The notes under the pieces: model-generated
Seen by the model: the letters and a program-made list of their open reading frames with translations, nothing else
Told to the model about the DNA's origin: nothing
Database searches by the model: none
DNA from: a virus
DNA: 64,000 nucleotides
Strand: one strand, 5' to 3'
IMG/VR virus record: IMGVR_UViG_3300046694_000291
Span: 20,107 to 84,106 of that record
Shown: positions 1 to 64,000 of the stretch, one piece after another
Layout of the letters: each line of letters opens with the position of its first letter
How positions within the stretch are numbered: the stretch's first letter is position 1
Position numbers and translations under genes: made by a program

Positions 1-287
1 ACCGTGACCGTCTCGTCGTCCCCGGCACCGGCGCCGGTCTGGTTGTCCCCGGAGTGGATGATCGCACCCGTCTGGAGGGGGTCCAGGGAGTCGAGACCGG
101 CGAGCCGCTTCGGGTCCCCGGCCACCTTGAGAATGGCGATCAGGTCCAGGTCGGTGCCCCGCTTGCGCTTGAGGAAGCCCATCGCGCCCCCGGACGCACC
201 GCTCGTCGGGTCCCAGGAGACCCCCACGGCCATGTGCGTCATGCCCTCCAGGTCGGCCGGGCCGTCTTCCTTCTTGAGCTGGATCAT
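1..287 (-). CDS. TerD/TerZ-family stress protein (runs off left edge)
   Basis: Not in ORF track. Manual translation from ATG 287 gives MIQLKKEDGPADLEGMTHMAVGVSWDP...TDLDLIA...IIHSGDNQTGAGAGDDETVT, with the TerD signatures GxSWD, DLDL and HxGDNxTGxGxGDDE. Start overlaps the upstream stop (ATGA). Confidence 0.85.
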   Translation of the reverse strand, partial: MIQLKKEDGPADLEGMTHMAVGVSWDPTSGASGGAMGFLKRKRGTDLDLIAILKVAGDPKRLAGLDSLDPLQTGAIIHSGDNQTGAGAGDDETVT

Positions 288-589
288 TCCGTGTTCCCTT
301 CGCTGAGCGATCCCATCACGTACACCGAGCACAGCTTGTCGAGCCGTGCCTCCTCGGCGGCCGTCAGACCTCCGAGGTCGTTCTTGAGGAGCAGCGCGCG
401 CAGCTCGGCCCGGCGGCGGACCGTCCGGGATCCGAGCTGCGCTTCGAAGTCGATGCCCCGGCCCGGCTGGCACTCGGGGCAGGGGCAGGCACGGGGGTGG
501 ACGAGCTGCTCCCTCCGGACCGTGCAGCCGGGGCAGGCGCACTGCGGCCAGGGCACCTCCACCGGAGCGGGAGACGGCAGCTCAGGCAT
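284..589 (-). CDS. hypothetical Cys-rich protein
   Basis: MPELPSPAP..CACPGC..CPCPEC; tightly coupled to neighbouring genes. Confidence 0.6.
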   Translation of the reverse strand: MPELPSPAPVEVPWPQCACPGCTVRREQLVHPRACPCPECQPGRGIDFEAQLGSRTVRRRAELRALLLKNDLGGLTAAEEARLDKLCSVYVMGSLSEGNTE

Positions 590-941
590 CGCTGGCCCTC
601 TTCTGTCCGGGGTGCAGGGGTACGACACCCGGGTGTCCTGCCAGGGCACAGACCTGGCGCATCTCAGGCGGGTCCCCAGGCTTGCACGTGCACTGCCCCC
701 GGCCGTAGTTCGGGTCGAGGCCGACGCGCAGATTCTCCTTGCGACGCCACTGGTCCCGGCCCGCTTCCGAGCGGCAGTTCCAGCACCAGTGGCGGCCCAG
801 CTTGTCCGGCGCGTTCCAGCCCCGGCGCCGGGCCTCCTTCTCCATCTCGGCCTTGGTCGGGGCACGGTCGCCACGTTCCGTGGCCCAGAGGATGGAAGCC
901 CCGCACAGGGCGTTGCACTGAACGCCGTGGACCTGGCTCAT
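582..941 (-). CDS. hypothetical Zn-finger-like protein
   Basis: CNALCG...RRRGW...HWCWNC pattern typical of small actinophage genes. Confidence 0.6.
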   Translation of the reverse strand: MSQVHGVQCNALCGASILWATERGDRAPTKAEMEKEARRRGWNAPDKLGRHWCWNCRSEAGRDQWRRKENLRVGLDPNYGRGQCTCKPGDPPEMRQVCALAGHPGVVPLHPGQKRASDA

Positions 942-1066
942 GCCCCACCCCCGGGCAGCCGGGCGATGATGCACATCGCGATCACCCCGATGACCACCCA
1001 GCCGAACGGGCTGATGTGGAACAGGACCACCCTCTGGCGCGTGTGCCGCGCCCTGCGGCGCCCCAT
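938..1066 (-). CDS. small membrane protein
   Basis: Basic N-terminus plus hydrophobic stretch; fills gap with overlapping stop/start. Confidence 0.45.
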   Translation of the reverse strand: MGRRRARHTRQRVVLFHISPFGWVVIGVIAMCIIARLPGGGA

Positions 1067-1596
1067 CACGTCACCGGCGAGTTGATGTAGGCGTCCCGGA
1101 CCTCTCGGTCGTGGGACGTGGCGGCGGCCAGCGCGCGCCGGGCAGGCATCGGGAGCACGGTCTGCCGGGTGCGCCGGTCGACCACGGTCAGGGACTCCAC
1201 CAGCTCGAACGGGGTCTCCACGAACGAGACCTGGATGAAGTCCCGCTCGCCGGGAACGTCCGAGGCGCCGCAGTTGACCACGTACAGCTTCCGGTCCTCG
1301 GCCCTGAAGAGCCGGACCTCCGTCCAGCGGCAGGTGGAGCAGTGGACCTTCTGCGGTGCCCACCCGGTGTCCGGGTGGCCCTTGTGCTCGGGCCGGTAGC
1401 TGGAGCCCATGCCGAGGAACGCGCCCGTGATCGTGTGCACGGTCCCGTCCCGGTCGGGGAAGACCCAGCGGGCGACGTCGCCGTGCTCGTCGGCCTCGGG
1501 CAGTTCGTTGCGGGTGTCGGGACTGGGCATGATCGTGACTCCTCGGTCCGTGGTCTCGTGATCCCTCGCAGGGATGGTACCCAGCGGGGTGCTCAT
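1066..1596 (-). CDS. hypothetical protein
   Basis: Good codon usage; HCSTCRW motif; ATGA overlap with upstream gene. Confidence 0.7.
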   Translation of the reverse strand: MSTPLGTIPARDHETTDRGVTIMPSPDTRNELPEADEHGDVARWVFPDRDGTVHTITGAFLGMGSSYRPEHKGHPDTGWAPQKVHCSTCRWTEVRLFRAEDRKLYVVNCGASDVPGERDFIQVSFVETPFELVESLTVVDRRTRQTVLPMPARRALAAATSHDREVRDAYINSPVT

Positions 1597-2441
1597 GACC
1601 GGGGTCCCTGGGCCTGGAGCTTGTAGCGGTCCGACTTGCGGCCGAGGTTGTAGAGGCGCAGCGCGTACCGGTACGCGGCCTCGGTGCGGTGGATGGTGTC
1701 CGAGCCGTACAGCGCCAGCACACCGCCCTTGAACGTCTGCGGGGTGTCCAGACCGGCCAGCTTGCGGGCGAAGCCCACCGTGTCCACGGCCGCGCCGTGA
1801 CGCTGGTAGAGCAGGCCGATGCCGTCGATGGCCTCGGCGGAGGCGACGTTGCGGCGGTGGCCCCACGCCCGCACCAGCAGATCGAACGCCCGGTTGAGGG
1901 AGTCGGGGCCGTCGGGCAGGCTCATGATCCGGCGGGCCGAGGCGACCGCCGTGAACCGGTGGGTCGGCCGAGCACCCCGGCCGATCTCGAAACCGTGCTG
2001 CTTGACCATGCGGTCCAGGTCCAGCGCCCAGGGCTCCCTGGCGACGATGGCCAGGCGGAACTTGTCGATGGTGCGGACGGCCGCGCGGTCGTTGTGGCTC
2101 AGGAAGGTCTCCGCCTCCTGCTGGCGGGTCAGGCCGTAGTAGACCTGGCAGATGACGGGCAGGGTGGTCTCGTCCGTCCCGGTGAACCGGCGGATCGCGG
2201 CCAGGCGGGTCTGCCCGTCCAGCGTCACGTACCGGTAGCCGCTGGCGCCGGTCTCGGGGTCGAGGGTCCGGCGGGCCGAGACGGTGAAGATGCCCAGGGC
2301 GGACTCGTCGAAGTTGTCGGCCAGCCTGCGGACACGGTTCTCGTTCAGCATGCGCTGCACGTCCGGGTCCACGTCCAGCTCGTTGGCCGGGATGGTCCGC
2401 ACCTCGAACCGGCGTCCGGACACCTCTCCAGGAATGCTCAT
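1593..2441 (-). CDS. ParB/Srx-superfamily protein (DGQxR / DUF6551-like)
   Basis: VDPDVQR...LDGQTRLAA motifs characteristic of ParB-like/DGQHR domains. Confidence 0.7.
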   Translation of the reverse strand: MSIPGEVSGRRFEVRTIPANELDVDPDVQRMLNENRVRRLADNFDESALGIFTVSARRTLDPETGASGYRYVTLDGQTRLAAIRRFTGTDETTLPVICQVYYGLTRQQEAETFLSHNDRAAVRTIDKFRLAIVAREPWALDLDRMVKQHGFEIGRGARPTHRFTAVASARRIMSLPDGPDSLNRAFDLLVRAWGHRRNVASAEAIDGIGLLYQRHGAAVDTVGFARKLAGLDTPQTFKGGVLALYGSDTIHRTEAAYRYALRLYNLGRKSDRYKLQAQGPRS

Positions 2442-2556
2442 GGTCTGTGATCCTTTGGTCTGTGGTCCCCGTCGGCCGGGGCCGTGGGTAGTACGTCACA
2501 GAGGAGGGTACCTACCTTTAAGTAAATCGAAACATCCCGAGCGAGAGGACCACGGA

Positions 2557-3156
2557 ATGAAGATCATGGGAGTCGACCCGAGCATCACCCGGACCGGCAT
2601 CGGCCTGCCGGACCAGACGACGTTCACCGTCTCGTCCCCGAAGCAGGTCACCGGCGACGACCGGCTGGAGTACTACGCCGACCACATCGGGCTCGCGGCC
2701 CGGACCTGCGGCGCGGACCTGGTGGTGATGGAGGACGCGCCGACGGCCCTCCAGGGCAACGCGGGCCGGGTGCTGCTGCACCTCCAGGGCGTCCTCCGGC
2801 TGGAGCTGAAGCGCCAGCACATCCCGTACATGATCCTGAGCCCGAGCACGCTCAAGAAGTTCGCCACCGGCAACGGCTCGGCCGACAAGACGGCGATGGC
2901 GATCGCCGCGATCAAGCGCCTTGGCCGCGAGTACGCCACGAACGACGAGTGCGACGCCGACTGGCTGCGGATCGCGGGCCGGTTCGCATACGGCTACGGG
3001 GAGCCGGTGCCGATCTGGTCGACCAGCTACGTCACCCTGCCCCAGGTGAACCTGGAAGCCCTGCGCTGGGCGGGCACCGGCAAGAAGAGGCACGAGATCG
3101 TGTGGCCGGAGATCGGCGGCCACACGCCGTGGCCCTTGGTGACGCTCAGGGCCTGA
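2557..3156 (+). CDS. ruvC: RuvC-like Holliday junction resolvase
   Basis: MGVDPSITRTG, VVMED, PSTLKKFATGNGSADK, NDECDA. Confidence 0.88.
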   Translation: MKIMGVDPSITRTGIGLPDQTTFTVSSPKQVTGDDRLEYYADHIGLAARTCGADLVVMEDAPTALQGNAGRVLLHLQGVLRLELKRQHIPYMILSPSTLKKFATGNGSADKTAMAIAAIKRLGREYATNDECDADWLRIAGRFAYGYGEPVPIWSTSYVTLPQVNLEALRWAGTGKKRHEIVWPEIGGHTPWPLVTLRA

Positions 3157-3160
3157 ACAG

Positions 3161-3199
3161 CCGAGAGCCCGGCCTCCCCCTAAGGAGCCGGGCTCTCGG
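3161..3199. terminator. bidirectional hairpin terminator between convergent genes
   Basis: CCGAGAGCCCGG...CCGGGCTCTCGG 12-bp stem. Confidence 0.7.
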
Positions 3200-3210
3200 T
3201 GCCTGGTGGA

Positions 3211-3654
3211 TCAGGCCTTGGCGAACGGGTCGGCGGGCTCCGCCTTCTTCCCTGCGAGGTAGTCGCGCGCAAGCTGCGCCTGCTCCGCGTTCGGCTCGGC
3301 CAGGACCCACGGGGCCGACTGGCCCGGCTTCTTCTGGGCCTCGTCCTGGATCAGGACCCCGAGGATCATCTTCGGGTGCCCGGTGGCCTCGTCCACGCCG
3401 TGCTTCTCGTTGAAGAGCGCCTGGCGCTTCATGGCCGAGATGAGAACGCGCTGGAAGACCATCGTGTCCTCGACCTCCTCGACGCCGTCAGGACCGTCCA
3501 GGACGACGAAGTCGACGCGTACCGCGTCCGTCTCGCCGTGGACCGTCTTCTGGGCCTGGACGTACTCCGTGGGGGTGACCAGCAGGAGCTGGTCGGCGTA
3601 CTCGGTGATGCCCGCGCCCCCGGCGGAGCCGGACTTGAACGGGTCGTTGCCCAT
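3211..3654 (-). CDS. putative single-stranded DNA-binding protein
   Basis: Beta-rich, acidic DPF-type C-terminus, adjacent to exonuclease; resembles cluster-B-type actinophage SSBs. Confidence 0.55.
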   Translation of the reverse strand: MGNDPFKSGSAGGAGITEYADQLLLVTPTEYVQAQKTVHGETDAVRVDFVVLDGPDGVEEVEDTMVFQRVLISAMKRQALFNEKHGVDEATGHPKMILGVLIQDEAQKKPGQSAPWVLAEPNAEQAQLARDYLAGKKAEPADPFAKA

Positions 3655-3820
3655 GAGCTTCCTCTTTCACTTGATCTTTGCTGGATGGTGAGGTGGAGGG
3701 CTGGACCAGGCGTACATCCGCCTGCCCTCACCGAGGTGGTTTGACCCGCCTGGCCCTCCTGTTGTGCACACCCTCAGCCTACCTGTCCCGGGGTTTGATT
3801 AAACCGGGTTCCGGTCCAGG

Positions 3821-6634
3821 TCAGGCACCTTTTTCCACCAGGCTGGCCAGCCTGGACTGCATGATCTGGACCAGCTTGTCGACCTCGGCCTTGGGGGTGC
3901 GGGCCGCGACCGCCTCCTTCCACACGGCCGAGGCCGCCTGCTGGGTGGTGACGATGCGTGCCTTGTCCTCCAGGGTCACCGGCCGGGACGCGACCACAGT
4001 CGAGACACGGGAGGCGGGCTCCTCCCCGTCATGGTCCCCGCCGACCGGCGCCCGGCGCACGACCTGAGCCGCGCTCTCCTCCACGTCCGCCACGCTCAGC
4101 GGGGTGGCCAGGCCACCGAGCTTGCGGGTGGCGCGGACCTGGCCGCACAGCACCGCCGCCGCCCACCCGGCGTCCAGGTCGATGGCATACAGGGTGGCGA
4201 GGTCGTCCTCGGGCTTGCGGTCGACCGGCAGGTGCGGCACGAGCGCGACGTCCGTACGCACCTTGAGCAGGACGTCCGGGTTGTCGGGCAGGGTCGGCTT
4301 GCCCCAGGTGCCGGTCTCCCAGCTCCACACACCCGAGGTGTTGAGGCCCTGGGCGTAGATGGCGAGCTGGATGCAGATCTCCACCCAGCCGTAGCTCAGG
4401 TCCGCGCCCGTCTTGACGTCGCCGATCACGTACTCACCGGCGTACAGGGTGACGGTCCGCTTGTTGAGCGTGAAGGTGATGTCCCGCGTCACCCGGTAGC
4501 AGCGGTCCGAGGTGCCCGCGATCTCGTACTGGACGACGCCGGTGGTGAACTCGATCAGTCCCGGGACGGGCTCCAGCCCGAAGTCGCGCAGCAGCAGCTC
4601 GTACGCGTCCACGGTCGGCCGCAGCTTGTCCGGGATGACCTTGGCCTTGACCGGCTGGCCGACCAGGGCCTTGTCCCGGTCCTCGGTGAAGGCGTGGACG
4701 GCCGTGCCGAGGTTGGCCGCGACCTTGTTGCCCGCTGCCTTCTTCGCGTCCTCGACGAGGGTGTTGACCTTGTCCTTGTCCTCCTTGACGTCCAGGGTGG
4801 ACACGGCGGCCACGATGTCCGGCCGCAGGGCCGCGCCCTTGAGCGTCATCCGCTGCGCCCACTGGGACAGCGCGAACGTGTCCTGGATGGACTTGGCGTA
4901 GGTGGTGGCGCGGGTCCAGTTGACCGCCTTGCCGGTGACGGGGTGCAGGAGCTTGTACCGGCCGTAGCGGTCGTACTTGTCGGACTCGCTGGTGGCCTGC
5001 TTGGCGGTGCTGAAGGCGTCGGCCACCTCAGTCCTCTTCCGCGCACTCGGAGTGGATGAAGCCGCCCTCGCCGTCGGCCCGGATGAGGTCGCCCTCTTGG
5101 ATCCGGCCTCCTTCGGCGCAGTCGTCGGCGTCGCAGTCGGAGTCGTAGGTGGCGTAGAACTCGGGGCCGAGCTGCGGTCCGGTGTCCCCGGAACCGAGAG
5201 CGAAGGGGTTGGGGACTGCTGCGGGCCGGGGCTGCTCGGCGAGGTGCCGCCGGTAGCGCGGTCCCGCCGGGGGCGCGGCGTTCCGTTCAGATCCGTGCAT
5301 GTGATCTCCTCACTCAGGTCGGTCAGCTCACCGGTACGGCCAGCATGGGCCCCGGCACTGACAACCATGACTTGGACGCAGAAGTCGGTGACGGCCTGCA
5401 CCCGGTAGACGAGCTGGTTGAGCGGCGGCCGGGCGGTGTGCCGGACGAAGAGCATGCCCTCAGCCAGGTTGCCGAGGCGGTCCTGGTAGCTGAGCTGAGG
5501 ACGGCAGAACTGAGCCGTCTCGTCTGGACCGTGAGCACGGCAACCCACTCCGACCGAACAGCCCCAGACGACGTGCTTCACCGAACCGTCCGGCTCGAAC
5601 CGGTCGGCCAGTGGGGTCACCTCGTGCCCGCAGTCCCAGCACTCCGGGTTGAGCGCGGCAGTGCGCTGGACGTCCTCGGGCATCTTCTCCAGGATGTCCG
5701 GCGGGCAGTGCCAGTCGACCGGGCCGGGCTCGGGCTCGTCGGCTCCGCAGATCATGCACACGCTGCCGCTGTGTCCATTGCCGTCGTCCCCGTAGGTGAA
5801 GCCACCGGGGTGGGTGCAGCAGCCCGGGAGACGGCAGTCTCCGGCCTCTCCGGGGTGGATCTCGGGGCCGAGGTCGGTCGTGAGGACGTGCGTGGGGTCG
5901 AACAGGGCCGCGTCGCTCTGGCTCCGCAGTTCGTCCCGGTCGGCGTCCCGCATCTCCATGGCAGCGGCGGCACTGGAGGCGAGACGGTACTCGCCTTCTG
6001 CCTTGGCCAGGTCGGTCAGGTCGGCCCGGTTCAGCATCCGGAGCCGGGACTCGGCCAGGCCGTCCCGGAGGGCCTGGTCATAGTCGGCGTCCTCCTCGTT
6101 CCGGATACGCTCGACCTCGGCGATGGCGATGTCGGCCTCGTGCCGGTGAGGGTCCGGCTGCCGGTCGTGCGGCAGGCCGACGTCCTCCACGCGTCGGGTG
6201 GCCGGGGTGCCGGAGGGCCAGTGCAGTCCACGGGCGTCGGCCTGCTCCGGGGTCAGCAGCGCGCGCATCCAGTCCTCCTCGGACCACTCCGCCGTGTCGG
6301 CCCGGTATCCGTCCGGCCCGACCGCGATCGGGAAGGCGCTGCCGCCTTCGGCACACGGCTCACCGTGCGGGGTGAGGTGGCTGCGGGCGCGGTGGTTCGA
6401 GGTGAGCTGGACCTGGTGACCGCAGCCGGTCGGTCCGCTCGGCACCCGGCACAGGAACCGGACGTCCCCGGCGAGCTGTGCCTTGGCGCCCTCCGGGGGC
6501 TGGCCGACGCCCCGGCACTTCCGACTGTCCGGGGACTCGTGGCACTCCGGGTCGGTAGCCAGGTGGTACCTGACGGTGCCATCGGCGTTGACGTTGTACT
6601 CGTTCTTGCAGCAAGGGCAGTTACCGCGTGCCAT
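3821..6634 (-). CDS. Cys/His-rich N-terminal region in frame with a PD-(D/E)xK (RecB/Cas4-like) exonuclease; likely internal start at GTG 5026
   Basis: C-terminal GTAVH, IAGTSDR, IGDVKTG, IQLAIYA motifs; RBS-like GAGGA before GTG 5026. Confidence 0.75.
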   Translation of the reverse strand: MARGNCPCCKNEYNVNADGTVRYHLATDPECHESPDSRKCRGVGQPPEGAKAQLAGDVRFLCRVPSGPTGCGHQVQLTSNHRARSHLTPHGEPCAEGGSAFPIAVGPDGYRADTAEWSEEDWMRALLTPEQADARGLHWPSGTPATRRVEDVGLPHDRQPDPHRHEADIAIAEVERIRNEEDADYDQALRDGLAESRLRMLNRADLTDLAKAEGEYRLASSAAAAMEMRDADRDELRSQSDAALFDPTHVLTTDLGPEIHPGEAGDCRLPGCCTHPGGFTYGDDGNGHSGSVCMICGADEPEPGPVDWHCPPDILEKMPEDVQRTAALNPECWDCGHEVTPLADRFEPDGSVKHVVWGCSVGVGCRAHGPDETAQFCRPQLSYQDRLGNLAEGMLFVRHTARPPLNQLVYRVQAVTDFCVQVMVVSAGAHAGRTGELTDLSEEITCTDLNGTPRPRRDRATGGTSPSSPGPQQSPTPSLSVPGTPDRSSAPSSTPPTTPTATPTTAPKEAGSKRATSSGPTARAASSTPSARKRTEVADAFSTAKQATSESDKYDRYGRYKLLHPVTGKAVNWTRATTYAKSIQDTFALSQWAQRMTLKGAALRPDIVAAVSTLDVKEDKDKVNTLVEDAKKAAGNKVAANLGTAVHAFTEDRDKALVGQPVKAKVIPDKLRPTVDAYELLLRDFGLEPVPGLIEFTTGVVQYEIAGTSDRCYRVTRDITFTLNKRTVTLYAGEYVIGDVKTGADLSYGWVEICIQLAIYAQGLNTSGVWSWETGTWGKPTLPDNPDVLLKVRTDVALVPHLPVDRKPEDDLATLYAIDLDAGWAAAVLCGQVRATRKLGGLATPLSVADVEESAAQVVRRAPVGGDHDGEEPASRVSTVVASRPVTLEDKARIVTTQQAASAVWKEAVAARTPKAEVDKLVQIMQSRLASLVEKGA
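5028..5300 (-). CDS. small Zn-binding protein nested out of frame in the long ORF
   Basis: GAGGAG RBS 5 nt before ATG 5300; FYATYDSDC..C..IQEGDLI...HSEC pattern. Confidence 0.6.
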   Translation of the reverse strand: MHGSERNAAPPAGPRYRRHLAEQPRPAAVPNPFALGSGDTGPQLGPEFYATYDSDCDADDCAEGGRIQEGDLIRADGEGGFIHSECAEED

Positions 6635-6965
6635 CGTTCTTCGTCCTGTCCTCGAAGGGGTTCTCGGGCTCGGGCACCGGAGCACCGCACCGGCGGCACG
6701 TGTCCCGGGGCTCGTCCCAGATGCTCTTGAAGGTGTGCCCCTCGGTCCAGCACTCCTTCAGCTCCCTGAGCGCCTGCTGGGCCACCTGCCGCCCGGCCTG
6801 GTACGCACGGGCGTCCAGCTCCGGGGTCTCGTAGTCGTCCAGGTCGTGCGCCGCGAGGTCCAGCGCCCCGAGGGCCTGGGCGATCTCCTCGCGCACGATG
6901 GCCCGGATGCGGACCGCCTCGGCCTCCTGTGCCAGAGCCTGCACGTTGTCGTCGTTCAGCCTCAT
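6621..6965 (-). CDS. hypothetical protein
   Basis: Strong RBS; C..GH...CRRCG motif. Confidence 0.7.
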   Translation of the reverse strand: MRLNDDNVQALAQEAEAVRIRAIVREEIAQALGALDLAAHDLDDYETPELDARAYQAGRQVAQQALRELKECWTEGHTFKSIWDEPRDTCRRCGAPVPEPENPFEDRTKNDGTR

Positions 6966-7007
6966 GTTCCTTCTTCCTTGGTCCAGTTGAGTGAGGACCT
7001 ACCCTGG

Positions 7008-8702
7008 TTACTGCTTGACGAACCGGTCGACCCGGCGGCTCGCCAGACCGACGGAGATCAGGTCGCCGACCTCTCCGGCGCGCATACTCTCGGTGATCTT
7101 CTGGTGGAGGTTGGTGGCGTAGCGGATCTGCGCCTCGGAGGCGGGCTTGCGGCGCCAGGAGGCGTTCTTGCCGGTGTTGATGGCGGAGCGCTCGTCGGCC
7201 TCCGACTCACCCCAGGCCATCGCCATGCCGAGGTCAAGGCAGGTGTGCAGCCGCTGCCAGGGCTTCTTGTCCTCGGGCACGTGGACGACGTCCCACAGGC
7301 CCTCCTGGTCCACGCACGGCCAGAGCAGGAGAAGACCGTTGCCCCCGAGGGGGATGAACTGCACGCCCTTGTCGGTGCGGAGCCACTGGTACGCGGCCGA
7401 GGCACCGAACAGGTCGAGGTCCTTGTGCTTCAGCTCGAACCGGACCGACCCGGCGGGCGCCTTGGCCTCCTTGCGCTCCTCCTCCCGCTCGTACGCCTCG
7501 GCCAGCGACTCGCCGTCCCTGACGCTGGGCACCTCGTCGGGGTCCAGGTCGACCAGGGTGGAGATCCGGCCGCCGCCGTCGGACATGATGAGCACCAGCG
7601 CGTCGGACTTGCCGGTCACCCGGCTCGGCCGCAGCACCCGCCCGACCATCTGGACGAACAGGGCCTGGTTCGAGGTCGGCCGGGCGATGACCGCGCAGTC
7701 CGCGAACGGGAAGTCGGCCCCCTCGGTCAGCACCATGCAGTTGACAATCACCCGGACCCGGCCGGTGCGGAACTGCTCGTAGGTGTGCAGCCGCTCCTCC
7801 CTCGGGGTGTGCCCAGCCACGACCTCTGTAGGGACTCCCGAGTGCACCAGGTGGTCGGCCGTCTCGTGCGCCATCGCCACCGTCGGCACGAACACCAGCA
7901 CCGAGCGCCGGTCGCGCGCCTGCGTCTGGAGCACCTGCCGGATGATCTCCGGCGCCCCTGCCGCCTGCATGGCCTCGCCGAGGGACTTGGCCTGGTAGTC
8001 CCCGCCGGAGCGCTTGACCGACTTCAGGTCCAGGTCGGCCATCTCGATCTGCCGGGCCCGGACGTCGACCAGGTACCCGTCGGCGATCATCTTGAGGATC
8101 GAGCGGGTGAAGACGACGTCCTCCCACACACCGCCAAGACCGCGTCCGTCGCCCCGGGCGAGCGTGGCCGTGAAGCCGACCGCGTGCCGGTTGGGCGCGC
8201 CGCTGTAGCAGCCCAGCGCCGCCATGATGTTCCGGTAGCTGACCGCCACGGCGTGATGGCACTCGTCGACGATCGTGAGCCCGATGGCCCCGGCGTACGA
8301 CTGCGCGTCCAGCAGCTCCTGAGCGCGCTTCTCCCGCGCCAGGGTCTGCACCGAGCACACCATCACGTCGGCGAACAGGTCGTTGTCGGCCGCCTTGACC
8401 TTGCCGAGGGACAGGTGCGGGGCGATGACGCGGAGCTTGGCGAGGGTCTGGTCGGCCAGTTCGTCCCGGTGCACCAGGATGACCACCCGGCCGCCCTTGA
8501 TCCGGCGGCCGTCGACCACGGACCGGGTCCACTCCATGTACTGACTCGCCAGGTGGCTGAAGACGACCGTCTTGCCCGAGCCGGTGGGCAGCACGACCGC
8601 CGGGCGCTGCATGCCCTCGGTCCAGGAGGAGAACACGGCCGTGATCGCCTGCTCCTGGTAGGGCCGCAGCCGGAGCATGTCCTTGGGTGCGGTGGTGGTC
8701 AC
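7008..8702 (-). CDS. superfamily 2 DNA helicase (DExH, ResIII/IRC3-like)
   Basis: LRPYQ, LPTGSGKT, DECHH, GFTAT, LTEGADFP, QMVGRVLR. Confidence 0.93.
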   Translation of the reverse strand: MTTTAPKDMLRLRPYQEQAITAVFSSWTEGMQRPAVVLPTGSGKTVVFSHLASQYMEWTRSVVDGRRIKGGRVVILVHRDELADQTLAKLRVIAPHLSLGKVKAADNDLFADVMVCSVQTLAREKRAQELLDAQSYAGAIGLTIVDECHHAVAVSYRNIMAALGCYSGAPNRHAVGFTATLARGDGRGLGGVWEDVVFTRSILKMIADGYLVDVRARQIEMADLDLKSVKRSGGDYQAKSLGEAMQAAGAPEIIRQVLQTQARDRRSVLVFVPTVAMAHETADHLVHSGVPTEVVAGHTPREERLHTYEQFRTGRVRVIVNCMVLTEGADFPFADCAVIARPTSNQALFVQMVGRVLRPSRVTGKSDALVLIMSDGGGRISTLVDLDPDEVPSVRDGESLAEAYEREEERKEAKAPAGSVRFELKHKDLDLFGASAAYQWLRTDKGVQFIPLGGNGLLLLWPCVDQEGLWDVVHVPEDKKPWQRLHTCLDLGMAMAWGESEADERSAINTGKNASWRRKPASEAQIRYATNLHQKITESMRAGEVGDLISVGLASRRVDRFVKQ

Positions 8703-9142
8703 TGCTCGTCTCCTGACTCGGGAGCACGCCGGTGGTTGCCTGCCTTCAAAGCAGCTAGCCGGTTCGCTGTCCGCTCACCCACGCCGTCCCGGGCGTAGTG
8801 CCCGGACTCGAACCAGCCGCAGGAGCAGCGCACGAACCAGTCCCCGCCCGGCTGGTCCGGGTCGGGGTCCGTGCCGTGCTCGGTGATGTGCCGGGGGTTC
8901 TGCTGCTCCTCGGTGAAGGGGTGGAGGTCGATCGTACGGGCCGAGTCGGCCGGGACGGACAGGTGCGGCAGGCGTCCCGAGGGGTGCCGGTCCATGGCCT
9001 GCTGGAGGGGGTCGGGCCGGACAGGAAGATCTGCCGGGGCCCGGAACGCCTCCAGGAGCAGGGCACGGCACTTGGGGCAGTCGGTCTCCAGGCCGAGACG
9101 GTCCTCACCGTCCAGGCAGGTGTGCCGGAAGATCATGTCCAT
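8699..9142 (-). CDS. hypothetical protein
   Basis: Coupled ORF; CPKC and CSCGW motifs. Confidence 0.6.
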   Translation of the reverse strand: MDMIFRHTCLDGEDRLGLETDCPKCRALLLEAFRAPADLPVRPDPLQQAMDRHPSGRLPHLSVPADSARTIDLHPFTEEQQNPRHITEHGTDPDPDQPGGDWFVRCSCGWFESGHYARDGVGERTANRLAALKAGNHRRAPESGDEQ

Positions 9143-9522
9143 TCCTCCTCGGGCAGCTCATCGACGAAGGTGACCCCGAGCGCCTGGGCAACAGCGTCCC
9201 TCATGTACCACCAGGGCTGCTCCGCGTTGCCGTCCCGGTCCTTCTCCAGCTCCAGCCGGTTCAGGTCCCGCAGCAGCTCCACCACAGGCGGCTCGGGCAC
9301 CCGGCCCCAGCCGAGCCAGTTCTTGAGGTAGACGGCGAAGTACGACACGGTCCCGATCAGGAAGCCGAACTGGAGCGTGCCGATGGCGTAGAAGGCCCAC
9401 AGCGCCTGAGTGGTCATGGACAGGACCCACCCCCAGCGCTTCTTGAGGCCGACCACGTACATGCCGAGCAGGCCGAACGGCGCCAGGCACCAGCTTCCGT
9501 AATGGATCAGCCAGTCAGCCAT
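9133..9522 (-). CDS. membrane protein, short PnuC-like
   Basis: Three hydrophobic segments with a KKRWGW..W..Y..W pattern like actinophage PnuC-like proteins. Confidence 0.5.
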   Translation of the reverse strand: MADWLIHYGSWCLAPFGLLGMYVVGLKKRWGWVLSMTTQALWAFYAIGTLQFGFLIGTVSYFAVYLKNWLGWGRVPEPPVVELLRDLNRLELEKDRDGNAEQPWWYMRDAVAQALGVTFVDELPEEEWT

Positions 9523-9718
9523 GGTCCATGTCCTCCGTACGCACGACGACGTCGGACCCCGGTTCCTCGGCCAGCCTCTGGAGGATCTCGGCGACCGCCT
9601 CGTAGCCCCGGTACTCGATCGCCCGGCGGAGCCGGAGCGCGGCCCGGTACAGGCGCCAGGCCTGCCACAGGGACAGCCCGCCGGAGGGGAAGACGTGGAT
9701 GCGGATGCGCTGTTTCAC
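9515..9718 (-). CDS. hypothetical protein
   Basis: Coupled ORF in leftward operon. Confidence 0.55.
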   Translation of the reverse strand: MKQRIRIHVFPSGGLSLWQAWRLYRAALRLRRAIEYRGYEAVAEILQRLAEEPGSDVVVRTEDMDHG

Positions 9719-10059
9719 GTCAGGCCCCCGATCAGGTCCGTGAGCGCGCTCAGGTGCATCTCGAACACCGCGCGCTCGGTGTAGGTCATGGACGCGATGA
9801 TCCCCCGGGCCCGGTCGGGGTCACTGTTCATGACCGCCCACAAGGCGTTCGTCTCGTCGAAAGCGGTGACCTTGGGGACGACGGCCGACGGGGCCGGGTC
9901 GCGCTTGAGCAGCCGGTCCGCCTCGAACAGGCGCTCCGGATCCGTCCGGGACGGATCGGTGTGGTTCACATAGATGTGCCTGATGAACGCGTCCCAGCCC
10001 GTGATCGGCTCACAGACGTCCGGGGTGACGGGGCACTGACGGGTCTTCATGGTCTTCAC
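9715..10059 (-). CDS. hypothetical protein (C2H2-like)
   Basis: CPVTPDVC...HIYVNH; GTGA overlap. Confidence 0.6.
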   Translation of the reverse strand: MKTMKTRQCPVTPDVCEPITGWDAFIRHIYVNHTDPSRTDPERLFEADRLLKRDPAPSAVVPKVTAFDETNALWAVMNSDPDRARGIIASMTYTERAVFEMHLSALTDLIGGLT

Positions 10060-10307
10060 GATCCGTACCTCCGCAGTTCCTCGATCACCTCGGGGCTGAT
10101 CTCGATCTCCCGGTACATGCGCTCCTGGAGGGCCGCCTGCTCCGGGGTCATCGGCAGGTGCGGCCGGATGCCGTCGATCGTGTGACTGGCCTCGGCCGTG
10201 TCGTGCATCCGGTGCAGGTCGACGGCGATGTCCGGGTCGTGGTCCTCGATCTCGTCCGAGCCGAGCAGGTTGAGCCACCCGGCATAGACGGCGTCCTCGC
10301 CGGTCAC
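10056..10307 (-). CDS. hypothetical protein
   Basis: GTGA overlap with upstream stop; good codon usage. Confidence 0.55.
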   Translation of the reverse strand: MTGEDAVYAGWLNLLGSDEIEDHDPDIAVDLHRMHDTAEASHTIDGIRPHLPMTPEQAALQERMYREIEISPEVIEELRRYGS

Positions 10308-10489
10308 AGCGACCACGACCCACGCCGGTCCTCGGTCAGGCTGACGAGCTGGAGCGCTACGTTGCGCAGCCGGGCGATCTGCTTCTCGCTCAGGGCGGCC
10401 AGGGCCTGACGGACCTCGGTCTCCCCGCCGGTCAACGCGGCCCTGAGCAGGTTGAGGTACGGGTTCAGGTACCCCTCGGACTGGGGCAT
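10304..10489 (-). CDS. hypothetical protein, first gene of leftward operon
   Basis: GAAGGAG RBS. Confidence 0.6.
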   Translation of the reverse strand: MPQSEGYLNPYLNLLRAALTGGETEVRQALAALSEKQIARLRNVALQLVSLTEDRRGSWSL

Positions 10490-10603
10490 GGGGTGCTCCT
10501 TCTTCCGGGATCGGTGGTCTGTACCCGCAGCGTACCCTTACGTGTGCCGATGCACACATCCGGGTATGCCCGGGTAACCATGATTATCGCTGAGGAGGCG
10601 AGC
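10490..10603. promoter_or_regulatory. divergent promoter region
   Basis: Intergenic switch between leftward and rightward operons; contains GTGTGC..GCACAC palindrome and CCGGGTA direct repeat. Confidence 0.45.
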
Positions 10604-10828
10604 ATGCCGAAGGAAGACGACTTCATCACCGTGGCGGGGGCGGCCCGGCTGGCCGGGGAGATCCGCCGCACCCCGGTGAGCCAGGGCACCATCCGCCGCT
10701 GGATGGACGACCCGGCGGTCAAGGTCCAGAAGTACCGGGACGGCTCGGGCCGCGTCTGGGTCGACCGCGAGGACATCATCAAGCACTGCACCCCGCAGCC
10801 GGTGCCGGTGACCGGAGCCGGGTCGTGA
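10604..10828 (+). CDS. small helix-turn-helix (excisionase/MerR-like) DNA-binding protein
   Basis: ITVAGAARLA...VSQGTIRRWM...GRVWVDREDI. Confidence 0.7.
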   Translation: MPKEDDFITVAGAARLAGEIRRTPVSQGTIRRWMDDPAVKVQKYRDGSGRVWVDREDIIKHCTPQPVPVTGAGS

Positions 10829-11124
10829 GGGAGTACCAGATCCGGATGACCGTCCGGACCAACGAGAACGACGTCCCCGGGGCCGACACCTACTTCGGCG
10901 ACCAGGAGATGCCCCAGCGGCTGGCCGAGTGGTTCGCCTCGGCGCTGTTCGACCAGGACGACTCGCCGTACATCGTCTGGTCGGAGATCACGCTGCGGCC
11001 GACCGTGGCCGACCACACGCACGAGTTCAAGCTGCCGGTCAGGGGCGAGGACACGTGCGCTGCGTTCCCCGGCTGCACGGTGACCTGGAACCAGGAGCGG
11101 GCACGACAGGCGGCCCAGTCATGA
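10825..11124 (+). CDS. hypothetical protein
   Basis: Coupled ORF. Confidence 0.6.
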   Translation: MREYQIRMTVRTNENDVPGADTYFGDQEMPQRLAEWFASALFDQDDSPYIVWSEITLRPTVADHTHEFKLPVRGEDTCAAFPGCTVTWNQERARQAAQS

Positions 11125-11618
11125 CCAATCCCCGCATCCCGGCGATCGAGACCCGGGCGTACGGCTGCCGGTTCCGGTCCCGGCTGGAGGCACGCTGGGC
11201 GATCTTCCTGACCGAGGCGGGGTTCGACTGGGAGTACGAGCCCGAGGGCGCGCAGCTCGACGCGGGCCGGTACCTGTGCGACTTCCGGGTCAAGGGACCG
11301 AACGGGGTCCAGGTCTGGCTGGAGGTGAAGCCGCCGGTCGACACGGAGGACGATCCGCGCTGGGCGGAGCTGGCTGCCCGGTCGGGCATGATGCTCTTCA
11401 CCGTCCGGGGGATGCACCGGCGGGGCGACCGGTGCGAGAGCGCGCACTCGTGCCGGGTGTGGCTGCCGGACGGCCAGGTGGCCGACGTGCACAGGCTGTG
11501 GCAGGGCACGGCGTACGAGCAGGCATGGGACAGGGCCTCGGAGGCCCGGTTCGACGGCACAGACGGGCTGAAGCACAAGCCGGGACGTGGGCCCCGGCGC
11601 CGCAGTCGCAGGAAGTAG
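11121..11618 (+). CDS. PD-(D/E)xK nuclease-like protein
   Basis: FRSRLEARWA..WEYEPEG..YLCDF..WLEVK. Confidence 0.75.
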   Translation: MTNPRIPAIETRAYGCRFRSRLEARWAIFLTEAGFDWEYEPEGAQLDAGRYLCDFRVKGPNGVQVWLEVKPPVDTEDDPRWAELAARSGMMLFTVRGMHRRGDRCESAHSCRVWLPDGQVADVHRLWQGTAYEQAWDRASEARFDGTDGLKHKPGRGPRRRSRRK

Positions 11619-11629
11619 GGAGACAGACG

Positions 11630-11929
11630 ATGGACTGGAGTGAGCGACTGCTCACCGTGGTCGGACCGGGGGCTTCTGTGAGCGGTCTGGAGACAGACCC
11701 CTTCACCGGAGCGGGGCTGACGATCTCTGTTCCCGAGCACTTTCCTGACAAGGACGAGGTGCTCTCGATCGCCCCGAATCACCCGTGCAGGCATGGCGAA
11801 GGTACGGGCTGTGACTGTGTCTGGTGCCATGCCTGCTGGAAGTGGAGCCGGGACAACGGTGCGGTGGATGAGAACGGTTGGCACTACCTGAGCTGTATGC
11901 ACCGGACAGGGTGGAGGAGCGAACCGTGA
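11630..11929 (+). CDS. hypothetical Cys-rich protein
   Basis: Fills gap; stop overlaps primase GTG. Confidence 0.5.
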   Translation: MDWSERLLTVVGPGASVSGLETDPFTGAGLTISVPEHFPDKDEVLSIAPNHPCRHGEGTGCDCVWCHACWKWSRDNGAVDENGWHYLSCMHRTGWRSEP

Positions 11930-14900
11930 CCACAGTAGAGGCACCTCCGGAGCTGTACGACTTCCACCAGCGTGAGCTGGAGGAGAGCTGCATCTCGGCC
12001 GAGGTGCAGACGGCCCGGCGGTACGAGACCCTGTACGGCACCGACGAGGACAAGGCCCGGCTCAAGGAGCTGCGGGTCCCGAGATGGGCCTGGCGGGACG
12101 AGACGGCGTTCCCGGCCCTGCTGCTGCCCATGTACCGGGTGACCGGCGAGGAGATCGGGGTCCAGTTCAAGCCCGCACTCCCGCAGGAGGCCCCCGGCGG
12201 CAAGCTCCAGAAGTACGCCAGCCAGTCCGGCACCCCGAACCGGCTGGACGTGCCGCCGGGCGTGGCGGACCTGGTGCGGGACCCGAGCGTGCCGCTCTGG
12301 ATCACCGAGGGGATCAAGAAGGCGGACTGCCTGGCCAGTCACGGCAAGGCAGCGCTGACACTGACCGGCGTGTTCAACTGGCGCAGCAAGATGGGCACGC
12401 TGGGGGACTGGGAGGACGTCCCGCTCCAGGGCCGTGACGTGGTGATCTGCTTCGATGCCGACACCCGGGACAAGCGCACTGTCATGCTCGCGATGCAGCG
12501 CCTCGGCCGCTGGCTGGAGAGCAAGCAGGCCCGGCCGCTGTACCTGATCGTGCCCCCCGAGGTGGAGCGGGAGGGCGGAGCCCGGGTCGCGGTCAAGGGG
12601 GTGGACGACTTTCTGTACGCGGGCGGGACGATGGACGGCCTGCGGGACGCGGCCGTGCGGCAGCTCGCCACCGGTACGCAGGACGCCGCGTTCACCGACG
12701 CGATGCTGACGGACACCGTGGTCAACGAGACGCTGGAGGGCCGCTTCAAGTGGGCCAAGGGCCTCGGGTGGATGCAGTGGACAGGCAAGCTGTGGGAGGA
12801 GGCGAGCGACGCCTCCGTGGTGGAGGCAGTACGGCAGTGGGGGCTGGAGCAGTTCCAGCTCGTGCTGGACGAGCAGCGGCGCGACGCCAACCGTGACCTC
12901 GGGGCACAGATCGAGGGCTGGCGGTCCACCCTGAGCAAGGCCAAGATCAGCAACCTGGTCAGCCTGGCGCGGGGACCGCTGGAGTGCGCGGCGGTGGACT
13001 TCGACGCGGACCCGGACAAGCTCAACTGCCCCAACGGGATCGTCGACCTGCGCACGGGGACACTGACCCCGGCCGACCCCGACGCCCTGATGACGAAGAT
13101 CACGGGAGCGGACTTCGTCAGGAACGCCCGGCACCCGGACTGGGACAAGGCACTGAAGGCCCTGCCGCCGGAGGTCGTGGACTGGTTCCAGATCCGCATC
13201 GGGCAGGCGATCACCGGTCACACGACGAGCGACGGCAAGGTGCTCGTGTGCCAGGGCGGCGGCGCGAACGGGAAGAGCACGGTGTACGACGGCATCGCCA
13301 TGAGCGTCGGCAAGTACGCCGTCCAGGTGAGTGACCGGGCGATGCTCGGCGGGGCGAGCGACAACCACCCGACCGAGATCATGGACCTGATGGGCGCGCG
13401 GTACGCGGTTCTGGAGGAGACGCCCGAGGCGCGCAGGCTCGACACCAACCGGCTCAAGAAGCTCGCCGACACCCGGGAGATCACCGGCAGGCGTATCCGG
13501 CAGGACCCGGTGACGTTCGAGGCCACGCACAGCCTGTTCATCAACTCCAACTACCGGCCGGTGGTCGACGAGACCGACCACGGCACCTGGAGGCGGCTGG
13601 CGCTGGTGGTGTGGCCGTACACCTTCCGGGAGCACCGGGGGCAGCTCAGGGGCCCGAACGACCGGCTCGGCGACCCGACCCTGCGGGAACGTATCAAGCT
13701 CGACCCGCAGGCCCTTGAGGCGGCGCTCGCGTGGGCGGCCGAGGGGGCCAGGCGCTGGTACGAGCTGGAGAAGATCATGCCCCACCTGCCGGAGCGGGTG
13801 GAGGCCGACACCCTGGCGTGGCGCAAGGAGTCGGACCTGATCCTGGCGTTCATCGACGACCATCTCCAGTTCGACCTGGAGGCGTGCGTACAGGGCACGG
13901 AACTACGGACCGTGTTCAACACCTGGGTCAAGGAGAAGGGCGGCCGGGAGTGGGGCGACAAGACGTTCAACACCCGGTTCGGCGGTCATGACCTGTGCGC
14001 CCAGAACAACGTCGAATACAAGGTCATGAAGAACCCCCGGGACCTCAGCTCGCTCGGGGGCCGGGGGCCGCACCAGGGGATGGTCCGAGCGTGGCTCGGA
14101 GTGGCCTGGAGGGCTGAAGAGCCCGGATCAGGCGAAAGTAATGGGCAGGTAAAAGACCCGTTCAGCGGCCCTAACCATGATCGGGTTACGGGAGTTACAC
14201 CTCCAGGTATAACGGAAAAGTTTCCTACGCGGGGAGCCGTTAACTCTCAAGGTGTAACTCCCGTAACCGGTAACAGTTGTACACCGAAAAACGAGGACCC
14301 GATGACCAAGGAAACCGACTACGGGACCGACCCGTTCGCGCCCGTCCAGGCGGCCCCGGAGGCCCCCTCTCCCGCCGTCTCCCGGCCTGCGCTCCCCGTC
14401 CTGGCCGGACCGGTCGGCTGGGACATCGAGGCCCCCTCGTCCAAGAAACTGTTCACGTTCCGTAGTCAGCCAGGTGCGCCGTACGCCCGGCTGAACGGAC
14501 TCGTGGACGAGAACGGACAGGAGGTGATCACCAACGACCCGGCCGAGCTGATCGAACTGCTGGAGCGGGCCCCGATGATCTACGGCCACAACATCTTCCG
14601 GTTCGACCTGATGGCACTGGCGTGGCACCACGGGGCCGACTACGACCGGCTGGCGAAGAAGGCCTGGGACTCCTACGTGGACGAGGCGACCTGCGACCCC
14701 TCGGGCGGGCAGTACCTCGCCCCCTGGAACCAGAAGGGCTACTACGGGCTGAACGACGCCCTGGTGCGCCGGGGCGAGCCCGGCAAGACCGACCACCTGC
14801 CCGAGCTGGCGAGGGAGTACGGTGACCCGTCCCTGGCGGGCAAGGCACGGGAGGAGGACGGGTACGAGAAGATCCCGCCGGACAACGAGCGTTACCGGTC

Positions 14901-16293
14901 GTACCTGTCCGGTGACCTTGGGGCCACCGGCCGCCTGTACCGCAAGCAGCAGGCCGAGCACCCCGAGCGTATGGACTACCGGCGCCGGGAGATGAAGGTC
15001 GCCTGGATCCAGAACCGGATGACGCTGTCCGGCTGGAAGATCGACGTACCCCTGCTGCGGGCCCGGGTGGCCGAGGAGGCGGAGAAGAAGCAGGCCAGCC
15101 TCCAGTGGCTGGCCGAGAACGCGGGCGTCCCCCTGACCGAGACCAAGAGCCGTGGACGCGGCTCCAGGAAGGAGTTCTACGAGGAGGCGCGCAAGAGCCC
15201 CCTCGGCTCGAACGCCGGACGTGAGGCGCTGGAGCGGGCGTTCAGGGACCGGGGCCTGCCGTACGTGCTCACCACGGAGAGCGGCGTGCTCGCGCTCAAC
15301 AAGGACGCCATGGGCGTGGGGAGCTACATGGTCGGCAAGGGCGCCAGTGGCCAGGTTCTGCCCGGCCTGCTGAACCCGCTGCGGAAGGAGCGCACCCCGG
15401 ACGCCGACTGGAACGCGATCGACGAGATGGCCGGTCATATCCGGACCGTCACCACCGCCGTGGCCAAGTACCAGGAGATCATGGACCACCTGACCGGCGA
15501 CCGGGTGCACGGCCACGTCGGCGAGACCCAGGGCTCGGGCCGGTGGGCGATGGTGAAGCCGAGCGTGACCAACCTCGGCAAGCGCGGCGGCAAGGTGATC
15601 CAGCGGGCGCCGTTCATCGCCGACGACGGCTGCGTGCTGATCGCCTTCGACCTCGACCAGGTGGACATGCGGGCGTTCGCCGGACACTGCGGCGACCCCG
15701 AGTACGCGGGCATGTTCATCCGGGGCGAGGACCCGCACTCCATGATCGCCACGATGGTGTTCGGACGGGCCGACGGCGAATGGCGCGACCGGGCCAAGGC
15801 CTCCGGTCACGGCTGGAACTACGGCCTGAGCGTGAACGGGCTCGTGAACCAGGGCATCGAGCGGTCGCTGGCGGAGCGGTTCGACGCCGGTATGAACGAG
15901 AGCTACCCGGCCCTGTGCTCCTGGCGCAGCGAGGTGCGCAGCCGGGGCGAGTCCGGGGAGCTGCTGGACAACGGCTTCGGGCGCCTGATGCGGGTGGACC
16001 CCCGCCGGGCCTACACCCAGGCACCGGCCCTGATGGGCCAGGGAACGGCGAGGGACATCCTGGTCGAGGGGCTGCTGCGGCTGCCGGACGAGTACGTGCC
16101 GTGGATGCGCGGCGTGGTGCATGACGAAGTGATCTTCAACGTTCCGGAGGACCGGGTGGAGGAGTGCATCACCACCGTGACCGCCGCCCTGACGTTCGAC
16201 CTGGCCGAGGTGAGCACGCTGCACCCGGTGCCGATCACGACCGGGGCCAGCAAGGCCGCACACAGTTGGGACGGTTGCTATGTCAAGGACTGA
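11926..16293 (+). CDS. primase (TOPRIM/DUF3854-like) - D5/SF3 helicase - 3'-5' exonuclease - family A DNA polymerase fusion
   Basis: LWITEGIKKAD/ICFDAD (TOPRIM); GGGANGKST, LEE, INSN (SF3); WDIE, GHNIFRFD (exonuclease); FDLDQVDMR, RAKASGHGWNYG, VVHDEV (PolA motifs A/B/C). Confidence 0.92.
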   Translation: MTTVEAPPELYDFHQRELEESCISAEVQTARRYETLYGTDEDKARLKELRVPRWAWRDETAFPALLLPMYRVTGEEIGVQFKPALPQEAPGGKLQKYASQSGTPNRLDVPPGVADLVRDPSVPLWITEGIKKADCLASHGKAALTLTGVFNWRSKMGTLGDWEDVPLQGRDVVICFDADTRDKRTVMLAMQRLGRWLESKQARPLYLIVPPEVEREGGARVAVKGVDDFLYAGGTMDGLRDAAVRQLATGTQDAAFTDAMLTDTVVNETLEGRFKWAKGLGWMQWTGKLWEEASDASVVEAVRQWGLEQFQLVLDEQRRDANRDLGAQIEGWRSTLSKAKISNLVSLARGPLECAAVDFDADPDKLNCPNGIVDLRTGTLTPADPDALMTKITGADFVRNARHPDWDKALKALPPEVVDWFQIRIGQAITGHTTSDGKVLVCQGGGANGKSTVYDGIAMSVGKYAVQVSDRAMLGGASDNHPTEIMDLMGARYAVLEETPEARRLDTNRLKKLADTREITGRRIRQDPVTFEATHSLFINSNYRPVVDETDHGTWRRLALVVWPYTFREHRGQLRGPNDRLGDPTLRERIKLDPQALEAALAWAAEGARRWYELEKIMPHLPERVEADTLAWRKESDLILAFIDDHLQFDLEACVQGTELRTVFNTWVKEKGGREWGDKTFNTRFGGHDLCAQNNVEYKVMKNPRDLSSLGGRGPHQGMVRAWLGVAWRAEEPGSGESNGQVKDPFSGPNHDRVTGVTPPGITEKFPTRGAVNSQGVTPVTGNSCTPKNEDPMTKETDYGTDPFAPVQAAPEAPSPAVSRPALPVLAGPVGWDIEAPSSKKLFTFRSQPGAPYARLNGLVDENGQEVITNDPAELIELLERAPMIYGHNIFRFDLMALAWHHGADYDRLAKKAWDSYVDEATCDPSGGQYLAPWNQKGYYGLNDALVRRGEPGKTDHLPELAREYGDPSLAGKAREEDGYEKIPPDNERYRSYLSGDLGATGRLYRKQQAEHPERMDYRRREMKVAWIQNRMTLSGWKIDVPLLRARVAEEAEKKQASLQWLAENAGVPLTETKSRGRGSRKEFYEEARKSPLGSNAGREALERAFRDRGLPYVLTTESGVLALNKDAMGVGSYMVGKGASGQVLPGLLNPLRKERTPDADWNAIDEMAGHIRTVTTAVAKYQEIMDHLTGDRVHGHVGETQGSGRWAMVKPSVTNLGKRGGKVIQRAPFIADDGCVLIAFDLDQVDMRAFAGHCGDPEYAGMFIRGEDPHSMIATMVFGRADGEWRDRAKASGHGWNYGLSVNGLVNQGIERSLAERFDAGMNESYPALCSWRSEVRSRGESGELLDNGFGRLMRVDPRRAYTQAPALMGQGTARDILVEGLLRLPDEYVPWMRGVVHDEVIFNVPEDRVEECITTVTAALTFDLAEVSTLHPVPITTGASKAAHSWDGCYVKD
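14184..14268. repeat. perfect 19-bp inverted repeat around an AT-richer spacer; candidate replication origin
   Basis: GGTTACGGGAGTTACACCT (14184-14202) / AGGTGTAACTCCCGTAACC (14250-14268). Confidence 0.85.
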
Positions 16294-16498
16294 GCGCTGG
16301 TGGGGTCAGAGGACCCTCGCCGAGGTCACCACGCTGCTGTGCCCGCTGTGCCGGGCGCCGCTGTACCTGGTCGTCTGGAGGGACGAGACCATGCTGCCCG
16401 GCCACCTGACCGAGTCCCTGGTCACCTGCTCGGGCAGTGGCAAGACCCTGGAAGCCGCCCGGGAGCTGGCCGCGCTCCGGCTCCGGGCTCACCCCTGA
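16280..16498 (+). CDS. small CCHC Zn-finger protein, paralog 1 (ends AHP)
   Basis: CPLC..LPGH..CSGS..AHP*. Confidence 0.6.
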   Translation: MSRTERWWGQRTLAEVTTLLCPLCRAPLYLVVWRDETMLPGHLTESLVTCSGSGKTLEAARELAALRLRAHP

Positions 16499-16526
16499 AT
16501 CACCGACCAAGGAAAGGAAACTGACC

Positions 16527-16772
16527 ATGCATCGTGCCAAGTGCCCTTTGTGCAAAGGGTATGTGATAACGGTCTACGACAAGGACCACTTCGGGATCAA
16601 GGGCGTGATCCTGGCCGGGCACACCCCGAGCCGCTTCACCGACCGCCGGTACCAGGTCACGCACGCCGGGCAGTACCAGGGACTGTGCCTCGGCTCGGCC
16701 CTGACCCCGGACTTCGCTCAGGCCGTGGCGGACATGCGGGCCGAGGGGCGGCACCTGGCGGCGCACCCGTGA
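16527..16772 (+). CDS. small CCHC Zn-finger protein, paralog 2 (ends AHP)
   Basis: CPLC..LAGH..CLGS..AHP*; AAGGA RBS. Confidence 0.65.
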   Translation: MHRAKCPLCKGYVITVYDKDHFGIKGVILAGHTPSRFTDRRYQVTHAGQYQGLCLGSALTPDFAQAVADMRAEGRHLAAHP

Positions 16773-16990
16773 CCGGGATCCGGGGCGACGTGGTGTCGCG
16801 CATCTGCCCCGAGTGCGGGATGGAGATGTGGGTGTGGTCCGGGGAGGCGACCTCCCTCCATCGCATCCCCCTGCACGGGCCGACCCAGTCGCCCTGCTGG
16901 ATCTCGGGAGTGACCTGGGAGGAGGCCCGGGAGATGATCCGGATGCGCACCGAGAACGGGGGCGCGCTGCTCCGGGCGGCGCATCCGTGA
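16769..16990 (+). CDS. small CCHC Zn-finger protein, paralog 3 (ends AHP)
   Basis: CPEC..IPLH..CWIS..AHP*; GTGA overlap. Confidence 0.6.
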   Translation: MTGIRGDVVSRICPECGMEMWVWSGEATSLHRIPLHGPTQSPCWISGVTWEEAREMIRMRTENGGALLRAAHP

Positions 16991-17029
16991 CCGTATGGTC
17001 ATACGGCACCGGCCGGGGTAACGCTCCGG

Positions 17030-17147
17030 ACACCCACGCTGACCAGCCACACTGCGAACTCGGGCCGGGTGGTACGAGGCCACCACCGGGTCCGGGTTCG
17101 CTCCTCAGAAGGGAACCTCCGGACTCCGCTACGCTACGGACCGGTAG
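17030..17147 (+). repeat. dispersed ~115-bp intergenic element, copy 1
   Basis: CTGACC-N6-ACTGCGAACTCGG..GGGTGG..GTTCGCTCCTCAGAAGGGAA..TACGCTACGGACCGGTA, shared with 24263-24378 and 43796-43913. Confidence 0.85.
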
Positions 17148-17218
17148 GTTTAGGTAAATCGTACGGACGGTAACCGAGTAGGTATACGGCCCCGAACATG
17201 GACCAAGGAAGGACGATC

Positions 17219-17476
17219 ATGGCCGGACTCATCCGCAAGATCCTGCGCGCGGCCGTGGCGCAGCCGTGGGAGTACGTCGGCGACGGTGCGCCGGACGACT
17301 GGGAGTTCCGTATCAGCCCGGACGAGGAGACCCTGGCGGTCTACAACCCGAGCCGTGGCAAGTGGTACCTGTTCCACGACGTGATCATGCTGGCCGAGGT
17401 GACGAGCCTGGACGAGATGGACCGCAACACCACCCACTGGCGCCAGTTCCTGAGCGTGGAGGACCCGGATGACTGA
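17219..17476 (+). CDS. hypothetical protein
   Basis: AGGAAGG RBS, good codon usage. Confidence 0.7.
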   Translation: MAGLIRKILRAAVAQPWEYVGDGAPDDWEFRISPDEETLAVYNPSRGKWYLFHDVIMLAEVTSLDEMDRNTTHWRQFLSVEDPDD

Positions 17477-17873
17477 CCCGTTCTGTCCCGAGGCCGGACC
17501 TTCCGGGGCGCTGTGCGGCGTGCTGGCCCGCATTACCCACTCCGAGCACTTCGCCCGGGACGGCTCGACCTGGACCACCGGCCGCGTCCATTCCGCTCCT
17601 GTGGTCCAGCCCGCTGACTGGCTCTGGGACAAGCTGGGCATCGACCCCGACCGCATCAGCCGGACGGAGTTCGGTGTCCTTCTGCGGGGGTATCTCCGGC
17701 GCATGAACCAGCAGGCCTCGGCTCCTCCCCAGGTGCTGATCCCCACCATCCAGGGAAAAGTCGGACGTGTCCCGATGATGCTGCGCCCGTGCATCTGCTG
17801 CCGCTGCACCGGCACCACCATGTGCTGGCACGCCGACGAGGGCGGCTGCCACTGGGGCGGACCCGGACGGTGA
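17469..17873 (+). CDS. hypothetical Cys-rich protein
   Basis: Coupled ORF. Confidence 0.55.
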   Translation: MTDPFCPEAGPSGALCGVLARITHSEHFARDGSTWTTGRVHSAPVVQPADWLWDKLGIDPDRISRTEFGVLLRGYLRRMNQQASAPPQVLIPTIQGKVGRVPMMLRPCICCRCTGTTMCWHADEGGCHWGGPGR

Positions 17874-17922
17874 CCGGTGCAGCGTGTCATCATCTGTCCC
17901 GAGGCCGGACGAGAGGAACAGC

Positions 17923-18681
17923 ATGACCACGGAGTACATCGAGACCAGGATGATCCCGCTCAGTGAGCTGACCCTGTTCCCGGGCAACGCCCGGCGGGGC
18001 AACCGGAAGAAGCTCCTGGAGTCCCTGGAGGCCAACGGCCAGTACCGCTCCCTGATCGTGCGGGACACGGGTGGTGAGCTGATCGTGCTCGCGGGCAACA
18101 ACACCATGCAGGCCCTGGAGGAGCGCGGCGACGACCGGGCCCGCTGCGAGGTGGTCGAGTGCGATGATCAGACCGCGCTCCGGGTCAACCTGGTCGACAA
18201 CAAGGCCAACGACGAGGCCACCTACGACGACCGGGCGCGCGCCGAGCTGCTCGGCATGCTGGACGGGCTGGAGGGCACCGGCTACGACGAGGAAGAGGTC
18301 GACACGCTGGTCGCCCGGTTCGAGGAGGAGGAGTTCACCGAGGTCGCCGAGCCGGAGGTCGCCGAGTTCAACGACGACGCCGAGGAGCGCCAGGCCCGGG
18401 TCCGCTCCCACGGCGGGGACGACAGCAAGACCATGGAGTCCCGGGGTATCCGGGACATCTTCATCCCCCTGCCGGTGGCACAGGCCGACGAGCTGGGACG
18501 TCTGATCATGAAGCTGCGTGAGACCTGGGGCGCGGCACCACAGGGCGAAGTGCTGCTCAAGGCGGCACGGGTGGCGCTCGGGGTAGCGGTCCACGCCGGG
18601 GACAACCGGGCCGAGGCACCTCGGCCGGACGAGCTGATGAGCGCGGCCGAGGTCGTGTTCGACCCCCAGGACCCCGAGTGA
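17923..18681 (+). CDS. ParB/Srx-like domain protein
   Basis: IPLSELTLFPGNARRG..SLEANGQYRSLIV..VLAGNNT..VDNK. Confidence 0.85.
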   Translation: MTTEYIETRMIPLSELTLFPGNARRGNRKKLLESLEANGQYRSLIVRDTGGELIVLAGNNTMQALEERGDDRARCEVVECDDQTALRVNLVDNKANDEATYDDRARAELLGMLDGLEGTGYDEEEVDTLVARFEEEEFTEVAEPEVAEFNDDAEERQARVRSHGGDDSKTMESRGIRDIFIPLPVAQADELGRLIMKLRETWGAAPQGEVLLKAARVALGVAVHAGDNRAEAPRPDELMSAAEVVFDPQDPE

Positions 18682-19772
18682 TCGAGCTGACCGAGGGCAT
18701 GGACTTCCGGCGCATCGAGCTGCGTCAGGAGGTCTTCCTGCGCTTCTACGAGTGGAGCGTGAAGTACAACAGCTTCCCCGGCGGGGTGCACTACGTGCTC
18801 CCGTACGTGGCCGAGGCCCTGGAGCTGGACACAGAGAGCCGTTACTGGCTGGCCTGGCTCAACGCCAACACCCAGAACCCTGTCACCTCCCTCCTGCTCC
18901 TCCAGGCCGCCCCCCGGCCCCGGGACTGGAAGGCGGCCGTCGACTTCTGGCGCGCCAACTACCGCTCGCTCGACTGGGACACCGACCGCCGGTACCACAA
19001 GGCCCGCTTCGAGGACGCGCTCACCGGCTATGCCTCGGCCACGGACTGCTCCTGCTCCATGCCGCAGCACCGGTACTTCCGCTCGGCCGGGGGCGACTGG
19101 ACCGGCTGGTGGGAGCGGGCGTTCGCTCTGCCGACCATGGGCCGTCTGAGCACGTGGTCGTACCTGGAGTACCTGCGCATCCTGCTCGGCCCGGCTGTCG
19201 TGCCCGACGCCGACACGCTGATGGTCGAGGACATCCAGGGCAGCCGGTCGCACCGCAACGGGCTCGCACTCGTGCTCGGGCACGACCACCTGATCGTGGA
19301 CAAGCAGCTCGGTCGGCCCGGCATCACGGACGCGGTCTACGACCGGGACGTGCTGGAGTACCTGGGCGAGGAGGCGCACAGTCTGTTCTCCGTGGCGCAG
19401 CAGCGCATCGGGGCCGGGGCCGACCTGCTCTCCCTGGAGTCCGCTCTCTGCACGTACAAGAGCTGGCACAAGCCCAACCGCCGCTACCCCGGCGTCTACA
19501 ACGACATGCTGTACAACCGGCTGGTGGGGGCGGAGAACAGGTTCGGCTACCGGTTCGGTCTCATCTGGGAGGCACGGGCCGCGTCCCTGCCGGAGCGCCT
19601 GCTGCTGGAGAAGCAGACGTACGACCCGGGCCTGAGCCCGGTCAAGCAGAACTGGTACCTCCAGACGGGCCAGGTCATCAACATGACGGAGGACTGGTCA
19701 TGCTTCCGGAACGACTTCGAGCAGAAGGTGGCGCTCCACGAGTTCGGAAACCGGGGCCGTCCGTGGATCTGA
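18678..19772 (+). CDS. amino acid:DNA transferase (aGPT-Pplase2 family)
   Basis: DWDTDRRY, MGRLSTWSYLEYL, SRSHRNGL and LESALCTYKSWHKPNRRYPGVYNDM match the family of M6/ViI thymidine-hypermodifying transferases. Confidence 0.85.
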   Translation: MIELTEGMDFRRIELRQEVFLRFYEWSVKYNSFPGGVHYVLPYVAEALELDTESRYWLAWLNANTQNPVTSLLLLQAAPRPRDWKAAVDFWRANYRSLDWDTDRRYHKARFEDALTGYASATDCSCSMPQHRYFRSAGGDWTGWWERAFALPTMGRLSTWSYLEYLRILLGPAVVPDADTLMVEDIQGSRSHRNGLALVLGHDHLIVDKQLGRPGITDAVYDRDVLEYLGEEAHSLFSVAQQRIGAGADLLSLESALCTYKSWHKPNRRYPGVYNDMLYNRLVGAENRFGYRFGLIWEARAASLPERLLLEKQTYDPGLSPVKQNWYLQTGQVINMTEDWSCFRNDFEQKVALHEFGNRGRPWI

Positions 19773-20629
19773 GGCACTGGATGAGCCCGGTGCAGGAGCG
19801 CGACGGCCGCTGGTACAAGCGCGAGGACCTCTGCGCCCTCCCCGCCGGAGTCAACGGCGCCAAGCTCCGCGCCTGCGACCACCTGATCCGGCAGGGCGCC
19901 GCAGCGGGCAAGACCCGCGTCATCTCCGCCGCCTCGGTCCTGAGCCCGCAGAACGCCATGGCCTCGGTGCTCGCGCGCCGGTACGGCATGCGCTGCACGG
20001 TCGTGCTCGGAGGGGTCGGCCCCGGCTCCTGGCGCAAGCACACCGCCGTCCAGGTCGCCATCGACCACGGCGCCACCTTCGACTTCATCCGGGTGGGGTA
20101 CAACCCGGCGCTCCAGCGGCGCGCCCGGGACCTGCATGAGCTGGACCCGCAGGCCTACTGGCTCCAGTACGGCATCACCACCCCCGAGGACGCCTCGGCC
20201 CGGGAGCTGCGCGCCTTCCACCAGATCGCCGCAGACCAGGTCGCCAACCTGCCCGAGCAGATCAAGACGTTGGTCATCCCGTTCGGCTCGGGCAACACGG
20301 CCGCCGGGGTGCTCATGGGCCTGAACCAGCACCGTCCCCCGGCCCTGGAACGTGTCGTGCTCGTCGGCATCGGGCCCGACCGGCGCCGCTGGCTGCGCGA
20401 CCGCTTCGACTTCATGGGCGTGAGCCTGCCGGTGTTCCGTCACCTCGATCTGCACGGCACCGGCTACGCCCAGTACTCGGACAAGATGCCTGGCCAGGCC
20501 GATGGCATCGTGCTCCACCCGACCTACGAGGGCAAGGTCGTCCGCTACCTGGACGAGAAGGCACCCGACTGGTGGGTGCGCAGGGACGGCACCACTTGTC
20601 TCTGGATCGTAGGAGGGCCGCTCAAGTGA
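19763..20629 (+). CDS. PLP-dependent (fold type II) enzyme, putative DNA-bound amino-acid decarboxylase
   Basis: KREDL..VNGAKLR (PLP lysine), SVLSPQ, GYNPAL, YGIT, QVANLP, PFGSGNT, HPTYEGK; alternative start ATG 19781. Confidence 0.82.
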   Translation: MDLRHWMSPVQERDGRWYKREDLCALPAGVNGAKLRACDHLIRQGAAAGKTRVISAASVLSPQNAMASVLARRYGMRCTVVLGGVGPGSWRKHTAVQVAIDHGATFDFIRVGYNPALQRRARDLHELDPQAYWLQYGITTPEDASARELRAFHQIAADQVANLPEQIKTLVIPFGSGNTAAGVLMGLNQHRPPALERVVLVGIGPDRRRWLRDRFDFMGVSLPVFRHLDLHGTGYAQYSDKMPGQADGIVLHPTYEGKVVRYLDEKAPDWWVRRDGTTCLWIVGGPLK

Positions 20630-20711
20630 TCGAGTGCCGTTGCCCCCGCTGGCCGACCCCGGCCGAGGGCCACCGCCATAACTGCCCGATGAAGATCCTG
20701 GAGAGTCAGTG

Positions 20712-20855
20712 ATGACCAAGCAGAAGACCCTCGTACCGATGTCGCCGGAGCGCCGGGCAGCCGTCTACGCCCGGACCAACGGCACCGACCAGCGCCTGAC
20801 CCCGGCGCAGGACCGCCGCATCCGCAAGGCAGCCCGGAAGGCGCAGCGCTCATGA
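20712..20855 (+). CDS. small basic protein
   Basis: Below ORF-track cutoff; MTKQK...LTPAQDRRIRKAARKAQRS; coupled. Confidence 0.55.
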   Translation: MTKQKTLVPMSPERRAAVYARTNGTDQRLTPAQDRRIRKAARKAQRS

Positions 20856-21013
20856 CGAAAGCAGGCACCCACGGAACCAAGGTCAAGCGCCTCGCACGCG
20901 AACTCCAGAAGCGCGAAGAGATCCCGTACACCGAGGCGTTGCGGCGCGTACTGGCCGCAGGCCCGAAGGAGAGTCCAGTGGTGAACCTCAGTCCGACCAA
21001 GGCGCAGCGATGA
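20852..21013 (+). CDS. small basic protein
   Basis: MTKAG...KRLARELQKREEIPYTEALRRV; ATGA overlaps at both ends. Confidence 0.6.
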   Translation: MTKAGTHGTKVKRLARELQKREEIPYTEALRRVLAAGPKESPVVNLSPTKAQR

Positions 21014-21552
21014 CCTACCTTCCGCAGCCCGGGGACATCGGGCTCACCGTCATCACTGGCTGGGGGCGGTTCATCCGCCTCGGCCAGTGGCTCAACGGGG
21101 ACGGCTTCGCCGACTATGAACACGCCTTCGTCGTGTCCGAGTCCAGCAGCAAGTTCCAGGACAAGATGATCGTGGAGGCGATGCCCGGCGGGGCGCAGCA
21201 CGTGCGTAACTGGCACGACCCGGAGCACACGGTCTACCTGCGCTGCCCCGACCGGTACCGGGAGGCGGTCGCTGCCTCGGCCCGGGGGTTCGTGGGCGTG
21301 CCGTACTCCGTGGCCGACTACTTCGCGCTCGCCGCGCACCGGCTGCACATCCCCGCGCCCCACCTCAAGAAGTTCGTCCGCAGCTCCGGCCACATGATCT
21401 GCTCCCAGCTCGCCGACACTGCGGCGGCCGAGGGCGGCTGGCACCTGTTCGAGGACGGCCGCTGGCCCGGGGACGTCACGCCCGGCGACCTCTACCGGCT
21501 GTACCAGGCGCAGCGCGCTCAGCGCATGAGGACCGGGGACGTGTCACGGTGA
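21010..21552 (+). CDS. permuted papain-like NlpC/P60 (YiiX/YebB-like) enzyme
   Basis: PQPGDIGL..EHAFV..VEAMPGG..GVPYS..ICSQL..VTPGDL (His before Cys). Confidence 0.75.
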   Translation: MTYLPQPGDIGLTVITGWGRFIRLGQWLNGDGFADYEHAFVVSESSSKFQDKMIVEAMPGGAQHVRNWHDPEHTVYLRCPDRYREAVAASARGFVGVPYSVADYFALAAHRLHIPAPHLKKFVRSSGHMICSQLADTAAAEGGWHLFEDGRWPGDVTPGDLYRLYQAQRAQRMRTGDVSR

Positions 21553-21806
21553 CTGAGGATTGGAAGCGCTACGTCGTCACGGCAGGGGATCTGCGTGCGC
21601 AACTCTCCGCTGTACCCGATGACACCCCCGTCATCCTGAGCAAGGACGCGGAGGGCAACAGCTACTCGCCGCTCAGCTCGGTGGACGCGATCCATGTCTA
21701 CGAGCCTGAGAGCACCTGGTCCGGTGAAGTGCGCGACACCACGGACCCGGACTATGAGGCGGACCCCGGGGACACCCGGGTCGTACTGCTGGGACCGGTG
21801 AACTGA
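21549..21806 (+). CDS. hypothetical protein
   Basis: DTPVILSKDAEGNSYSPL; coupled. Confidence 0.65.
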   Translation: MTEDWKRYVVTAGDLRAQLSAVPDDTPVILSKDAEGNSYSPLSSVDAIHVYEPESTWSGEVRDTTDPDYEADPGDTRVVLLGPVN

Positions 21807-22402
21807 TGATCAACAACCTGCTCTACCTCGTGGGCCCGCCGGGCGTCGGCAAGTCCACCGTCGCCCGGGAGCTGACCTCCGGCTGGGACAAGGAGGTGAT
21901 GCGCTCGGTCCCCGTGCCGCACACCCGGCTGCTGCACCCCAGCACGCGCCGGATGCTCGGGCTGGAGCTGGGCGTGCCCCGGGAGCAGTTCCCCGGCACC
22001 GACACCCTCGCCATGGACATCTCGCCCCGCGCGCTCGCCTTCCTGTCCACGGTGCTCGCCCCGTTCGCCCTCGGAGAGGGCTCACGGCTGGCTACGCGGC
22101 CGTTTCTGGGCGAGCTGGCACGGGCGGGCGTCGCAGTCACGCTCGTGCGCCTGACGGCAGACGAGGAGCTCCTCACCGCGCGCTGGCAGGGCCGGGGAGC
22201 CAAGCAGAACCCGAGCTGGCGCAAGGGCGCGGCCACGCGGTCCGACCGGCTGGCCGACTGGTTCCTCACCCAGACCTCGGAGCACCGCACCGGCTTCCGC
22301 ACCTACCTCGACCTCGACGCCACCGAGGCCACCCCGGCCGAGCTGGCCGACAGCATCCGGGACCGCTTCCCTCTCATCGACCTGAGAGAATCAGCGGCAT
22401 GA
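21806..22402 (+). CDS. P-loop kinase, 5-hmU DNA kinase-like
   Basis: GPPGVGKST, FPGTDTLAM, GEGSRL, RGAKQNPSW resemble the nucleotide-modification-associated P-loop kinases; cluster context. Confidence 0.78.
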   Translation: MINNLLYLVGPPGVGKSTVARELTSGWDKEVMRSVPVPHTRLLHPSTRRMLGLELGVPREQFPGTDTLAMDISPRALAFLSTVLAPFALGEGSRLATRPFLGELARAGVAVTLVRLTADEELLTARWQGRGAKQNPSWRKGAATRSDRLADWFLTQTSEHRTGFRTYLDLDATEATPAELADSIRDRFPLIDLRESAA

Positions 22403-22605
22403 TTCGACGAGCCGTGTTCGTGCTGCTGTCCCCGGCGGTGTTCCTGCCGTTCGGGCTGCTGGCCGTGTGGTCGGGGCTGCGCAGCGTCGGGTGGTGGCTG
22501 AGCACCGGGGTGTGGAAGCTCCCCGAAGAGTTGCCGCCGTCCCGCCTCGACGCGCTGGGTGTCCGGGTCTGGAACAGGCTCTCCTCCTGGACGGAGGCTT
22601 CATGA
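22399..22605 (+). CDS. small membrane protein
   Basis: Hydrophobic N-terminus, coupled at both ends. Confidence 0.55.
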   Translation: MIRRAVFVLLSPAVFLPFGLLAVWSGLRSVGWWLSTGVWKLPEELPPSRLDALGVRVWNRLSSWTEAS

Positions 22606-23495
22606 TCAGCATCCGTGCCCGCACCCGGGTCCCCCAGGCAGAGCTGGACCTCAAGGTCGGCAAGGTGCTCGGCCCGGACAGCTTCAACGTTCTCATGACC
22701 GGGCCGACCCGCGTCCTCCAGCCCAACGGCAAGCTGCTGTGCGTCTACCTGCCGGGGGCGATGAAGGGCTTCGTCACCGAGGAGCAGTACCAGATCCTCC
22801 ACGGCCTGCGCAGCCAGATGACCAACGCCCGGGGCGCGGCGTCCGGGTCGACCGCTGTGCGCGCCGGAGCGCAGAAGCGGCAGTACTACATGCACGTCAG
22901 TAGCAACATCATCGGGGCCATCGACCCCATCAGCACGTACAAGTACTGCCGCCTGACCTCCTGGACCGGCGCGAACCTGCCGAGCTGGAAGGCGCTCCAG
23001 CCCGCCCTTAAGCGGGTGGGCGACCAGCTCCACACCCACGTGCCGGAGCGGTACGACGCGCAGATGGAGGAGATCGAGCAGACGCACCCGGACTGGGTCG
23101 TACCCGGCACCCCGTTCACCACCATCACGGTCAACAACACCTACCCGACCGGCATGCACACCGACAAAGGCGACCTCGACAAGGGCCTGAGCACGATCTT
23201 CACCCTGCGCCGGGGCAGCTACACCGGGGGCACCTTCCTCTTCCCCGAGTTCCGCATCGGGGTCGACATGCAGGACAACGACCTGATCCTGATGGACGCG
23301 CACCAGTGGCACGCCAACACGGCCATCACCTGCGCCTGCGGCCGTAAGGTCACCCGGTACTGCGAGGAGTGCGGGGCCGAGCGGATCAGCGTGGTGAGCT
23401 ACATGCGCACCAACATGACCCGCTGCGCGAGCGAGGCAGAGGAGATCAAAAGGGCCCAGGATCACCGCGAGAAGTTCAAGGGCGCGGGCCGTTAG
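22602..23495 (+). CDS. TET/JBP-family 2OG-Fe(II) dioxygenase
   Basis: FTTITVNN, HTDKGD (HxD), YTGG..FPE, DAHQWHANT (H), ERISVVSYMR (RxS). Confidence 0.9.
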   Translation: MISIRARTRVPQAELDLKVGKVLGPDSFNVLMTGPTRVLQPNGKLLCVYLPGAMKGFVTEEQYQILHGLRSQMTNARGAASGSTAVRAGAQKRQYYMHVSSNIIGAIDPISTYKYCRLTSWTGANLPSWKALQPALKRVGDQLHTHVPERYDAQMEEIEQTHPDWVVPGTPFTTITVNNTYPTGMHTDKGDLDKGLSTIFTLRRGSYTGGTFLFPEFRIGVDMQDNDLILMDAHQWHANTAITCACGRKVTRYCEECGAERISVVSYMRTNMTRCASEAEEIKRAQDHREKFKGAGR

Positions 23496-23516
23496 CGTTC
23501 CTGGGAGGTTAGGATC

Positions 23517-24155
23517 ATGGTCACTCCGTACGACTCCGCCGATCATGCCCGGGTAGAAGCCCGCAGGTGGAAGGCCATCTCTCTGGCCAACCGGGGTCTC
23601 ACGCACCGCATGGTCGCCGAGCAGATGGAGGCTGACTACGCGCCGGGCCTCTCCCTGGAGCAGCGCACCGCTCAGGTGAGCGTCGACATCACCCGAGCGC
23701 TCAAGGTCTACCGCAAGCGCGTGGACCAGGGCATCGAGGAGAAGCTCACCGCCGCGACCCTGCGCCTCAACGAGGTCCGCCGTCGGCTGTACGCGGTCAT
23801 CGTGGCGGAGCACTACGTGCTCTACCAGGGCGAGATCGTCAAGGACAAGGAGGGCCGCCCTCTCCGGGACCACGGTCCCGTGCTCGCGGCGCTCGCTCAG
23901 CTCCGTGCCCTGGAGGAGCAGCAGGCCAAGCTGGAGGGCACCAACGCCCGGGAGAAGATCGATGTCGCGCTCGGCCGCCGGGTCGAGGAGGAGGCCACGG
24001 ACGTGGTCGAGGCGATCCTCGCCGGATTCAGTGCCGTGCCCGAGCTGGAGCCCGCCGTACGGCAGCGCGTGCTGGAGGCCGCCGGTGCGCACCTGCGCGC
24101 CCTGGAGGCTGGGCCGGGCGACGACGGGATTACGGACGCGGAGATCGTGGAATAG
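23517..24155 (+). CDS. putative terminase small subunit (HTH)
   Basis: RRWKAISLANRGLTHRMVAEQM HTH; LEEQQAKLEG motif; position upstream of terL. Confidence 0.65.
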   Translation: MVTPYDSADHARVEARRWKAISLANRGLTHRMVAEQMEADYAPGLSLEQRTAQVSVDITRALKVYRKRVDQGIEEKLTAATLRLNEVRRRLYAVIVAEHYVLYQGEIVKDKEGRPLRDHGPVLAALAQLRALEEQQAKLEGTNAREKIDVALGRRVEEEATDVVEAILAGFSAVPELEPAVRQRVLEAAGAHLRALEAGPGDDGITDAEIVE

Positions 24156-24168
24156 ACCGGGAGTCAAC

Positions 24169-24205
24169 AGGCCCTGGACGGTCACCCATGCCCCGTCCAG
24201 GGCCT
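24169..24205 (+). terminator. hairpin terminator
   Basis: AGGCCCTGGACGG...CCGTCCAGGGCCT. Confidence 0.7.
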
Positions 24206-24262
24206 TCGTCTGCGGTATACCTATACCAGCTCCCCGCAGCCCGGAATGTCTGATTTAGTAAA

Positions 24263-24378
24263 ACCACTCCCTGACCTGGGTGACTGCGAACTCGGAGTGG
24301 GTGGCCCAGGCGTACCACCGGGCTCAAGTTCCCTCCTGAGAAGGGAACCTCGTCCCCTCGCTACTCTACGGACCGGTA
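24263..24378 (+). repeat. dispersed ~115-bp intergenic element, copy 2
   Basis: 34 nt identical to copy 3 (CTGACCTGGGTGACTGCGAACTCGGAGTGGGTGG) plus AGAAGGGAA and CTACGGACCGGTA blocks. Confidence 0.85.
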
Positions 24379-24449
24379 ACCAGGGCCAGTTGTTACGCTC
24401 CGGACCCGTATAAGCATGTCAACCGATGTATGACCGAGGAAGGCAGACC

Positions 24450-24758
24450 ATGAGCGAAGTGCCCGGGTTCCACTACCCGTCCGAGACCGAGCGGGACCCG
24501 GTCCTGCCCCGGACCATGGGCGACCCGATCGTCCTGTCCGAGCCGCAGTACGAGGAGATCACCGCCGAGAGGGAGCAGGTCGACCTGGAGCCGTTCCGGG
24601 ACTTCGAGTTCGACCTCCAGACCAACCGCCTGCGCGTGGCCGGGTACAGCCCCGAGGAGGCGGCCGAGATGCTGCGCATCTACCGCGAGCACCTCCGGCT
24701 CATGGCCGAGAACGCGCAGCTCTTCATGGCCGAACTGTCCCAGGCGGCAGAGACGTGA
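24450..24758 (+). CDS. hypothetical acidic protein
   Basis: GAGGAAGG RBS, good codon usage. Confidence 0.65.
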   Translation: MSEVPGFHYPSETERDPVLPRTMGDPIVLSEPQYEEITAEREQVDLEPFRDFEFDLQTNRLRVAGYSPEEAAEMLRIYREHLRLMAENAQLFMAELSQAAET

Positions 24759-24913
24759 CCTCCATGTTTGGCCGGACACCGGTTTAGGTAAATACTCACC
24801 AGTGTCCCGGGCCGCAGGAGGCGATGACCTTGCGGAGGTCGGTGACCACAACAGATGCCCTCGGGGGCAAGAGGCCCGGGGGCATCTTCCAATTCCCGCC
24901 CAAGGACCATCCG

Positions 24914-26816
<1,903 letters not shown>

Positions 26817-26833
26817 TCTGGCCGTGCTCACTC

Positions 26834-26868
26834 CGCAGCCCCGGGGAAGTCCACGCTCCGGGGCTGCG
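26834..26868 (+). terminator. hairpin terminator
   Basis: CGCAGCCCCGG...CCGGGGCTGCG. Confidence 0.7.
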
Positions 26869-26879
26869 CCGTGTCCCGG

Positions 26880-26909
26880 TTGAATTGACCAGACCGGCAC
26901 TGCTAACCT
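26880..26909 (+). promoter_or_regulatory. sigma70/HrdB-like promoter
   Basis: TTGAAT-N18-TAACCT with TG extension. Confidence 0.5.
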
Positions 26910-26910
26910 C

Positions 26911-27190
26911 GCCCCAACGAGCGGGGGCACTCGCTCGGGGCGTGACGGAAGGCTGCTATGCGGAACGGCGGCCGAACGTGCGACCGGCGGAAGACAACCG
27001 CCCGGGTGGCTGGCCAACGGTGATCCACCCCGGCGGGACGAGGGTAGCGCCTCGGAATCTGTGCCTTCGCAGGCTAACGGTTGACCTGGATCTTCGCCTT
27101 GAACCCGAGGGCCGCGATCCAGTGGAGGTGGAATCCTCCCACCCACACAACCCCCGGCGCTGGGATCTTGCCCAGCTCACCGGGGGCTTC
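26911..27190 (+). ncRNA. candidate structured non-coding RNA
   Basis: No credible ORF; about 8 consecutive hairpins ending in a T-loop-like GGAGG-TGGAAT-CCTCC, followed by a terminator-like stem at 27151-27186. Confidence 0.45.
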
Positions 27191-27308
27191 GTGTGTCCGG
27201 GCAGGCCCGAGACCCCGCACTGTCCGGACAGCGACGAGGTCTCTTCGCTCGGGAGGCGCACGGCTCTGCCGGGCCGACCCTCACGATCCGTCGAGCATAC
27301 TGAGCCCC

Positions 27309-28676
27309 ATGAATGATCGTGCGCAGCGGGGACGTCAGGCCGGAGAGCGGCTCCTGATGCACGCGCGCACCCTGACCGAGCCCCGCTGGACCCCCCTGCC
27401 GCACCAGGTGCCGCCCACGGGCGACTGGTACGGCTGGATGCTCCTGGCAGGGCGAGGAGCCGGGAAGACCGACGCCTGCGCCCGCTACGTGCACGAACAC
27501 GTCAACGGACCGGCCTGTCTCCCGGGGCCCGTCCCCCACTGGGTCGGCATCATCGCCCCGACCCTGGGGGACGCGGCTACCGCTTGCTTCAGCGGTCCCT
27601 CGGGACTCAGTGCCCACTCCCCGGACGCCAAGATGATCAACACCACCGGCGGCACGGTCATCAAATGGCCCAACGGCTCGGTCGCCAAGCTCTTCGGTGC
27701 CCACACCCCGGAGGACGTGGAGCGCCTGCGCGCCGGTGGCAACCGTTGCCTCGCCTGGCTGGAGGAGATGGCCGCCTGGCGCTACCTCGACGACGCCTGG
27801 GCGCAGATGCGGTTCGGGCTCCGCTCGGGCCGCCGCCCGCACTGGATCGCCTCCACCACTCCCAAGCCCCGGCCGCTCATCAAGAAGATCGCCACCGGCG
27901 GGTACCGGAACGTGGTCAAGACCCACGCGTCCATGTACGACAACCCGCACATCCAGCCCGAGCTGAAGCAGGCGCTGGAGGAGGAGTACGCGGACACCGA
28001 CCTCGGCCGTCAGGAGCTGTACGCCGAGATCCTCGACGAGGACTCGAAGGCGCTCTGGACCCGGCAGTGGCTCAACACCTCGCGCATCCCCGTCGGCACC
28101 GAGCTGCCCCGGCTCGTGCGCGTCTCCGTGGGCGTGGACCCGAGCGGCGGCGCCGGGGAGCAGGGCATCGTCGTCGTCGGCAAGGCCATGCAGGAGTACG
28201 AGCGCGAAGGTGGCAAGAAGTCCACCCTCGCCCACGGCTACGTCCTCGGCGACCGCACCGTCCACCTCAAGCCCGAGGGCTGGGGCATGGCAGCGGTCAA
28301 GGCGGCGGTGGAGTTCGAGGCCGACGACATCGCGGTGGAGATCAACTACGGCGGGGAGATGGCCATCTCGACCATCCGGGCCGCCGCCGACAACATGGGC
28401 ATCAACATCCCGATCAAGATGGTGCGCGCCACCCGGGGCAAGCAGGTCCGCGCCCAGCCGGTCAGCGCGCTCACGTCGCAGAACCGCTGGCACCTGGTCG
28501 GGGTCATGCCCGAGCTGGAGGACCAGCTCTGCACCTGGTACCCCGAGCTGGACTGGTCGCCCGACCGGCTCGACGCGATGGTCTGGCCCGCGTGGCACAA
28601 CCGGATCGTCAAGCTGACCGCGACCACCGTCATCAGCTCCGGCGGCATGTCCGCCATGTCCCGCTCCGTTGGCTGA
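27309..28676 (+). CDS. terL: terminase large subunit
   Basis: LPHQ, AGRGAGKT, WLEE, STTPKP, VGVDPS, SPDRLDA. Confidence 0.93.
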   Translation: MNDRAQRGRQAGERLLMHARTLTEPRWTPLPHQVPPTGDWYGWMLLAGRGAGKTDACARYVHEHVNGPACLPGPVPHWVGIIAPTLGDAATACFSGPSGLSAHSPDAKMINTTGGTVIKWPNGSVAKLFGAHTPEDVERLRAGGNRCLAWLEEMAAWRYLDDAWAQMRFGLRSGRRPHWIASTTPKPRPLIKKIATGGYRNVVKTHASMYDNPHIQPELKQALEEEYADTDLGRQELYAEILDEDSKALWTRQWLNTSRIPVGTELPRLVRVSVGVDPSGGAGEQGIVVVGKAMQEYEREGGKKSTLAHGYVLGDRTVHLKPEGWGMAAVKAAVEFEADDIAVEINYGGEMAISTIRAAADNMGINIPIKMVRATRGKQVRAQPVSALTSQNRWHLVGVMPELEDQLCTWYPELDWSPDRLDAMVWPAWHNRIVKLTATTVISSGGMSAMSRSVG

Positions 28677-28857
28677 GGTGACCGACGCCTGGCCCGGGGT
28701 CATCGCCGCACCACCACGCGCCAGCTCGCCCGGACCAGACGGAGCGGCCAAGATCACCTGTAAGGGCCGGGCGTCCCCGGCGACCGCTCTTTGCTTCCGG
28801 CCCCTCGGGTTGGTGACCCTACTCACCGGACATGCCGAGCAGGATAACCTAAATGCC

Positions 28858-29043
28858 ATGACGCTGTCCCTGTCACTGACCACGGTCCTCACCGTGTTCC
28901 TGCTCGGGTTTCTGCTGCACCGGCACGCCTCGGTGCGTATCGCTGCCGTCGGCTGTTTCGTGCTCGGGGTGCTGGTCTCGGCGAACCCGGTAGTCCACTC
29001 CGTGGTGCATACTCTCGACGGAGTATTCAGCTCCGTCACGTGA
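28858..29043 (+). CDS. small membrane protein
   Basis: Two hydrophobic segments. Confidence 0.5.
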   Translation: MTLSLSLTTVLTVFLLGFLLHRHASVRIAAVGCFVLGVLVSANPVVHSVVHTLDGVFSSVT

Positions 29044-29061
29044 CCCCAGGAGGGGACCGAG

Positions 29062-29433
29062 ATGTTCAAGCTCTTCAACCGCGAGCAGGTGGTGTACCTC
29101 GCCATCATCGCGGCGGCGGCTCAGGTGCTCACCTCGTATGGGTTCGACTGGTCCGGCAAGGTCCAGGGCATCGCGACCGCCATCGTCGTGTTCGTGTTCG
29201 CCGTCGGCAACGCAGTCGTCGTGCATGACGGAGCCATCGCCCTGGCGACCGGCGTGCTCAACGCCCTGTTCGCGCTCTTCGCCGCGTTCAACCTGGACTG
29301 GACCGCCACCCATCAGACGGCGATCGTCGGCTTCGTGACCCTGGCGATCGGGTTCTTCACCCGGCAGGTGGTCACGAACCCCACCCCGGCAAAGGTGTCC
29401 CCGGCGGGCAAGCTCGTCGACCACGCCGCCTGA
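29062..29433 (+). CDS. holin-like membrane protein
   Basis: Multiple TM segments, FFTRQVVT tail typical of actinophage holins; AGGAGG RBS. Confidence 0.6.
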   Translation: MFKLFNREQVVYLAIIAAAAQVLTSYGFDWSGKVQGIATAIVVFVFAVGNAVVVHDGAIALATGVLNALFALFAAFNLDWTATHQTAIVGFVTLAIGFFTRQVVTNPTPAKVSPAGKLVDHAA

Positions 29434-29538
29434 GTGCAACCGCCACGTCCGTCCGGGCATCCTCTCCAGTAGCGGGATGCCCGGCCAGCGACCACCTCCA
29501 CCCGCTCCGTCGGGTGTCCCGCCCACAGAAAGAAGATC

Positions 29539-29793
29539 ATGGAAGCGCTCGTTTTCATCTCGGGGTTCATCGGCTTGTTCGTCCTCTGCTTCGCGCTGGC
29601 CCTCTGGGCTCGTCTCTGGAGCACGCTCGGTGCGCACCGCCGGGCCATGTATGCCCTGCACAACCGCCTGGAGCTGGACCGACTGGACAGGCTGTCCGGC
29701 CGGGCACGGGGCCTCGCGGCTGAGCAGTCCGGCTCGATCCCGTCGCAGGAGAGCCCGCACGCCCGCTGGAACCTGCCGGGGGACGGTCAGTGA
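29539..29793 (+). CDS. membrane protein
   Basis: N-terminal TM segment. Confidence 0.6.
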   Translation: MEALVFISGFIGLFVLCFALALWARLWSTLGAHRRAMYALHNRLELDRLDRLSGRARGLAAEQSGSIPSQESPHARWNLPGDGQ

Positions 29794-30194
29794 CCTGGTT
29801 CGTGTTCGTGCTCATGTGCCTGGCCGCCTACCGGCTCACGCGCCTGATCGTCAAGGACACCTTCCCGCCGGTGCTGTGGCTGCGGGACCGGCTGGTCGGC
29901 GGATGGCGTCCGTTGACGGAGCCGGAGCAGGAGACGGTGAGTCGGCAGCCCGGCGGGAATCAGCCGTTCCCGCTTACGAAGCAGGGGGACCGGACACTCC
30001 GCTGGAACACACGGCGTCCTTGGTCCCCGTACTGGCTGGCCGAGCTATTGAGCTGTCCGTGGTGCGCCTCGGCCTACGTCTCCGGCGGGCTCACGGCGGC
30101 CGTGGACGCGTTCTACGGCATCCCCGTCCCCTGGCTGGTGGGCCCGGCCGTGTGGGCCGTCTCCGCCGTCCTCGCGAGCAGGGAGTGGGCGTGA
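29790..30194 (+). CDS. DUF1360-like membrane protein
   Basis: AYRLTRLIVKD..LRDR..ELLSCPWC. Confidence 0.75.
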   Translation: MTWFVFVLMCLAAYRLTRLIVKDTFPPVLWLRDRLVGGWRPLTEPEQETVSRQPGGNQPFPLTKQGDRTLRWNTRRPWSPYWLAELLSCPWCASAYVSGGLTAAVDAFYGIPVPWLVGPAVWAVSAVLASREWA

Positions 30195-30487
30195 GCATCC
30201 GCACTCTCCTGGAGCATGTCGGCCTCGACCTCCAGGGCAAGGACATCGAAGTCAGCGGGCACCTGGTCGACCTGTCTCCCCACGGCCGATGCTTCCATGA
30301 CCACGATCATCTCGGACCGTGCCTGGCGCCGGATCATCGGACCTGCGGTCCGGTGGTCGCCCGTATCCGCACAGCCGCTGGAAACTGGATCCGGCTGTGC
30401 CGGACCGATCTGGACGCCTGGTTCGATGCGGCTGATTCAGGTGATCTCGAAGAGCCCGCAGCTATCCGGTGGACGGAGAGTCACTGA
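30191..30487 (+). CDS. hypothetical protein
   Basis: GTGA overlap; coupled downstream. Confidence 0.5.
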   Translation: MSIRTLLEHVGLDLQGKDIEVSGHLVDLSPHGRCFHDHDHLGPCLAPDHRTCGPVVARIRTAAGNWIRLCRTDLDAWFDAADSGDLEEPAAIRWTESH

Positions 30488-30597
30488 TGCCCGACTGGGC
30501 CCTGGTCACCATCGGAGCGGTCGGCGGAGCCGTCACCGCGCTGTCCCTCGCATACGTCGGCCTGGTCTGGTACCTCAACCGCGACAATCACCTGTAG
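30487..30597 (+). CDS. very small membrane peptide
   Basis: MPDWALVTIGAVGGAVTALSLAYVGLVWYLNRDNHL; RBS GGAGAG. Confidence 0.5.
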   Translation: MPDWALVTIGAVGGAVTALSLAYVGLVWYLNRDNHL

Positions 30598-30605
30598 GAG
30601 ACCCC

Positions 30606-30998
30606 ATGAAGAAGATCCTCACCGTCGCCGGTACCGTGGGCGCGGCCGTGCTGCTGGCGCTCGGTACCAGCACCGCCGCCTTCGCCCACTCGGACGGTCC
30701 CCAGGTCTGCAACTCCGGCCCCCAGTCGGCGTGCGCGAAGTTCTACCACGACGGGGACGTCATCCGGGTGTGGGACACCGACTGTGACGCCCACGCGGCC
30801 GTGGGCCACGTGTGGGCGCCGGAGGCGGGCATCTACGACAACCTCTGGAACACCGGGGGCTGCGGCACCTACGCCGACTACGCCTACGGCACGAACATGC
30901 CGGAGGACGTCGCGGTGTACTACCAGGCCTGCTACGGCATCAAGCACGCCGACGGCACCTACACCCGCTGCTCCGGCACCGGCGGCGGCCGGTCGTGA
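30606..30998 (+). CDS. small secreted Cys-containing protein
   Basis: Sec signal MKKILTV..AAFA; six Cys in mature part. Confidence 0.75.
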   Translation: MKKILTVAGTVGAAVLLALGTSTAAFAHSDGPQVCNSGPQSACAKFYHDGDVIRVWDTDCDAHAAVGHVWAPEAGIYDNLWNTGGCGTYADYAYGTNMPEDVAVYYQACYGIKHADGTYTRCSGTGGGRS

Positions 30999-31059
30999 CC
31001 CGCTGGCTCCGGCGTCTCCGCGACCGGCTGTACGAACATCTGATCAAAGGACTGGGCAC

Positions 31060-31332
31060 ATGAACCAGCCGCTCCCCGCCAGGGCCGAGGGACCGACCTT
31101 CGACCGGGGCGTGCCCCCGGTCGACCCGGGCAACAAGTTCCTGTCCATCGTCCCGTGCGGGCTGACGGTCTCCGTCCAGCAGACCCCCATGGGCCAGAAG
31201 CTCGCCCTCACCATCCGCACCGTCGACACGACCCTCACCGTCTTCCTCGACAAGGACGAGGTCGAGTCCTGGGAGAAGGTCCTCGCGTCCGGCAAGGCAG
31301 GCATGACCGGACTGATCCTCGGAGGAATGTGA
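31060..31332 (+). CDS. hypothetical protein
   Basis: RBS, good codon usage. Confidence 0.6.
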   Translation: MNQPLPARAEGPTFDRGVPPVDPGNKFLSIVPCGLTVSVQQTPMGQKLALTIRTVDTTLTVFLDKDEVESWEKVLASGKAGMTGLILGGM

Positions 31333-31937
31333 TGGAGCACAAGCTGTTCGAGGGCGACGTCCCGTTCGTGTCCACCTTCGAGTTCCACCAGGACCGGGAG
31401 CGCGCCCCGCACCTGGAGCAGGCGGCGCACCGGCCCCGGCTGGAGAAGGCGGCCGAGTTCGCCCGGCAGGCCGCACGGGAGTGCGGCGGTGCCTCGGTGT
31501 CCGACCTCGGCTGCGGGGACGGCGGCCTGCTCAGTCTCCTCAAGGGCGACCCGGACGTGCTCCTCGCCTGGGGGTACGACTTCTGTCCCGCCAACCAGGC
31601 CGGGTGGATCCAGCGTGGGGTGACCGCGTACGCCCGGGACGTCTTCAACGGGGAGAACCGGGGACTGAGCGACCCCGAGATCGGGACGGTCGTGGTGATG
31701 ACCGAGGTGCTGGAGCACCTGGCCGACCCGCACGGGGTGCTGGCGTCTCTTCTGCCCCGGGGCGCGGCCCGGCTGGTCTGCTCCAGCCCCTGGAACGAGA
31801 CCCCCAACGGCCACAGTCCCGAGCACGCGTGGGCCTGGGACCTGCCGGGGTACGCGGCCCTGATCGAGGGCGCCGGATGGACGATCGAGCGGCACGAGCC
31901 GGTCGGTCTGTTCCAGGTGGTGCTCGCCCGGAGGTGA
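31332..31937 (+). CDS. class I SAM-dependent methyltransferase
   Basis: VSDLGCGDGGLL, GYDF, TEVLEHLADP. Confidence 0.85.
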   Translation: MEHKLFEGDVPFVSTFEFHQDRERAPHLEQAAHRPRLEKAAEFARQAARECGGASVSDLGCGDGGLLSLLKGDPDVLLAWGYDFCPANQAGWIQRGVTAYARDVFNGENRGLSDPEIGTVVVMTEVLEHLADPHGVLASLLPRGAARLVCSSPWNETPNGHSPEHAWAWDLPGYAALIEGAGWTIERHEPVGLFQVVLARR

Positions 31938-32363
31938 TCACCTGGTCGCGATGATGACCACGGTCATGACGGCGACGATCGCCCCGACAGCCGAGATGAT
32001 CCACCCGTACGTGGAGCCGATGCCCCCGGCCCGGCCGGTCTGGCTCGACACGTACTCGGCGAGGGGCTTGATCGTCGCCGTCAGTTCCCGGACCGCGTTG
32101 CTCACGTCGTCCTTGGTCGCGTACAGGCCGCGTTCCCGGTTGATCTGCTCACGCAGCTCGTTGGCCTTCTCGTCCTTGTACGTCTGGATCTCCCGGGCAA
32201 GCTGGAGTGCGGCCAGGTCGGCCGTCTCCTTGATCTTCAGCGCCTTCTCCTTCTCGACGTTGACCTCGGCGTACCGCCGGTCACGTTCCTCGGCGAGCGC
32301 CGCGTACCAGCGGTCGCGTTCGTCGATCATCTCCCGCAGGTGCCGGACCTCTGCATCATTCAT
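31938..32363 (-). CDS. coiled-coil protein with C-terminal TM anchor (antisense orientation)
   Basis: Strong minus-strand codon bias; heptad-rich; hydrophobic C-terminus. Confidence 0.7.
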   Translation of the reverse strand: MNDAEVRHLREMIDERDRWYAALAEERDRRYAEVNVEKEKALKIKETADLAALQLAREIQTYKDEKANELREQINRERGLYATKDDVSNAVRELTATIKPLAEYVSSQTGRAGGIGSTYGWIISAVGAIVAVMTVVIIATR

Positions 32364-32435
32364 GGCATGAGCGTACGGGCGGCCGGAGCGGAGATCGCAG
32401 GTATCCTGCCCTCCGACAAGATCGGGAGGACGCCC

Positions 32436-34289
32436 ATGTCCTGGTACGACGTCTTCCGGCGGAGCAGCCCCGCACTCACGGCCGCCGGACTGCCGCAGGC
32501 GCCTCAGCCCGAGGCGCTCACCGCCGCCGCCGCCCCGCCCAAGGGACCCCAGGCCCAGTTCCTCCGCCACACCGACAAGTGGCAGAACGAAGTCTGGGCC
32601 TACTACGACAACCTCGGCGAGTTCAACTTCGGGGTCGGCTGGCAGGCGTCCATGCTCAGCCGGGTACGGCTGCGCGCCGCCCGGCTCCAGCCCGACGCCG
32701 ACGAGCCGGACATCCAGATGGAGGGTCCGGCGGCCGAACTGATGATGAACTTCGGGGGCGGTGTCACCGGCCAGGCGCAGCTCATGAAGCGTCTCACCGT
32801 CGGCCTCCAGGTCCCCGGCGAGTGCTACCTGATCGGCGAGGAGCAGTCCGACAAGACCGAGAAGTGGATGGTCCGGTCGGTCGACGAGATCCGCTCCCAG
32901 TCCAAGACCTACTACGTCATGGACGAGGAGTCGGTCAACGCGGGACAGGACTGGCGGGAGATCGCCAAGAACGCCCTCGTCACCCGGGTGTGGCGCCCGC
33001 ACGACCGGTACTACCACCTCGCCGACTCCCCGGCCCGCTCGGCCCGGGAGATCATGCGGGAGCTGGAGCTGGTCAACCGGAAGATCCAGGCTGAGTACCT
33101 GTCCCGGCTCGCCTCGGCCGGGCTGCTCGGTATCCCGGACGAGCTGACGTTCCCGGTGCGCGAGGAGTTCGCCGACGCGCCCAACCCGCTCGTCGCCGAG
33201 TTCATCGAGATCGCTGCCACGGCCATCGAGAAGCCCGGCACGGCCAGCTCCGTCATCCCGATCCCGATCATGGGCCCGGCCGAGGCCATCGACAGCCTCA
33301 AGCTGATCGACTTCACGCTCAAGCTGGACGAGAAGATCATCGAGAAGCGGGACAGCGCCATCAAGCGCCTGGCCACGAAGCTCGACATGCCCGCCGAGAT
33401 CCTGCTGGGCATGGGCGACGTGAACCACTGGGGGGCCTGGCAGCTCGAAGAGGGCGCGCTCAAGACGCACATCGCGCCGGTGGCGGAGCTGATCTGCGAC
33501 TCCCTCACCCGGGGCTACCTCAAGCCCCGGCTCGAAGCCTCCCACCAGGACCCCACCGGCTGGGTCGTCTGGTACGACATGAGCGAGCTGGCCCTCCAGC
33601 CGGACCGCAGCGCGAACGCCACCGAGGCCTACGACCGGATGGAGCTGTCGGGCTCCTCGTTCCGGCGCGAGCTGGGCTTCGACGAGGACGACATGCCCGA
33701 GGGGGACGATCTGAAGGAGCAGGTGCTCAAGAACCTGATCCGCAACGCCCCGCAGGCAGCGCCCTCGGCCGCCAACGAGCTGCTCGGGTCCGAGGTGCTG
33801 GACGTCGGAGCCTCTTCCACCTCCGGGGCCGAGGACGAGAAGGCCGACAACGACGCCAAGCAGGCGCAGCAGGAGGCTGCCGCTCCCGGGACCGGGAAGA
33901 ACGCGCCCAAGGCAGCGCCACCCGGCGGCCCTCCGGGGTCCGGAGGCGGGAAGGAGAGCACGCCTCCCGCCAAGGCCGCCGCCCAGGCCAAGTACCTCGA
34001 ACAGGCGCGCACCCAGCACATGGTCAGGTTCCCGGCCGTCGGGCACGAATGGGAGCTGATCCACCCCCAGCTCTGCCACGACCACGAGTACACCTGCCCG
34101 TACACGCACGTCGTGTCCCGGCGGGCGCCCGAGCAGGTTCCCGGATCTCCGGGCACGTACCTCGTCCACCTGGACGGCCTCGGTCTGCTGCGCATCGACG
34201 GGCGCGCGCCGTTCATCGACACCCGGAACCTGATCAGCACCCGTCTCCGTCCCCGGGACACGAACCGGATGGAGGCCGTCCGTGGCTGA
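32436..34289 (+). CDS. portal protein
   Basis: Size, position, WQNEVW..YD..GE, RVWRPH, ADSP, NHWGAWQLEE motifs of cluster-B-like portals. Confidence 0.85.
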   Translation: MSWYDVFRRSSPALTAAGLPQAPQPEALTAAAAPPKGPQAQFLRHTDKWQNEVWAYYDNLGEFNFGVGWQASMLSRVRLRAARLQPDADEPDIQMEGPAAELMMNFGGGVTGQAQLMKRLTVGLQVPGECYLIGEEQSDKTEKWMVRSVDEIRSQSKTYYVMDEESVNAGQDWREIAKNALVTRVWRPHDRYYHLADSPARSAREIMRELELVNRKIQAEYLSRLASAGLLGIPDELTFPVREEFADAPNPLVAEFIEIAATAIEKPGTASSVIPIPIMGPAEAIDSLKLIDFTLKLDEKIIEKRDSAIKRLATKLDMPAEILLGMGDVNHWGAWQLEEGALKTHIAPVAELICDSLTRGYLKPRLEASHQDPTGWVVWYDMSELALQPDRSANATEAYDRMELSGSSFRRELGFDEDDMPEGDDLKEQVLKNLIRNAPQAAPSAANELLGSEVLDVGASSTSGAEDEKADNDAKQAQQEAAAPGTGKNAPKAAPPGGPPGSGGGKESTPPAKAAAQAKYLEQARTQHMVRFPAVGHEWELIHPQLCHDHEYTCPYTHVVSRRAPEQVPGSPGTYLVHLDGLGLLRIDGRAPFIDTRNLISTRLRPRDTNRMEAVRG

Positions 34290-37068
34290 CGACCACCTCA
34301 ACGGATGCATGATCGCCCTCATGCCGACGGCCGAGGACGCTGCCCGGCTCAAGGTCCCGGGCGGTGAGGCGGCCGGGGACCTCCACCTGACGCTGCACTT
34401 CCTCGGGGAGCAGGACGTCTGGGACGAGGACGCCAAGGCCGACCTGCTGATGTGCATGCGGTACGCCCTCGACTGGTACGACGGCGGAGACATCACCGCG
34501 AACATCTTCGGCGTGGCGCACTGGGGAGCCAACACCACCAAACCGTCCTGGGTGTGGAACGTCGGCTCGGGACAGGTCGGCTCCTGGGAGGACCAGCTCC
34601 AGTGGATCAAGTCGGTGGCCACGTGCGCCCTGGAGGACATGCACAGGCAGCCCGAACTGCCCCAGCAGTACTGCCCGTGGGTGGCGCACATCTGCGCCTG
34701 GTACACCGCTGACCTGACCCCCGTCCGCAACCTGGAGAAGCGCCTCGGCCCGGTCACGTTCGACCGGCTGCGGGTCTCCTTCGGGCCGGAGGACCACGAC
34801 TTCCCGCTCAAGCCACCGGAGCCCGTCACGGCCGCCGGGATGCTGCGCCGACAGACCAAGCCCTACGAGGAGCACGTCAACTTCGCCGAGCAGAACAGGC
34901 AGTGGACCGAGGCCGTCAACAGCACCACCAACCGCCTGCACACGGAGCTGGCCGACTGGCGGCAGCAGATCCGCAACCAGCTCGCGGCCGGGCCGGACAA
35001 CCCCGCCACGCTGGCCTCCCTGCACGTCGACACCACGGCCGCCGCCCACGTCCTGCACGACGAGATGAAGTCCCTCGCCGAGCAGGCCGGACGGTCCGTG
35101 GAGCGGGAAGCGGAGGCACAGGGCGTCCAGGTGCCCGACTGGTCCCTGCCGGAGGATGCCTCCGAGGAAAGCCTCACGGCCGCCCTCGGCGGAAAAGCGC
35201 TGCTCCGGGGCATGTCCCAGATGACGGCCGACCTGATGGCGTCCAACATGGTCCAGAGCGCCAAGCGCTACACCATCGGGCTCATCACCCAGCGCCGGAG
35301 CGGGGACGACATCGCCGGGGCGGTCGACCGGCAGCTCCAGGCCGGACAGGAGCGCGCGGTCCAGGCGCCGGTCAAGGCGTCCATGTCCGCCGCCCAGACC
35401 CTCGGCCGCAACACCGTGCTCAGTGCGGCGCCGGAGGCGGAGAGCTACACCGCCTCCGAGTCCCTCGACCAGAACACCTGCAAGGCCTGCATCGCCGTGG
35501 ACGGCCAGGTGTTCACCGGGCTCGCTGCGGCCATCAGCGCGTACCCCGTCATGGGCTACGCCGGGTGCGCGGGCTCCGCTCACGGCAATCCCTGCCGGGG
35601 CTTCATCGTGGCGAACTGGGGCTCCGGCTCGGCCGCCACTGCCTCTGCGGCTATCCTGCGCGCAGATGATCGGCCCGAGGAGGCCCCCGTGACAACCGAG
35701 ACCGAGGCCCTGAAGAAGGGTGACCCCAACCCGGGGACCGACAAGGACAAGCGGCTCAAGGAGAACCAGAAGTCGGGCTCCGAGGAGACCGAGGAGTTCG
35801 CCGAGACGGCCGAGGCGAAGCCCTTCAGCGGCGCGACCCGGCCGTGGCGCGGCCCGCTCACCGTGGAGGGCATCGAGACCGGCGACGGCCGCGAGTTCGA
35901 CACCGACTCCCTCACGTGGGCCGACCTCCCGCTCCCGCTGCGCTGGAACCGCGTCGACTCCCACGGCGGTGAGGCGCGCACCGAGGCCGTCAACGTCGGC
36001 AACATCACCCGGATCTGGCGCGAGGACAGCGGCCTGATCATGGGGGAGGGTCTGCTCGACCTCGGGGACGACGACGGCCGCAACGTGGAGCGCAAGATCG
36101 AGGGCGAGTTCCTGCGGGGCGTCTCGGTGGACGTCGACTCCATCAAGGACGCCGACATGGAGCTGGTCTGGCCCGAGGCGCCGGATGGTGAGGACGCCGA
36201 CACCGACCCCTTCGCGCAGCTCTTCGCGTCTCCCGAGAAGGTCATCTTCCACAAGGGCCGTATCCGGGCCGCCACGCTGGTGGACATCCCGGCCTTTGCC
36301 GAGGCGTACATCGCCCTGCTGGACGAGGCGGGCGCGGTCGTCGCCGGGGGCACGCCGATCGGCTCGCTGCGGGAGTCCCGCCCGGTCAAGCACCGGACGC
36401 TGGGCGTCGAGGTCCGGGAGCGGCCGAGCCGGGACTGGTTCACCAACCCGGACCTGTCCGTCCCGACCGGCATCACCGTCACCCCCGAGGGCCGGGTCTA
36501 CGGCCACGCCGCTCTGTGGGGGACCTGCCACATCGGGCAGGCCGGACTGTGCGTCACCCCGCCGCAGGAGGACGCCCACCCGTACTTCATGACCGGGGCG
36601 GTCTACACCGACGAGGGCGACATGGTGAGCGTCGGCTCGATCACCCTCGGTACCGGGCACGCGGACATCACCGCCGGGCACCGGGCCGCCACGGAGCACT
36701 ACGACAACACCGGCACGGCCGTGGCGGACGTCGCCGTCGGCAACGACGCGCACGGCATCTGGGTCGCCGGGTCGGTCCGGCCGGGCACGGCGCCGGAGCG
36801 CATCCACGAACTGCGCGCCTCGGGCCAGGTCTCCGGTGACTGGCGCAACATCGGCGGCAAGCTCCGCCTCGTCGGCCTGCTCGCGGTCAACGTGCCCGGG
36901 TTCCCGGTGCCGAAGATCAAGGCCCAGTACACCGGTGGGCACCAGCTCGCGCTGGTGGCGGCCGGGCTCCCGGCCCTCACCGAGGGCTGGACGGAAGAGG
37001 ATCTGGATCAGTGGGCCTACGCTCGTATCCTGAGCAGGCTCGGTGACCGGGTGCACGGGAAGGGATGA
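34282..37068 (+). CDS. 2H-phosphoesterase-like + MuF-like + capsid maturation protease fusion
   Basis: HLTL/HIC 2H motifs; DQNTCKAC..CRG MuF; TGDGR, GVSVD, ATLVDIPAF protease; GRVYGH..SGDWR C-terminal domain. Confidence 0.78.
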   Translation: MADDHLNGCMIALMPTAEDAARLKVPGGEAAGDLHLTLHFLGEQDVWDEDAKADLLMCMRYALDWYDGGDITANIFGVAHWGANTTKPSWVWNVGSGQVGSWEDQLQWIKSVATCALEDMHRQPELPQQYCPWVAHICAWYTADLTPVRNLEKRLGPVTFDRLRVSFGPEDHDFPLKPPEPVTAAGMLRRQTKPYEEHVNFAEQNRQWTEAVNSTTNRLHTELADWRQQIRNQLAAGPDNPATLASLHVDTTAAAHVLHDEMKSLAEQAGRSVEREAEAQGVQVPDWSLPEDASEESLTAALGGKALLRGMSQMTADLMASNMVQSAKRYTIGLITQRRSGDDIAGAVDRQLQAGQERAVQAPVKASMSAAQTLGRNTVLSAAPEAESYTASESLDQNTCKACIAVDGQVFTGLAAAISAYPVMGYAGCAGSAHGNPCRGFIVANWGSGSAATASAAILRADDRPEEAPVTTETEALKKGDPNPGTDKDKRLKENQKSGSEETEEFAETAEAKPFSGATRPWRGPLTVEGIETGDGREFDTDSLTWADLPLPLRWNRVDSHGGEARTEAVNVGNITRIWREDSGLIMGEGLLDLGDDDGRNVERKIEGEFLRGVSVDVDSIKDADMELVWPEAPDGEDADTDPFAQLFASPEKVIFHKGRIRAATLVDIPAFAEAYIALLDEAGAVVAGGTPIGSLRESRPVKHRTLGVEVRERPSRDWFTNPDLSVPTGITVTPEGRVYGHAALWGTCHIGQAGLCVTPPQEDAHPYFMTGAVYTDEGDMVSVGSITLGTGHADITAGHRAATEHYDNTGTAVADVAVGNDAHGIWVAGSVRPGTAPERIHELRASGQVSGDWRNIGGKLRLVGLLAVNVPGFPVPKIKAQYTGGHQLALVAAGLPALTEGWTEEDLDQWAYARILSRLGDRVHGKG

Positions 37069-37073
37069 CCGAC

Positions 37074-37154
37074 ATGTGTGGCTGCAACCAGAACCCTCCG
37101 CCCCCGCCTCCGCCCCCTCCGGGGCCCGGCGGTGCCGGAGGCACGAACGGCTGA
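37074..37154 (+). CDS. 26-aa MCGC/polyproline micro-protein
   Basis: MCGCNQNPPPPPPPPPGPGGAGGTNG*, RBS GGAAGGGA. Confidence 0.5.
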   Translation: MCGCNQNPPPPPPPPPGPGGAGGTNG

Positions 37155-37176
37155 CCAGGCATTTACGCGTGCCGGT

Positions 37177-37196
37177 CCAAAGATATCGATCTTTGG
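37177..37196. promoter_or_regulatory. inverted repeat upstream of capsid gene
   Basis: CCAAAGAT-ATCG-ATCTTTGG in an AT-richer intergenic stretch. Confidence 0.45.
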
Positions 37197-37262
37197 CCGG
37201 TACGCGTTCTTGTGTTACCTTCCGGCCGACGTAGATCATTCCGGTCGCCCCTGGAGGTTGCA

Positions 37263-39056
37263 GTGCCGGAGCCTGAGCTTTTCGAAGCACCCGCAGACCT
37301 CACGCTCTCGGGTGACACGGAACTGGCTGAGCTGGAGACGCAGGCCGTAGCGGCCTACGACAGCATCAACGCGCGCGGTTCGTACACCGCCGACGACGTG
37401 GCGTACGCGCAGCGTCTCGCCAAGGATCTGGACCGTATCCGGGCCGAGCTGCGGGTGCGCGCCACCCGGGCCCAGGAGCAGGCCACCCTCGCGCAGCAGG
37501 AGACCGAGCGCCAGATGGCGGCTCTGCGCCAGCGGGTGCACGGCGACGCCGAGGGCACCGAGCCCGTGACGGCCGCCGCTGCCGCCGGAGGCCAGACCAT
37601 CGACATGAGCGAGATCGCCAAGGCGACCGCCGCCGGTGTCGCCATGGCCCTGTTCGGCGACGACGAGTCGAAGATCCAGAAGGCGCAGCAGCGCTTCGCG
37701 AGCCTCGGGGACACGGCCGCCAAGGCGCCCAAGCCCCGGGTCCAGGAGGGCGTCCCGAACGCGGTCACCGCGTCCATCGACATCCCCGGCGTCGCGCACG
37801 GCACCGAGCTGGGCGACCTCGCCGCGCTGAGCGAGGCCTTCCAGCGCAAGGCCAAGGCCATCCCGATCACCCGGGACGGCAAGGGAGCCCCGCACCACCT
37901 CGTCGCCTCGGTCCGCAACTCGTTCGAGCACACGCTGGACGACCGCACCGACGCCGCCAAGGTCGAGAAGCTCTACCAGGAGATGACCAAGCCCGAGAAC
38001 CAGCGGGCCCTGGTCGCCGGTGGTGGCTGGTGCGCCCCGAGCCAGATCATGTACGACTTCTTCAACATCGCCGAGGCGAGCGACGGTCTCATCGACCTGC
38101 CCACCGTCGGCGTCAGCCGGGGCGGTATCCGCTTCCCGGTCAGCCCGGCCATCGGGGACGTGTTCTTCCAGAACGCGGGCTCCAGCCCGGCCTCGGGCTT
38201 CGGCGGCTTCGCGTTCAGCATGAGCAACGCGACCGATCCCTGGCTCTGGACGGAGACCGACGACCAGCTCACGGTCACCGGCTCGGTCAACAAGCCGACC
38301 CTCCGGGTCCCCTGCCCGACCTTCAGCGAGCAGCGCCTGGAGTGCTACGGCATCTCCCTCACGGCGGGCAACCTGACGGACGACGCCTACCCCGAGAGCA
38401 CCCAGAACTTCATCCGCCTGCTCCGGGCCGCGTACAGCCACGCGATCAACGCGCGCCTGATCGGCCTCATGGACACGGCGGCCGGTGGCGCGACCACCGT
38501 GGGCGCGGTCGCCACCGACGGCCCGGCCACCCGCTTGCTCAACGCGGTCGCGCTCGCCGCGATGGACTACCGGGCGAAGTTCGCCATGGGCACCACCTCG
38601 GTCCTCGAAGTGGTCATGCCGTACTGGATCCGGGACATCATCCGGGCCGACCTCACGCTCCGGCCGCTCACCGACCTGAGCGCTCTGGCCGTGGCGGACG
38701 CGCAGATCGGCGCGTTCTTCTCGGCCCGCAACGTCCGCGTCCAGTGGGTCAACGACTACCAGGTGCGCGGCGCCAACCAGCCCGGCGCCAGCTCCAACCT
38801 CACGGTCTGGCCCGCCACGGTGAACTTCCTCGTCTACGCGGCGGGGACGTTCCTCCACGGCACCGGCCTCCAGCTCGACCTCGGTGTCATCCGGGACTCG
38901 GTCCTGAACGCGGAGAACGACTACACCGCGCTCTGGGCGGAGGAGTGCCACCTGATCGCTCAGGTCGGCCACTCGGCCCGCAAGTACACCTGCGCCTTCG
39001 CGGTCTCCGGCCAGGTCGGCGGAACAGTCGCAACCCCGAACGTCGCCCACGTCTGA
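37263..39056 (+). CDS. major capsid (hexamer) protein
   Basis: LVAGGGWCAPSQIMYD, DLP..SRGGIRF, PCPTF motifs of Rosebush/cluster-B-type capsids; N-terminal scaffold-like coil. Confidence 0.88.
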   Translation: MPEPELFEAPADLTLSGDTELAELETQAVAAYDSINARGSYTADDVAYAQRLAKDLDRIRAELRVRATRAQEQATLAQQETERQMAALRQRVHGDAEGTEPVTAAAAAGGQTIDMSEIAKATAAGVAMALFGDDESKIQKAQQRFASLGDTAAKAPKPRVQEGVPNAVTASIDIPGVAHGTELGDLAALSEAFQRKAKAIPITRDGKGAPHHLVASVRNSFEHTLDDRTDAAKVEKLYQEMTKPENQRALVAGGGWCAPSQIMYDFFNIAEASDGLIDLPTVGVSRGGIRFPVSPAIGDVFFQNAGSSPASGFGGFAFSMSNATDPWLWTETDDQLTVTGSVNKPTLRVPCPTFSEQRLECYGISLTAGNLTDDAYPESTQNFIRLLRAAYSHAINARLIGLMDTAAGGATTVGAVATDGPATRLLNAVALAAMDYRAKFAMGTTSVLEVVMPYWIRDIIRADLTLRPLTDLSALAVADAQIGAFFSARNVRVQWVNDYQVRGANQPGASSNLTVWPATVNFLVYAAGTFLHGTGLQLDLGVIRDSVLNAENDYTALWAEECHLIAQVGHSARKYTCAFAVSGQVGGTVATPNVAHV

Positions 39057-39089
39057 TCACCCCTCCTCACCCGGAGGGGGTGACCACCG

Positions 39090-39380
39090 ATGGCAGCCTT
39101 CACCAGTGCCGAAGTCAGCGTGGCTACCGCCACGCCGGTCAAGGTCGCGGACTCGGACGACTTCGCTCGACGGGTCTACACCTCGGACAACACGGCTGCT
39201 TTCAGGCTGGCGTTCTCCAGCGGAACCGCCTCGACCGGGGCGTTCGTCAGCAAGCTGTCCGGCTTCAACTCGGGGGCTGTCGACTTCCTGCTCCCGGCCG
39301 GACAGGAGCTGTGGGTGTTCCAGGCTTCCGGGTCCACCCAGACGATCAACGTGCTCGTGACTACGGACGGGGAGGTGTGA
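39090..39380 (+). CDS. small virion protein
   Basis: RBS, position. Confidence 0.6.
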   Translation: MAAFTSAEVSVATATPVKVADSDDFARRVYTSDNTAAFRLAFSSGTASTGAFVSKLSGFNSGAVDFLLPAGQELWVFQASGSTQTINVLVTTDGEV

Positions 39381-39383
39381 CCT

Positions 39384-40298
39384 GTGGCCGGAGTACGGCA
39401 GATCGTCGAGGGGCCGGGATTCGTCCCGCTCCCCAATTTCCTGTGGGACGCAGCGGAGCACCCGACGGCCGACGCGCACTGGCAGCAGGGCATCACCTGG
39501 ATCGAGCGCTGCGGCGGCGGAGGCACCGTCTACGACGAGTGCATCGCCGTCACAGGCACCGGGGGCACCCCGGGGGCCCAGGCGTCCATGGCCAGCAACG
39601 TCAACCAGGTCAACCGGGGCGCGACGCCGTTCACCGTCTACGCGGAGTTCGACTGCGCCCCGGTCGGCAACGGCCTGACCCAGGCAGATCTGACCGACAG
39701 GGCCGAGGAGGCCCTGCTCCGGATGGAGCCCTACATCGTCAGCCGGGCCTTCTGGACCGGCTCGGCGGGCAAGTCATCCACCACCCCGCAGAACACCGTC
39801 TGGCCCCACCTGGCCTCGAACTCCACCCTGGACGACACCTCGTCCATCCGCCTCCAGACGGCTGCGACCCAGCTCGTCACCGGCGGGGACGATGTGGCGA
39901 TCGCGCTCGGGGCGGTGGAGGCACAGCTCGCGAGCTGCTACGGCGGCCAGGGCGCCATCCACATCCCGTACGCGGCCCTGCCGACCTTCGTGGCCCGGGG
40001 CCTGGTGAAGCAGGAGTCGGTCGGCGGACCGATCTACACCACGGCCGGGAACCGGGTCATCCCGGGCCTCGGCTACTCCGGCTCGGGACCGGACGGCTCC
40101 GCCGCTGCCGCCGGAACGAGCTGGATCTACGGCACCGGCCCGGTGTTCGCCTACCGGTCGGACGTGTTCGCCCGGCCGTTCCCGAGCACCTTCGACCGGT
40201 CCGAGAACACAGTGAAGTACCTCGCCAGCCGGACGTACCTGCTCGGATTCGGGTGCTGCCACGTGGCAGCGCTCACCACGCTCGGCGTTCCCACGTAA
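39384..40298 (+). CDS. major capsid pentamer-like protein
   Basis: HWQQG..C, PFTVYA, TTAGNRVI.G.GY, W.YGTG.V, N....A.RTY pattern; position. Confidence 0.7.
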   Translation: MAGVRQIVEGPGFVPLPNFLWDAAEHPTADAHWQQGITWIERCGGGGTVYDECIAVTGTGGTPGAQASMASNVNQVNRGATPFTVYAEFDCAPVGNGLTQADLTDRAEEALLRMEPYIVSRAFWTGSAGKSSTTPQNTVWPHLASNSTLDDTSSIRLQTAATQLVTGGDDVAIALGAVEAQLASCYGGQGAIHIPYAALPTFVARGLVKQESVGGPIYTTAGNRVIPGLGYSGSGPDGSAAAAGTSWIYGTGPVFAYRSDVFARPFPSTFDRSENTVKYLASRTYLLGFGCCHVAALTTLGVPT

Positions 40299-40308
40299 GG
40301 GGTGAACA

Positions 40309-41007
40309 GTGGTAGCTACCGTTTCTACGTGCGTGACCCCGATCAAGGGAACGCACTACCGGGTCGTCAAGCTCGACGTCTGCGGCAACCCGGTGACCGG
40401 CACCGGGTCCATGCAGATCGTCAGCAAGGGCTTCGTCCAGGTCCAGATGGAGCCGCAGTACGAGGACGGCGAGGAGTTCTTCGAGCGCACCGCCGACGGC
40501 ACCCCCTGCGTCAACCAGAAGGACGACCCGGTCCTCAAGCGTATGCAGCTCACGATCGACTTCTGTGAGATCAACTCGACAGGTACCGCGTACCTGTCCA
40601 GTGCTCGCGAGCTGACCGTGAACGCGGCCGGGGTCACCGGCTCGGGCTTCGCCGTGGCCGAGGGCCAGCCCACCAACCGGTACTCCCTGGAGGTGTGGCA
40701 GAAGGTCGCCGGATCGTCCGCCTGCGACGCCACCGGTGCGCAGCGGTACATCTACAACGCCTGGCCCAACTGCGGCGCCTCCAAGTTCGGCACGTACACC
40801 GTGGAGAACGCCCGCTCGACGCTCCAGATCATGTCCGAGACCCAGGCCGGGTCGACCTCGGCCACCATCGGCTGGCTCCGGGGACCGGACGGCGCCACCT
40901 CCTGGCTCCCGACCGGGGACACCCTCGGCGCCGGAGAGCACTGGCTCTGGAACGTCACCACGACTGCTCCGCCCTCGCCTCAGTGCAACCCGAGTTCGGT
41001 CGCCTGA
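40309..41007 (+). CDS. major tail protein
   Basis: RVVKLDVCG.P, GEEFFERTADG..CV, SLEVW. Confidence 0.75.
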   Translation: MVATVSTCVTPIKGTHYRVVKLDVCGNPVTGTGSMQIVSKGFVQVQMEPQYEDGEEFFERTADGTPCVNQKDDPVLKRMQLTIDFCEINSTGTAYLSSARELTVNAAGVTGSGFAVAEGQPTNRYSLEVWQKVAGSSACDATGAQRYIYNAWPNCGASKFGTYTVENARSTLQIMSETQAGSTSATIGWLRGPDGATSWLPTGDTLGAGEHWLWNVTTTAPPSPQCNPSSVA

Positions 41008-41309
41008 TGGGTGCGGTCCTTCATGCGGAGCAGCGGTGGGTCTGCCCCAACTGTCCGGCTGCCGTACGGACGGCGGGGCAGCCCAACCGCTTCCACAACT
41101 GCTCGGGGCTCGGGGGCCTCTCGGCTCCCATGGTCCTGGAGGGCGTGGACTGCAAGGTCGTCATGGTCGAGCGGGAAGACTACCTCGGCAACGAGGACGC
41201 CAGGCTCGTCAACGGGCGGCCGGTCATGGCCGTCAAGGTCGAACGGGCAGACGGCTCCAGCGACTGCGTCGTCTACGCCCCCACGGCGAAGGCGGTAGGG
41301 GAGAACTGA
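41007..41309 (+). CDS. hypothetical protein
   Basis: WVCPNC..FHNC..EREDY; coupled. Confidence 0.65.
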   Translation: MGAVLHAEQRWVCPNCPAAVRTAGQPNRFHNCSGLGGLSAPMVLEGVDCKVVMVEREDYLGNEDARLVNGRPVMAVKVERADGSSDCVVYAPTAKAVGEN

Positions 41310-41310
41310 G

Positions 41311-41817
41311 ATGGCCTTCACCAGCAGCAGCATGTTCCGGGCCTGGACGGCCGCTGTCCTGGGCCAGGGGCAGACCGCCGCCGTGCTCCCGGCCGCGTAC
41401 GCGGGCCTCGGGGCCGACACGGTCAACGTGGCGCTCTTCAACAACACGGGCACGCCGGACAAGGACGCCGCCCTCACCAGCACCGGCTACAACACCGGTC
41501 AGTGGGTCACGGCGAACGAGGTCACCGGCTCGGGTATCTGGGCTGCGGCCGGTCGGCCCCTGGCAGGCAAGACCATCACCAACCCGGCCACCGGCGTCAC
41601 CATGTTCGACGCCACGGACCTGGCCGGTGCGGGCACCGGCACCCTGGCCAACGTCTACGGCTGCCTGGTGTACGACGACACGATCACCGCCGGGACCGGC
41701 GGCGTAGCCGACGAGGGGATCTGCTTCAACTACTTCGGCGGTGCGCAGTCGGTGACCTCCGGCACTTTCACGATCGTCTGGAACGCCAACGGCATCGCCC
41801 GGATTACCTCGTCCTGA
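41311..41817 (+). CDS. virion structural protein
   Basis: Gly/Thr-rich beta protein, ANEVTG..FDATD..FTIVWNANGI. Confidence 0.65.
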   Translation: MAFTSSSMFRAWTAAVLGQGQTAAVLPAAYAGLGADTVNVALFNNTGTPDKDAALTSTGYNTGQWVTANEVTGSGIWAAAGRPLAGKTITNPATGVTMFDATDLAGAGTGTLANVYGCLVYDDTITAGTGGVADEGICFNYFGGAQSVTSGTFTIVWNANGIARITSS

Positions 41818-41835
41818 TCGGTCGGGGGTGATGTC

Positions 41836-43410
41836 GTGACGAGCTTCAGCGACGACTTCAACCGAGCCAACGGAGCCCCCGGAGCAAACTGGGTCGACGG
41901 AACCGGCCTGTGGACCATCGTCTCCAACCAGCTCAGCTCTGGATCAGCAGGCGGCACAATCGTCATCCGTGCCGCTACTGCGATGGCCACCAACGACAAC
42001 AGCGCCCAGATCACGATCCCTGCTACTGCGGCCCTCAGCCACGGCGTCTGGTGCCGGGGCAACACCGGTTTCACCCAGGGCTACCTGTGGCGCAACGACG
42101 GCACCTCATGGAACCTCTTCAGCAACGTCGGCGGCTCGTTCACATCGATCGGGTCCTTTGCCGGAGCGGCCGTTGCAGGCGACATCGCCAAGGTGCAGGC
42201 CGTCGGCTCCACCATTAAAGGCTTCGTCAACGGTGTCGAGCGGGTCAGCGTTACGAATACTGCTGTCACGACCGGAACATCCGTTGGTCTCCGGGCAGAG
42301 TCGTCCAACTCTCTCCGGTTCGATGACTTCAGCGCGGCGGATGTCTCCAGCGGGACCACAGCCAACGCGGACGTGGCCGCTGCGACCGTCACCGGGTACG
42401 ACGCCACGGGGGCGGTCTCCGGTCTGCCCGGACAGGCAGCGACGGCAGCGGACGCGGGTGCGGCCCCAGCCTCCATCGGAGCATTGGCCGGGCAAGCCGC
42501 TGGAGCCGCTGACGCCAGTGTCTCAGGAGCCTCCTCGGGAGCCCAGGCCGGGATCTCCGGGGCTGCGGCGGACGCCCTGGCCCCGTCGGCCGCCCTGACC
42601 GTCCTGCCTCCGGAGACGGCCGCTCAGGCCGTTTCTCCCGGAATCGGGAACACGGACGCTACGGTGCAGGGGACCGAGGTTGCCGTGGTCGGCTCCTCCG
42701 CCCTGGATTCCTCGGTCGCGCTCGGGGTGTCGGCCGGTGCTGTGACCGTGTCGGCCGACGCCTACGACGCCACCACGACCTCCGCCCCGATCGTCAATGC
42801 CAGCGCGGAGGCCGCAACAGCCGGAGCCGCCGCTCTCGACGCCTCGGCCGCCGTGTCCGCCTCGGCAGGGACGGCCGCCGGGACAGCGGACGGACAGGAC
42901 GCCGGAACGTCCGTCACGGTCCAGGGCACCGGGACAACGGCCGGGACAGCCGACGCCGGGCAGGGGACACCCCTGGTGGGGGCGGTTCCTCCGGCCGGGA
43001 GTGCCACTGCCGCCGTGGACAACGCACTCGCGGCCGTTACCGTCCTCGCCGAAGCAGCTCAGGTGGTCGCCTCGGCCTGGGACGTGTCCTTTTCCACGCA
43101 CCTGGACGTGTCCGCCGGAGTGTCCCTGGTGTCCGCGTCCGCGTCCCCGGCACTGTCCGCCCACGGAGCTGTCCCCGGGACAGCAGGCGCGGTCGTCTCG
43201 GCCGGGGACATCAGTCTTCTGGAGCACGGCACGGACAGCCGGGAGCGTGTGTCCGGCACAGAGCCGGGTCCGGCGCGCGGCAGGGAGCCCGCCGCCTCGG
43301 CCGCCGGAACGGAACCGGGCGGGAGCAGGGGGCGGGCGCCGGTATCTTCGGTGCAGGGCGTCCGGCCGGTCGGCCGGGTCAGCGGAAGGGAACCGGGCAG
43401 TGGCCAGTGA
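41836..43410 (+). CDS. virion fibre/decoration-like protein with Ala-rich repeats
   Basis: FSDDFNRANG beta-sandwich N-domain followed by A/G/S/T/V repeats. Confidence 0.65.
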   Translation: MTSFSDDFNRANGAPGANWVDGTGLWTIVSNQLSSGSAGGTIVIRAATAMATNDNSAQITIPATAALSHGVWCRGNTGFTQGYLWRNDGTSWNLFSNVGGSFTSIGSFAGAAVAGDIAKVQAVGSTIKGFVNGVERVSVTNTAVTTGTSVGLRAESSNSLRFDDFSAADVSSGTTANADVAAATVTGYDATGAVSGLPGQAATAADAGAAPASIGALAGQAAGAADASVSGASSGAQAGISGAAADALAPSAALTVLPPETAAQAVSPGIGNTDATVQGTEVAVVGSSALDSSVALGVSAGAVTVSADAYDATTTSAPIVNASAEAATAGAAALDASAAVSASAGTAAGTADGQDAGTSVTVQGTGTTAGTADAGQGTPLVGAVPPAGSATAAVDNALAAVTVLAEAAQVVASAWDVSFSTHLDVSAGVSLVSASASPALSAHGAVPGTAGAVVSAGDISLLEHGTDSRERVSGTEPGPARGREPAASAAGTEPGGSRGRAPVSSVQGVRPVGRVSGREPGSGQ

Positions 43411-43741
43411 CCGCATCACCATCGGGCCGTACGTCGTCGGGGAGAAACCGGCTCCGCTGGAGTACACCTTCCTGGACTCGGACGGCGTGCCGATAGACCT
43501 CTCCGGTTACACAGCGAAGTTCATCGTGCGGCCGGTCGACAGCGACATCTCCGTCACCTACAACGCGACCGTCACGACCCCGGCCGCCGGGGAGGTGACC
43601 TACACCTGGGACGGAACGGAGTTCGCGGAGCAGGGCCCGCACTGGTCCGAGTTCTGGGTCGGCAACAGCACGAACCGCTTCGCGAGCCTGCGCCTGGAGT
43701 ACTCGGTCAGGGCCTCGGTCGGCCCGGTTCCTGCTGTTTAA
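43400..43741 (+). CDS. BppU-like Ig-fold virion protein
   Basis: GVPIDLSGYTAKF..GEVTYTW. Confidence 0.6.
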   Translation: MASDRITIGPYVVGEKPAPLEYTFLDSDGVPIDLSGYTAKFIVRPVDSDISVTYNATVTTPAAGEVTYTWDGTEFAEQGPHWSEFWVGNSTNRFASLRLEYSVRASVGPVPAV

Positions 43742-43795
43742 CTTATTCGGTCCGACGAATACACATACGGTTCCGGAGAGCTACATTCCTTGAAA

Positions 43796-43913
43796 CTACC
43801 GGTCCGTAGCGTAACAACTTCCTCAGATTCCCTTCTGAGGAGCGAACTTCGAGGAGTGGCCCACTCGTACCACCCACTCCGAGTTCGCAGTCACCCAGGT
43901 CAGAGTGGGTGTG
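43796..43913 (-). repeat. dispersed ~115-bp intergenic element, copy 3 (inverted)
   Basis: Reverse complement aligns with copies 1 and 2 block for block. Confidence 0.85.
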
Positions 43914-43973
43914 GAACGATCAACTGATACGGCGTAGGACACTGGGCCGTATAACGAACCGGTGGGAGAGACC

Positions 43974-44771
43974 ATGACGGCGGACTTCGGACCCTGCGAC
44001 CGCTGGCCTGTGCGTTGGGTCTGCGACGTGTCGGCGGAGTCCCCCTCCGCCACCGGATACGCGGTCTCCTCGGCCACCCGGATCCTGTGGGCACTGACCG
44101 GCCGTCAGTTCGGAACCTGCACCACGACCCTGCGCCCGTGCCGGGTCGACTGCCACGGCTCGTGGCCCGGCGGGGGCTGGGACATGTGGTCGATGCCGAC
44201 TACGTACGGTTACGGCTACCTGGACGGGATGTACTGGTACCCGCTCGGCTGCGGTGGCTGCAACGCGGGCGCGTGCGGCTGCGAGCGCGTGTCCGAGACC
44301 CGGCTGCCGGACGTCGTCAGCTCCATCGTGCAGGTCAAGGTGGACGGCTCGCCGCTCGTCACCGGTGCCTACCGGGTGGACAACAACCGGCTGCTGGTGC
44401 GGACCGACGGGGGCGAGTGGCCCCGGTGCAACAACCTGAGCAAGAACGACACCGAGGCGGGCACCTGGTCCGTCACCGCCGTCTACGGACAGCCGGTCCC
44501 CGAGGGCGGGCAGCTCGCGGCCGGGGAGCTGGCCTGCGAGATCCTCAAGGCGATGCGCGGCGAGGACTGCCGCCTCCCGGCCGGGGTCACCCAGCTCGTC
44601 CGGCAGGGAGTGACGATCTCCGTCCCGGACTTCGGCGACATCCTGATGAAGGGCCGCACCGGCCTGTACCTGTGCGACATGTTCATCATGTCCGAGAACC
44701 CCAAGGGACTCCGGCAACGCGCCCGGGTCTACAACATCGACCAGCCCGGCCCCCGGAGGGCGAACACATGA
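43974..44771 (+). CDS. head-to-tail adaptor
   Basis: ATRILWALTGRQFG.C..LRPC..WPRC..LACE..CRLP..RQGVT. Confidence 0.8.
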   Translation: MTADFGPCDRWPVRWVCDVSAESPSATGYAVSSATRILWALTGRQFGTCTTTLRPCRVDCHGSWPGGGWDMWSMPTTYGYGYLDGMYWYPLGCGGCNAGACGCERVSETRLPDVVSSIVQVKVDGSPLVTGAYRVDNNRLLVRTDGGEWPRCNNLSKNDTEAGTWSVTAVYGQPVPEGGQLAAGELACEILKAMRGEDCRLPAGVTQLVRQGVTISVPDFGDILMKGRTGLYLCDMFIMSENPKGLRQRARVYNIDQPGPRRANT

Positions 44772-45283
44772 GCAACCGCTACTCCGGCAACCTGCGCTGG
44801 TACACCCTGGCCAGTGACCTGCTGTCCTACGTGAACGCCAACACCACCTCGCGGTTCGAGCGCGTGGTGGTGACGCCGGGGCTCATCGCCTGGGACGGCT
44901 GCGACTGCGGCGCCCTGTACCTCATGGTCAACCAGACGTACGACTGCGAGGACTTCCCCATGCAGAAGGTCACCAACGACCTCAGCGACGGGTGCGGTGC
45001 TCCGTACGAGGCCAGCGAGCTGGTCCTCCAGTGCATGCAGTGCGCCCCGAGCCCGCAGGGCGGCGCCAATGCCCCGACCGTGGAGGCCGAGGACGCGGCC
45101 TCCCGCATCCTCCGGCGCGACGCGTACGAGATCCGCAAGGCCGTCCGGGGATGGCTGTGCCAGCAGCGCAACGACGACGAGATCACGGACTTCATCCTGG
45201 ACGTGCAGATCGTCCAGGGGCCGAGCGGCGGCTGCGTCGGGACCGAACTGCGGTTCCGGGTCGGCCTGGACATGGAGGTGTGA
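44768..45283 (+). CDS. tail terminator/completion protein
   Basis: PG.IAWD.C.CG.L..GPSGGCVG; position. Confidence 0.65.
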   Translation: MSNRYSGNLRWYTLASDLLSYVNANTTSRFERVVVTPGLIAWDGCDCGALYLMVNQTYDCEDFPMQKVTNDLSDGCGAPYEASELVLQCMQCAPSPQGGANAPTVEAEDAASRILRRDAYEIRKAVRGWLCQQRNDDEITDFILDVQIVQGPSGGCVGTELRFRVGLDMEV

Positions 45284-45284
45284 C

Positions 45285-45677
45285 ATGGCGATGACGAGGC
45301 GGGGCGACTTCCTGTCCATCGACCAGCGCAAGCTGCGCCAGGTCGCGGGCCGGGGCGCCGGGCTCAAGGTCCGGGAGATCACCGTGAAGACGGCCGTCGT
45401 CGCGAGCACCATCGCCCCCGGCTCCATGAAGCAGGCCGTCCGGCCGATCATCTCCGGGACCAAGAACGCCCCCTTCGGCATCGTGATGGTCGACCACCCG
45501 GCGGCCGGATTCGTCCTCAACGGGACCAAGGCCCACCCGATCTTCCCGAGCCGGAAGAAGGTGCTGCGCTTCGTGGTCGGGGGCCGGGTCGTCTACAGCA
45601 AGCGCGTCGACCACCCCGGCACCAAGCCGAACAACTTCCTCATGAAGGCCATGCTGATCGCGAGCGGCCGGAACTGA
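45285..45677 (+). CDS. neck/tail completion protein (HK97 gp10-like)
   Basis: GTKAHPI..VDHPGTKPNNFL. Confidence 0.7.
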   Translation: MAMTRRGDFLSIDQRKLRQVAGRGAGLKVREITVKTAVVASTIAPGSMKQAVRPIISGTKNAPFGIVMVDHPAAGFVLNGTKAHPIFPSRKKVLRFVVGGRVVYSKRVDHPGTKPNNFLMKAMLIASGRN

Positions 45678-45717
45678 CCGGACCGATCTTGTCCCGCGAG
45701 CATCTATCGTGATCGCC

Positions 45718-46182
45718 ATGAAGGACTTCACCAGGCAGGCCCGAGTCGTCCAGTTCACGATGGACGGCGACACGTTCCGGGGAAAGCCCCATCTCCCCGC
45801 CCAGGTAATGATCGACTTCACGCTGAAGGTCGGTCAGGTCGAAGAAGAGTCGGCGACTCCCCAGCAGGGCTTCGACACGATGATGGAGTGCCTGGAAATG
45901 GTGCTCATGGCGGACAGCTACAAGCTGTTCCGGTCCCGCATGAAGGACCCCAAGACCGAGACGGGCCCGGACGCAGCCTCGGCCCCCGAGTTCGTGCCGA
46001 TCGAGCTGGACCAGGTCACCGAGGTGCTGGACTACGTGATGGGTGAGTACGGGCTGCGCCCTACGAAACCGTCGGAGGACTCGTCGCCTGGGCAGCCAAG
46101 CCCGGAGTCTGGCACGAACTCGACGGACAGTACCTCGGACGCGGTGTCGACCTCGGCGAACTCCCCTTCGACCGATTCCTGA
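45718..46182 (+). CDS. tail assembly chaperone (G)
   Basis: Immediately upstream of the tape measure gene; ends YGLRPT + S/T-rich tail. Confidence 0.75.
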   Translation: MKDFTRQARVVQFTMDGDTFRGKPHLPAQVMIDFTLKVGQVEEESATPQQGFDTMMECLEMVLMADSYKLFRSRMKDPKTETGPDAASAPEFVPIELDQVTEVLDYVMGEYGLRPTKPSEDSSPGQPSPESGTNSTDSTSDAVSTSANSPSTDS

Positions 46183-46421
46183 ACATCGTCTACTACGAGC
46201 TGACGCAGCGGCTCGACTACGACCCCCAGAAGCAGGGGGACGCCGAGCGGGCGCGCAGGGAACTGGACGCCAAGCTCAAGACCAAGCGCTGGCGCGTCAG
46301 CCCGGCGGACGAAGACCCGTACGCAGGAGCCGTGGAGGACCCCGGAGCACCGTGGTGGTGGGACGGTGACGAAGAGGCCTCGGACTCCTTCCTCGCAGCA
46401 CAGGGGGTGAATCTCGACTGA
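46047..46421 (+). CDS. tail assembly chaperone T segment (-1 frame, no start codon)
   Basis: Open frame PYETVGGLVAWA..DRFLNIVYYEL..APWWW..NLD*, whose stop overlaps the TMP ATG. Confidence 0.65.
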   Translation, partial: VRAAPYETVGGLVAWAAKPGVWHELDGQYLGRGVDLGELPFDRFLNIVYYELTQRLDYDPQKQGDAERARRELDAKLKTKRWRVSPADEDPYAGAVEDPGAPWWWDGDEEASDSFLAAQGVNLD

Positions 46422-49400
46422 TGGAGACTGGAGCGACAGCGGTCGTCGGCAGGGGTCTTGTCGAGATCCTCCCCGACTTCAAGAAGTGGGGCGCCCAGCT
46501 CGCGTCCGACATGCGGCTGGCCCGGACGCAGCTCGACGGCTCGGCCGCCGGGCTGCGCCGGTCGGCCGCCACGGTCGGCAAGTCCATGGCCGTGATCGGC
46601 AAGGGCACCACGGCCCTCGGCCTCGGGGTCGCGGCCGTGTCGGTCAAGATGGCCGCCGACTTCCAGAGCCACACCGCCGTGCTCCAGACGGCCGCCGGAG
46701 AGACGGCCGAGGGACTCAAGGTCGTCCGGTCCGGGATCAAGAACATCGCCGTCGGCACCGGCACAGGCATCGCCAACCTGACCGACGGCATGTACACGAT
46801 CGAGAAGGCGGGCTTCCGGGGCTCGGAGGGCCTCAAGGTGCTGAAGGCGGCGGCACAGGGCGCGCGCGAGGAGAACGCCAAGCTCAGTGACGTCACCAAC
46901 GCCATGACCTCGGTCATGGCCTCCTACCACCTCAAGGCCGACAAGTCGGTCCAGGTCATGAACGCGATGAAGACCGCCGCCGGTGAAGGCAAGATCACCA
47001 TGGAGGAGTTCTCCGGCGCGCTGTCCACCGTGCTCCCCATCGCCTCGGCCAACCACATCGCCTTCGAGGACGTGGCCGGGTCCATGGCCACCCTCACCCA
47101 GCACGGCACCTCCGCCCGTGAGGCCACCCACGAACTCGGCGCGACCATCCGCGCGCTCGCGTCCCCGAACCTGGTGGCGTCGCGCGAGATGACCCGGTTC
47201 GGCCTCTCCTCCGTCGACGTCTCCAGCAAGCTCGGTGAGCGCGGTCTGTCCGGCACCGTGAACCTGCTCGTCAAGACCATCCTCGACAAGATGGGCCCGG
47301 CCGGGGTCAAGCTCCAGAAGCTGTTCGAGGGCACCAAGCAGTCCAGCCAGGACGCCCAGATCATGCTCAAGAGCATGACCGGCGACCAGAAGAAGCTGGC
47401 CCAGGAGTACCTCAAGGGCGACATGATCCTTGAGGACTGGAACTCGACCATGAAGGGCATGCCGGTCTCCGCCCAGCCCGCCCTCCGCAACTTCAAGGTG
47501 CTGGTCGACCGGAGCCGGGGCTTCAGCCGGGAGCTGAAGAACGGCGGTCCGGCCAGCCAGACCTTCACCGACGCGCTCAAGAAGATGGCGGGCGGTGCGA
47601 TCGGCCTCAACACCGTCCTCCAGATCACCGGGGAGTCGGCCGAGGGCAACGCGGAGCGCATCAAGAAGGTCGGCGAGTCCTTCCACAACAACTCCAAGGA
47701 CGTGGAGGGCTGGAAGATCACCGCTGGCCTGCTCAACGTCCAGCTCGACCGGATGAAGGCCCAGTTCCAGGTCCTCGCGATCGACATCGGGACCAAGCTC
47801 ATCCCTGTGGTGAGCGCGATCGTCGGGTACTTCGCCGAGAACCGGCAGATCCTGCTCGCACTGGCCATCGCCATCGGCACCTTCATCACGGTCACCTCGG
47901 CCGCGTTCATCGCTACGAAGCTCTGGGCCGCCGCGATGAAGGTCGCTGCCATGGTCCAGGGGATCATCACCGCCGCCACGTTCGTCTGGACCGTCGCCAC
48001 GATGGCCCAGACCGACAGCTTGATCGCCATGCGGCTCCAGCTCGGGCTCCTCGCCATACAGGAGAAGGTCGTCGCGGCGTGGACCGCCATCACCTCGACC
48101 GCTTTCTGGGGCCTGGCTGCGGCCATCCTCGCCAACCCGATCACCTGGATCGTGGTCGGGGTGGCGGCGCTCGTCGCCGGGATCTACCTGCTGGCGACGA
48201 AGACGAAGTTCTTCCAGACGATCTGGTCGGCCACCTGGGGCTTCGTCAGGAAGGTGTTCTCGGCCTTCATCGGCTGGCTCAAGAACAACTGGCAGCTCGT
48301 CGTCTGGACCATCCTCACCGGCGGCATCGGTCTCGCGGTCGCGATGATCGTCCGGCACTGGGAGGGGGTCAAGCACGCCTTCTCCGTCAGCATCGACTGG
48401 ATCAAGCACAACTGGCCGCTCCTGCTCGCCATCCTCACCGGGCCGATCGGCCTGGCCACGTACTGGATCGTCACCCACTGGAAGATGATCAGCGACGGGG
48501 CCAAGAAGGCCTTCGACGCGACCATCGACTGGGCGGTCGGCTTCGGGAAGGCGATCGGCTCGTTCTTCTCCAAGCTGCCGGGGCAGATCGCCGACTTCTT
48601 CAAGGCCCTGCCGGACGCCATCGGCCACTGGTTCGCCACGACCGGGGTCAAGATCTTCGACTGGTTCCGGACCCTGCCCGTGAAGATCATGAATGCCGCG
48701 AACAGCTTCAACACGGCCCTGGAGAAGACCGGCCAGAGCCTGATCGAGGGCATGTTCCACGGCATCGCGACCTTCTTCACCAAGGGCATCCCGGCCGCCG
48801 CCAAGGCGGTCAAGGACGGGGTGGTGTCGTTCTTCAAGGCCGTGTTCGGGATCCACTCCCCGTCCACGGTCATGGCCGCCATCGGCATCGATCTGATCAA
48901 GGGGTTCTTCCAGGGCATCGCCCAGCAGGCGGCCGGGATCGCCACCTGGCTGCGGTCGCACGTCTACAACCCGGTCGTCAACTTCTTCGCCCGCGTCTCG
49001 GTGTGGATCTACACCCAGGGCCGCAACCTGTTCTTCGGGTTCCTGCGGGGTGCCCTCTCGGTCGTCCAGGGCATCGGTTCCTGGCTGCGGTCTCACGTCC
49101 GGACTCCGCTCCTCAACTACTTCGGACAGGCGGACACCTGGCTCAAGAGCCACGGCCGGGACATCATCAACGGACTCCTGAGCGGCTTCAAGCAGAAGTG
49201 GGCCGACGCCATCGACTGGATCAAGGGGATCAAGGACAAGGTCGTCGGAACGATCAAGAAGGCGTTCGGTATCAGCTCCCCGGCCAAGAGCATGATCCCC
49301 CTCGGCGTCCACATCATCGCCGGTCTGATGAAGGGCCTCCTCGGCTCGGGTCCGGTGCTCCGGTCGGCGGTGAAGACCATCTTCGGCAACATCACCGGCC

Positions 49401-50050
49401 TGATGAAGAAGGGCGGCAGCCTGGTCACCGGCCTGTTCGGGGACATCGGCGGATCCATCGGTCTCGGCGACTCCTCGGTGCGCGGGTCGGCCCAGCAGTA
49501 CGCCCAGCTCTACATGAAGACCCTCGGCTTCGGACCGTCCCAGTGGCCCGCGCTCAAGGCGCTCTGGATGGGTGAGTCCGGCTGGAACCCGCTCGCGCAC
49601 AACGCTTCCTCCGGCGCGCACGGCATCCCCCAGTCGCTCCCGGCGAGCAAGATGGCCTCCGAGGGCAGCGACTACATGACCAACGCCGCCACCCAGATCC
49701 GCTGGGGGCTGAAGTACATCAAGTCCCGGTACGGCTCCCCGGCGAGCGCCTACTCGGCTTGGCTCAACCGGAGCCCGCACTGGTACGACGCCGGAGGCAT
49801 CGCCAGGGGCGTCGGCGCGATCATGAAGAACACCAACAAGCCCGAGCGCGTCCTCTCGCCCCGGCAGACGGTCGCGTTCGAGAGCATGGTCGGGGCGCTT
49901 GCCGGACCCGGCCCGGCGCCCTCGTCCGGAGGTCTGACCATCGACAAGCTCGTGATCGAGAACCACGGGGTCATCGCGTCCAAGGCCGAGGCCGAGGACT
50001 GGCTGGTCGGTGCGCTCGTCTCGCTCAAGCGCAAGAACAGGCTCCCCTGA
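46421..50050 (+). CDS. tape measure protein with C-terminal lytic transglycosylase
   Basis: 1209 aa, Ala/Trp periodic helices; ESGWNP..SSGAHGIPQ..QIRWGLKYIKSRYG. Confidence 0.93.
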   Translation: METGATAVVGRGLVEILPDFKKWGAQLASDMRLARTQLDGSAAGLRRSAATVGKSMAVIGKGTTALGLGVAAVSVKMAADFQSHTAVLQTAAGETAEGLKVVRSGIKNIAVGTGTGIANLTDGMYTIEKAGFRGSEGLKVLKAAAQGAREENAKLSDVTNAMTSVMASYHLKADKSVQVMNAMKTAAGEGKITMEEFSGALSTVLPIASANHIAFEDVAGSMATLTQHGTSAREATHELGATIRALASPNLVASREMTRFGLSSVDVSSKLGERGLSGTVNLLVKTILDKMGPAGVKLQKLFEGTKQSSQDAQIMLKSMTGDQKKLAQEYLKGDMILEDWNSTMKGMPVSAQPALRNFKVLVDRSRGFSRELKNGGPASQTFTDALKKMAGGAIGLNTVLQITGESAEGNAERIKKVGESFHNNSKDVEGWKITAGLLNVQLDRMKAQFQVLAIDIGTKLIPVVSAIVGYFAENRQILLALAIAIGTFITVTSAAFIATKLWAAAMKVAAMVQGIITAATFVWTVATMAQTDSLIAMRLQLGLLAIQEKVVAAWTAITSTAFWGLAAAILANPITWIVVGVAALVAGIYLLATKTKFFQTIWSATWGFVRKVFSAFIGWLKNNWQLVVWTILTGGIGLAVAMIVRHWEGVKHAFSVSIDWIKHNWPLLLAILTGPIGLATYWIVTHWKMISDGAKKAFDATIDWAVGFGKAIGSFFSKLPGQIADFFKALPDAIGHWFATTGVKIFDWFRTLPVKIMNAANSFNTALEKTGQSLIEGMFHGIATFFTKGIPAAAKAVKDGVVSFFKAVFGIHSPSTVMAAIGIDLIKGFFQGIAQQAAGIATWLRSHVYNPVVNFFARVSVWIYTQGRNLFFGFLRGALSVVQGIGSWLRSHVRTPLLNYFGQADTWLKSHGRDIINGLLSGFKQKWADAIDWIKGIKDKVVGTIKKAFGISSPAKSMIPLGVHIIAGLMKGLLGSGPVLRSAVKTIFGNITGLMKKGGSLVTGLFGDIGGSIGLGDSSVRGSAQQYAQLYMKTLGFGPSQWPALKALWMGESGWNPLAHNASSGAHGIPQSLPASKMASEGSDYMTNAATQIRWGLKYIKSRYGSPASAYSAWLNRSPHWYDAGGIARGVGAIMKNTNKPERVLSPRQTVAFESMVGALAGPGPAPSSGGLTIDKLVIENHGVIASKAEAEDWLVGALVSLKRKNRLP

Positions 50051-53000
50051 TGGCCATCGCACGGGTAGCGGTCGGCACCCGGTCCAAAGTCGACACCTCC
50101 GCCACGCCGGGCCCGGTGTCCGTGGCGCTGCCCGCCGGGCACGCCTCGGGGCACACGCTGCTGCTGTTCGTGGTGACGGACGACAACAACAACACCTCGG
50201 CCGACCCGGCCGGGTGGACCCGGCTGTTCTACATCACCAACGGCCTGAGCGTGCAGACCCCGTACACGCCCCGGGTCCGGGTGAAGTGCTACATCCGCCA
50301 GGACAACGGCGCGCTGGGCTCCTCGGTGAGCCTGAGCTTCGACACCACCAGCTCCTGGCCGACGGGCAAGCCGTCGGTCATCGCATTCTGCGTCGCCTAC
50401 TCCGGCTGCGACCCGACCGGCCCCGTGGAGCGCTGGGACTTCAACTCCACGACGAGCACCGCGACCGCACAGGCCCACCCGCAGGAGACGACCGCCTCCG
50501 CCAACGACTGGCTCCTCAGCTTCCGGGCGGTGTCCTCCGACTCCCCCGGCGCCACCTTCACCAACTCGGTGGTCGGCGACACCGAGGTGCAGGACGACAT
50601 CGACGCGATCAACGAACTGGCGTGCGCGCTGTACGACTCGAACGCGGGGCTGTCCGCCGGTCTCCAGACCCAGCGCACCACCACGGCCAGCCGGGCCGCC
50701 ACGTACGGCGGGCTGGCCGTCAGCATCGTCCTCAAGCCTCCCGGCACCACGGCCGTCTTCGCCTCGGCAGGCGCGGCCGAGGCCATCGCCACGGCGTACA
50801 GCCCGTCCGTCACGGCCGTCAACGGCCCCTGGAACTTCTGCACGACCGGCGGCCTCCCGAGCTACGCCTTCGAGATCGACTGGGACGGGAGCGGCACCTT
50901 CGGGGACCCGTCCGACCTCGGGACGACCCTGGCGTCCGACAGCTTCAGCCGGACGGTGTCGAGCGGCTGGGGCTCGGCCGACACCAACCAGCCCTGGACC
51001 ACCAACGGCGGCTCGGCCTCGGACTATTCGGTCGGCTCGGGCGTCGGCGTCCACTCCTGCACCACCCGGGGCTCCTCCCGGTTCACCTACCTGGCCAATG
51101 CCGGAGGCACGGACCAGGACTGCCGAGTCTCCTTCAGCACGAGCCAGGTCGCGGCGGCCGACGACATCATCGCGTTCCTGCTCGCCCGGCTGACCGACCA
51201 GGACAACTGCTACATGGCCCGGGTGACGCTGTCGGCCGCCCAGGTGATGACGCTCGTCATCCGCAAGCGGATCGCCGGGGTGGAGACCCAGCTCGCCTCG
51301 TTCACGCTGCCGGACGTCCATGTGGCGGGCACCTTCTACACCGTGCGGATGCGCGTCTCCGGCACGAACATCTACGCCAAGGCATGGACCACCGCCAACG
51401 CCGAACCGGCCTGGCAGGCGTCCGTCACGGACTCCTCTATCGTCACCGGGTCCGGCGCCGGGGTCCGCACCTTCCTCGGCGCGGCGACGACCAACGTCCT
51501 GCCGGTGGCGTTCTCCTTCGAGAACCTGCTGGTGTCGGTGCCGGAGGACGCGGAGGACGCGGCCCGGAAGATCACATCCGACATCTCGATCAGCTACGGC
51601 CGCGACCAGTCCCGGCAGCTCAACCCGGCCGCCGTCGGCAACGCCTCGTACACCGTCATCAACGTGGACCGGACGTACTCCCCGGACTTCCCGACGTCCC
51701 CGTTGTCCGGCGACCTCGAACCTGCCCGGCAGGCCCGCGCCCAGGTCACCTTCGGCGGCACCACCTACCCCCTCATGTACGGCAAGATCGACGACTACAA
51801 CGTCAAGGCCGACATGACGGACCGGACCGTCGACTTCACCTTCCTCGACGGGATGGACGACCTCCAGAACTTCCAGCTCTCCACCGGGGTCTACAAAGCC
51901 CAGCGGACCGGAGAACTGATCAACACGGTCCTGGACCTGGCCGGGTGGACCGGGCCGAGGGACATCGACCTCGGCGCGACGCTGGTGGCGTACTGGTGGG
52001 TGGAGGGGACCGACGCGCTGAGCGCGATCAACGACCTGGTGAAGTCGGAGGGCCCTCCGTCCATCGCCTACCAGGCGCCGGACGGGACGTTCGTCTTCCG
52101 GGACCGGCACCACCGGCTCCTGCGCTCGCAGTCCATCGGGGTCCAGGCGACCTTCGCCCAGCCGACTCTCATGGACTGCACCGCCGCGCCCCTGCCCGGC
52201 CTCGACTTCACGGCCCCGTTCGTCTACGCCCACGGCGCGAAGGACATCGTCAACTCGGTCAGCTTCGAGGTCTCGGAGCGGATCGAGGACGCCGACCTGA
52301 CGCCCGTCTGGACCCAGGACGACCAGATCTCCCTCAGCAGCGGCGAGTCCACCTCCGTGGAGGTGAGCGCGGGGGACCCGTTCGTCGGCGCGGTGACGCC
52401 GGTGGTGGGGACGGACTTCACCGTCTCCGGCGCCGGGATCGTCAACGTGATCCTCTCCCGCACCTCGGGCGCCTCGGCCACGATCACCCTCCTGGCCGTC
52501 GGCGGCTCGGTCACCATCTCCGGTCTCCAGCTCCGGGCACGGACGATCTCCGTCCGCCGCAACATCAAGGTCAGCCGTCTCGACGCCGACTCCATCACCC
52601 GGCACGGCCAGCGGGCCTACCCCGAGACAGCCCCCTGGGCCAACGCCAACGACGCCGACGCCATCGCCGGGATGATCCTGCTGCACTACGCCCGGCGGCG
52701 GCCGACCGTCCAGCTCCGCATCACTTCCCAGGACCCGTCCCACTTCATCCAGGCGCTCACCCGGACCGTGTCGGACCGCATCCACATCACCTACGGGGAG
52801 ATGGGGATCGACGACGACTTCTTCGTGGAGTCGGTGCAGCACACGATCCGGAGGATGAACCAGGCGGGGAAGCCGCCGGTGCACTCGGTGGTGTTCGGGT
52901 GCGAGAAGGACCTGGTGACCACGTCCAACCCGTTCACCTTCGACAAGCGCGGTGCGGGATTCGACCAGGGCGTCTTCGACCCGATCCAGGCCGACCAGCC

Positions 53001-53067
53001 GGATACCGTGTTCATCTTCGACCACCCCACTCAGGGGATGTTCGACGTCGGACAGTTCGGGACGTGA
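50050..53067 (+). CDS. large minor tail protein
   Basis: Follows the TMP; beta-rich; EIDWDG and hub-like C-terminal half. Confidence 0.8.
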   Translation: MAIARVAVGTRSKVDTSATPGPVSVALPAGHASGHTLLLFVVTDDNNNTSADPAGWTRLFYITNGLSVQTPYTPRVRVKCYIRQDNGALGSSVSLSFDTTSSWPTGKPSVIAFCVAYSGCDPTGPVERWDFNSTTSTATAQAHPQETTASANDWLLSFRAVSSDSPGATFTNSVVGDTEVQDDIDAINELACALYDSNAGLSAGLQTQRTTTASRAATYGGLAVSIVLKPPGTTAVFASAGAAEAIATAYSPSVTAVNGPWNFCTTGGLPSYAFEIDWDGSGTFGDPSDLGTTLASDSFSRTVSSGWGSADTNQPWTTNGGSASDYSVGSGVGVHSCTTRGSSRFTYLANAGGTDQDCRVSFSTSQVAAADDIIAFLLARLTDQDNCYMARVTLSAAQVMTLVIRKRIAGVETQLASFTLPDVHVAGTFYTVRMRVSGTNIYAKAWTTANAEPAWQASVTDSSIVTGSGAGVRTFLGAATTNVLPVAFSFENLLVSVPEDAEDAARKITSDISISYGRDQSRQLNPAAVGNASYTVINVDRTYSPDFPTSPLSGDLEPARQARAQVTFGGTTYPLMYGKIDDYNVKADMTDRTVDFTFLDGMDDLQNFQLSTGVYKAQRTGELINTVLDLAGWTGPRDIDLGATLVAYWWVEGTDALSAINDLVKSEGPPSIAYQAPDGTFVFRDRHHRLLRSQSIGVQATFAQPTLMDCTAAPLPGLDFTAPFVYAHGAKDIVNSVSFEVSERIEDADLTPVWTQDDQISLSSGESTSVEVSAGDPFVGAVTPVVGTDFTVSGAGIVNVILSRTSGASATITLLAVGGSVTISGLQLRARTISVRRNIKVSRLDADSITRHGQRAYPETAPWANANDADAIAGMILLHYARRRPTVQLRITSQDPSHFIQALTRTVSDRIHITYGEMGIDDDFFVESVQHTIRRMNQAGKPPVHSVVFGCEKDLVTTSNPFTFDKRGAGFDQGVFDPIQADQPDTVFIFDHPTQGMFDVGQFGT

Positions 53068-53438
53068 TGACCATGTACGAAGTACCTGACGAGAAGCTGC
53101 CCGGCCCCGCTCGGGCCTGGGTGTACGCAGGGGACTGGGTGGCCGACTGCCCGGTGAACGGGTGCGGCAACGTGGAGTACCTCTACACCCCGGCCGTCCC
53201 CAACGGACCCAAGGTGCTCAAGAAGCCGATCTTCGTCTGCTCCAACTGCGGGCACCAGGCCGTCATCGACTGGCCGGACCATGAGATGGAGATCTTGGCG
53301 ATCCTGTCCAAGCGGCCGATCCCGCAGAACCGGAACTGGTTCCCGCAGGACCACCCCCTGGCCGTCAACTCCCGCGTTCCGCACGGACAGACGATCCGTG
53401 ACCTGATGAACGAAAACGAAGAGCACGGGGTGAGGTAG
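53067..53438 (+). CDS. tail-associated Zn-binding protein
   Basis: WVADCP..CGN..CSNCG..RP.PQNRNW..L..EN..HG. Confidence 0.65.
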   Translation: MTMYEVPDEKLPGPARAWVYAGDWVADCPVNGCGNVEYLYTPAVPNGPKVLKKPIFVCSNCGHQAVIDWPDHEMEILAILSKRPIPQNRNWFPQDHPLAVNSRVPHGQTIRDLMNENEEHGVR

Positions 53439-53440
53439 CC

Positions 53441-53980
53441 ATGGCCTGGTCGGCACCGATGACGGCGGTGGCCGGAGCGACGTTCACCGCCGCCCAGTTC
53501 AACCAGTACGTCAGGGACAACCTGAACCAAACAGCTCCGGCGCTCGCCACGACCGCGAGCCAGTTGTTCGTGTCCACCGGTGCCAACGCCATTGCCACCC
53601 GGCAGCCCACTCAGAACGCGGTCGCCGCGAGCCAGTCGACAGCAAGCCCGACCTACACCGACCTGGCTACGGTCGGACCCTCGGTCACTGTCGACACCGG
53701 AACGATCGCCATGGTCTGGTTCTCCGCCGCCCAGGCGAACGCCACCGGGGACGCACAGAGCAACTCCAGCGTGGCCGTGTCGGGCGCGTCATCGGTCGCC
53801 GCGAACGACGCTTGGCGCCTGATGACGGACGGCATCACGGCGGGCAACTTCGTCCGCTACGGGCAGTTTCACTGCTTCACCGGACTCACCCCGGGGTCCA
53901 ACATCTTCACCATGAAGTACCGGGCCGGGTCGTCGACCTCCACCTTCCAGTCGCGCGAGCTTCTCGTGCTGCCCTTGTAG
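53441..53980 (+). CDS. minor tail protein, paralog 1 of 4
   Basis: MAWSAPMTAVAG..AAQFNQYVRDNL..GLTPGSNIFTMKYR. Confidence 0.75.
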   Translation: MAWSAPMTAVAGATFTAAQFNQYVRDNLNQTAPALATTASQLFVSTGANAIATRQPTQNAVAASQSTASPTYTDLATVGPSVTVDTGTIAMVWFSAAQANATGDAQSNSSVAVSGASSVAANDAWRLMTDGITAGNFVRYGQFHCFTGLTPGSNIFTMKYRAGSSTSTFQSRELLVLPL

Positions 53981-53988
53981 GAGCGGAC

Positions 53989-54273
53989 ATGGCCACGATC
54001 CCGCAGTACACAACGATCATGCGGAACACCGCGTGGGACATCGGCATGCGCCTCGGGGTGGACGTCCAGTACGAGAGCAAGGCCACCCGGGCGGAGCTGG
54101 TGTCGGTCCTCGCCGTGCAGGCCATCCTGATCGATCTCCTGGTGCGGAAGGGCGTGGTGACCGACCAGGAACTTCTCACCGCGATCAACACGGTCCGCGC
54201 CTCGGGCTGGCAGCCGGGCCACCTGTCCGACCGGCCGGAGAACTGGGACACGACCCCGGTCACGGGGGTGTGA
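53989..54273 (+). CDS. hypothetical protein
   Basis: AGGAG RBS; helical. Confidence 0.65.
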   Translation: MATIPQYTTIMRNTAWDIGMRLGVDVQYESKATRAELVSVLAVQAILIDLLVRKGVVTDQELLTAINTVRASGWQPGHLSDRPENWDTTPVTGV

Positions 54274-54274
54274 C

Positions 54275-54808
54275 GTGACATGGAGCGCACCGGCCACGGC
54301 CGTGGCCGGGGGTGTGTTCAGTGCGGCGCTGTTCAACCAGTACATCAGGGACAACCTGCTGGAGACGGCCCCCGCACTGGCCACGCAGGTCAGCAGTTGG
54401 TTCCCGGCCGACGGGGCCAACTCCCTGGCCGAACGGGTGCCCCTCCAGGACAACGACCAGGGCTCCAGCACCACCACCTCCACCTCGTACGGCAACCTCG
54501 CCGACGGCCTGTCCACCACGGTCACCGTCGCGACCGGCAACCGGGCCCTCGTCTCGATCTACGCCAACTTCCTGAACAGCGTCAACGGCAACCGGACCTG
54601 GGTCGGGTACGAGGTCTCCGGCGCGAGCACGATCGCCGCGAGCGACACCAACGCGATCGACCACTCCTTCAACGGGGGCATGCGCTGGGGTGCCTCGTTC
54701 CTCGTCACCGGCCTGACCCAGGGCTCCAACACCTTCACCCTCCGGTACCGCGTCACCGCCGGTACCGGCACCTACTCGGTCCGGCGCATCGCCGTGATCC
54801 CTTTCTGA
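54275..54808 (+). CDS. minor tail protein, paralog 2 of 4
   Basis: MTWSAPATAVAG..FNQYIRDNL..GLTQGSNTFTLRYR. Confidence 0.75.
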   Translation: MTWSAPATAVAGGVFSAALFNQYIRDNLLETAPALATQVSSWFPADGANSLAERVPLQDNDQGSSTTTSTSYGNLADGLSTTVTVATGNRALVSIYANFLNSVNGNRTWVGYEVSGASTIAASDTNAIDHSFNGGMRWGASFLVTGLTQGSNTFTLRYRVTAGTGTYSVRRIAVIPF

Positions 54809-54817
54809 GGAGGCGGC

Positions 54818-55351
54818 ATGGCATGGACCGCGCCCATGACGGCCGTCTCCGGGAACGTCCTGATGGCCGCTCAGTGGAACCAGTTCGTCCGGGACAACCT
54901 GTTCACGACCGCCGTCGCCAACGCCACCGTCGAGGGGAGCTTCTTCGCCGGGAACGGGCTGAACAGCATCGTCCAGCGGACGCCGGACTGGGACTCGACC
55001 ACCGGCGGCAGCACGACCGCCTCCACCACGTATGCCGACCTGGCCGACGCGAACGGCCCCTCGGTCACCGTGGTGACCGGCCCGGTCGCCATGGTCTGGG
55101 TCTACTGCAACCAGTACAACACCGCCGGGAACGCGGCCTGGATGGGGTTCGAGGTGTCCGGCGCGAGCACGGTCGCGGCGACCGACATCTTCGCCGTCCA
55201 GATGCAGGGCACGGACGGGGACCGGGCCGGAGCAGGCTTCCTGCTGGACAACCTGACCGGCGGGACCAACACCTTCACCGCCAAGTACCGGGTCAGCACG
55301 GCGGGAACCGGCTACTTCAGCCAGCGGCGCATCACCGTCTGGCCGTTCTGA
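54818..55351 (+). CDS. minor tail protein, paralog 3 of 4
   Basis: MAWTAPMTAVSG..WNQFVRDNL..LTGGTNTFTAKYR. Confidence 0.75.
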   Translation: MAWTAPMTAVSGNVLMAAQWNQFVRDNLFTTAVANATVEGSFFAGNGLNSIVQRTPDWDSTTGGSTTASTTYADLADANGPSVTVVTGPVAMVWVYCNQYNTAGNAAWMGFEVSGASTVAATDIFAVQMQGTDGDRAGAGFLLDNLTGGTNTFTAKYRVSTAGTGYFSQRRITVWPF

Positions 55352-55361
55352 GGAGGATGGA

Positions 55362-55901
55362 ATGGCCTGGACAGCACCGATGACCGCCGTGGCCGGAGCC
55401 GTGCTCACGGCCGCCCAGTGGAACACCACCATCCGCGACAACCTCTCCGAGACCGAGGCGGGCAAAGCACAGACCATCAGCGGGTACAGCGTGGTGAGCG
55501 GGTACAACCGTCTCGTCGAGAGGGTCTCCGCGCTCGCGGAGGACGGCAGCACCGAGACCACGGCGGAGACCAGCTACACCGACCTGGAGGCGACCCCCGG
55601 GCCCGAGGTCACCGTGCTGACCGGGTCCCGGGCGCTGGTGTCCATCTTCGGCTCGGGCCGCACCTCGGGCGGGACCGCTGCGTGGCTCGCCTTCGCCGTC
55701 TCGGGCGCCAGCTCGATCGAGGCCAGTGACCCCTACGCCGTGCAGCTCCATGTCACCACGCCGGACCAGTGGCGCGCGGGCGCCGTGTTCGGCGTCGGCG
55801 GGCTGACACCCGGCCTCAACACCTTCACCATGAAGTACCGGGTCAGCACGTCCGGCACCGGTACGTTCTCTTCACGCAAGATCGCAGTCATCCCGTGGTG
55901 A
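55362..55901 (+). CDS. minor tail protein, paralog 4 of 4
   Basis: MAWTAPMTAVAG..WNTTIRDNL..GLTPGLNTFTMKYR. Confidence 0.75.
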   Translation: MAWTAPMTAVAGAVLTAAQWNTTIRDNLSETEAGKAQTISGYSVVSGYNRLVERVSALAEDGSTETTAETSYTDLEATPGPEVTVLTGSRALVSIFGSGRTSGGTAAWLAFAVSGASSIEASDPYAVQLHVTTPDQWRAGAVFGVGGLTPGLNTFTMKYRVSTSGTGTFSSRKIAVIPW

Positions 55902-55926
55902 CCGAGATTCAGGAGGTGCTGTTCCC

Positions 55927-56253
55927 ATGGACCTGCCCCTGTGGGTGAACGGGTCGCTGGGACTGAGCGGCATCGTGGTCCTGTTCGTGCTGTCCATCCT
56001 CTTCGGTTACCTCGTGCCGGTGTCCGTGGTGAAGGCACGGATCGAGGACAAGGACAAGGCCATCGACATGTGGAAGTCTGCGTACGAGAGGTCACTCGCC
56101 GCGCACGACGAGAAAGACCGGCAGATCAGGATCCTGTCCGACGCGGCCACGACCACCACGCACGTCATGGAGGCGGTCCGTGAAGCCGCCCAGCAACAGC
56201 AGTCGGGAAGGAGTAATCATGCTGAGCTGGCTCCGGCGCCGGAAGACGGATGA
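55927..56253 (+). CDS. membrane protein (lysis cassette)
   Basis: N-terminal TM + coiled coil. Confidence 0.65.
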   Translation: MDLPLWVNGSLGLSGIVVLFVLSILFGYLVPVSVVKARIEDKDKAIDMWKSAYERSLAAHDEKDRQIRILSDAATTTTHVMEAVREAAQQQQSGRSNHAELAPAPEDG

Positions 56254-56431
56254 CGAACCCTCGCCCGACGTCTGTGAGGCCCGGGACGCCCTGGCATCCT
56301 CGATCGAACTGGTGCGCGCGACACAGTCGGACACGGGTGAGATCATTCGGGTGACGAACCGGCTCAAGGTAGTCTCCGCCGGGAACAACTTCGCTTCAGC
56401 GATCAGACAGGCCATGGGAGGGACGGGATGA
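56219..56431 (+). CDS. hypothetical protein (lysis cassette)
   Basis: GGAG RBS; NNFA..IRQAM tail. Confidence 0.55.
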   Translation: MLSWLRRRKTDDEPSPDVCEARDALASSIELVRATQSDTGEIIRVTNRLKVVSAGNNFASAIRQAMGGTG

Positions 56432-56742
56432 GCGAATTCGAGACGTTGTATCTGATCTTCGGCTCGTACATCATCTCGGCCGGTGCGGTGATGGTCCTCG
56501 TCTACACGCTGACCAACCCGTGGTGGCGGAACCTGCTCGGCCGGATGCTGGTGACGTACGCGGTGGCCGAGATCATCATGTCCACGCTGCTGATGATCAC
56601 CGTGGTGGGCCACATCACCCCGTACTGGTTCCGGGCCGCCTGGTTCGTGCTCCAGACCGTGGTGGGCTCCACCTTCTGGTTCCAGACCTGGGCCATCCTC
56701 AAGCTGCACCGGGAGCGTCCCCGGACCGGGGAGACCCCGTGA
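56428..56742 (+). CDS. putative holin
   Basis: Three TM segments, PWWRNLLGR motif, directly upstream of the endolysin. Confidence 0.65.
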   Translation: MSEFETLYLIFGSYIISAGAVMVLVYTLTNPWWRNLLGRMLVTYAVAEIIMSTLLMITVVGHITPYWFRAAWFVLQTVVGSTFWFQTWAILKLHRERPRTGETP

Positions 56743-58061
56743 GCACGGCCGTGAGCGTGGCTGACGTCCTCTCCCGTTGCCGCGCGACCACCCGGTGGGC
56801 CGTCGGCATGTGCGGGCAGTTCTGTGCCGTCATGTACGGCTACGGAGCCTCGGGCTACGTGGACGCGCTCACCCAGTGGCAGCGGATCCCCTCGGCCCTC
56901 AGGCACCCCGGCGCGACCGACGAGCCGCCCGGCGCGCTGCTGTTCTGGGGAGGGGGCTCGGCCGGACACGGCCACGTCGCGATCGCCGACGGGAACGGCT
57001 CCTGCTGGAGCATCGACATCCTCGGCGCCGGGACGGTCGGCCTGGCGCCGGTCCGCAGTATCAGCCAGCTCTGGGGCCTGCCGTACCTCGGCTGGTCCGA
57101 GCCGTACTTCCAGGGACAGAAATGGAGCCCGGCCATGATCTACGGCCTGGACATCGCCAGCTTCCAGTCGAGCGTCGTACCGAGCCGGACCCCGTCCGAC
57201 AGCAAGCCGGTCGACTTCTGCCTGATCAAGGCGACCCAGGGGACCAACTACATCAACCCGAAGATGGCACAGCAGGCCACCTCGGCCCGCGCACAGGGGA
57301 TGGTGGTGGGCTTCTACCACTTCCTGGAGAAAGGCAACGTCAACGCGCAGGTCGACTACTTCCTCCGGAACGCGGTGTCCGTGGACGGGGACCTGCTCGC
57401 CATCGACTGGGAGACCGACCCGGACACGGACACCTACCCGAGCAACGCCGAGAAGGACGCCGCGATCAAGCGCGTCCAGGCGCTCCGGCCGGGGCACAGG
57501 GTCCTGCTCTACTGCAACACCTCGTTCTGGAAGAACATCGACACGACCAACTTCGCCGGGGACGGCCTGTGGATCGCGACCGCCGGATATGCGGCGGGCT
57601 CCCCGCCGGTGCAGTCCGCATGGGTGATGCACCAGTACTCCACGGCCGGGTCCTACGACCACGACGTGGCACAATTCAGCAGCCGGGCCGCCCTGCGCGC
57701 CTGGGCAGAAGGAGGATCGGACGACGTGGCACTCACTGCCGAGGACAAGACCTGGATCAAGAGCACGGTCGAGAACGTGGTCAAGGATCTCGTGTACGAC
57801 CAGGTGTGGGGCCTGGACCAGATGACGCCCCCGGCCGGGCAGGCGACGGACGCGAACCCGAAGTGGTTCCCGCAGTCCCTCCTGCGGTACGCAGGGGAAC
57901 GCGGTGACGACGTGCTCGCGCAGTCCCGGGCCAACGGGGCGGCCCTGTCGGCGATCGCCCAGACCCTGGCCACGCTCGACCTGTCCCAGCTCCCGGAGGA
58001 GCTGCGCCAGCAGCTCGCCGACCTCAAGCTCGTCGTGACCGTGGAGGACACCCAGCCATGA
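56739..58061 (+). CDS. endolysin: CHAP/peptidase-like N-domain + GH25 muramidase + C-terminal domain
   Basis: GMCGQFC..GHVAI; GLDIASFQ, IKATQG, GFYHF, AIDWE, HQY..DHD. Confidence 0.85.
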   Translation: MSTAVSVADVLSRCRATTRWAVGMCGQFCAVMYGYGASGYVDALTQWQRIPSALRHPGATDEPPGALLFWGGGSAGHGHVAIADGNGSCWSIDILGAGTVGLAPVRSISQLWGLPYLGWSEPYFQGQKWSPAMIYGLDIASFQSSVVPSRTPSDSKPVDFCLIKATQGTNYINPKMAQQATSARAQGMVVGFYHFLEKGNVNAQVDYFLRNAVSVDGDLLAIDWETDPDTDTYPSNAEKDAAIKRVQALRPGHRVLLYCNTSFWKNIDTTNFAGDGLWIATAGYAAGSPPVQSAWVMHQYSTAGSYDHDVAQFSSRAALRAWAEGGSDDVALTAEDKTWIKSTVENVVKDLVYDQVWGLDQMTPPAGQATDANPKWFPQSLLRYAGERGDDVLAQSRANGAALSAIAQTLATLDLSQLPEELRQQLADLKLVVTVEDTQP

Positions 58062-58276
58062 GCGCCATCGGACAGATCCTGGGCGTGGTGGAGGACAAGG
58101 TGAGGGAACTCCTCACCGACTTCGTCCAGAAGAACAAGCAGCAGGACGACAGGCTCGACAAGATCGAGAAGCGCCTCGACGCGCTGGAGGCCCCGGCCTC
58201 GTCGGCGGCCCGCAAGACCACCCAGGCCAAGCCGTCGGCCGCCGCCCCCACCCCGAAGGCGACCGGCTCCAAGTGA
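58058..58276 (+). CDS. small coiled-coil protein
   Basis: Coupled at both ends. Confidence 0.6.
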   Translation: MSAIGQILGVVEDKVRELLTDFVQKNKQQDDRLDKIEKRLDALEAPASSAARKTTQAKPSAAAPTPKATGSK

Positions 58277-59337
58277 CGAAGATCGTCGTGTACCCGGCCG
58301 ACTCGGCCGGGTGCGGTCATTTCCGGCTCATCTGGCCCGGCCGGTACACGGGCTCGGCCGACGTGACCGTGCTCGGCCCGAAGCAGCGCGACCTCGTGCT
58401 CAAGATGGACGGCGAGCGGGTGGCCGACGTGCTGCACGTGGACCATGACGTCTACGTGTTCCAGCGGCTGACCAACAGCCGTATGGCGCAGGCGGTCGGC
58501 GTCCTGCGGAGCAAGGGCGTCGCGGTCGTGGTCGACGTGGACGACGATCTCAGCTCCATCCACCCGGGCAACCCGGCGCACGACGCCTACCACCCCCGGC
58601 GCGGGGACCCGCACCACTCCTGGGACAACCTCAAGCTGGCCTGCCGGGACGCGACACTCGTCACCGTGTCGACCCCGGCGCTGCTGGACGTCTACGCCCG
58701 GCACGGCCGGGGCCATGTGCTCTACAACTACCTGCCGGACCACTACTACGGCCTGCCCCGCACGGACAGCGACGTGATCGGCTGGCCCGCCGCTCTCCAG
58801 TCCCACCCGGACGACCCCTCGGCCGTAGGTGCCGCTGTCGCGCGCCTGAGCGACCGCCCTGGAGCCTTCCGGGTCGTGGGTGGCCCGACGGGCACCGGAG
58901 CCGCGTTCGGGCTCTCTGAGGACCCTCCAGGGCTTTCTCGGCCCGTCGGCCTGCTGGACTGGCCGGGCACGGTCGCGGAGCTGGGGATCGGGATCGCCCC
59001 GCTGGCCGACACCCGGTTCAACGCGTGCAAGAGCTGGCTCAAGCCGCTGGAGATGAGCGCGCTGGGGGTGCCGTGGGTCGCGAGCCCCCGGACCGAGTAC
59101 ACGCGCCTGTACCAGCACGGGCTCCGGCAGGGCTACGTCATGGGGGACCTGGCAGAGAACTCACGCCGCTGGTACCAGAAGCTCGACCGGCTGCGCGGGT
59201 CGGAGACCCTGCGGGCCGAGCGGTCCGAGGCGGGCCGGGCCGTGGCGGAGACGCTCCGTCTCCGCGATCACTCGTGGAGGTGGCTGGAGGCGTGGGAGCG
59301 GGCCCTGCGCCTCCAGCGCGGTCAGGCGGTGGCGTAG
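58273..59337 (+). CDS. GT-B fold glycosyltransferase
   Basis: GCGHFRL, DVDDDL, GIAPLADTRFNACKSWLKPLE..GVPWVASP. Confidence 0.82.
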   Translation: MTKIVVYPADSAGCGHFRLIWPGRYTGSADVTVLGPKQRDLVLKMDGERVADVLHVDHDVYVFQRLTNSRMAQAVGVLRSKGVAVVVDVDDDLSSIHPGNPAHDAYHPRRGDPHHSWDNLKLACRDATLVTVSTPALLDVYARHGRGHVLYNYLPDHYYGLPRTDSDVIGWPAALQSHPDDPSAVGAAVARLSDRPGAFRVVGGPTGTGAAFGLSEDPPGLSRPVGLLDWPGTVAELGIGIAPLADTRFNACKSWLKPLEMSALGVPWVASPRTEYTRLYQHGLRQGYVMGDLAENSRRWYQKLDRLRGSETLRAERSEAGRAVAETLRLRDHSWRWLEAWERALRLQRGQAVA

Positions 59338-59495
59338 GCCCGTATCACCGCGTCGACCCTCTCCTGGGACTCCATCAGGTCCCGGGCGAGGGCCGATTTC
59401 ATTTCCGGCCCGAAGGAGCTGTGTTCGATGGCGACCCACAGCCCGTCCAGGTCGTCGTGCAGTTGCTGTGCTCTGGCGAGTATGTCCCCGTTCAT
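59322..59495 (-). CDS. small hypothetical protein
   Basis: AAGGAG RBS; overlaps whiB stop. Confidence 0.55.
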   Translation of the reverse strand: MNGDILARAQQLHDDLDGLWVAIEHSSFGPEMKSALARDLMESQERVDAVIRAYATA

Positions 59496-59863
59496 CCGAC
59501 AGTCTCCTTTGACTGACGGGGGGCGGGATCCCCTGCCCACGACACGCCGCAGTGCTGGCAGATCTGGTGCCCCTCGGTTCTGATCACTGCCTTGCTCCGG
59601 CAGACCGGACACTTGGCCCGGTCGCGCCTCTTGCTGAGCTTCCTCCTCTCCTTGGTGTCGGTGCCGCCCCAGTAGCCGTGCTCGTTGTAGAGCAGGGCGT
59701 ACAGCAGGCACTCCGGCCTGACCGGGCAGAAGTTGCACCACAGGGACCTCACGATGGTGAGGTCCTTCGCCGTCTCCACCCCGGGCACGAACTCGAAGTC
59801 CGCACCGGAGCACTGGGCCGACGCCTGCCATCTCACGTCGGCCACGGACAGCGGCTCGCTCAC
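59492..59863 (-). CDS. whiB: WhiB-family transcription factor with extra C-terminal Zn ribbon
   Basis: W..AQC..CNFCPVRPEC..GYWGG..ERR; then CPVC..CQHC. Confidence 0.88.
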   Translation of the reverse strand: MSEPLSVADVRWQASAQCSGADFEFVPGVETAKDLTIVRSLWCNFCPVRPECLLYALLYNEHGYWGGTDTKERRKLSKRRDRAKCPVCRSKAVIRTEGHQICQHCGVSWAGDPAPRQSKETVG

Positions 59864-59933
59864 GGGACCCTCCTGGCACATGCCGATTTGGGTTAACTGT
59901 GCACCTGCCTGCCCCGGGAGTCACTACGACGAA

Positions 59934-59963
59934 AGGCCCGGCTCCGCAAGGGGAGCCGGGCCT
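59934..59963 (-). terminator. hairpin terminator
   Basis: AGGCCCGGCTCC...GGAGCCGGGCCT followed by TTT on minus strand. Confidence 0.7.
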
Positions 59964-59972
59964 CGGGTTCAG

Positions 59973-60629
59973 CTACGGGTGGGAGCGCTCATGCCCGTCC
60001 AGATGAACTGCGCTCGGTGTGTAGTGCATGGCGTCTCCGGAGACGCCTTCGTACGCCGACCGGCGCTCCTCCGCCATGTCCCGTTCGTAGGACGTGTCAC
60101 GCTCCACCCGGGAGTCGTACCGCACGCCCCGGTGATTGGTCCGGAACCGATCGTCGGAGTCCGGCAAGTGGCCGTCCATGCCCCCGGCGCGGAGCCTGCG
60201 CTCCTGGCCGTAGACCTCCGCATTGCCCGGCACCCGGACGATCTCACGGCCACGGCTTGGCAGGCGACGGTAGGTCCCCTGCGAACGCATCTGGTCCGCC
60301 CACGCGTCCATGCAGGCCATCTGGTGCTGACCGGTGGTCGGGCTGTAGCCGACGTCCGGCACGGTGTACCAGTACGGGTTCCGGGGCCCGTTCTGAGGCG
60401 CCTCCCTGACCCAGGCGATCGGGGTGTCGTAGCTGTAGACGACGTACACCGCCTCCCGGACCTGCCGGTGCCAACGGCGGGGCAGGAGGCCGAGCGTCAC
60501 AGCCGGGCCGCTGTGCCCACTCCATCGGCGGGTGCCGTCCGGCAGACGGCCCTCGGACAGGAACGGCTGCATGGCGTGGATACGGCCGGGGATCTCCGTG
60601 TTGCTGTAGACGGTCTTCTTCGGCCTCAT
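59973..60629 (-). CDS. hypothetical protein, SYxTPIA family paralog A
   Basis: YVVYSYDTPIAW..YSPTTGQHQ. Confidence 0.7.
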   Translation of the reverse strand: MRPKKTVYSNTEIPGRIHAMQPFLSEGRLPDGTRRWSGHSGPAVTLGLLPRRWHRQVREAVYVVYSYDTPIAWVREAPQNGPRNPYWYTVPDVGYSPTTGQHQMACMDAWADQMRSQGTYRRLPSRGREIVRVPGNAEVYGQERRLRAGGMDGHLPDSDDRFRTNHRGVRYDSRVERDTSYERDMAEERRSAYEGVSGDAMHYTPSAVHLDGHERSHP

Positions 60630-60994
60630 GCCTCAACACCTCCTCGGGTGATCACCCGGATCGCCTTGACGTCCTTCTCGTCTGGCTCGGCTCCGGCTGC
60701 CGCCTTCTCACGGAGCGCGAGGATGAGCTTCTTCTCCTTCTCGACGATCAGCAGGAGGTGATCGATGTGGTCGAACAGAGCGGTCACCGTCGGGTGGTCG
60801 CCCTCCATCGGCTCGGGGTTGGTCGCCAGCTCCGCGTGCCGGTCCAGGTGGGCCGCGTACCGGCGCTCGGCCGCCGACCACAGGCTCCGGCGGGACTCGT
60901 AGGTGTTCGGGTGCGGGTAGAGGTGCGTCCCGTCCTTGGCGTGGAACTGGTTCCGGCGCAGTTCGGGCTTCCGCTCTCCGGGGATCTCACCCAT
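60626..60994 (-). CDS. hypothetical protein
   Basis: RBS GGAGG, coupled. Confidence 0.6.
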   Translation of the reverse strand: MGEIPGERKPELRRNQFHAKDGTHLYPHPNTYESRRSLWSAAERRYAAHLDRHAELATNPEPMEGDHPTVTALFDHIDHLLLIVEKEKKLILALREKAAAGAEPDEKDVKAIRVITRGGVEA

Positions 60995-61281
60995 CAGAAC
61001 GACCTCCCGCCGCACCACTCGGACACGGCGCCCTCCAGGATCTTCTGGACAGTCGCCTCCGCCTCCTCGGTCCAGTCGTTCCAGCCCTCGTCCAGCCACT
61101 GGGCGAACGCCCGGCCCGAGGCACCGGGGAGCTGGCCCTGGTTCGGCCGCATGCCGATGGCCCACTCGTGGATCAGGCTCTCCAGGTACACGCCGAACGG
61201 CGGGTTGCTCAGCACCTTCCCGCAGGGGAGGGCCAGGAAATCCTTGAGCACCGGCCGTGTCTTGTGGCTCACAGCATCCAC
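60994..61281 (-). CDS. hypothetical protein
   Basis: Coupled ORF. Confidence 0.6.
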   Translation of the reverse strand: MDAVSHKTRPVLKDFLALPCGKVLSNPPFGVYLESLIHEWAIGMRPNQGQLPGASGRAFAQWLDEGWNDWTEEAEATVQKILEGAVSEWCGGRSF

Positions 61282-61862
61282 ACCCCTTCACGGGCGATGC
61301 GCTCGACGTCCCGCATCTCCGCCTCGCGGTCGGCCTCCGGGTCCCGGCCGGGAACCCAGTTCGGGTCCGCGTACCTCGGGTCCAGGAGACGCTGGAGCGT
61401 GGCCTGCTGCTGGTCCTCGGTCCGGCCGAGCTGGTAGCCGGGGCTGTCCGCCGGGACGGGCTGACGCCTCGGCTGCCTCTCCCGGTACGCTCGCAGGGCG
61501 CCCCCGTGCTGGGTCCGGCTCCACGGCCCTGATCCGATCGTCTCGTACTCCCCCATGCCCACCCGGGCGATGGTCTGGTGGTGGGATGTGGTCCTGCTGT
61601 GACTCTCGTCCACGTAGTACGCGGTGCGCCCACCCTCCTCGTCCTCCGAGACGAAGGCGATCGGCGTGCCGTACGACCAGACCACGTAGGTCGCACGGCT
61701 CAGCAGCTCGCGGATGCGCCGGGCCTCGGTGTGTTGCTCCAGCCAGCCGAGGATGCGCGTGGATCCGCGTGTGCCCTTCAGGCTGCCGGTGCTGTTACTG
61801 AACGGTCGGCAGGCCGCGATGGCGTACTCCGCCTCTCGCTGACCTCGGCTTCCCATTGCCAT
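61269..61862 (-). CDS. hypothetical protein, SYxTPIA family paralog B
   Basis: YVVWSYGTPIAF..HSRTTSHHQ; GAGGAG RBS. Confidence 0.7.
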   Translation of the reverse strand: MAMGSRGQREAEYAIAACRPFSNSTGSLKGTRGSTRILGWLEQHTEARRIRELLSRATYVVWSYGTPIAFVSEDEEGGRTAYYVDESHSRTTSHHQTIARVGMGEYETIGSGPWSRTQHGGALRAYRERQPRRQPVPADSPGYQLGRTEDQQQATLQRLLDPRYADPNWVPGRDPEADREAEMRDVERIAREGVWML

Positions 61863-61918
61863 GTGCTCACTCCTCGCTGAGGGCCGGGGCTTCTGTGCGC
61901 CCCGGCCGCGCTTGTGCG

Positions 61919-61991
61919 TGTCCCTGACGGGAGTCGAACCCGCATGCACCGGGGCTTGAGTCCGGCGGCTCGCCCGTTGGCCTACAGAGAC
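61919..61991 (-). tRNA. trnL: tRNA-Leu(CAA), short variable loop
   Basis: Acceptor GTCTCTG/CAGGGAC, anticodon loop CTCAAGC, T arm GCGGG-TTCGACT-CCCGT. Confidence 0.7.
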
Positions 61992-62023
61992 GGGTGGGGC
62001 CCCGAGGGGCCCCGTGGTGCGGG

Positions 62024-62221
62024 TCAGACGCGGACGTAGCCGACCAGGGCGGTGAACGCGGCCGGGGAGACCGCGAGAACCGGACGGGCGGGGGTGTCCT
62101 CGACCTTGCTGTCCGTGACGGACACGGACGTGACCTCGGCCGACTTCACCTCGACGCACGCGCCGTTGCCGGTGCTGTAGGTCGACTTGGTCCATGCGTC
62201 GTGCTGGCCCAGCTTGATCAT
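62024..62221 (-). CDS. DUF397 (BldB/Scr2-like) protein
   Basis: WTKSTYSTGNGACVEV..VTDSK..P.L.VSPAAF.ALV. Confidence 0.9.
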   Translation of the reverse strand: MIKLGQHDAWTKSTYSTGNGACVEVKSAEVTSVSVTDSKVEDTPARPVLAVSPAAFTALVGYVRV

Positions 62222-62273
62222 GAAAGGCTCCCTCGTGCTCGGTTCCGGTCCCGGCCGGTCGGCCGGTCCGTCG

Positions 62274-62344
62274 CACCCCTGGCAGGTATCGAACCCACGT
62301 CAGCCGCTTTGGAGACGGCTGCTCTGCCATTGAGCTACAGGGGC
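62274..62344 (-). tRNA. trnW: tRNA-Trp(CCA)
   Basis: GCCCCTG/CAGGGGT acceptor, GCTC D stem, loop CTCCAAA, T arm GTGGG-TTCGATA-CCTGC. Confidence 0.88.
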
Positions 62345-62421
62345 GGGTGCCGGGCCCTCCATGGGGGTGGAGGGCCCGGCGGGCCGAGGGGCGGGGGGCG
62401 GCTCCTCGGCCGGTCTGCGGA

Positions 62422-63579
62422 TCAGGCCATCAGCATGGCCGTGGCGCGCTCCTCCATGCGGAACGCGGTGTCGGCGTCGATGTCGTCGGACTGGGCGGCG
62501 GCGGTCACCGCGTGCATGATGCCACCCCGGCTCAGGTCCGCGCCCTTGATGAAGTGCGCCAGCACGTCGTCGTACAGGGCCGGGATCTCCAGCTTCCGGG
62601 TGACCTCCTTGACGGCCGCCTCAGGCTTGGCGACGGGCTCGCTCGCCTTCTCCTCCAGCTTGCGGATCACGCTCTGGAGGTAGTCCTCGGTCAGGAAGGT
62701 CCGGACCGTGTCCTCCGCCATGCGGGTGATCAGCTCGCGGTTGGCGCGGTGGGTCGCGTCGCTGTAGGTCACCAGGCCGTCGTCCAGCCGGGCCCCGAGG
62801 TGCCGCTGCACCAGCGCGCCCACGTCCTTCTTGATCGTCATACCGTTGGTGCAGACCTCGGCGACGATGCGCGGGTAGAGGAAGAACGTGCCGTCGCCGA
62901 CCTCGGAGTTGCCGAGGACGAACCCGGCGTGCACGATCGGATTGTCCGCGCCCCGGTTGCCGGTGAAGGGGCTGACATAGTCCTTGAGCAGGGTGGCCGC
63001 CTGCGCCTTCACCTCGGGCACCTCGACGGTCACGTACATGCGCCGGGCGGTCAGGTCGCACTGGGTGACGTTCTCCGCCCCGAGGCCCGCCGCACGCATG
63101 CCCTGCATGGCCGCGCGCAGGGTGTCGACGTGATCGATGATCTTGTACGCGTTGGACAGCAGCGCGCGGGCGGTGCCGACCGGCTGGCCGTCGGCGTCCT
63201 TGAACGCCCGCAGGAGGACCGACTTCGTCTGGGGCTCGCGGATGTCCGTCTTGCCGTGCAGGATCGCGTTCAGGGTGCCGTCGATGATGTCCGTCCACCC
63301 CTCGGCCCGCAGCTTGCGGATGTAGCTCGCGGTGACCGGGCCGCCGAGGCGGTCGGCGAACCCGGAGTCGAACACCTCGTTGGGGACGAACTCCTGGACC
63401 GGCTGGTCGACCCCGTGCTCCGTGAGGATCGGGGTCAGGTCCGAGCGACGGACCCGGAGGTTGCCCTTGGAGAAGCACATGTTGGTCGCCGGGAGGATCA
63501 CGTCGACCTTGCGCTCGGCCTGCTCGTCCAGCGTGGCGAGGAGGGTCTCGAAGTCCGTCTTGCGGAGGGTGTCGGTCAT
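62422..63579 (-). CDS. DUF932-like protein
   Basis: RALLSNAYKIIDH, GNSEVGDG, VCTNGM, HLG. Confidence 0.75.
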   Translation of the reverse strand: MTDTLRKTDFETLLATLDEQAERKVDVILPATNMCFSKGNLRVRRSDLTPILTEHGVDQPVQEFVPNEVFDSGFADRLGGPVTASYIRKLRAEGWTDIIDGTLNAILHGKTDIREPQTKSVLLRAFKDADGQPVGTARALLSNAYKIIDHVDTLRAAMQGMRAAGLGAENVTQCDLTARRMYVTVEVPEVKAQAATLLKDYVSPFTGNRGADNPIVHAGFVLGNSEVGDGTFFLYPRIVAEVCTNGMTIKKDVGALVQRHLGARLDDGLVTYSDATHRANRELITRMAEDTVRTFLTEDYLQSVIRKLEEKASEPVAKPEAAVKEVTRKLEIPALYDDVLAHFIKGADLSRGGIMHAVTAAAQSDDIDADTAFRMEERATAMLMA

Positions 63580-63627
63580 GATCGGTTCCTTCTTCCGTGG
63601 TCGGTCGTACTTTGACTAAATACCTCG

Positions 63628-63655
63628 GCCCCGGGAGGCCGAAACCTCCCGGGGC
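63628..63655. terminator. hairpin
   Basis: GCCCCGGGAGG...CCTCCCGGGGC. Confidence 0.55.
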
Positions 63656-63685
63656 ATGAACTTTACTGAGAGCGGCGCGAGTTGG

Positions 63686-63991
63686 CTACGACCGGTTCAG
63701 CCCGAACAGGTTCGTGAGCAGGACCAGGGCGATGGCTCCGGTCGGGACGGCGCAGCAGGCGATGGCGTCCGAGGTACCGAGGCCCTGTGCCGTCACCTCG
63801 TTGAAGATGCGGTACGCGACCCCGGCCGCGACCAGGAGCGCCACCAGCAGCCAGAAGAGCTGCCTGCCGGTCCAGGCGTGCGGGTCCCCGATCGGCCGCA
63901 GGTGCGCCGGGTCCACCCAGACCCCGTCCGACTTGTACGCGGGCTTCACCATCAGGTCCCGGCCGCCGACCTCGGCGATCTTGACTGCCAT
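63686..63991 (-). CDS. membrane protein (may extend past right edge)
   Basis: Two TM segments. Confidence 0.55.
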   Translation of the reverse strand: MAVKIAEVGGRDLMVKPAYKSDGVWVDPAHLRPIGDPHAWTGRQLFWLLVALLVAAGVAYRIFNEVTAQGLGTSDAIACCAVPTGAIALVLLTNLFGLNRS

Positions 63992-64000
63992 GCCGGTGCG

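What the first reader, a model, noticed from the sequence alone, without database searches (positions are those of the whole stretch)
17923..24155. TET/JBP-initiated, fully post-replicative thymine hypermodification pathway next to the small terminase
Seen: one co-oriented, mostly start/stop-overlapping block encodes a ParB-like protein, an aGPT-Pplase2 amino-acid:DNA transferase, a PLP enzyme, a 5-hmU DNA kinase-like P-loop protein, a TET/JBP dioxygenase and a putative TerS. Established: in Pseudomonas phage M6 and Salmonella phage ViI, kinase + transferase + PLP decarboxylase hypermodify 5-hmU that is made before replication by a thymidylate-synthase-family dUMP hydroxymethylase. The phage TETs I know to be characterised oxidise 5mC next to a C5-methyltransferase. 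Neither a hydroxymethylase nor a C5-MTase is visible in this window. Inference: TET/JBP oxidises T to 5-hmU on DNA (JBP-like), then kinase (pyrophosphoryl), amino-acid transfer and decarboxylation follow. With no radical-SAM isomerase visible, the ViI-type product (Ser-derived 5-aminoethoxymethyl-U) or a new base is the simplest prediction. Such neighbourhoods were predicted computationally for actinophages, but I know of no biochemical demonstration of the complete route. The position beside TerS/ParB hints at site-limited or packaging-coupled modification.
Basis: partly seen in the sequence, partly recalled or inferred. Interest (0 to 1): 0.9.

Follow-up and report, generated by a model that had tools for sequence, protein, structure and literature searches.

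The report
Phage thymine hypermodification operon, TET-started
A soil Streptomyces-type phage carries a real operon that most likely oxidises thymine in finished DNA and rebuilds it into an amino-acid-derived base, but this design is already published, so it is a good new example and not a new principle.

Summary
Window 17923-24155 (+ strand) encodes a ParB-like protein, an amino acid:DNA transferase (PF18724), a fold-type-II PLP enzyme, a P-loop kinase (PF18751), a TET/JBP dioxygenase (PF12851) and a helix-turn-helix protein that may be TerS. The complete 84-kb genome has no thymidylate-synthase-family, ThyX, C5-methyltransferase or radical-SAM gene. Nine related IMG/VR contigs keep the gene order.

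The kind is already known. Lee et al. 2021 noted TET_JBP replacing the dUMP hydroxymethylase. O'Toole et al. 2026 showed phage T-dioxygenases, including a ParB-activated subclass linked to P-loop kinases and these transferases. Mycobacterium phage Prince is already annotated this way. This scan found the kind at least 80 times on other DNA.

Local details:
- The transferase and PLP enzyme are closest to the ViI serine/decarboxylase pair among characterised ones.
- The kinase belongs to a third family; the two assayed kinases I scanned (M6 gp54, ViI gp243) belong to others.
- ParB has GNNT where canonical ParB has GERR.
- A papain-like gene inside the operon is probably a passenger.
- TerS is unproven.

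Verdict: new member of a known kind; product unknown.

The parts
17039..17146 (+). Upstream copy of a ~110-nt structured repeat that brackets the cluster
   Evidence: Direct repeat family D3, 74% identical to 24271-24378. Aligned with a third, inverted copy at 43786-43912. Consensus fold of 37 pairs. No Rfam family.
17198..17476 (+). p92, unknown protein inside the bracketed unit
   Evidence: Found in 5 of 9 close relatives at 55-61% identity. No Pfam or NCBIfam match.
17469..17873 (+). p134, unknown and variable
   Evidence: Found in 1 of 9 close relatives. No family match.
17923..18681 (+). ParB-like protein, predicted activator of the dioxygenase: N-terminal ParB nucleotide-binding domain, acidic linker, conserved C-terminal domain, no detected DNA-binding domain
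   Evidence: phrog_723 E 1.8e-38. Profile against PDB matches only positions ~11-114 of Spo0J/ParB/Noc (E about 1e-6), with GNNT aligned to GERR. Alignment A3.
18678..19772 (+). Amino acid:DNA transferase (AADT, formerly aGPT-Pplase2)
   Evidence: PF18724, 48.4 bits. 49.5% identical to Prince gp3, 24.6% to ViI gp247 (E 4e-20), no hit to M6 gp51. E254-S255-x-x-C258 aligns with M6 gp51 E243-T244-x-x-C247.
19781..20629 (+). Fold-type-II PLP enzyme, predicted decarboxylase of the DNA-bound amino acid
   Evidence: PF00291, 38.4 bits. 31.9% identical to ViI gp226 (E 8.5e-52), weak match to M6 gp52 (E 0.006). Its lysine aligns with ViI K92 and M6 K36.
20712..20855 (+). Small ORF, 47 aa, basic; probable filler gene
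   Evidence: Read from the sequence. GC3 0.90. Overlaps the next ORF by ATGA.
20852..21013 (+). Small ORF, 53 aa; probable filler gene
   Evidence: GC3 0.76.
21010..21552 (+). p180, permuted papain-like (C92, YiiX/YycO-type) Cys-His hydrolase or acyltransferase; probably a passenger
   Evidence: AF2 pLDDT 85.9. Foldseek top hits are YiiX 2if6 (E 2.1e-4, TM 0.52) and 3kw0. H38, E56 and C131 are invariant in 30 of 30 sequences. Homologs occur in 113 Streptomyces phage records that are not among the TET hits.
21549..21806 (+). p85, variable small protein
   Evidence: DUF6225, 21.9 bits, below the cut-off of 26.5. Found in 0 of 9 relatives.
21806..22402 (+). P-loop kinase of family Ploopntkinase3, predicted 5-hmU DNA kinase
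   Evidence: PF18751, 97 bits, Walker A GPPGVGKS at residue 10. 38% identical to Prince gp4 and AlanGrant gp4. No hit to M6 gp54 or ViI gp243, which are PF18748 and PF18747.
22399..22605 (+). Small hydrophobic ORF, 68 aa, overlapping the kinase stop and the TET start
   Evidence: GC3 0.88. Absent where kinase and TET abut in L003-L005.
22602..23495 (+). 5-methylpyrimidine dioxygenase (TET/JBP), predicted ParB-dependent thymine dioxygenase
   Evidence: PF12851, 62 bits. H186, D188, H237, R261, the four-Cys cluster 244-257 and C275 are invariant in 34 of 34 sequences. About 22 residues follow C275.
23517..24155 (+). p212, helix-turn-helix plus long-helix protein; possible small terminase
   Evidence: phrog_645 in 54 of 54 family members, HTH_23 in 18 of 54, Terminase_5 in 1 of 54. 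AF2 pLDDT 91.5. Foldseek top 8 rows are G20c/P74-26 TerS, but at E 0.04-0.26. It sits next to TET only in close relatives.
24271..24378 (+). Downstream copy of the bracketing structured repeat

Best explanation
This is a thymidine hypermodification operon of a Streptomyces-type tailed phage. It works entirely on finished DNA.

Step 1. The TET/JBP-family dioxygenase (5mYOX), switched on by the ParB-like protein at the head of the operon, hydroxylates thymine in double-stranded phage DNA to 5-hydroxymethyluracil. The chemistry and the ParB dependence are shown for other members of this class. They are inferred here from family, motifs and context.

Step 2. The Ploopntkinase3-family kinase phosphorylates the hydroxymethyl group. 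This is inferred. The step is shown only for kinases of other families.

Step 3. The amino acid:DNA transferase displaces the phosphate with a free amino acid. The family chemistry is shown elsewhere. The donor here is inferred.

Step 4. The PLP enzyme removes the carboxylate. This is shown for its ViI and M6 homologs.

A PLP enzyme needs a free alpha-amine, and the genome has no radical-SAM isomerase. So the amino acid is most likely attached through its side chain, as serine is in phage ViI. That would give 5-(2-aminoethoxy)methyl-uracil or a close analogue.

My odds:
- The pathway as outlined: about 0.8.
- The specific ViI-type product, if the pathway is right: about 0.4.
- ParB acting as activator: about 0.75.

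The papain-like gene, p85 and the three small ORFs inside the operon are probably mosaic passengers. p212 is a backbone gene, possibly TerS, and not part of the chemistry. The probable purpose is protection of phage DNA from host restriction, by analogy with M6 and ViI. That purpose is inferred.
For: Families and scores
- PF12851, PF18751, PF18724 and PF00291 all score above their curated cut-offs.
- ParB matches phrog_723 at E 1.8e-38.

Catalytic residues
- TET: H186-x-D188, H237, R261 and C275 are invariant in 34 of 34 sequences.
- PLP enzyme: its lysine aligns with the predicted Schiff-base lysines ViI gp226 K92 and M6 gp52 K36 named by Lee et al..
- AADT: E254, S255 and C258 align with M6 gp51 E243, T244 and C247. 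These are the positions the PaMx11 gp46 structure paper names as metal ligands and base clamp.

No other source of 5-hmU or 5mC, and no isomerase
- The whole complete genome lacks PF00303, PF02511, PF00145, PF04055 and PF01555.

Synteny
- The order is kept in 9 of 9 close relatives as far as each contig reaches.
- ParB is kept in 2 of 2 relatives at 49% TET identity.

Match to the published ParB-dependent class
- A ParB gene in the cluster, with a nucleotide-binding domain and a C-terminal domain and no detected DNA-binding domain.
- A C-terminal extension after the last conserved Cys.
- Linkage to a P-loop kinase and an AADT.

Closest characterised enzymes
- ViI gp247 serine transferase: E 4e-20. 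ViI gp226 decarboxylase: E 8.5e-52.
- M6 gp51: no hit. M6 gp52: E 0.006.

Cultured actinophages
- Mycobacterium phage Prince carries ParB, 'thymidine hydroxylase', an AADT homolog and a kinase before the terminase.
Against: - Nothing here is biochemical.
- The kinase is not in either Pfam family of the two assayed 5-hmdU DNA kinases that I scanned. M6 gp54 is PF18748 and ViI gp243 is PF18747. It gives no blastp hit to them. Step 2 therefore rests on context.
- The transferase is only 24.6% identical to ViI gp247. Li et al. 2026 show that two members of this family at about 35% identity use different donors, and that donors can be diamines. Serine is therefore a guess.
- I could not place the dioxygenase in the published clade C1 tree. 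The reference sequences are in supplements that are closed.
- In vitro the published enzymes also oxidise 5mC, and a host methyltransferase cannot be excluded.
- The ParB has GNNT in place of the canonical GERR, so how it acts is open.
- Two GT2 glycosyltransferases and a sugar epimerase elsewhere in the genome could use 5-hmU as well.
Confidence: 0.8

Rival explanations
1. The pathway is right but the product is not the ViI base. The transferase attaches another donor, such as threonine, homoserine, cysteine, a side-chain-linked diamino acid or an amine. Alternatively the PLP enzyme does chemistry other than decarboxylation. Either way the phage DNA carries a different thymine derivative, possibly an undescribed one.
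For: - Identity to ViI gp247 is only 24.6%.
- Family members at about 35% identity use different donors, and 'many clusters remain functionally uncharacterized'.
- The PLP enzyme's nearest NCBIfam models, all far below their cut-offs, are ACC deaminase and D-cysteine desulfhydrase-like enzymes.
Against: - The transferase and the PLP enzyme both find their best characterised match in the same phage, ViI, and not in M6.
- There is no radical-SAM gene, so an N-alpha-linked glycine could not be decarboxylated in the M6 manner.
Confidence: 0.45
2. The dioxygenase acts on 5-methylcytosine laid down by a host methyltransferase and feeds a cytosine modification. It does not act on thymine.
For: The published phage T-dioxygenases also oxidise 5mC in vitro (abstract). 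Host methylation was not examined.
Against: - The complete genome has no C5-methyltransferase.
- The operon's partners (AADT, a ViI-type PLP enzyme, a P-loop kinase) belong to thymidine pathways.
- O'Toole et al. found a C5-MT in only 6% of such neighbourhoods.
Confidence: 0.04
3. ParB and p212 (as TerS) tie modification to particular sites or to packaging. ParB would load at a parS-like site and spread, so that only DNA near a packaging site is modified.
For: - The operon lies between the replication and packaging modules.
- Terminases co-occur in 19.2% of the published neighbourhoods.
- In Prince and AlanGrant the kinase abuts the terminase.
- O'Toole et al. discuss selective site targeting (NTR preference) and a possible clamp-like role.
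Against: - No DNA-binding domain was detected in this ParB, and GERR is replaced by GNNT.
- In the published system, mutations of the NTP-binding residues did not abolish function (abstract).
- p212 is absent next to TET in the two relatives at 49% identity and in the two mycobacteriophage loci.
- TerL is 2.9 kb away.
Confidence: 0.1
4. The 5-hmU is, wholly or partly, glycosylated by the GT2 and epimerase genes of the left arm, as in base J. The amino-acid branch would then be minor.
For: - Two PF00535 genes and a PF01370 epimerase are present.
- Glycosyltransferases are the commonest neighbours of phage 5mYOX, at 31%.
Against: - These genes lie 21-29 kb from the operon's start (26-34 kb from the dioxygenase gene), on the other strand.
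- O'Toole et al. link glycosyltransferases mainly to the ParB-independent clade.
- From recall, such phage genes may instead glycosylate virions.
Confidence: 0.06

Closest known systems
ParB-dependent phage T-dioxygenase neighbourhoods (5mYOX clade C1, e.g. 5mYOX176/ParB176; O'Toole et al., PNAS 2026, PMC13229309; preprint 10.1101/2025.08.14.668559)
   Same: - A TET/JBP dioxygenase with a cognate ParB-like gene that has a nucleotide-binding and a C-terminal domain but no evident DNA-binding domain.
- A C-terminal extension on the dioxygenase.
- No C5-methyltransferase.
- Linkage to a P-loop kinase and an amino acid:DNA transferase.
   Different: - Here ParB and the dioxygenase sit at opposite ends of a 5.6-kb operon instead of side by side.
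- A ViI-type PLP enzyme is present. The paper's main text never mentions PLP.
- There is no GATase.
- Clade placement and ParB dependence were not tested here.
Salmonella phage ViI (Vi01) 5-NeOmdU pathway: gp67/gp243 kinases, gp247 serine:DNA transferase, gp226 PLP decarboxylase (Lee et al., NAR 2021, PMC8989533)
   Same: - A transferase of PF18724 and a fold-type-II PLP enzyme with the aligned lysine.
- Both are the best characterised matches of the window's proteins.
- No radical-SAM isomerase.
   Different: - ViI makes 5-hmdU before replication; the window's genome has no thymidylate-synthase-family gene and has TET/JBP instead. I did not search the ViI record for its hydroxymethylase.
- The kinase family differs: PF18751 here against PF18747 for gp243.
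- Identities are low, 24.6% and 31.9%.
Left-end cluster of cluster-B-type mycobacteriophages (Mycobacterium phage Prince PQ184799: gp1 ParB-like, gp2 'thymidine hydroxylase', gp3 AADT homolog labelled 'DNA glycosylase', gp4 kinase, gp5 terminase) and the five-gene system noted in Rhodococcus phage Tonitrus (PMC11955845)
   Same: - The same kinase family, PF18751.
- AADT 49.5% identical, ParB 28.9%, kinase 38%.
- The cluster sits just before the packaging genes.
- The Tonitrus authors describe a ParB-like, tet-like, aGPT-Pplase2 and 5-hmU kinase set.
   Different: - The annotated Prince cluster (gp1-gp5) has no PLP gene.
- Its hydroxylase is too distant to be found by tblastn with the window's enzyme.
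- The gene order differs.
- None of these has published nucleoside chemistry that my searches found.
Pseudomonas phage M6 5-NedU pathway (gp51 glycine transferase, gp52 PLP decarboxylase, gp53 radical-SAM isomerase, gp54 kinase)
   Same: The overall logic of kinase, transferase and PLP decarboxylase, and the shared E-(S/T)-x-x-C motif in the transferase.
   Different: - No blastp hit to gp51 or gp54, and only E 0.006 to gp52.
- No radical-SAM gene.
- M6 carries a thymidylate-synthase homolog, gp58.

Membership tests
ParB-dependent phage T-dioxygenase system (5mYOX clade C1) | Dioxygenase of the TET/JBP family with the Fe(II)/2OG residues intact | tested here: met
   PF12851, 62 bits against 34.9. 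H186, D188, H237 and R261 are invariant in 34 of 34 sequences. Assigning these residues to Fe and 2OG binding rests on general knowledge of the family.
ParB-dependent phage T-dioxygenase system (5mYOX clade C1) | Cognate ParB-like gene in the neighbourhood, with a nucleotide-binding domain and a C-terminal domain and no evident DNA-binding domain | tested here: met
   phrog_723 E 1.8e-38. The PDB profile matches only positions ~11-114. Acidic linker and conserved C-terminal block in A3. No helix-turn-helix family found. No structure was predicted for it.
ParB-dependent phage T-dioxygenase system (5mYOX clade C1) | C-terminal extension beyond the last Cys conserved across both subclasses | tested here: met
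   C275 is invariant and is followed by about 22 residues with a conserved E-x3-A-x3-RE pattern. Equating C275 with the paper's C280 is my inference.
ParB-dependent phage T-dioxygenase system (5mYOX clade C1) | No neighbouring C5-methyltransferase | tested here: met
   No PF00145 in the whole genome.
ParB-dependent phage T-dioxygenase system (5mYOX clade C1) | Placement in clade C1 of the published tree or similarity network | not tested
ParB-dependent phage T-dioxygenase system (5mYOX clade C1) | T to 5-hmU activity on dsDNA that needs the ParB partner | not testable with these tools
   Needs co-expression or an in vitro assay.
ViI-type 5-NeOmdU pathway | Amino acid:DNA transferase of PF18724 with active-site residues | tested here: met
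   48.4 bits against 26.2. E254, S255 and C258 aligned. E 4e-20 to gp247.
ViI-type 5-NeOmdU pathway | gp226-like PLP decarboxylase with the Schiff-base lysine | tested here: met
   E 8.5e-52, 31.9% over 332 columns. Lysine aligned.
ViI-type 5-NeOmdU pathway | 5-hmdU DNA kinase of an assayed family (PF18748 HMUDK_HMUD1 or PF18747 HMUD2) | tested here: not met
   The window kinase hits PF18751 only. M6 gp54 is PF18748 and ViI gp243 is PF18747. No blastp hit at E 0.01. ViI gp67, SP10 gp186, PhiW-14 gp37 and PaMx11 gp49 were not examined.
ViI-type 5-NeOmdU pathway | Pre-replicative 5-hmdU supply by a thymidylate-synthase-family dUMP hydroxymethylase | tested here: not met
   No PF00303 in the complete genome. 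This is the defining difference.
ViI-type 5-NeOmdU pathway | Serine as donor and 5-NeOmdU as product | not testable with these tools
   The donor cannot be read from 24.6% identity.
Small terminase (for p212) | N-terminal helix-turn-helix DNA-binding domain | tested here: met
   HTH_23 in 18 of 54 family members and Sigma70_r4_2 in 10 of 54. VIA-align gives Z 6.0-7.4 to sigma region 4 and DeoR domains over residues 7-76.
Small terminase (for p212) | Fold match to a solved small terminase | tested here: inconclusive
   Foldseek ranks 1-8 are G20c/P74-26 TerS, but at E 0.044-0.26 and TM 0.21-0.32. VIA-align puts G20C TerS at rank 16: Z 6.0, rmsd 9.1, 106 aligned.
Small terminase (for p212) | Gene directly upstream of the large terminase | tested here: not met
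   TerL starts at 27081. Three genes lie between, plus a non-coding stretch of about 265 nt. A distant family member does sit directly before the terminase in Streptomyces phage BayC, but the match is weak, E 8e-4.
Permuted papain-like C92 (YiiX/YaeF/YycO) hydrolases (for p180) | Fold | tested here: met
   Foldseek: 2if6 at E 2.1e-4, probability 1.00, TM 0.52; 3kw0 at E 8.9e-4. The model has pLDDT 85.9.
Permuted papain-like C92 (YiiX/YaeF/YycO) hydrolases (for p180) | Conserved His before Cys (permuted dyad) | tested here: met
   H38 and C131 are invariant in 30 of 30 sequences. That they are the catalytic pair is inferred from the fold family, from recall.
Permuted papain-like C92 (YiiX/YaeF/YycO) hydrolases (for p180) | Pfam PF05708 match | tested here: inconclusive
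   1 of 30 members at E 0.077. CHAP matches 5 of 30, best E 0.0055.

The most novel reading that the evidence does not exclude
In this phage lineage the operon makes a thymine derivative that nobody has described. The route would start on finished DNA and pass through a kinase family (Ploopntkinase3) that has never been assayed. The end group would be further tailored by the papain-like Cys-His enzyme that all nine close relatives keep between the PLP and kinase genes, for example by N-acylation or amide trimming of the appended amine. The left-arm glycosyltransferase and epimerase genes could do the tailoring instead.
Probability: 0.15. Interest if true: 0.6.

Novelty: new member of a known kind. 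Interest (0 to 1): 0.3.

Why it matters
If the route works as predicted, a phage can build a bulky amino-ether thymine without touching its nucleotide pool. That frees it from needing its own dUMP hydroxymethylase and dTTP-depleting enzymes. The modification can then be restricted to a sequence context set by the dioxygenase.

The concept is already in print, so the value of this locus is practical.
- It is a complete, compact and well-delimited example from a complete genome.
- It has many close relatives, which supply natural variants.
- It pairs the published ParB/dioxygenase first step with a ViI-like transferase and decarboxylase.
- Its kinase belongs to an unassayed family.

These features make it a reasonable candidate for the first end-to-end reconstitution of the post-replicative route.

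Tried and rejected
Complex prediction. A job with the dioxygenase (A4) and ParB (A3) returned no verdict (score 0.01, controls not run). It says nothing either way.

Sequence searches against solved structures.
- Nothing useful for the dioxygenase, alone or as a profile.
- Nothing useful for p180, for p212 or for the transferase (only chance histone rows).

DNA-level search. Megablast of the cluster against cultured phages found nothing. tblastn of p212 found nothing.

NCBIfam gave no match above a cut-off for any of 10 proteins.

The ESM Atlas gave only unnamed viral clusters for p212.

Signals. The promoter scan found 0 sites. The 4 terminator-like sites are all on the minus strand and number no more than chance. 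Rfam found nothing in 16200-27200.

p180 as a new tailoring step. I considered this and put it at low odds. Homologs at 40-46% identity occur in 113 Streptomyces phage records (of 114 records hit). None of these is among the 12 records that hold a relative of the dioxygenase. In two records I inspected, the gene sits among tRNA genes or packaging genes.

p212 as part of the chemistry. I rejected this because a profile of its family finds it beside TET only in 4 of 4 close relatives searched. It is not beside TET in either relative at 49% identity or in either mycobacteriophage locus.

AlanGrant as a second TET-fed example. I rejected this too. Its genome has no Tet_JBP or ADDT match, and its gp1 is a ParB domain joined to a weak N6/N4 methylase match.

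Papers.
- Iyer et al. 2013, cited by O'Toole et al. as reference 27, is not held. What I say of it is from that citation and from recall.
- Burke et al. 2021 was seen only in a search listing.
- Supplementary datasets of O'Toole et al. were not seen. They mined IMG/VR and may contain this very contig.

Full report
WHAT THE WINDOW IS

The window is bases 20107-84106 of an 84,106-bp IMG/VR virus record. The record has direct terminal repeats and is rated 100% complete. G+C is 66-71% throughout.

The genes around the finding are as follows.
- A 1471-aa primase-helicase-family-A polymerase fusion at 11878-16293 (DUF3854, D5_N, DUF5906, DNA_pol_A).
- After the cluster, a LuxR-type protein and an Rpf-NlpC/P60-LysM enzyme.
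- The large terminase at 27081-28676.
- Further right, tail and tape-measure genes, a GH25 lysin and a WhiB regulator.

The host is probably Streptomyces or a near relative.
- One gene of the cluster has homologs in 113 Streptomyces phage records.
- Two database relatives carry Streptomyces names.

THE OBSERVATION

Pfam places four of them above the curated cut-offs:
- the transferase in PF18724 (ADDT, formerly aGPT-Pplase2), 48.4 bits against 26.2;
- the PLP enzyme in PF00291, 38.4 against 35;
- the kinase in PF18751 (Ploopntkinase3), 97 against 27;
- the dioxygenase in PF12851 (Tet_JBP), 62 against 34.9.

The first gene has no Pfam hit itself. It matches the PHROG 'ParB-like partition protein' at E 1.8e-38. 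34 of its 120 listed homologs carry PF02195 (my count).

Gene starts needed small corrections.
- ParB begins at 17923 (252 aa).
- The PLP gene begins at 19781.
- The dioxygenase begins at the internal ATG at 22602. All 120 listed homologs are 290-309 aa.

- a 180-aa protein, 21010-21552;
- an 85-aa protein, 21549-21806;
- three small ORFs, 20712-20855, 20852-21013 and 22399-22605.

With these there is no real intergenic gap from 20712 to 23495, and seven junctions are start/stop overlaps.

IS IT MORE THAN CHANCE?

The search for related loci returned 11 IMG/VR loci.

In the nine whose dioxygenase is 72-86% identical, the order ParB-AADT-PLP-p180-kinase-TET-p212 is kept wherever the contig reaches. 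The counts of 9 are ParB 7, AADT 8, PLP 8, p180 8, kinase 8, TET 9 and p212 9. No locus that reaches a position lacks its gene. p85 is found in 0 of 9 and p134 in 1 of 9.

The two loci at 49% identity are incomplete proviruses.
- They keep ParB (2 of 2) and the kinase (1 of 2).
- They show no transferase or PLP match.

So the ParB-dioxygenase pair is the stable core, and the tailoring genes are exchangeable.

THE KEY NEGATIVE

I tested this on the whole genome in six frames. There is no match to:
- thymidylate synthase / dUMP hydroxymethylase (PF00303);
- ThyX (PF02511);
- C5 DNA methyltransferase (PF00145);
- radical SAM (PF04055);
- N6/N4 methylase (PF01555).

The same searches did hit the control genomes.

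WHAT IS ALREADY KNOWN

This decides the novelty.

Lee et al. (NAR 2021, PMC8989533; passages read) reconstituted the M6, ViI and PaMx11 pathways. [quoted passage not shown] O'Toole et al. (PNAS 2026, PMC13229309, with a 2025 preprint; sections 3, 5, 6, 11, 12 and 13 read) then reported the following.
- Phage T-dioxygenases are real.
- One subclass (clade C1 members with a neighbouring ParB) makes almost no 5-hmU alone and up to 25-35% with its cognate ParB.
- This ParB keeps the nucleotide-binding and C-terminal domains but has no evident DNA-binding domain.
- These dioxygenases carry a C-terminal extension.

In cultured actinophages:
- The GenBank record of Mycobacterium phage Prince labels its first genes ParB-like, 'thymidine hydroxylase', (AADT homolog), kinase and terminase.
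- A 2025 note describes a five-gene thymidine hypermodification system in Rhodococcus phage Tonitrus.

This scan has itself noted the kind at least 80 times in at least 63 genomes. That includes soil actinophages with the same ParB-AADT-PLP-kinase-TET order.

HOW THIS LOCUS FITS THE PUBLISHED CLASS

The dioxygenase
- In an alignment of 34 sequences down to 48% identity, H186-x-D188, H237 and R261 are invariant.
- So is a four-cysteine cluster (C244, C246, C254, C257) between the distal histidine and the arginine.
- C275 is invariant and is followed by a conserved tail of about 22 residues. I take this tail to be the C-terminal extension of the ParB-dependent subclass.

The ParB
- A profile of the ParB family matches solved Spo0J/ParB/Noc chains only over profile positions about 11-114, the nucleotide-binding domain (E about 1e-6).
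- In that alignment the canonical GERR is matched by GNNT.
- After it come an acidic linker and a conserved C-terminal block. No helix-turn-helix family is detected.
- Loss of GERR fits the paper's finding that NTP-site mutations do not abolish activation (abstract). That link is my inference.

I could not place the enzyme in the paper's tree, since its sequences are in closed supplements.

THE DOWNSTREAM STEPS

I compared the window's proteins with the assayed enzymes taken from the ViI and M6 records.

The transferase
- It matches ViI gp247, the serine transferase, at 24.6% over 353 columns (E 4e-20).
- It does not match M6 gp51, the glycine transferase, at E 0.01.
- It is 49.5% identical to Prince gp3.
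- Its E254-S255-x-x-C258 aligns with E243-T244-x-x-C247 of M6 gp51 in all 7 sequences aligned.
- The PaMx11 gp46 structure paper names Glu243 and Thr244 as metal ligands and Cys247 as a base clamp (passages). That M6 and PaMx11 share numbering is my inference from equal length and motif position.

The PLP enzyme
- It matches ViI gp226, the O-serinyl-T decarboxylase, at 31.9% (E 8.5e-52).
- It matches M6 gp52 only at E 0.006.
- Its lysine aligns with ViI K92 and M6 K36, the predicted Schiff-base residues.

The reasoning on the product
- A PLP enzyme needs a free alpha-amine, and there is no radical-SAM isomerase.
- A side-chain-linked amino acid, as in ViI, is therefore the simplest reading.
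- It is only a guess. Li et al. (NAR 2026, PMC13458397; abstract and section 33) show that two enzymes of this family at about 35% identity use different donors, and that donors can be diamines.

The kinase, which is the least secure step
- M6 gp54 falls in PF18748 and ViI gp243 in PF18747. The window's kinase and Prince gp4 fall in PF18751.
- There is no blastp hit between the groups.
- In these TET-fed actinophage clusters, phosphorylation of 5-hmU is therefore assigned by context to a third P-loop family. My searches found no assay of it.

THE EXTRA GENES

p180
- It folds with confidence (pLDDT 85.9).
- Its best structural matches are E. coli YiiX (2if6, E 2.1e-4, TM 0.52) and a B. cereus cysteine peptidase (3kw0), followed by PPPDE and LRAT-like proteins.
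- H38, E56 and C131 are invariant in 30 of 30 homologs.
- It is a permuted papain-like hydrolase or acyltransferase.

It is kept inside the operon in all close relatives. However, 113 Streptomyces phage records have a homolog at 40-46% identity. None of them is among the 12 records with a relative of the dioxygenase. Two contexts I inspected have nothing to do with DNA modification. I read it as a mosaic passenger (about 0.7) and keep a tailoring role as the novel case.

p212
- It has an N-terminal helix-turn-helix and long helices (pLDDT 91.5).
- Its eight best Foldseek rows are small terminases of phages G20c and P74-26, but only at E 0.04-0.26 and TM 0.2-0.3.
- An independent aligner ranks sigma-region-4 and DeoR domains first and the G20C terminase 16th.
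- A distant family member lies directly before the terminase in Streptomyces phage BayC, at a weak E of 8e-4.
- Here TerL is 2.9 kb away.
- A family profile finds p212 beside TET only in the close relatives.

TerS is possible (about 0.55). Either way the protein belongs to the phage backbone and not to the pathway.

A related labelling trap: the PHROG that the kinase matches is labelled 'terminase small subunit'. The assayed kinase M6 gp54 carries that same label in RefSeq.

CONTEXT

- A ~110-nt element stands as two direct copies at 17039-17146 and 24271-24378 (74% identity).
- The two copies bracket p92 to p212.
- A third, inverted copy lies at 43786-43912.
- It has no Rfam family.

The cluster therefore looks like one delimited expression unit between the replication and packaging modules. 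Expression together with late genes would let modification act on replicated DNA before packaging. That last point is inference.

Outside the window, the left arm carries a sugar epimerase, two GT2 glycosyltransferases and a weak methyltransferase match. These could glycosylate 5-hmU or, from recall, virion proteins. I did not follow this up.

VERDICT

- It is a new member of a known, published kind.
- ParB is most likely the dioxygenase's activator and not a packaging cue.
- The TerS call is unproven.
- What remains open, here as elsewhere, is the chemistry after 5-hmU: the activity of the Ploopntkinase3 kinase, the donor, and the final base.

Noticed in passing
window 17039-17146, 24271-24378 and 43786-43912 (inverted): A ~110-nt repeated element with a conserved predicted fold brackets the modification cluster. 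A third copy lies antisense in the structural region. No Rfam family matches it. Earlier notes of this scan describe it.
   Followed up: partly
own genome G000:C1 8624-10942 and 16461-17108, minus strand (outside the window): A sugar-nucleotide epimerase/dehydratase (PF01370), two GT2 glycosyltransferases (PF00535) and a weak class-I methyltransferase match. These could be a glycosylation module acting on DNA or on virions.
   Followed up: partly
window 11878-16293: One 1471-aa protein joins a DUF3854 (toprim-like) domain, D5_N, a DUF5906 helicase domain and a family-A DNA polymerase domain.
   Followed up: no
L001 (Mycobacterium phage AlanGrant, KR080200) 1-3152: This phage has a ParB domain fused to a weak N6/N4 methylase match (gp1), a PLP enzyme 41% identical to the window's (gp2) and a Ploopntkinase3-type kinase (gp4) before the terminase. 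Its whole genome has no Tet_JBP or ADDT match, so the PLP-kinase pair has no obvious substrate-making partner.
   Followed up: partly
L020 (Pseudomonas phage M6, NC_007809) 11686-12249, and phrog_800: The biochemically proven 5-hmdU DNA kinase M6 gp54 is labelled 'terminase small subunit' in RefSeq. The PHROG matched by the window's kinase carries the same label. This is a likely source of wrong TerS calls near such clusters.
   Followed up: no
window 17923-18681: In the ParB-like protein the canonical arginine-rich GERR motif is replaced by GNNT. This holds in 32 of the 34 aligned relatives, all but the two most distant.
   Followed up: partly
window 24824-25711 and 25806-26816: Between p212 and the terminase lie a 295-aa protein with a LuxR/GerE-type helix-turn-helix and a secreted-looking Rpf transglycosylase-NlpC/P60-LysM protein.
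   Followed up: no
window 22399-22605: A 68-aa hydrophobic ORF is wedged between kinase and dioxygenase, with ATGA overlaps at both ends. It is absent where the two genes abut in some relatives.
   Followed up: no
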